Positions 1 through 43,654 of a stretch of DNA of 43,654 bases are shown here, in pieces (position 1 is the stretch's first letter; each line of letters starts with the position of its first letter). A model generated the notes under the pieces. The model was not told where the DNA came from. It made no database searches and saw nothing but the letters and a program-made list of their open reading frames with translations. Where the stretch lies: contig JALAGF010004047.1 of assembly GCA_030167865.1 (NCBI GenBank), forward strand, positions 1-43,654, written 5' to 3'. The DNA is from Craspedostauros australis (lineage: Eukaryota). The position numbers were made by a program, and so were the translations under genes.

Positions 1-418
1 CTGTCCCAATTTGTCATTCATTCTATCCTTCCGATGGCTCGTGGATGACCATGACTCATTTTCGTGAAAATACAAATAATTCAATAATTCTATCCATTTC
101 AGTCGATTCACGCACATTCCGTTCCACACCACGCTTCCGACGTTATTTGAGCGTTTTCACAACAACGGAATGCCATAAGTGCGCAACCAACAACACAACG
201 ATCACATTTTGGTCGTTGTGTGTGTTCCTCCTTTCCCCGTTTTTTGTTCGTTGTCTTGTGGCTGGAGGGAATTACTCGTAGTAGTACGCCACATGTTGTT
301 CGTTGGTGGGTCCTCGTGTGGTACGAGCTACGAGAAGTTGTTGATGTTGTTCTTGTTCTTGCTCCTCCGTTTGTTGTCAATGTCGTCGTTGTTGGATGCA
401 TGTGAGTTGAGAATATCT

Positions 419-454
419 GTTGTCAATGTCGTTGTCAATGTCGTTGTCAATGTC
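419..454. repeat. 12-nt tandem repeat (GTTGTCAATGTC)x3
   Basis: Three exact copies read directly; a further copy lies near 373. Confidence 0.9.
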
Positions 455-844
455 GTTGGTGCCCATCTGCAACAACGTCGCCGACACTCTTGTTGTGCAA
501 AGATGTTCCTGACATTCATCATCTTCATCGGATGGAGTCGCAACTGGTGTTCTGCACATCCTGCATCTTACATCTTCCACAGTCCACAGTGCACCATCAG
601 CCAACTTCTCACCGCAAGGTGGACCAAGAGATCAAGAACGAGGGAGAGCCACACGGGTATAGAGTAGCACGAAAGAAGACCCTGTCATCAATAACATCAA
701 CCCAGAGCATCAGCCACAAACGCACAACGACGCAACTGCACAAATACACACCGACATACCGACACACCGACCCACACCCATACACATACTCTGTAGAGCA
801 CAGCACAGCAAAATACCGTAACGAATCCTCCCTTCAAGATCACG

Positions 845-1810
845 ATGAACAACATGACGGCAACGGCAGCATCTTCCTCCTCTTCCTCCTCTTCCTCCTC
901 CATCATCATCCCGACAGGCAGCAACTCATCGCCTCTGAAGCAACGGTCATCATCTCCGCTGAAGAAACCGTCGTCATCGTTCGCACCATGCCCTGTTGCA
1001 TTCACTTGCGATGAACAACGACCCGTGCCTTCTCCACCAAAGAGCAAGCGAGTGTCGACGTGCTTGAAGGCATGCGTGGTTCTTGACATGATGCTTTCGG
1101 CTCTTTACCTCAGCATCTATATCATCTACGGGAAGTTCGACTTGCTGGGAACGCTGATCCAGCAGCCACAGCCACAGCACCAGCAGCATTACCAGCAGCA
1201 CCACCATCATCAGCATCAGCGGCACTATCAATATCAGCAGCAACAGCAACATGACCATTCGCAGAATCCGCACATTCTGCATCATCCGAAGCCTCGCAAT
1301 CACGATCATCACCAGCAACCAGAGGATCGATTGCGAAGAGACAATCACGCAGCCTCGCCACCATCGTCATCGAAGTTGCGCGGCGTGGCCTCCGGTAATC
1401 ATCCCAAAACAATGACGAGACGCGGTATGGCGCAACCACATGAGTTCGTCGCACCATCACTGCAGACCTTGCACAATGGCATGGCCGTGCAGTATGGAAT
1501 CGATCAGGCATACCAACAAACGACGGATCAACAGCATAATGATGAGCAGCAACAGCAACAGAAACTGTCGCTCCACAATCACAATCACAATCTCCATTGG
1601 TATGAAGCGGTGGTGACACGAGATCCCATTCCTCATCCGAACGGCGAGTACCATCTCATCCATCTGCTCCTCCTCCGCCCAACGGATGGGGATGCCGTGC
1701 ACCAGAAGGAGCCATGGACACAGCAGGCGTACGCCGCACGCTTCTACGGAGCGGAGGATATTCATTGGCGGCAAGTGGCCAGCTCCATGGAGGACGTGTC
1801 ATCGTCATGA
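845..1810 (+). CDS. Hypothetical single-pass membrane protein with low-complexity S/Q/H tracts
   Basis: 321-aa ATG ORF preceded by a C/A-rich leader; poly-S N-terminus, one hydrophobic segment (ACVVLDMMLSALYLSIYIIYG), Q/H tracts; no family motif recognised. Confidence 0.6.
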   Translation: MNNMTATAASSSSSSSSSSIIIPTGSNSSPLKQRSSSPLKKPSSSFAPCPVAFTCDEQRPVPSPPKSKRVSTCLKACVVLDMMLSALYLSIYIIYGKFDLLGTLIQQPQPQHQQHYQQHHHHQHQRHYQYQQQQQHDHSQNPHILHHPKPRNHDHHQQPEDRLRRDNHAASPPSSSKLRGVASGNHPKTMTRRGMAQPHEFVAPSLQTLHNGMAVQYGIDQAYQQTTDQQHNDEQQQQQKLSLHNHNHNLHWYEAVVTRDPIPHPNGEYHLIHLLLLRPTDGDAVHQKEPWTQQAYAARFYGAEDIHWRQVASSMEDVSSS

Positions 1811-2563
1811 TGATGCACGAATGTCAGCGTCGGTGTGATGGGATGGCGATCATTGATGATTGAAGGTCGGCGGTTGGTGGATGCATCCGTAAGCGCGCCA
1901 ATGCGGATGCCGAAAATGCAATCTTGGCCACAACCACAATTTATGATCATGAACAGATGAGCATCTCTCAAATGGCAGACAAACCAGCTGACCAACCCAA
2001 CCTCGGCATGCAGAGGAACACATGCATTAGTTTTAGAGTTCATCATCGCTCCGCAAAACGGCAGACAACAAACTGCGTATCGGCGCTTCATTGAGTCTCA
2101 GAAGCGATGTCCATCTTGGACCAATTTCCGCTTCATCAGTTGCAATTGCATCCTGCCGCTCTTACTACTTTCACACTCCTGATTTCAGACCAGATCCGGA
2201 ATGGCCTTCCACATCACAAGCGCTGACAGAAGCGCGGTGAAAGAGATAACTGACCCCGTCGTCGCGAACGACAATGGACGCCAAGGTACCGGATATGACA
2301 AGCACTCCAAGCATCACGAAGTTTGCTGTGGAGTAGTACATGCAGTTTGCTATGAGCTTGAGACTATCGTTCACCTCCGCACACATCCCATTTTCTAGAG
2401 ACAATAGTCTTAGGTTCATTCATTCATCGTTCGGTTTTCGTCCAGATCTTTGCTTTGGATGGCATGAAAGAGCGTCCCGCACTTTGTATCGCCGTGCTCG
2501 CGTTTGCAAGTTGATGCGGAGCCCAACTTACTCGCGACGCATGCGGCTACTCATGGAAGTTCT

Positions 2564-4852
2564 TCACCGCTTGGAGTACATGTCGCGCAACGTTCGTCTC
2601 ATGACTTTGTTGGATGCTGTCCGTGGCAACTCGTCGACGATGACCACATCGGAAAGGACGAAAAGCGGATTTAGTTTCGTCTTGATGCTCTCCTGCAGGC
2701 GCTCTTGCAATTCGTCCTTGTCCTTGTCCGCGTCATTAGCCACAACGTACATCACGAGCGAGGATGGACCGGCGCCGCTGCTGCTGATGGCAATCGCCGC
2801 CGATTCTTGGACCAGATGATTGCAAACGCGCTCAATCTCGATGCTGCCGACCTTGATGCCGCCGAGGTTCATGGTGTCATCGCACCGTCCCACGGCGCGG
2901 TAGTAGGATCCCCAGGAGGGATCCTTGGCTCGGATCAATTCGAATACGTCGCCGTGTCGTCTCAGGCGTTCCGCATCGGGTCCTTGGGGCATGCCAGCGT
3001 AGTACGTGCTGTCGTGATCGCGATTGAGCAACGTCGTGGACATGCCTACAGAAGGCGGCACGAGCGCAATCTCGCCCGTGATGATGGTGTTGCCTGCCGA
3101 CTCTGCGGTTTGATCGTTTGCGTTTTCTGCAGGAAGGAAGGCACTGTCCGTATTCACAGACATCTTCGTGCCATCACCGCTGCCATCATCCTGAAGCAAC
3201 CACAGCTGCGATCCCAAGACAGGCGTGGAGAACATGCCCGGCACGTTGGGCTGCATCATGGTGGAAGAGAGGAAGGAGCCACCGATTTCCGTGCCACCGC
3301 AGTACTCAATGACGGGCGCGTATTCCGAAATGCGGCTCATTAGCCACAGGTAGGTGTTGGCATCGCTGGCCTCGCCGGTGCTGGTGAATCGCTGGATTCT
3401 GGACCAGGCGCAATCCTTCAAGCAGTCGTTGGCTTTCCATGCGCGAACCAAGGATGGGATGACACCGAGCATGGTGATCTTGGATTCGGCGACGAATTGG
3501 CAGAACTGCGGCGTGGATGCAGCGCCGTTGAACAAGGCCAACGTGGCGCCGTTGATGAGCTGGTAGATGAGCCATGGCCCCATCATCCAACCGATGTTGG
3601 TTGGCCATGCCGCAATATCCCCCTTCTTGATGTCCTGGTGATAATGGCCATCCACCGCGCACTTGATGGGCGTCGAATGAGACCAGACGATTGCCTTGGG
3701 TTCGCCGGTCGTTCCACTGCTGAATAGGATGGTGCACGGATCTAACGAAGAACAGACAACGGGTTCATATTCCACGCTGGTGCTTGGCGATTGCAAGAAG
3801 TCCTTCCAGGCGACATCCAGATCCGAGCGCATCATATCGCCGACGGAATCATGCAATGCAGCTTCTTCCAACGACGCCATGTACGCTGCGTCCCCGTCCT
3901 CGTCCTCACCGCTGTCGTCTTCACCCTTGTCTTGCGGTGGAGCAGTTGACTTGCCGTGCAGACGAGCTGGCAGAACGATGGCCGGGAACGGTGATTGGCT
4001 GTTCTCCTGGTGCAGAAGCTGCTGCGCTTGAAGAACACGGGCAAAGAGAGGCAACGCCTTCTCCGCAGACTCGACGCGATGGATGACATCCTGCGTGAAG
4101 ACGCACTTGGCCTGTCCCAACCGGCAACGCATCGCGATGGATTCCGGCGCAAAGGAATCTGGAATGCAAACGACGGTGCACCCAGCCTGAACAATGCCCA
4201 GATATATGGCGACGCTCTCCGGGGTCATGGGCATGCAGATGGCAACGGCATCGCCCTTCTGCATGTTGAGAGAGGACAGCGAGGTGGAGACCCGGTTTGC
4301 GATTTGGCGCAGTCGCTTGGATGTCCATCTGCGCAGTTCCTTTGGCGCGGCTTCGGTTGCGAAGACGATGGCCGTATCAGAATCGTCGAGGGGAAAGCAG
4401 GATTTGGCAATGTTCAATCGTCCATCTGGAAAGTAAGACGTTGCAACGTTGTTGTTGTTGTTGTTGTCATAGGCAAACACCTTGGTTGGCTGCGCGTCCC
4501 ATTGAACACCAATGCGCTTGGCCGATTCCATCCAAAAGTCCTCCCTGTGCTGAATGCTCCATCGGTAAAAGTGTTCGTAGCCATCGACATCCGGCAGCGT
4601 CTGCATCATCTTGTATATGTTGGACGCGACCTTGTGCTCCCGCGATGGAATCCACGCTGCGCGGATGCGTTCGTCCGTGCATCCCTCGTAGACGATCTGG
4701 TGCGCCAACCGATGCACGTCGAACGGCATGGAGGGACTGAGGAACTGGTAATGCAGCACCGCCCACAGAACGCGCGGTGAGGCGTCCTCTCCCGCAAAGG
4801 ATTTGGCGATTTCGACGCGATTGCGCGCCTTTTCCATCATCTCGTCCGTCAT
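2564..4852 (-). CDS. AMP-dependent acyl-CoA synthetase, plant AAE17/AAE18-like
   Basis: AMP-binding ILFSSGTTGEPKAI plus WPTNIGWMMGPWLIY, EYCGGTEIGG, RRHGD, GRCDDTMNLGGIKVGSIEIERVCN and LPRTASNKVMRR. Start placed at MTDEMM (4852, 762 aa); the frame stays open to 5236. Confidence 0.9.
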   Translation of the reverse strand: MTDEMMEKARNRVEIAKSFAGEDASPRVLWAVLHYQFLSPSMPFDVHRLAHQIVYEGCTDERIRAAWIPSREHKVASNIYKMMQTLPDVDGYEHFYRWSIQHREDFWMESAKRIGVQWDAQPTKVFAYDNNNNNNVATSYFPDGRLNIAKSCFPLDDSDTAIVFATEAAPKELRRWTSKRLRQIANRVSTSLSSLNMQKGDAVAICMPMTPESVAIYLGIVQAGCTVVCIPDSFAPESIAMRCRLGQAKCVFTQDVIHRVESAEKALPLFARVLQAQQLLHQENSQSPFPAIVLPARLHGKSTAPPQDKGEDDSGEDEDGDAAYMASLEEAALHDSVGDMMRSDLDVAWKDFLQSPSTSVEYEPVVCSSLDPCTILFSSGTTGEPKAIVWSHSTPIKCAVDGHYHQDIKKGDIAAWPTNIGWMMGPWLIYQLINGATLALFNGAASTPQFCQFVAESKITMLGVIPSLVRAWKANDCLKDCAWSRIQRFTSTGEASDANTYLWLMSRISEYAPVIEYCGGTEIGGSFLSSTMMQPNVPGMFSTPVLGSQLWLLQDDGSGDGTKMSVNTDSAFLPAENANDQTAESAGNTIITGEIALVPPSVGMSTTLLNRDHDSTYYAGMPQGPDAERLRRHGDVFELIRAKDPSWGSYYRAVGRCDDTMNLGGIKVGSIEIERVCNHLVQESAAIAISSSGAGPSSLVMYVVANDADKDKDELQERLQESIKTKLNPLFVLSDVVIVDELPRTASNKVMRRTLRDMYSKR

Positions 4853-5719
4853 CGTGGAGCACTGGCGGGTGCGGCAGAGCGTGTATGAGGTCTTGTCGGG
4901 CGTGTCAGGCGTGTCAGGCGTAGCAGGAAGTCGACTGCAAGCGCTACGTCCGAAGCGCGAGGACTGTCTTCGCTGCAGTTGCTGCAATCGACTCTGCCGT
5001 GGATGGTAACGTGCAGAGTTTCGCAGAACTTCCGACCTCGCTGTCAGCACTCGCACAAGTCCTCGTACGTCTGCACAAGAATGGATCTGTCTCCAAAGGG
5101 GCACTTGCGTTGCGACTCGAGTTCCTGCTTCAGCTGATGCCAGCATTGTGAAATGTAACACCCACACGGCTACGATACCTACATCCCCAACCAACACATC
5201 GATGCCGGTCTCGCCACCCATCATCGCCATCGTCAACCCTCTCTCTCTTGCGGCACGGTCGCGATCTCATCGTGGACAAGCCACCAGAACAAAAGATCCG
5301 ACATTTCGGTCAATCTGTGTGACGCCATACCATTTGATTATTGGATACAATACGTCACACGACGACACACAACATGACTGAACCACGCTTTCAATTCACG
5401 AGTACTCATGATCAACACACACATTCCCGCCAAAACTGATGCAGTCTGTCCGGATGCACGTAAAACGGCGCCAAATTCAACCACGTTGGAGATCTGGCGA
5501 AACGCTTTTTTGTGTTGGAAGTGTCATTGCGAGATTCGGCATCGATACCATCCACATTCCTTGGGAGACTGACAAAGCCAAAGTCCAAGACGCTTAGATC
5601 TGACCATTGCGGCGCTCACTGTCCACGTACTGCTGCCGATCACTCGTCGCGAGATTTCACAAAGAGACACAGACAACGAGAGACATTCGACGGCACCACG
5701 CGAAAGGAAGAGCAGAGCA
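4853..5719. promoter_or_regulatory. Divergent (likely bidirectional) promoter region between the acyl-CoA synthetase and SRP receptor beta
   Basis: Head-to-head gene arrangement only; no specific element assigned. Confidence 0.4.
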
Positions 5720-6730
5720 ATGACGCAAGCTGATGACCCGCTGGTGACCGCGCAAGCCATTCCCGTGATGGCGGATGATGCAGGCTCCAAGGGAATGCTG
5801 CCGCAGATCCACGAGGGCCTGATGCCCTTGCTGCCACCGCCGATCGTGGCCGTCATCCAGCAGGTGGATCCCCAGTTGGAAGGACTGGTCGGAGCACCGC
5901 AGGGCGGATGCGTCTTCCTGCTCCTCACCTTGCTTTGCCTCGCCTTGTGCAGCTGGGTGGTGCGGAAGCTCACGTCACATGATGCCAGCGGCAGCGCCAA
6001 GGTGTCCGCCATCCAGGGGGGCATGGATGAGACCGACCAGTGGTTGCAAGAGACGCCGGAAGTCGCCTTTGAGCGCACGATCCTGTTCTGCGGTCCTTCC
6101 GGTGGTGGCAAGACGACCCTCTTCTATCGCATGCTGCTGTCCAACTCAGATGGCGCCGACGACAGCAACAGTAGTGCTCATGGTAGCAGTACCAGTGGAA
6201 CTATTTCCACGGTTCGCAGCATCCAGACCAACGTGGGATATTACAGAACGACGAGCACCATCCTGCGCTGCCTCGACACGCCGGGATGCTGGGGCGCCCC
6301 CAAATGGAAGCAGACCATCGCGGAGCAGTTCCAACCCAGCAAGGATCGGATCGTGCTGGTGCTGGATCTTACCCAGTCCATGGCGCAGGCGGCCGAGTAC
6401 ATTCGTGCCATGCCATCCGACGCCTCCATCCTGGTGGTGGGGGCCAAATCCAAGCTGCCCAAGGCCAAGAACGTGCGTCGCATGAAGCTCCAGTTGCGCA
6501 CCGAGCTGGAGCGGCTGTCCGCGTATTCATCGGCGATGACAGCGACGACCGCCAACAGCAATGGCAACAACGCAAGCAACGACAGCAGCGCCAACAATTG
6601 GGAGGAATATCTGAATGCGAAGGTGGGGTTTTTGGGCATGTCCGTCAAGGAAGATTCGGCGTTGGGATGGAAGGAATTGATGGACTACTGTGCAACAGGC
6701 AAGCTGCCCGAAGTTAAAGGGAGGAAATGA
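5720..6730 (+). CDS. SRPRB: Signal recognition particle receptor beta subunit (small GTPase)
   Basis: N-terminal TM anchor (CVFLLLTLLCLALCSWVV), P-loop GPSGGGKT, TVRSIQTN, G3 DTPG, and the SR-beta-type helix KAKN..MKLQLRTELERL. Confidence 0.8.
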   Translation: MTQADDPLVTAQAIPVMADDAGSKGMLPQIHEGLMPLLPPPIVAVIQQVDPQLEGLVGAPQGGCVFLLLTLLCLALCSWVVRKLTSHDASGSAKVSAIQGGMDETDQWLQETPEVAFERTILFCGPSGGGKTTLFYRMLLSNSDGADDSNSSAHGSSTSGTISTVRSIQTNVGYYRTTSTILRCLDTPGCWGAPKWKQTIAEQFQPSKDRIVLVLDLTQSMAQAAEYIRAMPSDASILVVGAKSKLPKAKNVRRMKLQLRTELERLSAYSSAMTATTANSNGNNASNDSSANNWEEYLNAKVGFLGMSVKEDSALGWKELMDYCATGKLPEVKGRK

Positions 6731-7076
6731 GCCGAGCTTGAGCTGGGCTCAACAATGAGTATAGTACATTGATCTGCACTTGGAGTAGAGCTTAGTGGAG
6801 TGAAGCAAATCGATGGAATGTTGCGTTTTTTCGTCTGAAACATGAGACAATGGTTGCTCCATTAAATCCGACGAACGGATGTATCTACTGCCAACGACCT
6901 TGCACATGGTGGCCTGGTACTTGTGCCATCTTTTTGCCGATTTCATGGAGCAGTGCAATGAAGTTGAATATTGCAGGTGCAATAGAACAAGGGCTTGATT
7001 GTCACCACTCTACATAGTCGTACGAGTGCAATCACTCCACGATCCTCGACAAGAACACCCCACAAGAAGTTGAGTG

Positions 7077-8612
7077 CTAGTTGCTATCCAATTCATCGTC
7101 GACATCGACTTGCTCTTTGGCCTTGCCGCTCCTTGGATCAATCTCCGGCCACCACAATGGCAGGTACGGCAAGTATCGCAGTTCAATGCGATCGTTGTCA
7201 CCCACAATGACCTTATTCAAGTGGGACCATCCAGCAGGAGCAGCTGCGTTCTGCTTCCTCCCGCTGGATGACGGCAGCAGCAACCCCAAACGATCCAATC
7301 GCATCTGCGCCAGCACCACATTCGTGCCTTCCGTTGGAACCGAGATGATATGGCCGATCGTCTTGCCATCATCGGGATCCACAAGGGCGTCACCGATCTT
7401 GACCTGCGTCGCGCAAAAGTCGAGCAGCGGATCGGCGAGCTCCTGCAATTTGAGGAGGCTGTCATCCTCGTCGTCACCCTGCGACGGTATCTGCCCTGTC
7501 ATCATTCCGACCATCGACCCGGCCGCTGCGATGGACAGCCTTGGAAGCGGGGACAAAGGCTTGCCCAACGTCATGTCCAGCACGTTGGATACGGACGAAG
7601 CTGAGGCATCCTCGCTGCCATGCTGTTGTTTCTGTTGTTGCTGCTGCTGCTGAATGCTGGATGCCACGATCCATGGCTGCGGTATCTGCATGTGTTTCGT
7701 CGTGAGGAAGAGCGGCACGATGCGCTTGCGGATGGCGCCGGTGTGCTGCACGCGCGCCGTCAGCTCCTGACCCAAGTAACACCCCTTCGAGAAGCTGACG
7801 GCATTCAAGAACTCCTGGTTGGATTCCAACGCGATCTTGCCCTGCAGCTCATCGGAACCTTCCGCGATGCCGGCGAGGCGGCGAATGAAATCGTACGTGC
7901 CGGGCGCGTCGGGAAATTCGGACGTCTTGATGAGGCTGTTGATGTCCATGACATCGGCGTCATCCTTCTTCCAGTTGAGCAAGCGCAGACCCAACGAAGG
8001 GTGGCGCGGATCCAATCCGGCGAGGTACCCATTGGGCGGCGTGACTATGCTGGCCTGCGTGCCGTAGATGGCATGCGACGAAACCTTCGATGTGACGTCC
8101 TCGATCTGAATCTTGCGCTGGCGCCGCGTGCGGAACATCTGCAGGTGTTGCAGGAATGCTGCAGCACCGCCGTCGCTAGTGCTGTTGTCAGTGCTGTCGT
8201 TCGTACCGTTGTCAGTGCTGTCGTCAGTGCTGCTGCTAGAGGCTGGCAGATCGATGAAGTATTGCTCCTCATCCACCTTCCACAGCAGCGAATCCGTGAG
8301 AATGCGCCCCTTGTTGTCGAGGAAGCACGCGGAACGCAGCGAATCCGTGAATCGCACCTCCAAGTCATCCTCGTGATCCCCGTTCATCTCTTCACGTGGT
8401 GGGACGGGATCAGCGGTGAGATCGCACGTCACCAGGCCCTGCAGGTAGGTCTGAGCGTTGGGACCGGAGACCGAGATGATGCGTCTGCCATTGCGCACGC
8501 CGTTGCTGCTGCTGCTGATCAGCTCGGCGGAGGACAGGGCCTCATGACCTCGCGACCACAAGCGCCCGAAGTTGCCGCGCAACGTGGCTGTGATCTTCGC
8601 TGTCGTCGACAT
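7077..8612 (-). CDS. IBA57: Mitochondrial Fe-S cluster assembly factor IBA57/CAF17 (YgfZ/GcvT family)
   Basis: Signature SFSKGCYLGQELTAR; ISVSGPNAQTYLQGLVTCD, FLDNKGRIL and DPRHPSLGLR; Arg/Thr-rich presequence-like N-terminus. Confidence 0.93.
   Translation of the reverse strand: MSTTAKITATLRGNFGRLWSRGHEALSSAELISSSSNGVRNGRRIISVSGPNAQTYLQGLVTCDLTADPVPPREEMNGDHEDDLEVRFTDSLRSACFLDNKGRILTDSLLWKVDEEQYFIDLPASSSSTDDSTDNGTNDSTDNSTSDGGAAAFLQHLQMFRTRRQRKIQIEDVTSKVSSHAIYGTQASIVTPPNGYLAGLDPRHPSLGLRLLNWKKDDADVMDINSLIKTSEFPDAPGTYDFIRRLAGIAEGSDELQGKIALESNQEFLNAVSFSKGCYLGQELTARVQHTGAIRKRIVPLFLTTKHMQIPQPWIVASSIQQQQQQQKQQHGSEDASASSVSNVLDMTLGKPLSPLPRLSIAAAGSMVGMMTGQIPSQGDDEDDSLLKLQELADPLLDFCATQVKIGDALVDPDDGKTIGHIISVPTEGTNVVLAQMRLDRLGLLLPSSSGRKQNAAAPAGWSHLNKVIVGDNDRIELRYLPYLPLWWPEIDPRSGKAKEQVDVDDELDSN
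8178..8235. repeat. Degenerate 12-nt repeat encoding an STD(D/N) insertion in IBA57
   Basis: GTGCTGTYGTCA-like units; translation STDDSTDNGTNDSTDNSTSD. Confidence 0.7.
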
Positions 8613-9453
8613 GCTTTGTTCAAATGCGCTTCTCTAGTTGGATTGCACTCGTGCGAATGTGCGTCTTGATTGTATTATAATAGTAGTATAAAGGAACCTC
8701 AGGAGAGCACATGGAATGGGATCGGGTCGAGGCAATGAGAATGGAAAGGGAACGAAGAGGAATGGGATGGATGCGTTTCGGTGCCTTGGATCCGCATCAC
8801 GTTTCGTCTGGTTTCGCCACGCACAAGATCAAGAAAGATGCGTTGTTGCGAAAGCCATCGACTCATGGGATCAAATCCGTCCAACGCAGCACGTTTGGGG
8901 GTCAATCGTGTGGAAGTGATTGAAGCGCTGCACACGATTTCTACGACCGAGAGGTCTCACGAGGTCCATTCCGGAATTATGAGAACGGTGACATCACAGA
9001 TGCCATCAAATCAAAACCGTCCACCAAAGACATCAAGAAGAAAAAGAATCTTGGGCGACCACGCACTCACGTTGACCGCGATCCACCCTCACATCAAGGA
9101 AGCAAGCGAGAAACGAAACTCCAACCAATGCAATTGCTCGTTCGGATACCCACGAACGCCGTTGTGCCAAAGAAAGACATCAAAGACGCTGACAACTGCG
9201 TTGCTGGGGATGCGAAACCTCCCATGGGAACAGATCGAGCTCCTGAAGATACGACCTCCTCCACTTCGCACAACAGACGACATCCATCACACAACGCAAA
9301 GCAACATCAGACTCAGCGTAACTTGCTACGTGTATATGGTAGTTCGACCTTCGAACATCGCTATCTGACTCTTCCTCGCTCGCTCTGCAAACTCTTGTCT
9401 TGGCATTGCCATCAACCCTGCCATCAACCCTGACATCAACCCTGGCATCTGCA
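8613..9453. promoter_or_regulatory. Divergent promoter region between IBA57 and the carrier gene
   Basis: Head-to-head arrangement; AT-rich TATTATAATAGTAGTATA patch near 8673-8690 just upstream of IBA57. Confidence 0.4.
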
Positions 9454-12400
9454 ATGATGGATGCATCGGTGAAACGAGATCGGATTGTGCTGCCGATGCC
9501 GACTTTTGTGTCCACCATCGTGATGGCTGCGTCCATCGTGGCCATCCACGCTGGTGGATTCGCACAGGCATTCTCGTTACCAGGATATGGAATGCATCAT
9601 CATGGCATCTTGTTGCATTCCCAACTACGCAGTGAACTACGCAGTGAACTACGCAGTGAACTACGCAGTGAACTACGCAGTGAACAGCGACTACGTGTAT
9701 CCCAGACGCGAACAAAGCCGTCCTCCCGACTTTGCGCATCAGAGGATGGTCACAATCAGCATGAGAGTCATTCAGGCGCAGATGCAGATGCAGATGTAGA
9801 GCCAGTTCCAATTCCGTCCATCGCCAACCTAGATCCACAAGCGATGCTGCAAAATGCCGATCGGTTGTGGAAGGCGGTCAACCTCCCTGTTGCAAATGGG
9901 GCGAGCAACGAGGGCATCATCAATGACAACGATTCATCGACCCATCACATTGACGTCCTTGTTGATGACCAGCACAACGAGCACAACGAGCACAACGAGC
10001 ACAACGATCACAACAAGAGTCAACAGGCGTACCAGCATGGCCAAAGACGGCTGCGACAGATCGGTAACCCCGCGGAGGACCAACCTGTCAGCCGCCGCAT
10101 CATGTTCGGAGCCACCTTGATCGGAGCTTCGTCCCTCCTCATGGCTGGATCGCCGCAACCCGCGAACGCTGAAACTCCCTCATCATCGCTGCTTCTCTCT
10201 CAGAACACGGATTTTGGAAAGCTGGGATGGGAGACCACGCCGATCAACAAACGCACAGGCGTCACCGTCTACGATGCCGAACAGGCCGGCTACAATCTCG
10301 GTTTCGTCACCTACCTTGCGCGCTTTCTGCTGGCCTTCGATCCGGACTGTCAGCGCTGGTGGTACGCCCGGGCCGCCGACATCCCGCGCACGGCCACCGT
10401 CGAGCAGGTCGAGAGGACGCGCCAGGCACAGTTCGGTGCATTCTCCGCATCCGTCGAGGTCGGTCTGCAGGAGTACCGATCCATCGCTTCGGGGCCTGCC
10501 AAACTCCTGCAGTCTCTGCTTGTGCGATACTGCCCGCCCACAGAAGTGGTGCAGCAGCAACGTCAGCAGCGCGGATTGCCACCGCTCACGCCGCAGCAGG
10601 AAGATAAGGACAGGCGCGACAAGCAGGAGGCCAAGCGCCAGATCGCCCTGCTCTTCGGATTGCTGGAGGGCAACCAACCCACGCAAGAGCTTGCCAAGCT
10701 TTTGGCAGACATTGACAATGGCACCATCACGTCCGTCAAAATTGACGATGGCGCAGGCTTCACCAGCAGCAATGCGCAGACCAACAAATTCGACGGATAC
10801 GACATCAAGCAGGGACCCAAGGTGGAGTTTGCGGAACCCCTCGCCACATCCGGCCAACGTGCCGAAGGTCGCGTTCGGATGGAACCGACGGGCAACCTGC
10901 TGCGCATCGATGTGGTGGATTCTGGCAATGGATACAACCCCAACAAGCTGCCGACGGTCACTGTCACGACCACGATGACGCAAAACGGCCATAGTCCTGC
11001 CACTGCCACTACTTCCCAGAGCCAAAGCGAAGATGACAACGACAAGCAGCAGCAACAACAACAGCAACAGTTGCAACAGCAGGACGAATCACAGTCACAA
11101 GCACGTCGCGTTGTGGCAACAGCAAGGGCCAACGTCATTCGCAACGGACCAAACAAGGGCAAGATTGCGTCCGTCCAACTTCTGGATGCTGGCGAAGGAT
11201 ACCAGGCCGGCGATCACATCCACGTCCTTATCGCACCGCCGGAATACGATGGTGCCACGGGTCAGAAGGCACAGTGGGGTGGCGTGCAGGCCACCGCCAG
11301 GGCGATCATGGAGTACAGTATCGATGGCATCGACATCGTGAATGGCGGGTCTGGATACGCCATCGGTCAATCCATGCCCATCAAGGTGCAAACGGCGGCA
11401 CTGTCTGACGAGATGGTCGAGATTGGGTTTGCGACGGCCGTGCCAACCCTGGGCGATGGCAGCAGCGCCAACTTCAAGTCCAACGGCGCGCAATCGCGGT
11501 ACATTAGCGCCACATCCTCCGACGGAACGTCCACCGCACCTGCGCCCATGTTCTCAACCTCCTTCGGCAAATCCAATCAATCGTCGCAGTTCCTGACACT
11601 GCTACCAGCCGGTTTGGGGTTGGAATACGATCCCAGCCTGCAGCGTTACGTCCTCTCTGCCACCGACGACTTTGCCGACCGCAACGCGGAGTGGTTGGCA
11701 ACGGCCTCCAACCGTCCGCTGGATCCCGAGTTCGGGCCACGCGGACGCTCCCCCATCGAACGTGAAGTCCAGCTCGATCCCTCCAGCTACATTCGGTTCT
11801 GCATCTCTGGCGCTGTTTGCTGCTCTGGTGTGCATCTCGTGGTGACGCCCATCGACGTAGTCAAGACCAAGATCCAGACGGATCCGCAGAATTACCCAGG
11901 CGCATTGCCGGGCTTCCAAAAGCTGTTGGAGGAACGCGGCTTGGGCGGATTCTTCGCCGGCTGGGTGCCCACCACCGTCGGTTGGTTCGTGTGGGGCGCC
12001 TTCACATATTCCCTCACGGAGTCGCTGCGGCGTTTGATGAAGGCCGAGGCCGGGCCGCTGGCAGGATCGTTGGAGGTGCCCATCGTGCTGACTGCAGCAG
12101 CTGTCGGAGCATTCTTCGGTGTCTTCCTGCTGTGTCCGTTCGAGGCCGTACGGATCCGATCAGTGTCGCAGCCGGACTACGCGCCCAACCCCTTCGCCAT
12201 CACGGCGCGCATGGTCAAGGAGGAAGGCACCTTGTCGCTGTTCAACGCGGTGCCGCCGTTGCTGCTGAAGGAAGTCCCGTTCGCGATGGCCAAGTTCAGC
12301 ACGTTCGCAGTGGCCACGCGGTTGCTGTTCGAGGCGTTCCCTGCCACGCAAGAGGACGTGCGCCTTTCCTTGCTCGTCAGCCTCACTGGCGGTGCCATCG

Positions 12401-12693
12401 GCGGCATGGTGGCCGCTATCGTCAGCAATCCAGGCGATGCCACCGTGAGCGAAATGAAGAAATCGAAGACGGAGCTGAGCGCGTTGGGTGCCGCCAAGCA
12501 GCTTGTCGAGACGGGCGGCCTGCAGAACCTGATGCGCGGATTGCCGCTGCGCATGGCGTTCTATCCGTTGGTGGTGAGCCTGCAGTTTCTGGTGTACGAC
12601 AGCGTCCGCATCTCGCTGGGCATCGGATCCGATGACCTCAAGGTGTATTTGGATGTCCTGGGTGGTGCTCTGAGGGATGGTGGGGTGGCATAG
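9454..12693 (+). CDS. Phosphate-carrier-type mitochondrial carrier family protein with a long N-terminal extension, predicted plastid-targeted
   Basis: C-terminal ~300 aa has three MCF repeats (TPIDVVKTKIQ, CPFEAVRIRSV, SNPGDATVS) and the PiC/MIR1-like GAVCCSGVH. N-terminus is a signal peptide plus AQA-FSL. Start is ATG 9454 or 9496. Confidence 0.85.
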   Translation: MMDASVKRDRIVLPMPTFVSTIVMAASIVAIHAGGFAQAFSLPGYGMHHHGILLHSQLRSELRSELRSELRSELRSEQRLRVSQTRTKPSSRLCASEDGHNQHESHSGADADADVEPVPIPSIANLDPQAMLQNADRLWKAVNLPVANGASNEGIINDNDSSTHHIDVLVDDQHNEHNEHNEHNDHNKSQQAYQHGQRRLRQIGNPAEDQPVSRRIMFGATLIGASSLLMAGSPQPANAETPSSSLLLSQNTDFGKLGWETTPINKRTGVTVYDAEQAGYNLGFVTYLARFLLAFDPDCQRWWYARAADIPRTATVEQVERTRQAQFGAFSASVEVGLQEYRSIASGPAKLLQSLLVRYCPPTEVVQQQRQQRGLPPLTPQQEDKDRRDKQEAKRQIALLFGLLEGNQPTQELAKLLADIDNGTITSVKIDDGAGFTSSNAQTNKFDGYDIKQGPKVEFAEPLATSGQRAEGRVRMEPTGNLLRIDVVDSGNGYNPNKLPTVTVTTTMTQNGHSPATATTSQSQSEDDNDKQQQQQQQQLQQQDESQSQARRVVATARANVIRNGPNKGKIASVQLLDAGEGYQAGDHIHVLIAPPEYDGATGQKAQWGGVQATARAIMEYSIDGIDIVNGGSGYAIGQSMPIKVQTAALSDEMVEIGFATAVPTLGDGSSANFKSNGAQSRYISATSSDGTSTAPAPMFSTSFGKSNQSSQFLTLLPAGLGLEYDPSLQRYVLSATDDFADRNAEWLATASNRPLDPEFGPRGRSPIEREVQLDPSSYIRFCISGAVCCSGVHLVVTPIDVVKTKIQTDPQNYPGALPGFQKLLEERGLGGFFAGWVPTTVGWFVWGAFTYSLTESLRRLMKAEAGPLAGSLEVPIVLTAAAVGAFFGVFLLCPFEAVRIRSVSQPDYAPNPFAITARMVKEEGTLSLFNAVPPLLLKEVPFAMAKFSTFAVATRLLFEAFPATQEDVRLSLLVSLTGGAIGGMVAAIVSNPGDATVSEMKKSKTELSALGAAKQLVETGGLQNLMRGLPLRMAFYPLVVSLQFLVYDSVRISLGIGSDDLKVYLDVLGGALRDGGVA
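9623..9682 (+). repeat. (AACTACGCAGTG)x5 encoding LRSE repeats in the putative transit peptide
   Basis: Five exact 12-nt copies read directly. Confidence 0.95.
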
Positions 12694-13252
12694 GCGTGTA
12701 GATGCATGGAGTAGTCCGTACGAATGCTCTACGCTGTGATATATACAATAGATCTCTGCCAAGCTAAGTTAGATTGAACAATGCTCTGCTTTCTCTAGAG
12801 AGCCGTTGGAGAGAGTATTCGAGTTTTGCGTATTCCGCTCTTCGACTGGACGTTTGATGTTTGACGAATCTCATCGTTTGGTTGCTTCATCTGGCTGTGG
12901 CCTTGGTGGGGTACAAGATGCTGACGACTCCCAAGTGTCACCATGACCTTGAGCCCTCTCCCAATACTGTGCGATCATACATTACTCTCATCGCGCAAGT
13001 GGTATGCTTTGACACTGTGTGGAAGTGGTACAGCAGTATTGTATTATCACACTACTATATTATTTTTACAGGAGCAATTGCCAATCAGTGCAACTCACAA
13101 CATGACGCACCCCAAGCAAAACAGGCAGTGAAAGGACCGAACCGAAACGAAAGAATCGAAATGAGAAGAAACGAGCGCTTCATTCATTCATGCGTGCATG
13201 CATGTATCCGTCCATGTATTGGTCGATGGATGGATCGCATTGATGCAGACGC

Positions 13253-14332
13253 TTAGTTTCTTCGGATGTGGTGGCCCTCTGGTGTTCCCCACCAGCGGAT
13301 GACGGATCCGCGCTTGTTCTTGTCCACTCGGACATCCTCGCAGTAAGTGAACTTGTAACCAATGAAGCTTCCTGCGCCGATAACGGCAATGACGCAGGTT
13401 GCAATGACAGGGTATGTGGCTGGGTCAGAAACCCAGGCCTTCTGTCCTGCGGCCTTGATCTTCGTTGCCTGGATGAATGCCGGGTCCGTCTTGGTGACGG
13501 AGGACATCAGGCGGCTGTTGGTGGCCGTGCTGCGGGTGGAGGCACTGTCATGTGAATGCGTGGCAAACGGAAAGTAGAATAGCATAGAGTATGAATCGAG
13601 GATTCGTTGTGTGAGAAAGCAGTGATCGGTTGCCTGTTGCCAATTCATTCTTCCACTCGCCAGCCCTTTGTTTGGCTCATCATTTGATCCACCCTCTCAC
13701 ATCTGTTGTGCCGATCGAGGCAACCAAGACTTCCCGAACAAATGTGCAATGAAGTGACATTTTCTTTGGCACACAATACGAATTCTGAATGCGGCGTGTT
13801 GGGGTGCATTGAAGTTGTGTGATGTCTGAGGGAGTGACGGACATCGGAAACGATTCTGCTGTGGAATCATTTCTGCAAACAAATGATTCTTCATCGGCTG
13901 TTTGCATTCGCTCCTGCGTCCCTTGTCCCTTTGTGCATGTTCTGCTTCGTCCATCGTCTCGATGACGGTCGAGGCTGCGCCGATGCATTGAAGGGGACTG
14001 CCGACATCATGGCATGCCATGGAAGGCCTCATGCTCAATCATGACCTTCACATGCTGCTGATGCTTTCGACGTTCGGTTGAAGTTGCCGATGGGATCATC
14101 GCTTCCGCAGCATTGGAATGCAAGAGAGAGAGAGAGTGTGTGTGTGACCATCACGGTCCATTCTCAGAGTCTTCGATGATGAGCACAAAGAGAATGCTGC
14201 TGCTCTCCTGAACTCCATTCCACTTCACATGACATCACAAGACAACCAACAGAACCACGGACCATCCAATCGCGTTGCGATAGGTGGAACTCACCGAGCC
14301 AACGAAGAAGCGGAGAGGCGAAGAGCATTCAT
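13253..14332 (-). CDS. NDUFA4/B12D-like small mitochondrial membrane protein, 2 exons (14332-14295, 13544-13253), 109 aa
   Basis: Exon 2 has WVSDPATYPVI, one TM helix and EDVRVDKNKR, the B12D/NDUFA4 pattern. Exon 1 MNALRLSASSLAR ends at a GTGAGT donor (14294) and joins in phase to the CAG acceptor (13545), giving a presequence-like MNALRLSASSLARASTRSTATNSRLM. Confidence 0.75.
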
Positions 14333-15338
14333 GGTGACTGATTAATCTGAAGGTGGGTGCGAGAGCGGGAGTGGGTGATGTCTTTGGTTGTTGGGTCTGT
14401 GAGTTGCTGGATTGTGAGATGGTTGTGGTTCCTCCTGTCTTGTCTTGGTCTGCCTTGTTCTTGCTCTGTCTTGTTGCGGTTGTTGTGTTTGCTGCCGATC
14501 ATTTCGTTCTGCTGTCTTTTTTGCCTGGAATTGTCTTCGCTTGCGAGCACCAATGCACGCAAATGAACGCCGCACTTTTTGCGCTTTTTCATTGGTCGTC
14601 ATGCGTTGGACGTGGCAATTCCTGTTTTGGCCCACGACTGTCGCATGGCTTCGCAAGCCAACGTCATCCAATCACGATCGGCATGCGACATACAACAGCC
14701 AATGAAGTCTCACAACGACACTCTTTCCGGCGACTTTCCCACAGATAAGGTCTGTAGAAGTACTTTCGGTCCGATCAATCGACTCCAGTTCTTCGTTTCT
14801 TGTGGATCACCAACAAGCCGATCCACGAAGTTCGCGTTTGGCGCCATTTCGTTCTCGTGTTGACGTGTCGAAGTGCGAATTTTGGGAATCATTTTGTTCG
14901 TGACGTCATCTCGCATCTGAGGCCAAGTCCCGCATTTCCGCGCACGATCTCTGTCTGTCTCTCCATCATCACATAACATGACACCAACCATAGTCTTTGA
15001 GTTATGTGCTATTAGTCTATTATCATGCAATATAATATTTCGTTCAATTGGTGCCATCTGGAGCGCGCCTCCCAGATGAAAACTATCATCTCAGGGCGAG
15101 TGTCCACCGCCTCTCCTCTACCTGTCTTGTCTACGGCCATTCGTTTTTTGTTTTACACTGCCGTCAGATCATCCATCGCTTGTTGTTACAACTGTCTCTT
15201 GTCCTCTTACCTTTTCCTTCCATATCCCTTCTCATCTTTTACTTTCCATGCATATGAGTGCATGATCTGGATCATTGATTCATTGATGCGTTGCCAGTCT
15301 TCCTAGTATAATACTCCGCTCTCCAATCCTCTGCGTGA

Positions 15339-18300
15339 TCAGCTCGGCGGATTGGCCGATTCATATTCCTGCTTCAGCATCTTGACGATGTGCTCACCCT
15401 TGCTCTCCCATTCCGACCGATTCATCATGGCGTAGTTGATAAACTCGTCGCTGGAGACGCCAAACACGCCGCACTCGCTCAGCTTCTTCGCCAACGGGAT
15501 GATGTAGTTGTCGTAGAACCACAGCTCTCCTCTGTACCATCCCAACGAGGGGTCCTTGTCCAGCCTGCCATCCTTGAAGGCCCTGTACATTTCGTTGAAC
15601 AAGCGCCTGTTCCACTTCTGGTAGACGTGCCAATGCTGCATGGTATGGCTCACATCGGCAGCCTGCAGAATGTGCTCGATCACGATGGTCGCCTTCAGGT
15701 CCATTCGGTTGCTCACGCTATCCTCCGGTGTTGTGCTGGTGGTGGTGGAGAGGTTGTCGCTCTCCGTTTCGTCGCCGCTGGATTGCATCTTTGCCAAATT
15801 CAAGTTGTCCAGAGATGTCCTCCCTTCCTGGGCGCCGTTGTTGGATCGCGATGAACCCTTGGACGATTGGATCATGGCATTGCTGGCGGTGTTGTTGCTG
15901 TCGTTATTGCCATTCTGTTCGTTGGCGGGATTGGTGATACTGAGAGCCGTCGCCGAGGTGCTTTCGCTCTTGCCCAGATTGCCATGCTCGGACGTGGACA
16001 TGGATTCTGGGAACGCCTTCGACCAGCGGTTGTTGCGCAGCTTCTTCAATTCCGGATCGAAGATGTCAGTGGCCATGACGATGTTGACGAGCAGCTGTCT
16101 AAAGCGCTTCTTGGAGTCCTGATCTTCGAAGAGGCACGCGCGCAGTTCCTTGTACTGCAAGTCCATGAGCAATCCCCATGCCAGATCGAGCGAGTTTTGT
16201 TCAGCGACAGACTTGCCACCATACATTTGTGCCATCTCATCCTTCTCCTTGATGAGCTGCGAGTTCGGCACTCCAGGATGGTCAACGTCATGAATCAATG
16301 CCGCGAAGACACAGGCAAAGTGAGTGAGTGGATCGGAGGTGATTCCGTACGTGTAGTTGTGAAGCTGTGCGGCGACCTGAGCGTTGGACTCGCGATGTCC
16401 GATGTTCAGATCATCAGCCGCGACAATCCTCATGAGGATCTTGTTGGTGGACATCGTGACGTGACTCGCGTGGTCGTAGTTGTGGAATGGATTGTCCCGG
16501 TACGACGATGCGATCTTGGTGACGTAATCACGTAGTTGTGCCTCCACCTTGGGCTTCAGCTGGATGTCATTGGGGTCAATAACAGCCTGGATTGCGACGT
16601 TGTCCTGGAAGTGCGGGAGGTGGATCGCTTCGCGGTACTCTTCGCGTGGGTTGCCACAGCCAAAGTCGTATTCCTCCTGGCTGGCTGCCTTGCGTCGTCC
16701 TCCGCCACCGATGCTGATTTTCGATCGGCGTTTGCGTTGCTCTTTGGAATTCATTTGATGTGCAACGACGCGCTTAAGAAGCACCATCAGCAGATCCACA
16801 TTCCATTCCACAAGCCGCTGGAAGTGAGGTGTCAGCCTGGGCCCGCGCTTGTTCAGCTTGGTGCTGGTTTGCCTTTCCTCTGCGAATTGGCTGCGCGTGT
16901 GCATTGAGACTGGCGCGCTCTCCACTGATGCCACCGAATGCGTTCCACCGACCCTTGGCATCACCCAGAATCTGCATCGCCAGGGCATTAGATACACGAT
17001 ACGAGTGTGCATAGTTGCAGAGTAGCAGTAGCATTGGTTGTTTTCGTTGAGTGTGGCAGGGATGATGATCAGAGTTTGAAATGAAGTTAGACACAGGGTG
17101 TGTGTGTGAGAGAGAGATGGAGAGAAGGCAGCGATTGGCGCATAGAGGCGCGTTCCGGCATGCAAGACAACGCAAATCGTGGCAAAGAAAGTGAATCGAC
17201 CATGATTGGTCCGGATCGGAGAAGAGTACTGGTAGACACTCAGATGCCACCCTCCAACAAACCAAAGAAAACACGATACAGCAACATCACCACCACCATC
17301 AACAACGACCACAGCAACTGCATGATGCACTTACGTCTGGATGGTGCCCTTGCCCTTGGCCTCGATGAGATCTTCACGTGTGCGGATCCATTGCGACTTG
17401 CCATGATCCACCAGCAGGTTCGCCGTCTCCTGCGAGCACTGAATGCGGTTGGGCACCCCTGTACTTTCCATGCGGCTGGCTGTGTTGACCGTGTCACCAA
17501 AGAGTTGGAATCTCGACTTCTGTCCACGCAGGACACCTGCTGTGACGGGACCGGAGTGCAGACCAATTCTCATGGCCAGATCGGTGGTGTCGGGACCGAG
17601 CTCCACCTCCAGATCTCGCGTGATCTGCGCCATCTTGTGCAGGGCGGCGGCCGCGAACTTGGCCATGATGAGGGCGTGCTCTGGCTGCGGATCTGGCAGT
17701 CCCGTGACGGCCAGGTAGCTGTCGCCGATGGTCTCCACCTTGAAGACGCCCTTGCGGTCCGCGAGCTTGTCGAAGGCACCGTAGATGGATTCGAGGAGGC
17801 GGAAGACCTGCGATGGTTCTCGCGTGGATGACCACGCGGTGAAGCCGGCGATGTCTGCGAAGAGCACGGTGGCCTTGGGGAAGAGATCGGCGATTGGTTT
17901 GGACTGGAGTGGGTTCTCCGGCGCGGCACTCTGCATGCCGTAGTCGGCACCAACGCTGTTGACGAAGCTCTTGAGCTTGGCTCGCTGCGTGGCGAATGGG
18001 CCGATGGTGATCTGGTCCGTGTTGAAGACCGACTCCTGGGCACCGTTGGCGGCGGCGTTTGGATCTGCGTTGCCGTCATCGAGCAGACGCTTGCGCACGT
18101 TCTTGGGGAAGAGGGAAGACACGATGGCGTGGCTCTTCGTGGCCGTTTTCATGACGACCTTCTGGCGGCGTTCGACGATGCAGTCATATCCGAGGAAGAT
18201 GGCGCTCGTGACGACGAAGGCGACGGCCACCAAAACGGTGTAGATGGCGGGGAGGTTGCTGAAGTACCGATCCCTCATGGTGTTCGTGGGGTAGATATGC

Positions 18301-19907
18301 AGGCTGGACGGGCAGCGGTCTTCGTTGAAGGTGATGTCCCCGACCCCTATGGTCTCCTCCTGGAAGAAGACGTCGAGATCGAACGATCGGGCCATGATGT
18401 CGAACGCGCCGTCATGATGGTCACCGGCTTGGAAGTAGGTGACGTCGCCGTCCACGACCTGGAAGGTGAAGGCCTGGCCGCACTGATTCTGCAGGATGAT
18501 CTGGATGTCGTTGGCGGCTTGTGGCAGCTGTCGCAGTTGCATGTAGGAATCCCAGGCGAAGTTTGTGCTGACGATCCCCAGGAAGCGTTGCAGTTTGCCG
18601 TTGCTGTCAATCTCGTTGAGCGGGTAGATGATGCTGCTGCTGGGCAGGCCGGCAAAGAGCTCGAGGCTATTCGGGACGTTGCTTTCGAGGATGACGACCT
18701 TGGACAAAGTGAGCTGATTCGATTCCACCGTGGTGCGGTGGTCCTCCGCCAGCTCCGGGCCGTTGAGTACGTCGAAATTCACCAACACATCAACAGGCGA
18801 ATGCTGCCAAACCGGAAGGTAAGGCCCAGTTCCTTCAGGCACGGTTCTGGCGTTGCTGGTTCCGTTGCTGGTCCATATGCTGTTGCTGATGACAAACTGC
18901 GGCGTTCCGCCGGATGGGCTCTGCAAGGATCTCTGCGTCAGTTGTTGGTCGTGTTCATGTTGCTGTTGTCGTGACTGATGGTGGTTGTGGTTGCGGTTGC
19001 TGTGTTGACTACGTTGCTGGTTGGGCCGGTGCTGATGCGACGATATCGCTTCGCCAACATCCCTAGCGCCAACCCTAGCGCCAACACTATTGGCAACACT
19101 GCTGGCATCCAATAGCCGCCTGTTGTTGGAATCATCGTCATGAACGGCGAAGTTCCATTGATCCTGCCGCGTCCTGTTCTCGAACTTCAAACCATCGTCC
19201 ATCCACCCGTAGTTCTGCACCACGTAGGCCTCGTAGCTCGATCTCTCCGATTCTTGAACGTAAGGCAGAAAGGCGATGGAGGTGAAGATGCCCGACTTGC
19301 GCGTGGCCGCCGCCCGTCGCTCAAAGTCCGGGATCGTAACGCGTGGCCACGTCGCATTGGTGGCCTTGGCGTGGCTGAGGATGGCGACCGCCATGTTGTC
19401 GACGGCCGCGATGCCTTCGGCCATGTGCGTGCGCACGGCCTCGAGGATCGTGTTGGAATGATCCGCGAAGCGCAGTTCGAACTCGTCGCGTTCAGCCTCG
19501 CGCGTGGAGTAGTAGATGGCGGCGCTGACGCCGATGGCGGCCGTCAGCAAGGAAGCGAAGACGAAGATGCGCAGCCAGCCCACCTGCCGCGTCTCGTAGG
19601 TCGCGAGCTCGGGCTCGTCCTCCGGTGCGGGCGATTGGCCTGGGAAGAGAGCACCGTTGCTCTCGCCCATGGAGGAGGTGGCGTCGTACTTCATCGACGA
19701 GTCGGCTGAGAAGTCAGAGGAGTCGTCGCGGTCTTCGCTGTTGTGGTCCTTGTCTTCTTCATCAACGTCGTCCAAGATGCTTCGCGATGTGAGGAAGGTG
19801 CCAGGCCTCTGATGTTGCTGATGGTGGTGTTGCCGATGTTGCTCCAGTTCGTACCGATGGCCAGGCTGGGCCTGCTCCTGGTATTGCATAGATGCGGATG
19901 CCACCAT
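15339..19907 (-). CDS. Receptor-type nucleotidyl (guanylyl-like) cyclase / cNMP phosphodiesterase fusion, copy A; exons 19907-17335 and 16971-15339, 1401 aa
   Basis: Two TM helices flank a CHASE-like region (WPRVTIPDFE, YLPVWQHSP). Cyclase motifs VLFADIAGFT, KVETIGD, GLHSGPV, RFQLFGDTVNTASRMES. PDE motifs FHNYDHASHV, IHDVDHPG, MATD, QAADVSH. A GTAAGT..CAG phase-2 intron restores KGKGTIQTFW. Confidence 0.92.
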
Positions 19908-21731
19908 GGTTGTGTATGGTATAGTGTAGTTTGGTATGAGTGTATGTAGGGACTCTGGCTACTGCACGAATGCCTGTAGGGATGCCTGAAGGGATGCCTG
20001 GGTGGAGGTGGTACTCTCGTTGTCCTCGTGGAGTAGCCTCTCAGCAGAGCCGCTTGTTTGACGTTGCCTTGTGGGGTTGTGCCCTTTCTCAAGTCGGTCG
20101 CTCAAGTCGGTTCCTCCCCTGACCGTAACGTCGCACTCTGGTTGGGAAGTTGTTGCCCTTGCTGCTCTTCCTGGCTGTTGCTGAATGAGATGATGCAGTT
20201 CTCGATGCAACAGTCTAGTGGATGCAACAATGGATGCTGATGACCGGGAAGGTCGCTTCTGCCTTTGATGTTGCCACGTCCGCCCAGTGAAGCTCGATGG
20301 CGCCTGCTCTCGGTATTGGTGCGGAACGACGCAGAATGGAGCAAAAAGGTGGCAGAATCGCTGAGGAATGATGGATGAACAGCCTCTCCTGCTCTTGCCT
20401 TCACTCGCAACGCCAACAACGACACCTTCACAGAATCAGGGGAGGCTTGTATGCGACAGCGCAAAGTGCCGATGGTACGGGTCACGCAGGGAAATGTGTA
20501 GTTGTACAGCACGTGTGTGGTATCACTTGTCCCTCGTAGTTCCCCGCTTCACTTTGCTCTGCTCTCCTTCTGCTGAATGCTGTGTGATACCATACAGCCG
20601 CGATGTGATGTGATGTGATGCCACCCACGATACCAGGGGATGTGATGAATACAGCAGCTGCGTCCGGATGGGTTGGGCACAATCCCTCCTTGGTCCTTCA
20701 CTGCTCCTTCTCTTCTTCAGAGAGCACTTCGACCAGAGTTGGGACGCGGCGCGTGTCCTATTTCAACAACGCCTTGTTCCAGACAGGGAGATATCGTGAC
20801 GCAACGCAACACAAAACGACACCCAATCCGCTCTTGGAAGTGAAGCTAAATCCCCCCGCGAGACGTTCGCCTCCGTTGGAATACCGGCGTGCTTTCGTGG
20901 GATTGCGTGCGCGTCCGAGGAATGCAATGCCGATGGAATTCTCGCGAACTTTGCTTTCCTCTGCATGCTTCCCATCAACATTTGGGTAGGCATGCTTCGC
21001 GCATGTACGTATCGTGCTGCGCAAGTCTTACGATCACCACGATGCATCGCCAAAAAAGTGATGAATGAACACACAAAAAGACGCCTTTGGCAGTCCACAC
21101 ATTGGCGTTTCTCCAACTCAATACTGAATCTTCCTGATACCCTTCGGAAGATTGGCCGACGAAATATTTATTGGGAAACCTTGCAGGGCGGACATTGTTG
21201 GCTAATGGCGCCTTCGACTTCTGCTCAACGAGGCTTAGTCCTTCCGGAATCAGGTACATCGGACATGGTGTGGACATGGTATTATCCAATAATAAGGCGT
21301 ATCCTGCGGACTATACGAGCCAGCACGGGCACCCTTTCTCACAATGTGAATTCGCCATGGCGGATGCGAACATCGGACTTTGGCAGCTCCTTCATTTTGT
21401 GAAGGAATTGGAACCAAACATCAACCAACCAACGCATCGTGACAGCTCCACAAAACCCTCACAACACCATCACGTACAACCAAAACCAAACCAAACCAAC
21501 CATCACGTTGCCTCGACAAAAGCCAACACGGTGCAACCAACGCACTATCTGCTGGTATAATATTGGTCCTGTACTTTACTGACAACGTGCTTGTGCGTCG
21601 TGGTTTGTGCGTCGTGTATTGTTGCATCGCGTACTGTGTGTTTATTTGTATAATATTCTAGAATATATTATACGACGACTCTACGTACATCCACGTCAAA
21701 TCCCTTACTCTCTCGCTCTCCCCCACATTCA

Positions 21732-21775
21732 CTTCCCTTCCCTTCCCTTCCCTTCCCTTCCCTTCCCTTCCCTTC
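21732..21775. repeat. (CTTCC)n pentanucleotide microsatellite, about 8 copies
   Basis: Read directly; lies just downstream of the copy B stop codon. Confidence 0.9.
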
Positions 21776-21859
21776 TCTCCTCTAATCCTCTCATTCCGTT
21801 TCTACGCAACGCAATCGGCACGGCCACTGCTACAGACGCTGCTGCCACAAACGCTGCTT

Positions 21860-24800
21860 TCACTGTTGATCCTGGTTGGCCTTCTCGCGCCACTCTTTGA
21901 CGACGGCTGCGCCACGACGAGACCATTCCTCGCGGTTCATCTTGGCGTATTCCAACAGCTCTTCACCAGCGCCCACCAATTCATCACAATCTCTCAGTCT
22001 CTTCGTCAATGGAATGACCACCTCGTCCAGGAACTTCAGTTCGTGGCCGTACCAATCGACGTACGGATCCGTGTCTCGACGGCCGCCCTCGAACGCGACA
22101 CGCTGCTCCTCCAGCAGACGGTGGTTCCATTTCTGGTACACCAGCCAGTGCTGGGTGGCGTGGCTCACCTTGCCAGCTTGAAGCACGGATTCGAGAACGA
22201 GGCTGCCCTTCTCCACGATCTCGGCGCGGATGTTGCGACTGCTGCGCTTTGGGATCTTGCCTGTGAAACTGACGCGGGTCACCGGCGTCGTCGATATAGG
22301 GAATGCCTTCTCCCACCGCTCCTGCTGGCTTGCCAACGATCCTTCGTCGTCAGTATCCATCGCCATGACGAGGCTGACGAGGAGCTGTCGGAATGACGAC
22401 CTCGTGGTGTTGTTGTCGTCACCGAGCAGGCACTTGCGCAGATCGTCGTACCGGCTCTCCATCAGCAGGCCCCAGCCAAACTTCAACGCGTTCTGCTGCA
22501 TGGCGCCCCTCGTGCCGAAGGTGATCGCCAGCTCGTGATTCTCGCGCACGAGCTGTGAGTTGGACACTCCGGGATGGTCGACGTCATGGATCAGAGCCGC
22601 GAACATGCAGGCAAAGTGAGACAGCGGGTCAGTGACGATCTCCTGAACGCGGCGGCAGCGATCGGTGCAGTGGGATCCGGCATCAGCCTCGAGGATCGAA
22701 TGCAATCGCTCGATGATCTTGTTGGTGGACATGGCGACATGGCTGGCATGAGCAAAGTTGTGGAAACAATTCTCCTGCCTGTGCGCGAATGCGATTGTCA
22801 TGATCAGATCCTTCAGCTGGTTGGCGAGGTTCGGTTGCAGCTGGATGGAATCGTCGTTTCTGCGCGAGTACGCGGACTCGGCACTGCCCTTGCCGTGCTG
22901 TCGCGACCCATCGCGAGCACCGGCTTTGTCGTTGGTGTCCGCGCTGCAGACCTGGAAATAGCTTTCGTCGTTGTGAAAGCTGGCATGATCAAGTGTGGCC
23001 GAGCTCAGCACGCTCGGTAGATTCATCTGACGTTGTATCGCATTCTTCGAAACGATGCGCTTCAGAAGGGTGGACATCAAATCGTTGTTCCAATCGATGA
23101 GCCTCTGGAAGCGCGGCGATAGCAAGCTCTGCGTTTCTTGCACCAGCGGGTCGGTGAGCGGCGACGAGGCGAACGTGTCGAAGGATCGGCATGATCCGAA
23201 GTTGCGCAGTGCCGGTTCGGTACTCCTTCCCTTGCCTTTGCACTTGACCCAGTATCTGTAACATGCACAACAGTCGGCATCAGCAGCAGGAAGCAGCACC
23301 GGCAGCAAACAAGGACATCCGAATGGACGCAAGTCATCGAATGCACGAGTGACGATGAATGGTTGCGATCGAGAGAATGCACAGAAGATAAATTCAACAG
23401 CGAGCAGGGCAGAGCAGAGCAGAGAATGGCACGTTAGTCTCGATGAAACATGGGATGGAGAAAACGTCAAGTGTTCGGACACAATCAGATCAAGACACTT
23501 CAAGCACAGCAAAGATCAAACCAATCCAACATCACACGTCAAGCAAGCAAGCAATGAAGCAATCGGCCAGATGGCGACAACGTACGTCTGGATCGTCCCC
23601 TTGCCCTTGGCATGAATCATATCCTCCCTGGGCATCAGCCAGTGAGACTTCCCGTTGGAGATGAGCTGGTCCGCCGTCTGCTGCGAGCACTGGATGCGCC
23701 TGGGCTTGCCCGTGCTCTCCATCCTGCTGGCCGTGTTGACGGTGTCACCAAAGAGCTGGAAGCGTGACTTTTGGCCTCTCAGAACGCCTGCCGTGACTGG
23801 GCCAGAATGTAACCCGAACCTCATCGAGAGCTCGTTGGTGTCAGGACCCAGCTTGACTTCGAGCTGCTGCGTGATTTCTGCGAGTTTGAACATCACATCC
23901 GTCGCAAACTTGGCCATGATGACGGCGTGCTCTGGCTGTGGATCCGGAAGTCCCGCGACGGCCAGGTAGCAATCACCGATGGTCTCCACCTTGAATACGG
24001 ATCTGCGATCCGCCAGCGTGTCAAAGCTACCGTACAGAGCTTCCAGCAGCGTGAAGACTTGCGATGGTTGGCGTGACGATGACCACGCCGTGAAGCCAAC
24101 GATGTCGGCGAACATCACCGTGGTGTTGGGAAAGAGCTCTGCGATGGGCTGAGTCTTCTCGCAAGCCTCTTCGGCAGCAGCCGTCACATCTGTTCTGGTG
24201 TGATCGGTGCGGGACATGAGAAATCGTTGTATGCGGTTACCTCCAGGTTGGGTGAAAGACGTGCGCACTGGCCCCGATGCCTGGCCTCCGCTCTTCCCTT
24301 GGCTGACGACGGTGCTGTCATCGATCATTTGATCCCGCACCCGTTTGGGGAACAGCGACGAAACGATCGCGTGCGTCTTCAATGCAGTCCTCATGACAAC
24401 CTGCTGCCTTCGTTCGACGAAGCAATTGTATCCTGCAAACACGAGGTACGTCATGAGGAAGACCATCAGCACCACGCCAGTGTAGACGTACGGCGCGGAT
24501 GTGAGGTATCGTCGCCTCATCTTCTTCGTGGGGTAGATGTTGATGTGGAATGGGCAGGCTTCGGTGTTGAGCTTCACGTCTCCGAAGCCGATCTTGTTCT
24601 CAACGAGCAGGTTCGTGAGTGAGAATCCCGACTCCATGTCGTTGAAGTCACGATCATGCAGGTCGCCTGGATCAACGAAGAGAATGTCACCCTCGATCAC
24701 CCTGAAGGTGTAAGATTGACCGCACGTATTCTGAAGGATCACGAGGATATCGTTTGCCTCCTTCGGGAGCTGCTTCACCTGCATGTAGGCATCCCAGAAG

Positions 24801-26131
24801 AAGTTGGCGTTGATAGTGCCCACAGTCCTGACGGATTCGACGACGTCCCCATCCTCGTTCGTGACGTGTGTCCGTTTCAGCAACGGATGGATGATAAAGC
24901 TGGAGGGCACGTCGGGCTGTCTTTGCCCAGTTTCGGTGCCGATGATCTTGGGAATGAACGTTGCCTTGGATATGTAGGTCCGCTGCGTTTCGATTGGGAC
25001 CAACAGCTCCAGCGCAGTGCTATCAGTGAGGAGATCATAGTTGACGAAGGTATCGACCGGGGATACGTGCCACACAGGAAGAAAAGGTTCCGCGTCGGAT
25101 GGCTTCCGCACGATGTCATTGCCATCAAAGCCCCAGATGTTACTGAACATGAAATCTTCATCGATCCGCCTCGCATCACGGGACGACGATTCGACCCTTC
25201 CAGACGTCTCATCGCGTGGCGTGTCAAGATCTTCGCCATCTGCTGGCCCCGGCTTGAAGTTTCCAAACTTCCAGTCCGACTGATTCGTCTCGATCTCGAA
25301 TGCCTCGCCCTGCGCGAACCATTCTCTGTGGCTTGAGGTGAAGTTCTCATACGCCGTTCTCTCGGAGTCTTCGACCAGAGCGGAGATGTAGAAGCTGGTG
25401 AAGCTGCCGAGAAGTCGAGTTGTTGCGGCACGCCGGTGAAAGTCTGAGACGTAGACCATCGGCCAGTCGTTGTCGCTGACACTAACATCGGCCATGATGG
25501 AGACCGCGAAGTTATCGACGGCAGAAAGCGCAGTGGTCACGTGGGTGATGTAGGACTCGATGATGGTGGCGGAATGTTCGTTGAAGCGCAACTCGAACTC
25601 ATCCTCCTCGTTTTGTCGGATCGATCGGAACGTGATGATGCTGAGGATGGTCGTTGCCACCAGCAGCGAAAAGACGACGATGATGCGGAGCCATCCCACC
25701 TGCTTGGTTTCCTGTTGAGCCAGGACCGGCTCGTCGTTGATGTTCTTGCGTGCGTTGTCGCTGTTAAGTCCTGCCGACGATCCGTCATGGTTTGCCGACA
25801 GCGAGGACTGATCGACCGACCGACGGTCATCCAGATGGGAGTGGGTGTCCGGCTCCTCCTCTTCCTGCTTCCCTTGCTCTTCGCGCAGGTTGGACATGTG
25901 GGTGGACGCGCTGGTCTTGCTGGAGAAGCTGAACGTGCTTGATTCTTCGTTGCCAACACTAACCTGCAGCCACGAGGCAGAGGCATCGCCGGGATTCGCG
26001 CTCGCGTTCTCGTTGTCATGTGTCCCATCGGTTCCAATCGTCTGCTTGTCAAGCCTTGCCGATCGGTTGGCGCTCATGCTCCCGAGGGTCCTCGCTGACG
26101 ACGATGCTACGAGCACCGACCTGGAAGACAT
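21860..26131 (-). CDS. Receptor-type cyclase / PDE fusion, copy B (degenerate PDE); exons 26131-23586 and 23255-21860, 1313 aa
   Basis: Same architecture as copy A: VMFADIVGFT, KVETIGD, RFQLFGDTVNTASRMES; PDE FHNFAHASHV and IHDVDHPG. A GTACGT..CAG intron at the identical position restores KGKGTIQTYW. Confidence 0.9.
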
Positions 26132-29100
26132 CGTTGTCTTTCTCTACTTGTGTTGATGCCTGGATGACGCAGTCCGGAAGGTGCGCAACGATGTAACTAG
26201 TTGGTAAGTGGATGCAAGAGCGCGATGATGATGCGGTGGTGAGATGATGACACAACGAGGTCAACTCCTTGATGGTAGATCGTTTGCCGAGCTGTTCTGG
26301 GTTGCTCCCTGCCACAGTGCGGATGTGGTGCGAGGAGTATGGTGGTCTGCGGATGATCTCTCGAAGAGTAGAGGGTGCTGCAATATACTAGCAGCAGAGT
26401 GTGATGCTATGGTATGGCTTCGCCCTTCTCGAAGCTCAACGCTTTACGTTGTGTTCTTTGTGCCAACACAGATCGATCTGAAGGATTTTATGCGTGGCCC
26501 CTTGGCCTTCGGTGATCATCGATGCTCATGCTCCGGAGACTCCAGGGCGATGGTGACGTCGCGCGATAGGGCCGAAAACGGTAACGTGCCATCTTCTCGG
26601 CCGTGTCCGGGTCGCAAACAGGAACACAATGTTCGCTTACCGCAGGCAAGGACGTTGCCATGTACATCAATGCCCCGTATGTGCAAGTCAGGGCAAGACC
26701 AAAAGAGGAACATCATAGTACTCGTACTGGGCGTTGGCGTGGGTGCAATTCGCTCATGCCCAGCTTTGGTTTTTGTCCCACAGAATTGGTTGCGATTTGT
26801 GATGTGTTGAATGGACAGATCTCCGGTGGGAGGCTTTTTGGCGCGTTTTGGATTCATCGTGATACTTTCTCCGAGAACCCGATGGTTGGCTGTTGGGTCC
26901 AACCCAGCGTCGAGGCTATCAAATCCTTCAAAATCTGGCGTCCTCGGCCGCGCACACGACACGGGCTGCTCTCCTCGACTTTTACTCTGCACGGACACCA
27001 TAGGTACGACGCCTTGGCGTACTAAGTCGACAGGGCACAAGACACCTCACCGGAACTATCGGAAGAGCCATGCGAATGAGACATGAAGTTGCAAAGTGCA
27101 TCGTGACAGCAGATGTCAAACAGAGCACGTCCGAAGACGCGCCCAACAATTGGGCCGTGCACTCGTACCTTGTAAATTGTCTCGGGGTGGATGGGTAGAA
27201 TGGCACCGAACGAAGTGGAATGGAATCGAGCGAGCTTTAGAGATCCCAGCACTTCTGCGATGCGTGATGTTTCAAGAGGTGTACGACCTACAGCTATCAT
27301 GCGATCTACGAGTACGGTAGCTCGCAGAGGAGGACGCCCACGCCATGGGCATCGTCATGGGGGGTGACAATACGAACATGCAACCTTGCTTTCGAGGGTA
27401 TACGATCAGAGTCGATCGCATTCGAGCACTTGCTCTCTATGACTCGACACGACGAGTTCGCAGAATGTTTTACACCCCGTCTCGGCTCCACACCAGCCAC
27501 GACCTCGGCAAATATAGTATAGTACTGCCATCCTTCCCAACTTTGGGCCAACCTCAACCAGGAGGGCCAGGGATCTTTCTTGTCCGGAGGCACCTTACCA
27601 ACGTGCTCGTATGTACTCTATTATACTATTATACCTAATATAATACTCAGTTGTACTCCCGCGTGATGCAAAGAACCGCATCACCAACGAGGGGGGCAAT
27701 GGAGGTCTGCATCCTGCGCCGTTTGGATGGAGAAAGAGAGTAAAACTGAAGAACGCTGCATACGGACATCACTTCGCACAGAGCACACTATTCTTTCCCG
27801 AAGAACAAGGACAGCACCAACATCTATGGCGAGGACGGTTCTGGATCGCCACTCTTCCACTCTACTATACGCTCTGTACTTGTGCGACCCCGCCGTCCTT
27901 GGGAGAACCTTCCACGCCCCTCTTGTGCCTGATCGCACTTCGAACCCCTCGGCAATTGGAAGCCGGGAGAGGCATTTCTCATCATGCAAGGGAGTGTCCA
28001 ATCGCTCGCGAACGCCCTTTCGATGTCTCCTCTCTTGGGAATCTATTTTACCACCTGGTCGTACGATTTCCATACCATCGTTCCCTTCGAACCATCCCAA
28101 CTCCGGACATGCGTGGATCATTCTGAACGTGCGAGCCACGCACGGAACGAAGGCGTTGAAGTCCCTGGAGGTGTCGGGGGCACCGTCCCGAAGATGGAAC
28201 GGAGAGGAAAAGCGATCGGAGAACACAGACCACGATGCGCGTCTGCAACGATTGGTATCTCTGTCTGTACAGTATGTACCATACCTGTGTGTTGATGTTT
28301 GGCAAACGAGTGACGCCACCACCAAGGACCAAGACGTCAATGAATGCTCTCTTTCCTCTCTTTCCTCGCCCTGGCCGCAACGTCTCCACGTGAGGTGATC
28401 GAAGTCCTCTGTGTCGATTTGCGATACCAAGTGTGTTCGAACTCGTAGGTATGGTACGAGCTGCTGGCACGTATTACATTATTTAATAATACCTCTCTGG
28501 GGGCAATGATGAAACATGTCTACCTACGTTTGCGTGGGTGCGACGTCATTTTGCACAATGTCATGTTGCATATAATATTCTATAATGTCATTAGTCCACA
28601 GACACATCCGCACCCACGCACCCCGAAAGAGTAGAGTGTACGTAGGCTTCAATCATCCATGCTCGTCCCAAAAAGAAATATTATAATATTAGGACTGGTG
28701 CTGGTATCATAGTATTGCTCATAGCAAGATGATGGCCTTGTGCTACTCTCACGTGGAGTAGGTTGCGGTCTCCTCGCAAATCCATTGCCGCCGATCTATC
28801 TACAAACTTGTGGAAAGAAATCCGAAGCGAGTCGTTGGAGTCTGTATCCAAAAATAACAGAACTTTTTTCACGTCTGTACGTATGTACGAATTGGGGATT
28901 GACTTGTTCTCTCATTTTCCCTTTGTGATCGGGAACAATCTGCTCCATGTCATCATCATTGTTCAAACGATGGTTCGTATTCTTCACAAGCATTGGCATC
29001 TCTTCCATTCGCGAAAAGCGTGCGGAACTACGATGTCCATCGCGGACATGTGCGAGACATCAATCGGTCAGTCTTGTTGGACAATGATTGGTCATCTGCA

Positions 29101-29663
29101 TCCAACGATCGCCGACTTTCCGTCGAGCGTGCCAACTCGCGCAGGCCATCCCACTCTGAAGTCAAGACCCAAAACATGTGGAAATCATGCGTATGAAGTC
29201 GCCAGAAACGGGCCCAATAACGGCCAACGCTTAAGCAGGTCTTCCGTTGCGAATTTTCTGTGTGTGTTTGTCTCTGTGTGTTGTCTGTGCGGGACCGTGG
29301 CGCGTCGCCGTCTGATGGCTTCACAATTCGAAATCAGCGTCGCAGATGCGTTCTCTTGTGTGTCTGCGACAATCACAAACACACGGACTGACTGGAACAA
29401 AGGCGTGGTGGCGCCATCACACAAACCGGTTGATTGGTGCGTGCATTCATCACATGATCAATTGCGCATCTCGTCACTCGCACATTCGGAATCGGTGCCA
29501 CACACACACAACAACAAGAACGGCAACAACGAACAGAAACAAACTCCGAGGGTGTCATCACATCAAGCCACGACACCAGTTGGGAGCAATAGAACAGATC
29601 ACCAATCAATACCATACCATACAATACCATCTCTTATCATACAATACCACTCCGGAGACAACC

Positions 29664-30389
29664 ATGGTGGCAACGACGACAACGACCCTTGCGTTCGGAA
29701 CCTACCGGCAGCAGTCGCTGCTGCGCACATGCGATGGTGCGGAACGCAGAACGAAGGAATTGCTCATTCCAACGTACGATTCCGACAGCGACCACAGCGA
29801 CGATGCCGAATCCCAAAACGGCTCTCTGGGATCGCAACCGCAGAACCTGAAGCCATCAATCAGCGGCAGCATCTCCGTCGACGATAGCACGGCCACCACC
29901 GCGACCGCCAGAAGCAGCAGCTCCAGCCTGGGCCGCGTGGTTCTGTTCGATGATGCGAAGAATGTCGTCATCGAGATTCCCAGCCATCACATGTACACGG
30001 AAGAGCAGAAGCAACGCATGTTCGCATCAAGAGCCGAGCAGCAGCAAGTGCAGAAGGATGCGGTGGACGTGGCCCGGAACGCAGCGAAGACAGGCACGCT
30101 GAGCGCTGACAACTCGGATCTGCGGGGTTTGGAGATCTTCCTCCCGGCCAACAAGCAACGCATGCACCGCACCAAGATCACCAAACGGGCCCTCCTGGAG
30201 AACCAGGCGCACAGCATCTGGAGGTTGGCAACCTCCTCGCTAGCGGCATCCTCATTCCTGTCATCGGAGTACAAGAAGCATTCCACGAAGGCCGCCCACG
30301 TGGCCTACCTGCGAGCCGTGGTCGATCAGCACGATGTCTGCAGTTCACGCAGGTCAGCTGCCCCCAGCGCCATCGTCATGAATCGATGA
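29664..30389 (+). CDS. Hypothetical protein, 241 aa, resembling a diatom-expanded VxF...RGLE family
   Basis: ACCATGG start after a C/A-rich leader; pattern RVVLF..VIEIP..YTEEQK..LRGLE..LLENQ..EYKKHS..AYLRAVVD. The family resemblance is from memory and was not searched. Confidence 0.75.
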   Translation: MVATTTTTLAFGTYRQQSLLRTCDGAERRTKELLIPTYDSDSDHSDDAESQNGSLGSQPQNLKPSISGSISVDDSTATTATARSSSSSLGRVVLFDDAKNVVIEIPSHHMYTEEQKQRMFASRAEQQQVQKDAVDVARNAAKTGTLSADNSDLRGLEIFLPANKQRMHRTKITKRALLENQAHSIWRLATSSLAASSFLSSEYKKHSTKAAHVAYLRAVVDQHDVCSSRRSAAPSAIVMNR

Positions 30390-31790
30390 TGTCATCGCCA
30401 TCCACATTGGATAGCAAAGACAAGGCAAGATCTGGAATGAGGCAGGGTGGGATGAGATTGTGAATCGGCAGTGGCATTGTCGACAACAGCGCTCAACGAG
30501 TCAAAAGGCTCGGCGACGTGTGAGAATTGTAGGTGTCGATCCATTCTCACCGAGCAACTGAGCATACGCACAGCGAGCTCACATCTTCACCATCGATTGG
30601 ACTAGACTGGAATAGACTAGACTGGACGAAAGTCAATTGAACCGACGCGATACGATGTGCTGCGTTGGAGTTGTGTGCACAGGCATGCGCTGTTGCACAT
30701 GCACACACAGACGATGGACGAAGGACGGGAACGCACCAAGTAACATCACATGGCGGGGCTCTTCGTTGCAATACAAGGATGCGAGACTTGATGTTCACCC
30801 CCTCATTCCACCTCTCACAACGAAGGCAAGGTAAGGTCATGTGACGGTGGACTGTCTGTCCATTGATGCCGTGGCCACAAGCAAGGATGCAACGACGAGA
30901 CGACGGCTCCACATCTTGGAGTTCCAGACACCATCGATGCCGCGCAGAGACCGTCAACCCACCTGTACGCAGGAAAAGCCATCATCCAGAGATGGACGCT
31001 AAGACAAGCACTTGCAGATAGATGCTCATCCTCGCTACGATCAGCATCAGTAGACATCGCACTCTCATCCACACAGCAGGATGCGCAGCCAACCAAACAA
31101 ACAAACAAGCTACCTGCTCGATAGGGGCACGAACAGATCATGTCGCAGGCTGTACCCAATCATCGCCTCGTACCCAACCACACTGCTACCTCACCATTAT
31201 CATCTTTGACGACCAAAGACAAGCACGAGGTAATGATGGCAGCTGTACCGCGACATGAACGAATAGCGACTACACATCCAGGGAACACATGTAAACATGT
31301 AATACGCTAAGTATCAGATCATCAATCACACTAGAGAGCTGTCGTGACCTGTATATATGTATGGTATGTATGCTTAGTATGATATGAAACCGATGTACCA
31401 GCAAACTTGCTCATTCCAGTTCGAACCCGTCGCTGCCGCATCTCCGGCAACGACGGTTCTCTGTCTCTCTCGCTCTTTGCTTGTGGAGGCAGCGAACACG
31501 CAAGTACCGTTGCTCCTGCCCATACATACTTGTGCTGTACCATACACCTTCGAAAGACTCGCCTCTTGTACTGTACTATACTTTATATTCTATCATTTGG
31601 TGTCAATTGTTCGAGAGGCGGCGGAGCTGCGGCAGTCCAGCGACCGTCCTGATCAAGTCAGGTATTGCACTGCTGCTATTGCTGGTGCTGCTGCTGTTTG
31701 GGCGGGTGGATGGATTGAGAAAAACTGTGTTCGATGAACCCGCGCTTGCGCTGGTGATGCCTTTGGCTTCGGTCGTAGTGCGTTGCTATT

Positions 31791-34033
31791 CTAGACCCTG
31801 CGCTTCTTGGTGATGGGATTGTGGAGCACGTTGTCGTCCACATCGTCCATGACGAAGTCGACGATGTTGGCGCACTTCTGCGCATCCAACCCGCCGATGG
31901 ACTCCTCTTCGGATACCAACGAACTGATGCTGCCACTGGATGATGTCTCCATCGCGCTAGGGTTGGCGTGCTTGGTTGTATCGTCCTGAAGGGCGGCAGT
32001 ATCGACAGTATCAGCCGATTGTTGTTGTTGTTGGCGTTGCGATGACGCCGTCGTTGCGGACGCTGCTTCCTGGAGGTTGGTCTCAGTCACGACACATGGC
32101 ATGCCAGAGACCAGCCCCCGTTTTCTAGTGCCGTCGCCGCTGCTGCTGGGGCTTGATGCCGCGGAATCCTTCGTTGCTTGAGAGCTGGAGCCATCAACCC
32201 TGCGTGATTGGGAGGACGGCAGCCGCGTGCTGGCATTAGCACTGCCACCGATCGTCCTGCCCTTGCCTTTTGTTGCGTCGTTGTCGTCGCAATCGCCGTC
32301 CATGGTCGGCACCAGCATGGTGTCAACGACGAACTGGGACCACGCGTCGTTGGTGACCTCAACAAGGACGGAAACGACTCTGGTTGCCTCCTCCATCATG
32401 GCAGAGAGCAGGGTGCTGGTGTCAATGTCGAGAGAGACGTTGCTGAGAGTTTTCTGAGAATCTCCCTGGCCACCAAAAGTGCCTGATCGTGATAGGAAGT
32501 TCGAATGGGCGCAAGTTTGCCACGGCACAAGAAGGAGGAAAAAGTAGTTTGATGTGAGTCGTCGTGTTCCAAAATGTGAGAAGTCTTTGGTGTGATGTCG
32601 CCAATCACACGATTTGGAAATTTTTGTGATTCGTGGACAAGTTTCGGCAGATGGCGTTGGCGCATTCTGGCCATCTGTTTCGCGGCCCAGAGACCTCACG
32701 CGCCAGGTTGAACCGGCCCAGACACCAAATCAAGCTGAGCGAGCCATCGTCTTGGTGCAGAGGGCAAGCTCGGCTCTCGTGGTGGCAGGCGTGATACGAG
32801 TAAAGATGCGCGCCACATGCTGCATGCACAAGGAGGGTAGAGTAAAGGTACCCTAGCGCGATTTGATGTCCGCTGCGACTGATGGCCTTGTGCAAACCCA
32901 TGCCTCCCCTTCGTTCCGTGTGAGGACATCATCAAGAATTAGATAGCGCAAAGCACAACAGGGACACACTGTGCGATGGCATTCGTTCACTTACCGGTGA
33001 TTGAGCCTTGAGTTTGGAAGGATAGGTTGATGGATCGGTTCCCAACCCTCAAGGCACGAATGCGAGCCTCGAAGTGGAGGGGGAGGGTGATCGTTGTTGT
33101 GGTTGAAGATGGTGCAGCGCAATCCAGAAGCTCAGCCTCGGCCTTTGGCTCCATCTCAGCTTGCGGTTGTGCTTGGTTGGTTGAAGATATCTTGGTTGCA
33201 TCCAGATTTGGCTTCTCGTCGTTGTCGCCCTTCTCCTCATCCATCTTGTGGGCAGCGTCAGTCTTCGGGAAGCCCTGTTGTTCCGTTGTTGATGATGGTG
33301 TTGTTGATGCTGTGGTTTCTGTGGCCTCACCAAGAACGGCGAACTTGGTGGAAACCGAATCGGCGGAAAAAGAACCCCCGATCTCCAGTAGAGTCTTCAG
33401 CTTGTACTTGATGGCGTTGTAGGCCAGGGAGGAAGGGCCAGCGCCGCTGGTGGTTTCTTTGCCGTCGCCGATGGCCTCGCCTGGTTGATGCTGATGGTTG
33501 CAGGAAGCCATGTTCTGCCCATGTTGGGACAGCATGGCTTGACCGTGGCTGCTGAGTATTCTGGAGTAGACTCGGATCCTCGCATCCACCAGGATGTCGA
33601 AGGACGAGTAGAGGTTCTCGAGGAGCGTGCTTGGCGCGTGTTGGAGCTCGTTCGTTGCGATGCTGCTGCTGTCATTGTGCAGGGTTGTTGCTCGTGCGGG
33701 AGATGTTGACACCACCACGGGTCTTGCCAGGAGAGCTGCCGCGTGCATCTTGATGGCGCTGCGATCGTTGGAGGATGCGGCGGCATGGCTCGCGAGGGAG
33801 AGGCAGGGGAAGGAAACGGTCGCGGCAGGTGCGGATGAGCATGGTGACGCCTGGGTGACCGCGCTGTCATTGACGGCGCAGAGAAGGCTTTCGGCTGCGC
33901 CTGACACCTGGGGATTCTCCGATCCGTGTTCTCCCAAACGGCTCCGACCAACAACGAGTGACGGCTGACATGCTTCGGCGCCACCGCAGCAGGCACCGAA
34001 TGACTTCGCGATGCGCTCCAGTTCCTCTGTCAT
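31791..34033 (-). CDS. Hypothetical protein, 2 exons (34033-32995, 32482-31791), 576 aa, with a C-terminal NLS-like motif
   Basis: GTAAGT donor (32994) and CAG acceptor (32483) join in phase 1 to give TQGSITGTFGG..LSNVSLDIDTSTLLSAMMEEA. Ordered blocks LLARP..APSTLLENLYSSFDILVDARIR lie between low-complexity linkers; ends PITKKRRV. Confidence 0.7.
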
Positions 34034-37000
34034 TGTGGATGATGAGTTGGTTTGGTTGCTTGCTGCTTGCTGCTTGACCGCTTGGTTGTTGAGTGCTGGA
34101 ATGGAATGAATGCGTGCTGTTGTGCTAATATGCTGATGTGTGAGCGTTGGAACCGAGTGCGTGTTTCGCCACAGTCCAGAATTTATGCGTTTTCAAGTAT
34201 CGCGCGCAAATGCGGATGTCTACGGTACGTCAATGTGATTGTGATTGTGATTGTGCTGTGTCTTAATCTGGGAAAGTGTGGAGCAAGAGTGTGGATGCAA
34301 TGATGTAGAGCGCTCGTCGAAGTATGGTTCCATACAATGCAATGTGATGTGATGTGATGTTATGTTGCGATGGGATGAGCAATGCGATTTTACGCGTTGG
34401 TTGCTGCTTCGATTTGGTTGGTCCTCTTATTTTGTGATCGTCCTTGATCCTCTCTTCCTCGAGAAATAGCGTCGTTCGTCGTGGTCGTGCCTTCTGCCGC
34501 TGACGCTCGTGATGCCAGCGATGATGATGATGTTCTGGGGCGCTGACAGCTGGAATCGCGGTCTCTCCCTCTCTTGTGGTGCTTTGCGCCCTCTGATCTC
34601 TCTGTTCTGGCTCCGCAGAGGTGTCACAACAGCAATCGGTGCTACCAATACTCGCGAAGTTGGGGTGCACTACGACCAACTCGCACGCTAACACGAAACG
34701 TGTGGCGCCGTGTTGCGCGGTGCACAACGAGAAGGAAGGCGCAGTGCACAAAACACAAACACGCGCTTGAACCACCACCGAAACCACAAGAAGGAACCAC
34801 AACCCACGACGACTCTGTGCCAGTTGCGCATCTGATGCCCATCACGCTCCAAGTTCCGAAACGTCTTCTACTTAATACACTCTGTTCCCCATTTAACGAT
34901 ACCTTCTTGGAGTGACGCATACGGCCAGCTTGATGATTCAGAGTTGTGATCATGAGATCATAGTCTTCAACCACCAAGTGACGCGAACGCAGCGGAATCG
35001 GATTCCATGTGACGCAAACACGCTCTAGGACAGACGACCACGTTCCCAAAAGCGAAGCGGACGAGGCACCTGACGACGTTTTGTGATGTTCTCTTCGTTA
35101 ACAACCACGAAGAGAAGGATTGTTAAGTGCGAACCGTGGAGACTTCTGCATCTCCGGGTGATGCCCTTCTTGAAGTTGGGCTTTGGCACCAAAGATACCA
35201 TGGCATCACCAGGGAACCTGACGGGCCAGTCCTCTGGTAGCACACTCTACTACCACTGCTACACGTTGGTCCACAAAGAGGAGAAGTGGGTGGAGAGCTT
35301 GTGACTGAAAACGATGAGTCACAACGAACAAGGTCGAAGATGGGAAGCGTTGCACATTTGGAATTTGTGTTGTTGTCTTGAGGTATCTTCCCCGTTGCAA
35401 ACCGGCAACAGGCGCAACCAGCAGCCGGACAACCATCAACTGTCTTCTTGGCGGTGGAACGCGTGGAGCATGGCAGGGCGATGACGTCGGCGATGTTGAG
35501 CGATTTGTCACCCATCACGTTTTCCTGCATTCCCCCCACGAACATGGGCACTGGAAAACGAGCAAGAGGGTGGCAAATGTCATCACGCTGTCCAGTGTCG
35601 CGCAATCCACTGACTCTGCAAGCTTTTCGGTTCGAATGAGAGGCTCCTGTCTCTGCGACATGCGATATGCGAGTAGCACCAGCTATAGCTGCACTCTCCG
35701 ACCAGCGGACCGTCCTTGCTTTGATGGCAGCAGACAAGTTAAGAGTCATCTGTGGAGTGGAGCATGGATTGATGGGAAACGTAACGAAGGAGAGTCGCTC
35801 ACAGACTAGACATGTGTACGTAATACATGCATCCTCGTACCCAACAAACGGATGGAGGCACGAGAAGATGAGAGCACCGAACTGCGGTGTCAAGACAGAA
35901 GAACCGCTGCAGAGTGTCACGGGACGCGTTTGAGGGTTGATTGGCTTGACTCGCAAACCCTCGCTTCTCCCTTCCACAGGGAGCAAGAGTTCGCATGGAC
36001 TGGCCGATGCGACACAGCAGCAGTTCTTCCCCTTGTTCTCGTTGTTCTCGGTTCGCAACCAATCGGCAGTCGCCTCCCAGTGGCGGATAGAGAGAGTCGA
36101 TGCGCATCGCCGTGACAGCGATCCCACCTTCCTCGACGCATCCGAAGCGATCAACCAAATCAATCAGAAGAAGCAAGCAATGGAAGCGACCATCGATCGC
36201 AACGCGACATCGATCGTGGGACCGATCATGGTGCAAAACGTGCTCCCATGGGCGATAGCAGAGAGGAGCACCTCCGAAGCGTTGAAGTCAATGGATTACG
36301 TTTCCAGATCATCATTGTGGCAATCCTCTTCTCCTTTCTCATCGCCGCTGACACCTGTGTCGTCATCGACGTTTGGGCGAGGCCACATCTCTCTTGATGA
36401 AGATGGTGACGATTTCAGAATAGCAAGGATTGTGGAGCCCGTCAACACAGGTAGAGTATGGTGCAGAGTAGAGTACTATGGCAGAACATGCGTTATCGCA
36501 CTTCCAGTTATACCTGCTCCTTCTATTGCCGCCACGATTGCCTGTTCTTTGTCTTGCGACTGGCAGTGTGAGGAACACACTTCTCGGATTGGATCGGCGG
36601 GGCCGAAAGAGTCTTTGGGTGCCGTTGCGCGATGTGATGTTCGTCCAACGCCGCAATCTCAACGTCTGCCACAAATCCAAGAATAAGATCCTCCTTGCCC
36701 ACCTTCTGCAACCCAATCCGTCTTCCCAGATGCCCCGCATCGCCGATTATCCCAGATACTCCCTCTGAGTACACAAGAAGCCACCGTGGCCGTTCCACAC
36801 AGGGACGAAGAACAGAAGGAAGGAAGCGAACGTGCTCTTCCCCGAACTGGCGCTGCGCAGGAGGATACAAGCTCAACAAGAGGAGAGCCCTCGATGGACA
36901 TGAGCACGGTTGGCATTCCACGACGATTCCATGCCCGAAGCTTGATGATGTCAACGTGAGGGAGACATCTGCCTCTTCCCGCAGTCTCATCCGTTTGATC

Positions 37001-38140
37001 CATGCTCAGAACCTCATCAGCAGTCGTGAACAAGCTATCTATGTCCGAAAACGTCTGCATCGCCATCGTCATCTCCGAAGAACAAATGAGAGGGAAGGAG
37101 AAAAAGACAGCGCAGAACACAGGTGAGCGAAGGCAGAACATCATCATCTTCTTCGTTCCCCCCACATGATGTCGTATTGCGTGATCTCTCACACGATGCG
37201 AACAGACTCATGCCTGTGGGCATGGTCCACTCCGTTGGAGCACATGCTGGTACCTACTCTGCTCTGCATGCATTCCACTGAGCACAGTGGAAGACCGTTC
37301 AATCGCACCGACCGTGGCTCACAGAACACACTAGCATGACCGTACCATGCAACGTCGCCATTGCCATCATCACTGTCGTCTGTACAGTCGATTCCGCCAT
37401 TGCTGGCAGGAGCGCAGGAGTAGGCATTGCTTTCTTACACTTTAATAACACTCTGTTGCAATACTATAATAGTATGGTGTAATCGTGCGCATTCCACATA
37501 ACCTTCGTAGTCTTCAACAATGATGCAATGAATCATCTGTTCTCTCCCTCTCTCAAGGAGGCAATTGAGGGTAGCTCACAACACAGAGCATTGACAGGCT
37601 GGGTGATACACTGTGAAGTAGGCATTGCAAGCCCTTCCTAACCACACCAGAAGCGAGGGAAGGACCGATCAACCAGATGGACTCACTGAGATACACAATG
37701 ACTGCACAGGAACAGATCAAGAACAACAACAGGCCAACCCTGGCTGGACGGTGACAGGATGCACTGCACAGAACAGCAACCTGTTCATTGTGAACCGCTC
37801 TCCACAAGTAATATCACAACTATTAGAAATCCACCATGTTACATATATATCACACACGATACAGCCTGGTTTGATGATGGTTCCTTGTCGACTTCCGAGA
37901 TGCTGTGCCACATCACTCCACTGTCATGGGCCACCCCTCTGTTGCCACATCTTCAACCCTCTTGCATCACTCATCGTGGACGTGGTCGGATCAGCTGAGT
38001 GGCTTCACTTCCACACCGTCGTGCATGCAGTCTGCGTTGGCGCTGGTTCTCACCACATCCACACTCCACCGCTGTTGCCTCCAGCCACCTCCTGTTCTCT
38101 ATTGTTCCACTCACTTCGACGATGTTTGTCGGAAGCCGGT

Positions 38141-41137
38141 TCAGGTCGAAGAGTACTTCAACTGGACACCGAATCTCTTGGTCTTCCCACACCCGCCACA
38201 GTGAATACCCGTGTCCGCCAGCGCCTTCGAAGCGGTGGACTTACCGATCGGCATCGCGATGTATGGCGCAAGGTGGGTCTCATCAGCTTCTGCTTCTGCT
38301 GTGGCTGCATTTCTGGCTTCCTCCTCGATTGCTTCTAGCTTCTTTTCGATCTTGGCTTCGACTTTTGCTAGGATTTCTTGAAGCACCCGTTTTTGATCTT
38401 GCGGCGCAATGTACTTGCGTACCATTTCTTCAATCTCTTCCCTGAAGGCAGCCTTGATCACGTCGTAGCGTTCTCTGCCCAATGCATCGGCGACAGCACG
38501 ATCACCAGCAACTCTATCTCTTTCGCTTTCGGCCGCATCAGCATCGGCCTGGCTCATCGTTTGATCCACAAGGCTTTCTGGTCCGCTCGCTACGCAATAC
38601 ACGCGATCATTGCCAAATGGAATTCGGAGAAGCTCGTGAAAGATCCCATCCTTGGTGTTGCGGATGTCTTCGTTGGAAATCTGCTCACCGGTTGTGTAAC
38701 CCTTTGCCTGGATGCAGATGGTGACGAGCTTGAGGTTCTTCCACACGATCTTGTTGCCGACCTCCTCCTTTTGAGCAACCACGACGGACACGTATCCGTC
38801 TGCCAAGTTGCTGTTGCCTTCTGCGACGCTTGCGATTGGAGGGTGGAATGCTTGCGTCCCTTCCTCCAGTGTCGGTTCTGCGATGATGGCGTTTCGCAGG
38901 TCCCAGAGTCCCGTGAGGTAGTCCTTGTCAATGGTCAGCGTTGCTTCGTCACTATGCAGGAGAGGGGCATACTTCCGGAGTTCATCAGTGTTGTTGGGGG
39001 GATCAGGATTGTTGCGTTCGACCATCCAACCTTTCAGGCCATCCCAGTAGGTTCGGTTCTGTCGCTGCTGCACTTGTTGCTGCTGCTGCTGCTGTGGTTG
39101 TGTTCGCCCCAATGACAGCTGCATGGGTGACTTCTGAAGGTACATGCCCTTCATGGCAAACTCTGATGGAAAGGCAACAGGGTACCATCCGCGAAGCCCT
39201 TCCCACGATTCTGCAATGTCCTTGTCCACGAATGGAGATGTGACAGCATCACCATCTCTCACTTCGGATGCGTACATCGCAGCGCCATCCTCGAGCATCG
39301 ATTTCAGATCCTTTCGATGTGTTGCCTCAACGGTCGTGGCTGCTGCTGTCACATTGGAGAGGAATTGGACTGCGAGCGCTTCATATGCGAATGGTGTCGT
39401 CTCCAAAGCTTCATCGGGATGTGCCAGGACTTCTCCACCAGCAATCATCCAGCTACAGAGCCGCTGCATGGCAGGATCCATGAGGAAAGGGTACATCTCA
39501 ACTCTCCCGTCCTCCTGTTCCGCCATCATGGAGAGATTCGCGAATGATGCGATCGTCAGGAGCCCATACTTGCCAATGAGATCGTGTATCTCGACACGGT
39601 TCTCACCAAAGTGTTGAAAGTGGATGGAATCGTTCAGAACCTTCTCTCGGATGGAATGGGCATCCTCACCAGGTGACACCTTGATCGTTTGCTGGAAGAG
39701 GAGGGCAGCGTAAGCGCTTGCCACAACCTGCTGGCACGCGTGTGGGGACTTCCACAAGGACTCCATGCCGCTGGTTGTGCAGAAGTCTTCGAAAACAGTC
39801 GAGATGATCTTGACTTGATGGCGGGGATCACGATATGAGAAGTTTGTGGTCGCAAGCTGGAACACCAAGGCAGAAGTCATTCTTGAGTTGTGGTGGACGA
39901 TGTCGCTGAGGAGGGGATATTCTGGAAGCTGTTGAAAGGGTGGAAATTTGTCCCCAATATCTCGATACTCTCGGCAGAGAACGTTGTAGACATCTTCAAC
40001 CTTTCTTTGGGCAATTGGTTGGAGTTGCTCAAAGTTGTCTGGCAAGCTTCCTTGCGTGTCACTCTGGAAGCATGTACCTGCAATGGAGAACACCACCCGC
40101 AGTGATTCCTTCTGCGTGTTGATCCACTTGATCTCATCATGACAGTTTCCGCTTCCGTTTGGGTTGTTGCATCCCGTCATGATGAATGCGGCAAGATCTT
40201 GACCAAGATCTTTGTAGTCGCGGATGATCTCATTGATGAGGTTGGGTTGGGATCCTGCTTCATCGATGGCGACGACGATTCGCACCATGTCTTCCTTGGT
40301 GTTGCGGTGCTTGATCATGTCAGCGATCTGGACAAAAAGATCTCGGATGCTCTTGTCTTGATCCACGAGCTTGTGAATACTTTTCTTGAGACTGATTCGT
40401 GCTTCACGTCGTCGAGCAGTGCTTCTCTCAGCTGTAGGAATGTCCTTGTCGACAACCAGTTGGATGGAAAAGGCAGCATCTCTTGAGTACGCGCTCGCTG
40501 CGAGTTCGGCTGTCTTCCCGCTCCCGCTAGCAGAGCAGTACAGCAGCACCAGATCACTGTCTGCCTTTTCCATGTACAGCTGCTTAGGCGCTCTTCCATG
40601 TCTGGCTTGATGTCGGAACTGAGGGTTGCCAATGGAGAAGACCTGGCAAGAATCATACCAATCGCCATGTCTGGTGCAAACTTTCACTTGATGGAGTGTT
40701 GGTGTTGTCTTTTCACGGATGGCATTGTGCAACTTGTTGCTGATGGCATCTTGGAGTGATGCTGGTGAGCTATCGTTGAGGGGTGCGATTCCTGTGAATG
40801 ATTGGCGAGCAAACTCGATGATTTTGGAGCCTGCTGAAATGATAGCAGTGAGATAACAGCCTTCACGTGTCAAATGTTGTTGAAGGTTCCTTATTGTCCG
40901 TCCCGCATCCCAGAACCAGGCATTTCCGAATACCGATTCCCACAAAGGAGGTGCTCCTGTGCCAGATGCGTTGAGGTGAGGCTTGGCGGCAACTGCTGCG
41001 GGTACGCTGGCTTGCTTTTCGTCGCGTGAAGTGCCGGAAGAGAAACTCAGAGGGGGAGGTTTGTGCTCGCTGTCCTCTGCAATTTTTTTGCCGCTCTTGT
41101 GCTTGTTGTTGTTCTTGCGCTTGTTCCTCCTCCCCAT
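38141..41137 (-). CDS. P-loop NTPase plus putative PD-(D/E)XK nuclease (Crinkler/RHS 'CR'-like), about 998 aa
   Basis: Walker A LLYCSASGSGKT (~40511-40537), Walker B IVVAIDEAG (IVVAIDE at ~40259-40279), VVFSIAGT strand, then NLADG and ICIQAKGY (38702-38800). Start at MGRRNKRK (41137); 5' and 3' exon structure uncertain. Confidence 0.7.
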   Translation of the reverse strand: MGRRNKRKNNNKHKSGKKIAEDSEHKPPPLSFSSGTSRDEKQASVPAAVAAKPHLNASGTGAPPLWESVFGNAWFWDAGRTIRNLQQHLTREGCYLTAIISAGSKIIEFARQSFTGIAPLNDSSPASLQDAISNKLHNAIREKTTPTLHQVKVCTRHGDWYDSCQVFSIGNPQFRHQARHGRAPKQLYMEKADSDLVLLYCSASGSGKTAELAASAYSRDAAFSIQLVVDKDIPTAERSTARRREARISLKKSIHKLVDQDKSIRDLFVQIADMIKHRNTKEDMVRIVVAIDEAGSQPNLINEIIRDYKDLGQDLAAFIMTGCNNPNGSGNCHDEIKWINTQKESLRVVFSIAGTCFQSDTQGSLPDNFEQLQPIAQRKVEDVYNVLCREYRDIGDKFPPFQQLPEYPLLSDIVHHNSRMTSALVFQLATTNFSYRDPRHQVKIISTVFEDFCTTSGMESLWKSPHACQQVVASAYAALLFQQTIKVSPGEDAHSIREKVLNDSIHFQHFGENRVEIHDLIGKYGLLTIASFANLSMMAEQEDGRVEMYPFLMDPAMQRLCSWMIAGGEVLAHPDEALETTPFAYEALAVQFLSNVTAAATTVEATHRKDLKSMLEDGAAMYASEVRDGDAVTSPFVDKDIAESWEGLRGWYPVAFPSEFAMKGMYLQKSPMQLSLGRTQPQQQQQQQVQQRQNRTYWDGLKGWMVERNNPDPPNNTDELRKYAPLLHSDEATLTIDKDYLTGLWDLRNAIIAEPTLEEGTQAFHPPIASVAEGNSNLADGYVSVVVAQKEEVGNKIVWKNLKLVTICIQAKGYTTGEQISNEDIRNTKDGIFHELLRIPFGNDRVYCVASGPESLVDQTMSQADADAAESERDRVAGDRAVADALGRERYDVIKAAFREEIEEMVRKYIAPQDQKRVLQEILAKVEAKIEKKLEAIEEEARNAATAEAEADETHLAPYIAMPIGKSTASKALADTGIHCGGCGKTKRFGVQLKYSST

Positions 41138-42912
41138 TGTTGCGACTGCTCTTGCGGAGTGTGGTATTCCAAATCTTGGGGGTGTTGTCTGTTGTATGTT
41201 GTGGGTGGATGGTTGCAGGTTTCCTGTGACGTTGGAAAGCACTGTGGGATATGCGCTGCACGTCTTGAGGAATCTGTGAGAATGGCCATGGGAGAAAACG
41301 CGACGGAGACAACGAAGCTCGGCAACAAGCAACAGCATACAATGAGCAACAGGTACAGTTGAAAAGAAGGGCAAGAGAAAGACAGATTGTGAGAGATGGA
41401 TGGATATTGGTTGGATTTGGAATGGCACCATCAACCCGCTTCCCACAATGGATAGGCCGCCAGTACAGTACAATACAGCACAACACAATACCACACCATA
41501 CCAACATTCCATCCTATCGAATTGAACCACCCTGACACAAGCACAAGCACAATCTCCATCACAACGAGGAGATACTGTGGTGGGCCTTCCTTGTCAGTGT
41601 GAATGTCATTGGTAGTGTCAGTGTGGATGTGAATATCCGTTGGTGGAGTATCGATTCGTTCTCTCTCAGTTCAGCGAAGTTGGAATGGTTCGAAGTGCAA
41701 TACGATGCCAGGCCTGCATCCAACCATCTGCTTACCTTTGTTCTTTCCAGAGCCTTGCGTTTGTTGTCTGTTGTCGAAGTTGTGGCCAGCACTGAGGATT
41801 GTTGCTTTGCTTGTTTCAAGTGCGGCAGAAACGTGCCAAGATGCGGACTTCGTGGTTGCCACGCCAAGAAAGGAGTCAAGACAGTGGATTGTCCTGTCTT
41901 GCCGTGGTCACGATGGTTGTCTTGTTGGAGGAGTTGGTGCTCTGCGGATGCTGGCAATCCTTTCGCTGTGATTGCGACTGTCGTTGTCACTGGCGACAAT
42001 GGAGATGAAGATGCAGATGGAGAGGAAGATGGCCTTGGTTCTGAGGAAGATTGATGTTTGTGGTCCTGTTTGATTGATGTCCTCGCTTGTGTTTGATTTC
42101 GCCATCGTGTTGTTGTTGTTGTTGCTTTCGCCATGGGCGGAAGCCTGTTGTGTTCTGGAACGATCTGTTGCGTTTTCCAGGTTTTCGGTGTCCTCCTTCG
42201 AAGTTGTCAGGTTTTGGCGGAACCTTCTCGGACTCTGTGTTGGTCCAAGCGTGTGACGCCAAGAAAAAAAAACGGCGACGATTGATCAATTGGCACCTCT
42301 GAGTGGAGATCCAGCTTCAAACCCATGCCACCTCCATTGACACGAACATGTTGGCACAAGCATGTTGTGCACAGTAATTGAGCAGTTGCGACGTGCCACG
42401 CCAAGTGCTGTGTTGTGTTGTGATGTGCTCTCCTGTGTTGTGCTGTGCTGTGTCATCATCCAACGTCTGTGCTCGAACAGGTCCATTCTCACGTGTTCGT
42501 CAACCAATAGAACCAGTACCAAACAGGATAGAGCACGGCAGAATAGAACCCAGGACGGTTGGTTTTCGTTCTGGCTCATGGAGTAGTCGTTGCCACCCAC
42601 CGCAGGCGACAGTGCTAGGACCGGGTGCAATGCTCGCTCATTTAGAATACAATTTTACCACACTATACCATACTGCACTGAACTACACTGCACTACACTA
42701 CACCATAACATACTCTGCAACGCAACACAATCCAATGCAGCTCCATATCTACAAGCACATGGACCGACGCAGCAGAGTACTCCAAACACACACGTTGACT
42801 TGTACTATATCAGTCCACACAATCGACTCTGTCTACTCTAATCCACTCTGTTCTGCTCTATCCTATTCTATTCCATTCCATGTTATGCCATGGCATGCCA
42901 TTCTACGACATT

Positions 42913-43223
42913 CTACGAATCAGACTCCACCGCTGGACCATCAACTGCCGGACCACCAACGATACTGTACCCACCATCCACATGGATCGTTTGACCTGCG
43001 ATACCCCTCCCACCCATCGACAAGAATGACACCGTGTCTGCAACCTCATCCGCTGTCACATTGCCCAACGGTGCAAGCTCCTGCATCTCCTTTCGCATTG
43101 CTCCAAACTTGGTGATGCCACCCTTGGTCGCCACCGTGTTCAAGGGACCCGCGCTGACCGCGTTGACAAGCACAGGTGTCATCTCCAGTGCCAGACCGCG
43201 CACAATGCATTCCAGGCTGGCCT
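42913..43223 (-). pseudogene. fabI: 3' part of an enoyl-ACP reductase (FabI-like SDR) gene, interrupted by an LTR retrotransposon
   Basis: (K)ASLECIVRGLALEM..VNAVSAGPLNT..APLGNVTADEVADTVSFL..GIAGQTIHVDGGYSI matches the FabI/SDR C-terminal half; similarity stops exactly at the LTR boundary. Confidence 0.8.
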
Positions 43224-43499
43224 TGTTGAGACAACAGTCTCGCGTCGGGTCCTTACCCAGCTTCACGCTGAAGAGTGGAGCCAGGACGAGTGCTGTGTGA
43301 TGCTACTTTGGTGGTGTTTGATCAGATACTGTTTGTTTGATTTTATGGTTTGGTTTTGTTGTTTGCTGTTGGTTGGCTCTCACGTGTGTGGCCGTGGTTT
43401 GTTCTCCCATCCTGTCTCTTCGCCCCATCTCGGTCATTTCGGTCATCGCCTGGCCGTTGAGCGGACTCCTGCCAGCCACGAGCGCCAGCTGTTCCAACA
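43224..43499 (-). repeat. 3' LTR, 276 bp, TGTTG...CAACA
   Basis: Starts TGTTGGAAC right after CACAGGAGTG and ends TCTCAACA at the FabI junction; 5-bp terminal inverted repeat. The partner LTR is outside the window. Confidence 0.8.
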
Positions 43500-43654
43500 C
43501 ACTCCTGTGATGTCAATAGGGCCTCCTTGTAGGTCTTGGTCCTGTTGTCAGCATTGGATTTGAGGTTCAGGATGGCGTTCCGGAATTCCCGGAACTTGGA
43601 CCCTTGTAACGGCTTTGTGAAGTAATCACCGATCATGTCGTCTGTGGGACAGTA
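43343..43654 (-). CDS. Copia pol, partial (RNase H C-terminus), reading into the LTR
   Basis: MIGDYFTKPLQG corresponds to the copia ADxFTKPL motif; open from the window edge. Confidence 0.85.
   Translation of the reverse strand, partial: YCPTDDMIGDYFTKPLQGSKFREFRNAILNLKSNADNRTKTYKEALLTSQECVGTAGARGWQESAQRPGDDRNDRDGAKRQDGRTNHGHTRESQPTANNKTKP

Follow-up and report, generated by a model that had tools for sequence, protein, structure and literature searches.

Gene architecture and family

The window, meaning the whole 43,654-nucleotide stretch of Craspedostauros australis DNA that was analysed, carries at 9454..12693 on the + strand (the strand of every feature described below) a single 1079-aa ORF whose frame is uninterrupted on translation, at the coordinates given in the original prediction; no ATG earlier than 9454 was found in the upstream translation, though the frame stays open over 9391-9453. 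The encoded protein consists, in order, of an ER signal peptide that closes with AQA before an F at +1, an acidic spacer, an S-R-R-I-M-F…A-N-A element followed by E, ~530 soluble residues and a three-repeat mitochondrial carrier (MCF) domain. The ~530 residues (240-771) are considered soluble because zero 19-residue windows between residues 235 and 781 reached a mean Kyte-Doolittle (KD) hydropathy of at least 1.2, which agrees with the ~500-aa soluble module proposed originally.

The gene is a nuclear diatom gene and one member of a conserved algal family, represented in diatoms, Chrysoparadoxa, Phaeothamnion, Tribonema, Laminaria, Chattonella, a pelagophyte, Pavlovales (haptophyte), Vitrella and Chromera; the dinoflagellate Symbiodinium gave a match at carrier level only. 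The family is thus conserved, not an oddity, and is widespread in marine algae but not studied. Its Phaeodactylum tricornutum orthologue, Phatr3_J11866 (1057 aa), shares ...TSRRILFASSLIAAG..., the N-domain, the GxGY units and the carrier with the window protein, although the two are only ~48-49% identical; the relative P0054 equals Phatr3_J11866 except for one residue in the printed N-terminus and has the contact signature HQWSSLEGF. The best Arabidopsis match of Phatr3_J11866 was AT2G17270, which we take to be a PHT3-type mitochondrial phosphate transporter. The orthologue is already catalogued, being entered in lists as 'mitochondrial carrier protein' and, as a predicted plastid transporter, as 'a phosphate transporter'; it is predicted to be chloroplast by HECTAR and 'Other' by ASAFind, and belongs to the chloroplast-associated PhaeoNet blue module. 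A preprint describes it as plastid-enriched in the proteome, co-expressed with photosynthesis and Calvin-cycle genes and an inferred phosphate transporter, and it was flagged in a high-light CRISPR screen and named a candidate for a malate shuttle. The literature searched on Phatr3_J11866 contained nothing on a Tat signal, a lumenal module or a lumen or thylakoid placement.

Targeting signals

Residues 1-39 (9454..9570) constitute an ER-type signal peptide by translation, hydropathy and model: the hydrophobic core (aa 11-29) has a mean KD of 2.01, a helix is predicted at aa 17-40, and the junction translates to ...HAGGFAQA followed by FSL, with the F codon at 9571, exactly as first read. A heuristic test, crude in that it asks for a hydrophobic core plus [ASGC] followed by [FWYL], was passed by 90 of the 125 Met-start models (window protein included), the commonest +1 residue being F (63); by this count, family members typically combine an ER signal with an aromatic residue at +1. 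Most of the models that failed resemble truncated gene models.

The following stretch (aa 40-95; 9571..9738) is transit-peptide-like in its composition (net charge +5) and contains a 12-bp x5.2 tandem repeat (RSEL units) at 9623-9685; the model shows mainly coil at low confidence here, and the stretch may act as the transit peptide. Ahead of the RR element lies an acidic, His-rich spacer (aa 96-212; 9739..10089; net charge -15), recognised by composition, with a 9-bp x4.9 repeat at 9971-10014. The spacer includes a short conserved helix motif (aa 126-141, ~9829-9876; helix predicted at aa 128-142) of the form [LIVMF]xx.ADxx[hydrophobic], found in 49/125 relatives vs 40/2500 shuffles.

The element at aa 213-239 (10090..10170), identified by translation and conservation as a Tat-type lumen-targeting signal, comprises S-R-R, a 17-residue core and P-x-P-A-N-A before E240 (10090-10173 translates to SRRIMFGATLIGASSLLMAGSPQPANAE), and its core is moderately hydrophobic (mean KD 1.7 vs up to 2.38 in the carrier helices). 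An RR pair followed by at least 13 uncharged residues, upstream of the mature-domain anchor, occurred in 141 of the 145 family members with at least 70 residues upstream of that anchor (window protein counted), and A-x-A preceded the anchor in 118 of these 141; the same RR pattern appeared in 126/2240 shuffled upstream segments (5.6%) and 43/632 mature-part windows (6.8%). By family branch, with the N-domain as anchor, the pattern was present in 69/70, 7/7, 15/19 (R-type) and 10/16 (short-form) members; gene-model truncation may explain part of the weaker conservation in the short-form and R-type branches. The family consensus is [S/N/T]-R-R-[L/I/M]-F-[F/M/L]; in the window protein RR+2 is M and RR+3 is F, and 104 of the 141 relatives have F at RR+2. 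Within the family, the bacterial Tat-signal models PF10518 (E=2.9e-5) and TIGR01409 (6e-4) were each matched by a single member, and TIGR02811 by three.

The RR-hydrophobic-AxA element of the original prediction was confirmed by translation; by heuristic tests it is a conserved feature of the family, and so are the ER signal and the acidic region. PMC2132503 describes the twin arginine as the determinant of the thylakoid delta-pH/Tat route, and an acidic 'A domain' as typical of plant lumen-targeting domains at the position ahead of RR. Taken together, these signals suggest a thylakoid location with the module oriented towards the lumen.

The soluble module

The first part of the module, the N-domain (aa 240-440; 10171..10773), has an all-helical core at ~aa 273-421 in the AF2 model of the module, with eight helices and pLDDT above 90. 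No Pfam or NCBIfam family matched it, no PDB entry matched by sequence profile or by fold, and a limited scan found no prokaryotic relative. A diatom type A profile recovered the domain in every other branch of the family (E=6e-12 to 8e-32), and the domain was absent from all four canonical PiC-type carriers scanned with that profile.

Residues 441-700 (10774..11553) form four 'GxGY' beta-repeat units, established by hhalign, model, PHROG and Foldseek. The units are homologous to one another (hhalign probability 85-96%, E 5.8e-6 to 1.5e-9) and confidently modelled as beta-rich; unit 1 has the degenerate form G-x-G-F, and units 2 and 3 are kept apart by a poly-Q-rich insertion (aa ~516-560). 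Pfam holds no model of the repeat. PHROG searches matched phage structural families at E ~6.6e-6 to 1e-9 overall, including phrog_701, phrog_2885 (baseplate wedge subunit, 1.3e-7), phrog_719 (9.6e-7) and phrog_19630 (virion structural protein, 6.6e-6), and Foldseek against the predicted phage structures of BFVD gave 9 matches at E<=0.001 (best 1.6e-5). Six tandem units of the same repeat type were seen directly in a cyanophage S-CAM8 protein ('baseplate wedge initiator'). Direct tblastn similarity to phage was marginal (E=8e-3 for the relative P0009), and the window's own GxGY region had no phage match by this route. The units thus share with the baseplate wedge and virion arrays of T4-like cyanophages a ~40-47-residue unit, ...G-x-I-x-x-I-x-I...G-x-G-Y...P-x-V-x-I..., whereas the algal family has only four of them, flanked on one side by a eukaryotic helical domain and on the other by a carrier. 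The 'accessory domain' first noted at this locus is accordingly a helical domain without detectable relative plus four GxGY units, the phage-type character of which was not recognised then.

The carrier, its substrate and its location

Residues 772-1062 (11767..12639) form, by Pfam and model, a six-helix, three-repeat carrier, and its PiC ancestry was assigned from sequence identity. PF00153 (Mito_carr) matched in three stretches (E=5.7e-36), and the domain was 35% identical (E=1e-53) to Cyanidium P0395, a red-algal protein with every canonical PiC residue, the best solved non-PiC carrier giving E=2.9e-8 only; both the complete three-repeat carrier and the PiC-type ancestry proposed at the outset are upheld, and by these comparisons the carrier descends from PiC. 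The model (pLDDT 82-97) gave 16 Foldseek matches at E<=0.001, all MCF among the matches listed, including UCP1 (8hbv_A, E=3.9e-10, TM 0.75 on target) and ADP/ATP carriers (AAC; TM 0.60-0.71). The gates are kept (H1 PxDxxK in 106/108 and H3 PxExxR in 99/108 members, with a hydrophobic replacement at H5 identical in kind to that of canonical PiC), and 153/153 long relatives, or nearly that number, preserve Gln47, Gly268 and the motifs of both gates (matrix and cytoplasmic). As the gate networks are retained, alternating access most likely remains the working mode of the carrier. The net charge of the carrier is 0 (family median -2, n=108, vs canonical median +9, n=4), the family retaining +3 on the matrix-equivalent loops and having -3 on the termini-bearing side.

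The central site differs from that of the ancestor. In yeast PIC2, PMC7924939 proposes Gln86, Lys90, Gln176 and Met275 as phosphate contact points and reports that each Ala mutant (Q86A, K90A, Q176A, M275A) lost arsenate sensitivity. These positions, 'proposed' as contacts only, were mapped by spacing and motif context with P0395 as ruler, not by direct alignment to yeast PIC2, and the window carrier replaces all four (W/T/E/F for Q/K/Q/M; 0/4 kept), its site columns reading H-Q-W-T-V-L-E-G-F vs H-Q-Q-K-D-L-Q-G-M in canonical PiC, with the His33, Gln47, Leu127 and Gly268 equivalents kept. Among the 153 carriers with an N-extension of at least 250 aa, none keeps Lys90, Met275 or Asp124; 122 keep none of the contacts and 31 keep one. 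Of these 153, 115 have H and 35 have R at the His33 equivalent and 110 have glutamate in the Gln176 column, and Cys C789, near the His33 equivalent, is almost invariant. Site residues are conserved within each branch and vary between branches (HQW[ST]..EGF dominates type A), and the within-branch conservation points to selection on the binding site. Because all four contacts are replaced and 0/153 long relatives keep the lysine, the name 'phosphate carrier' is doubtful, and the cargo is probably not phosphate. With the lysine and both glutamines gone from the site, and a glutamate and aromatics gained, a substrate other than phosphate in the canonical mode is suggested, and we lean towards a cation, metal or amine-bearing solute, which would move in exchange or together with protons.

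On balance, and with modest confidence, we favour a thylakoid carrier that is routed by Tat, bears a module in the lumen and moves a substrate other than canonical phosphate. The ER signal peptide (F at +1) and the transit-like stretch would bring the precursor through all four membranes of the plastid envelope, and the ~530-residue N-terminal module, with its new helical domain and four phage-type GxGY repeats, would fold in the stroma. The Tat translocase would then export the module into the lumen, the signal being cut after A-N-A to leave a mature N-terminus at ~E240, and the six carrier helices would lie in the thylakoid membrane, leaving the two termini on the lumenal side. In mitochondria, carrier termini lie on the acidic side; if the proposed topology holds, the orientation of the carrier relative to the proton gradient is the mitochondrial one. 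The module would adjoin the lumen-facing mouth of the carrier, where it would most likely regulate, dock or position it. The original summary, a mitochondrial-type phosphate (or copper) carrier retargeted to the thylakoid with a lumenal accessory domain, is therefore supported in its PiC ancestry, its signals and its single gene, and is not supported in phosphate as the substrate, the contacts being replaced.

As the original prediction stated, no characterised protein matches this one. We know of no Tat signal or large lumenal domain in TAAC or PHT4;1. In dual Sec-Tat proteins an internal Tat element comes after the helices inserted by Sec, whereas in the window protein six helices follow a Tat signal and a folded domain. 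The PiC family (SLC25A3, yeast MIR1/PIC2, plant PHT3) is the closest carrier subfamily, with the same three repeats and gate motifs (including the unusual third one); the window protein differs from it in the replaced contacts and Asp124, in a net charge near zero vs ~+9, and in a 770-residue N-extension that holds plastid and Tat-type signals as well as a folded module, and a mitochondrial location is not expected. According to a review, TAAC/PAPST1 (the plant thylakoid ATP/ADP carrier) is a precedent for a mitochondrial-family carrier in the thylakoid membrane and PHT4;1 for phosphate transport there, both being reported absent from diatoms; TAAC, however, carries nucleotides and falls in a different MCF subfamily, and PHT4;1 lies outside the MCF altogether. 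Tat-dependent membrane proteins (tail-anchored, Rieske, dual Sec-Tat) likewise combine a twin-arginine signal, a folded extracytoplasmic domain and membrane anchoring (PMC10924467, PMC5449189, PMC3471235), but usually through one transmembrane helix rather than six; in dual Sec-Tat polytopic proteins, Sec acts first and then hands over to Tat (PMC5449189). The literature searched held no precedent for a six-helix carrier after a Tat-exported domain.

The phosphate version of the earlier proposal, spelled out here as a thylakoid phosphate/H+ carrier that would move phosphate between lumen and stroma as a functional counterpart of PHT4;1 and have a lumenal accessory domain, is unlikely. It draws on the PiC ancestry, the four retained equivalents in the window carrier, the name 'SLC25 phosphate transporter 3' that automated annotation gives to many relatives, the preprint's naming of the orthologue and the reported absence of PHT4 and TAAC from diatoms, and with termini on the acidic side a PiC mechanism would export lumenal phosphate. 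Against these stand the contacts lost in the window carrier and in the long relatives, the arsenate phenotypes of the corresponding PIC2 mutants, and the loss of the sole positive contact residue together with the gain of a glutamate, which is unfavourable for an anion.

A thylakoid carrier for copper or another metal cation, descended from that side of the family (PIC2/SLC25A3) which is copper-competent, would accommodate the frequent histidine at the His33 column, the nearly invariant C789 and the glutamate gained at the Gln176 column. In PMC7924939, K90A, M275A and L127A of PIC2 lost sensitivity to arsenate while remaining sensitive to silver (a copper proxy), and its authors remark that the transport of phosphate is more easily lost than that of copper; Q86A and Q176A, however, lowered silver sensitivity, and both positions are changed here. 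The essential His is moreover R in 35/153 long relatives, no confident counterpart was obtained for the other Cys residues implicated in PIC2, and the analysis brought to light no need for copper in the lumen that all these algae share. We regard this substrate as distinctly improbable.

It is similarly improbable that the protein is an inner-envelope rather than a thylakoid carrier, with the RR-hydrophobic segment as an uncleaved anchor or other sorting element and the module facing the inter-membrane space or stroma. The envelope is the location commonly assigned to plastid MCF proteins; to our knowledge, however, the Tat translocase within plastids is known solely from thylakoids. The element also has the full Tat-signal layout (polar residue-RR-x-F, moderate hydrophobic core, helix-breaking Pro, AxA), and it has an acidic region ahead of it, like lumen-targeting domains (PMC2132503). 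Experimental localisation of the family reaches 'plastid-enriched' only. The published diatom plastid protein MCFc (Phatr3_J46742) has a bipartite plastid presequence with a similar RR element, ...VSRRFFLGTAVSTGIVLAGSNIANA..., after its signal peptide, and was assigned to the envelope by its authors, but the images show a homogeneous plastid signal and co-localisation with PsbA; unlike the window protein, MCFc is ~40 kDa, lacks a large module and belongs to another MCF subfamily (ADNT1/BAC1-like by structure).

That the carrier transports nothing and only anchors a lumenal module, whose phage-like repeats and helical domain would function structurally or in binding, is very improbable. The binding site is indeed unlike the ancestor's and varies between branches, and the module is conserved as well as many enzymes (N-domain mean top-residue frequency ~0.8); some MCF-fold proteins have non-transport roles. 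The near-universal gate motifs, Gln47 and Gly268 and the site residues conserved within branches, such as HQW[ST]..EGF in type A, speak against it.

A read-through of two neighbouring genes, one for a secreted or lumenal protein and one for a carrier, is close to refuted despite a length unusual for an MCF and a linker that is partly poorly conserved and low-confidence in the model, since PF00153 is carried by 90 of the 120 listed matches to the module (among them MMETSP transcriptome ORFs marked complete), the fusion recurs in several annotated genomes, one frame spans the whole module and carrier ORF by tblastn, conserved motifs cross the junction up to helix 1, and no internal Met-plus-signal arrangement precedes the carrier; the gene is one unit, as first proposed. 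The linker itself (aa 701-771; 11554..11766), defined by alignment and conservation, contains a conserved LLPxGxGLEYD…RYxL hairpin (modelled at aa 721-736) and a PLDPEFGPRGRSPIERE motif directly before carrier helix 1, FGP[RI]G-type motifs occurring also in chromerid and other ochrophyte members. The window protein is without a ~90-aa 'PPPLTAR…CIGRACYD' block that most relatives carry just upstream, and tblastn showed no trace of it in another frame. As the linker (aa 751-772) and the C-tail are of low confidence in the full-length model, no particular docking of the module on the carrier is supported. The protein ends in a conserved tail (aa 1063-1079, DDLKVYLDVLGGAL…, plus stop codon; 12640..12693), predicted as a helix with low confidence, and by motif count a DL.LYLDVL-type tail is present in 97 of the 212 long MCF-bearing relatives.

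Gene layout and predicted targeting signals

The window protein is encoded by an uninterrupted ORF of 1079 aa on the + strand (9454-12693), and all of the elements that the original prediction had placed in this gene were recovered by translation, hydropathy and Pfam: a signal-peptide junction (...HAGGFAQA|FSL, F being encoded at 9571); a twin-arginine (RR) element, SRRIMFGATLIGASSLLMAGSPQPANA|E, at 10090-10170; a long soluble stretch (between aa 235 and 781 no 19-residue window reaches a KD of at least 1.2); and, at the C-terminus, a three-repeat carrier (Mito_carr PF00153, E=5.7e-36, 3 stretches), a family characterised by tandem repeats of ~100 residues and also matched by 46/46 aligned relatives. 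As a reading of the gene overall, the prediction was supported for the targeting architecture, which is strongly conserved, and weakened for the name 'phosphate carrier', the contact points of the binding site being replaced. Five antisense or alternative-frame ORFs over the gene were dismissed as true genes, a Pfam match being found for 0/5.

From the signal peptide to the RR element, the presequence consists of a basic transit-like stretch (net +5) followed, just ahead of the RR element, by an acidic His-rich spacer (net -15). Both regions contain short in-frame tandem repeats (12 bp x5.2, encoding RSEL units, at 9623-9685; 9 bp x4.9, encoding NEH units, at 9971-10014), and a further repeat lies immediately 5' of the ATG (12 bp x3.6, 9407-9449). 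The presequence seems to have grown by repeat expansion; with 212 residues ahead of the RR pair, that of the window protein is among the longest in the family.

According to PMC2132503, a Tat signal is recognised by a twin arginine, a moderately hydrophobic core and A-x-A, often with an acidic region ahead, and in plants it is the twin arginine that specifies the delta-pH/Tat route. The window protein has this layout (S-R-R-I-M-F...A-N-A|E, H region of mean KD 1.7, acidic spacer of net -15), in the same order as in plant lumen-targeting domains, namely acidic region, RR, moderately hydrophobic core and A-x-A. Of the 145 members whose sequence extends far enough N-terminal to the mature domain, 141 have RR followed by at least 13 uncharged residues, and A-x-A preceded the mature domain in 118 of these 141 RR-bearing members, the window protein being included in both counts; the control frequency of the RR pattern was ~6% (126/2240 shuffled upstream segments and 43/632 windows of the mature part). 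With a second anchor, the pattern was recovered in 69/70, 7/7, 15/19 and 10/16 members across four branches. The family consensus reads [S/N/T]-R-R-[L/I/M]-F-[F/M/L], the RR+2 residue of the window protein being M instead of F, and a few members independently matched bacterial Tat-signal models. In diatoms, tatC is plastid-encoded.

Presequences of diatom complex-plastid proteins are characterised by an ER signal peptide with an aromatic residue after the cleavage site (ASAFAP-type motif) and then a region resembling a transit peptide. A crude test for a signal-peptide junction with an aromatic residue at +1 was passed by 90 of 125 Met-start models, 63 of them with F at +1; the window junction (...FAQA|FSL) was judged only by visual inspection and a crude script. 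For Phatr3_J11866, the Phaeodactylum tricornutum orthologue (1057 aa), published predictions conflict (ASAFind 'Other', HECTAR 'chloroplast'), and MitoFates found no presequence. A mitochondrial location is disfavoured by the type of presequence, on the junction test in the relatives and the MitoFates result for the orthologue. The combination of a putative ER signal with RR and A-x-A is supported as the targeting architecture by its strong conservation in sequence across the family.

A conserved element within a presequence is unusual, and one was observed here: DPQAMLQNADRLWKAV (9829-9876, aa 126-141), of the form [LIVMF]xx.ADxx[hydrophobic], which was present in 49/125 relatives compared with 40/2500 shuffles and was predicted in the structure model as an isolated helix (aa 128-142). 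Its median distance from the RR pair, to which it is N-terminal, is 30 residues (range 16-83, the window protein having 83); a possible role is as a site at which a stromal intermediate is recognised or bound by a chaperone.

The soluble module and the range of the family

The soluble module (~530 residues) was modelled with AlphaFold2 from a 122-row alignment (mean pLDDT 80, pTM 0.77), with low confidence at the poly-Q insertion and the ends. The model comprises an N-domain of eight helices (about aa 273-421, pLDDT >90), a beta-rich region formed by four GxGY units, and a small hairpin into which the conserved LLPxGxGLEYD...RYxL motif folds. Neither the N-domain nor the module corresponds to a family in Pfam or NCBIfam. 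Sequence-profile comparison of the module with the PDB returned only carriers and an insignificant tailspike match (E=0.019), no PDB structure matched the module at E<=0.001 in Foldseek (lowest E 0.37), and in the ESM Atlas the module match was at noise level (0.81) while the N-domain alone had no usable match. For the N-domain, neither profile nor fold comparison gave a PDB match, so that none of the searches produced a relative. A prokaryotic scan restricted to two peptide patterns matched 11 stretches, of which 0 were confirmed, and is weak evidence of absence.

The four GxGY units are mutually homologous and of a type made up of tandem ~40-47-residue beta units (...G-x-G-Y...P-x-V-x-I...), for which Pfam has no model. 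These units belong to a structural-protein repeat of tailed phages, chiefly marine cyanophages. The GxGY region of the window protein matched 8 PHROG families at E<=0.01, including phrog_2885 (baseplate wedge subunit, 1.3e-7, the best), phrog_719 (9.6e-7) and phrog_19630 (virion structural protein, 6.6e-6); P0009, a Nitzschia relative with a cleaner copy, matched 9 families (best 1.6e-9); and a Foldseek search of BFVD gave matches at E<=0.001 to 9 predicted phage structures, the lowest E being 1.6e-5. In phage S-CAM8, the 'baseplate wedge initiator' contains six tandem units of the GxGY type spaced 39-43 residues apart. What links the units to phage is the fold search, the PHROG profiles and P0009; when the GxGY region of the window protein itself was compared with phage genomes by tblastn, no match was obtained. 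The marginal direct BLAST similarity to phage implies that the homology is remote.

The window protein has a GxGY copy that is eroded to some degree: the first unit is degenerate, and a poly-Q-rich insertion (10999-11133, aa ~516-560) separates units 2 and 3. A ~90-residue block that follows unit 4 in most type-A relatives (type A being the diatom form of the window protein), 'PPPLTARxNMNDP...GGCIGRACYD', with a conserved C-x-x-x-C pair, is absent from the window protein at the corresponding site (~11400-11600, aa ~656-712); it is likewise absent from the relative P0122. That the block might be hidden in another frame or in an intron was ruled out by tblastn.

When only the soluble part was used as query, 243 proteins were retrieved at E<=1e-3; among the 120 matches listed, 90 also carried PF00153, and those with a named source were all from diatoms. 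An exhaustive profile-free search gave 4031 matches, 254 of them at E<=1e-30. Named diatom members came from Cylindrotheca, Nitzschia, Pseudo-nitzschia, Fistulifera, Mayamaea, Amphora, Attheya, Leptocylindrus and Phaeodactylum; other ochrophyte members from Chrysoparadoxa, Phaeothamnion, Tribonema, Laminaria, Chattonella and a pelagophyte; and members outside the ochrophytes from a pavlovophyte haptophyte and the chromerids Vitrella and Chromera. The match in the dinoflagellate Symbiodinium was confined to the carrier level. A profile of the type-A diatom N-domain detected that domain in all branches except Symbiodinium (E=6e-12 to 8e-32) and detected nothing in four canonical carriers of the PiC (mitochondrial phosphate carrier) type.

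At least three forms make up the family: a long form with GxGY repeats, which includes type A; an R-type (~1000-1160 aa), with a long acidic insertion within the carrier and Arg at the equivalent of the essential His33; and a short form (~650 aa) with the RR signal, N-domain and carrier and without GxGY repeats. Maximum-likelihood analysis of 75 carrier domains, with midpoint rooting and no non-PiC outgroup, placed the window protein in a diatom clade of 20 rows (100/100) and the R-type in a clade of 15 rows (100/99), and made the clade of canonical Cyanidium-type carriers sister to the short-form clade (100/98). A carrier-domain search for shorter proteins retrieved mostly fragments of the same family rather than ordinary phosphate carriers, and several neighbours of 'ordinary' length proved on inspection to be fragments or non-canonical; a Rhizochromulina protein named as a phosphate carrier has the non-canonical site HQAACVEGF. 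The R-type and the short form are additional paralogues in diatoms, P0239, P0411, P0413 and P0427 being among the relatives concerned.

Ancestry and binding site of the carrier domain

The carrier domain shares 35% identity over 286 aa (E=1e-53) with P0395, a Cyanidium protein that has every residue highlighted for the PIC2/MIR1/SLC25A3 family, while the solved non-PiC carriers matched the carrier domain of the window protein at E>=2.9e-8; the best Arabidopsis match of Phatr3_J11866 was AT2G17270. By these sequence comparisons the closest MCF subfamily is the PiC, indicating PiC ancestry. The signatures of the mitochondrial carrier family (MCF) are PX[DE]XX[KR] on the odd-numbered helices and, on the even-numbered ones, motifs of the [FY][DE]XX[KR] type. 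In the window protein the odd-numbered helices carry the motifs P-D-K (H1), P-E-R (H3) and P-D-V (H5), the last being hydrophobic, as in canonical PiC, so that the third gate motif is PiC-like in having no basic residue. On the even-numbered helices, H2 reads T-E-R and H6 Y-D-R, and H4 (F-A-T) lacks the acidic residue. Within type A, the H1 motif was retained in 106/108 and the H3 motif in 99/108 carriers. The predicted structure is a six-helix barrel (pLDDT 82-97 over aa 776-1054), for which Foldseek returned UCP1 (E=3.9e-10, TM 0.75 on target) and AAC (TM 0.60-0.71).

The proposed phosphate contact points of PIC2 are Gln86, Lys90, Gln176 and Met275, alanine mutants of each of which lost arsenate sensitivity, and Asp124 pairs with Gln176 (PMC7924939, a study in eLife). 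The corresponding columns were set with P0395 as the ruler, not by direct alignment with PIC2; the spacings in P0395 (14, 4, 3 and 7 residues) agree with the PIC2 numbering. On this ruler the contact columns of the window protein are W, T, E and F (0/4 kept) and its Asp124 column is V, while it has H, Q, L and G at the equivalents of His33, Gln47, Leu127 and Gly268. In the 153 long relatives (N-terminal extension of at least 250 aa), these last four columns were occupied by H in 115 (R in 35), Q in 153, L/I/V in 120 and G in 153, respectively. Lys90, Met275 and Asp124 were each kept in 0/153 carriers of this group, the Gln176 column contained Glu in 110 and Gln in 30, and 122 of the long relatives kept none of the contact points and 31 kept one. 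The full canonical pattern was found in 4/200 near-complete carriers, all four with short N-termini.

The net charge of the carrier domain also differs, with medians of +9 in the canonical PiC-type carriers (n=4), -2 in type A (n=108), -1 in the short forms (n=39) and -6 in the R-type (n=36). The asymmetry of loop charge is retained in the family (+3 in the matrix-equivalent loops, -3 on the side of the termini). The shift fits a carrier domain that is no longer subject to the demands of the mitochondrial inner membrane on charge.

We conclude from the retained gates and from a binding site that is conserved but different that the window protein is predicted to be a working carrier, capable of transport, with a changed substrate. 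The description of the protein as a phosphate carrier is weakened by the same site, in which 0/4 contact residues are kept, Lys90 being found in 0/153 long relatives. In PMC7924939, the K90A, M275A and L127A mutants of PIC2 retained sensitivity to silver, a proxy for copper, while that of Q86A and Q176A was reduced. Because the first three mutants keep this sensitivity, copper would be a less strained candidate substrate than phosphate. Amino-acid carriers typically have a basic residue paired with an acidic one at the contact point of helix 4, and the K-E pair in the family hints, as only a lead, at an amine-bearing substrate. Since the binding site fits no known specificity, caution is warranted both with the annotation 'phosphate transporter' and with the proposed role in a malate shuttle.

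Published record, proposed route and genomic setting

The gene family is catalogued, not characterised. The supplements of the plastid-transporter atlas list Phatr3_J11866 as 'Mitochondrial carrier protein' in the PhaeoNet blue module, and the main text of the atlas does not mention it. A preprint on diatom MCF proteins presents J11866 as an inferred phosphate transporter, reports its co-expression with genes of photosynthesis and the Calvin cycle, and notes its enrichment in a plastid proteome (identifier printed there as J11886); the words 'thylakoid', 'twin' and 'lumen' are absent from the preprint text. In a CRISPR screen with a high-light context, J11866 is named among the transporter genes recovered. 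Our literature search found no description of a Tat signal on a carrier of the mitochondrial family or of a lumenal module, and the Tat element, helical domain, phage-type repeats and rebuilt binding site appear to have been undescribed so far.

MCFc (Phatr3_J46742), a published diatom plastid carrier, was considered as the same protein and rejected, being an unrelated carrier. In its printed sequence (supplement of PMC9546453), a signal peptide (junction ...TALS|F...) precedes a Tat-like element, ...VSRRFFLGTAVSTGIVLAGSNIANA|VDEE...; Tat is nowhere mentioned in the paper, which reports a homogeneous plastid-wide signal with PsbA co-localisation, yet places MCFc in the envelope. Diatoms may generally route MCF proteins by a Tat-type signal.

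For the window protein, we propose that the bipartite presequence would carry the precursor into the stroma, where the module would fold and then be exported by Tat, the signal being cut after A-x-A, and that the carrier would then insert with both termini lumenal. This is the topology expected of an MCF protein if the lumen takes the place of the intermembrane space, and the asymmetry of loop charge is consistent with it; the carrier would see a proton gradient as its mitochondrial ancestor does, and would transport something other than canonical phosphate, perhaps with proton coupling. The module would be placed at the lumen-facing mouth of the carrier, which it may gate, regulate or tether; the full-length model gave no confident pose for module docking on the carrier, the linker and C-tail having pLDDT <50. 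Insertion of a carrier after a Tat-exported domain would be an unusual topogenesis. In the known dual Sec-Tat proteins Sec acts first, whereas in the window protein the proposed Tat-exported domain would come first, and no precedent was found in the literature for polytopic biogenesis in which a Tat-exported domain is followed by a six-helix carrier.

A bolder reading, possible but less likely than not, is that algae with red-derived complex plastids send mitochondrial-type carriers to the thylakoid membrane by means of a twin-arginine signal. The window family would be the clearest case, with a folded ~530-residue domain of partly phage-structural ancestry pushed into the lumen by Tat, a six-helix carrier following, a new substrate specificity and a role in high-light fitness; MCFc would be a second example, located in the thylakoid and not in the envelope. 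Diatoms and their relatives account for a large share of marine photosynthesis and have few thylakoid transporters with an assigned gene, and a review reports that diatoms lack the phosphate transporter and the nucleotide carrier of plant thylakoids. If the proposed route were right, the family would be a candidate for an unidentified flux across the thylakoid membrane, the first case of a large folded domain exported by Tat ahead of insertion of a six-helix carrier, and an instance of a phage-type structural repeat recruited to a photosynthetic organelle.

The neighbours of the gene are ordinary, unrelated nuclear genes. Within the window they include an acetyl-CoA-synthetase-like gene and SRP receptor beta and, on the - strand, a weak GCV_T-like ORF (7077-8612) containing a poly-Q tract as well as Asp/Ser/Thr runs of low complexity, an ORF for a small B12D/NDUFA4-like protein (13253-13648) and a 1123-aa ORF (38141-41512) matching no Pfam family; neither an Rfam family nor a tRNA was found in the window. 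Also on the - strand, two Guanylate_cyc ORFs (17331-19907 and 23516-26131) are each followed by a PDEase_I ORF (15339-17012 and 21860-23077, respectively), so that a two-ORF cyclase and phosphodiesterase unit is duplicated in tandem (15339-19907 and 21860-26131); the pairs are probably two copies of one gene, each interrupted by an intron or a change of frame.
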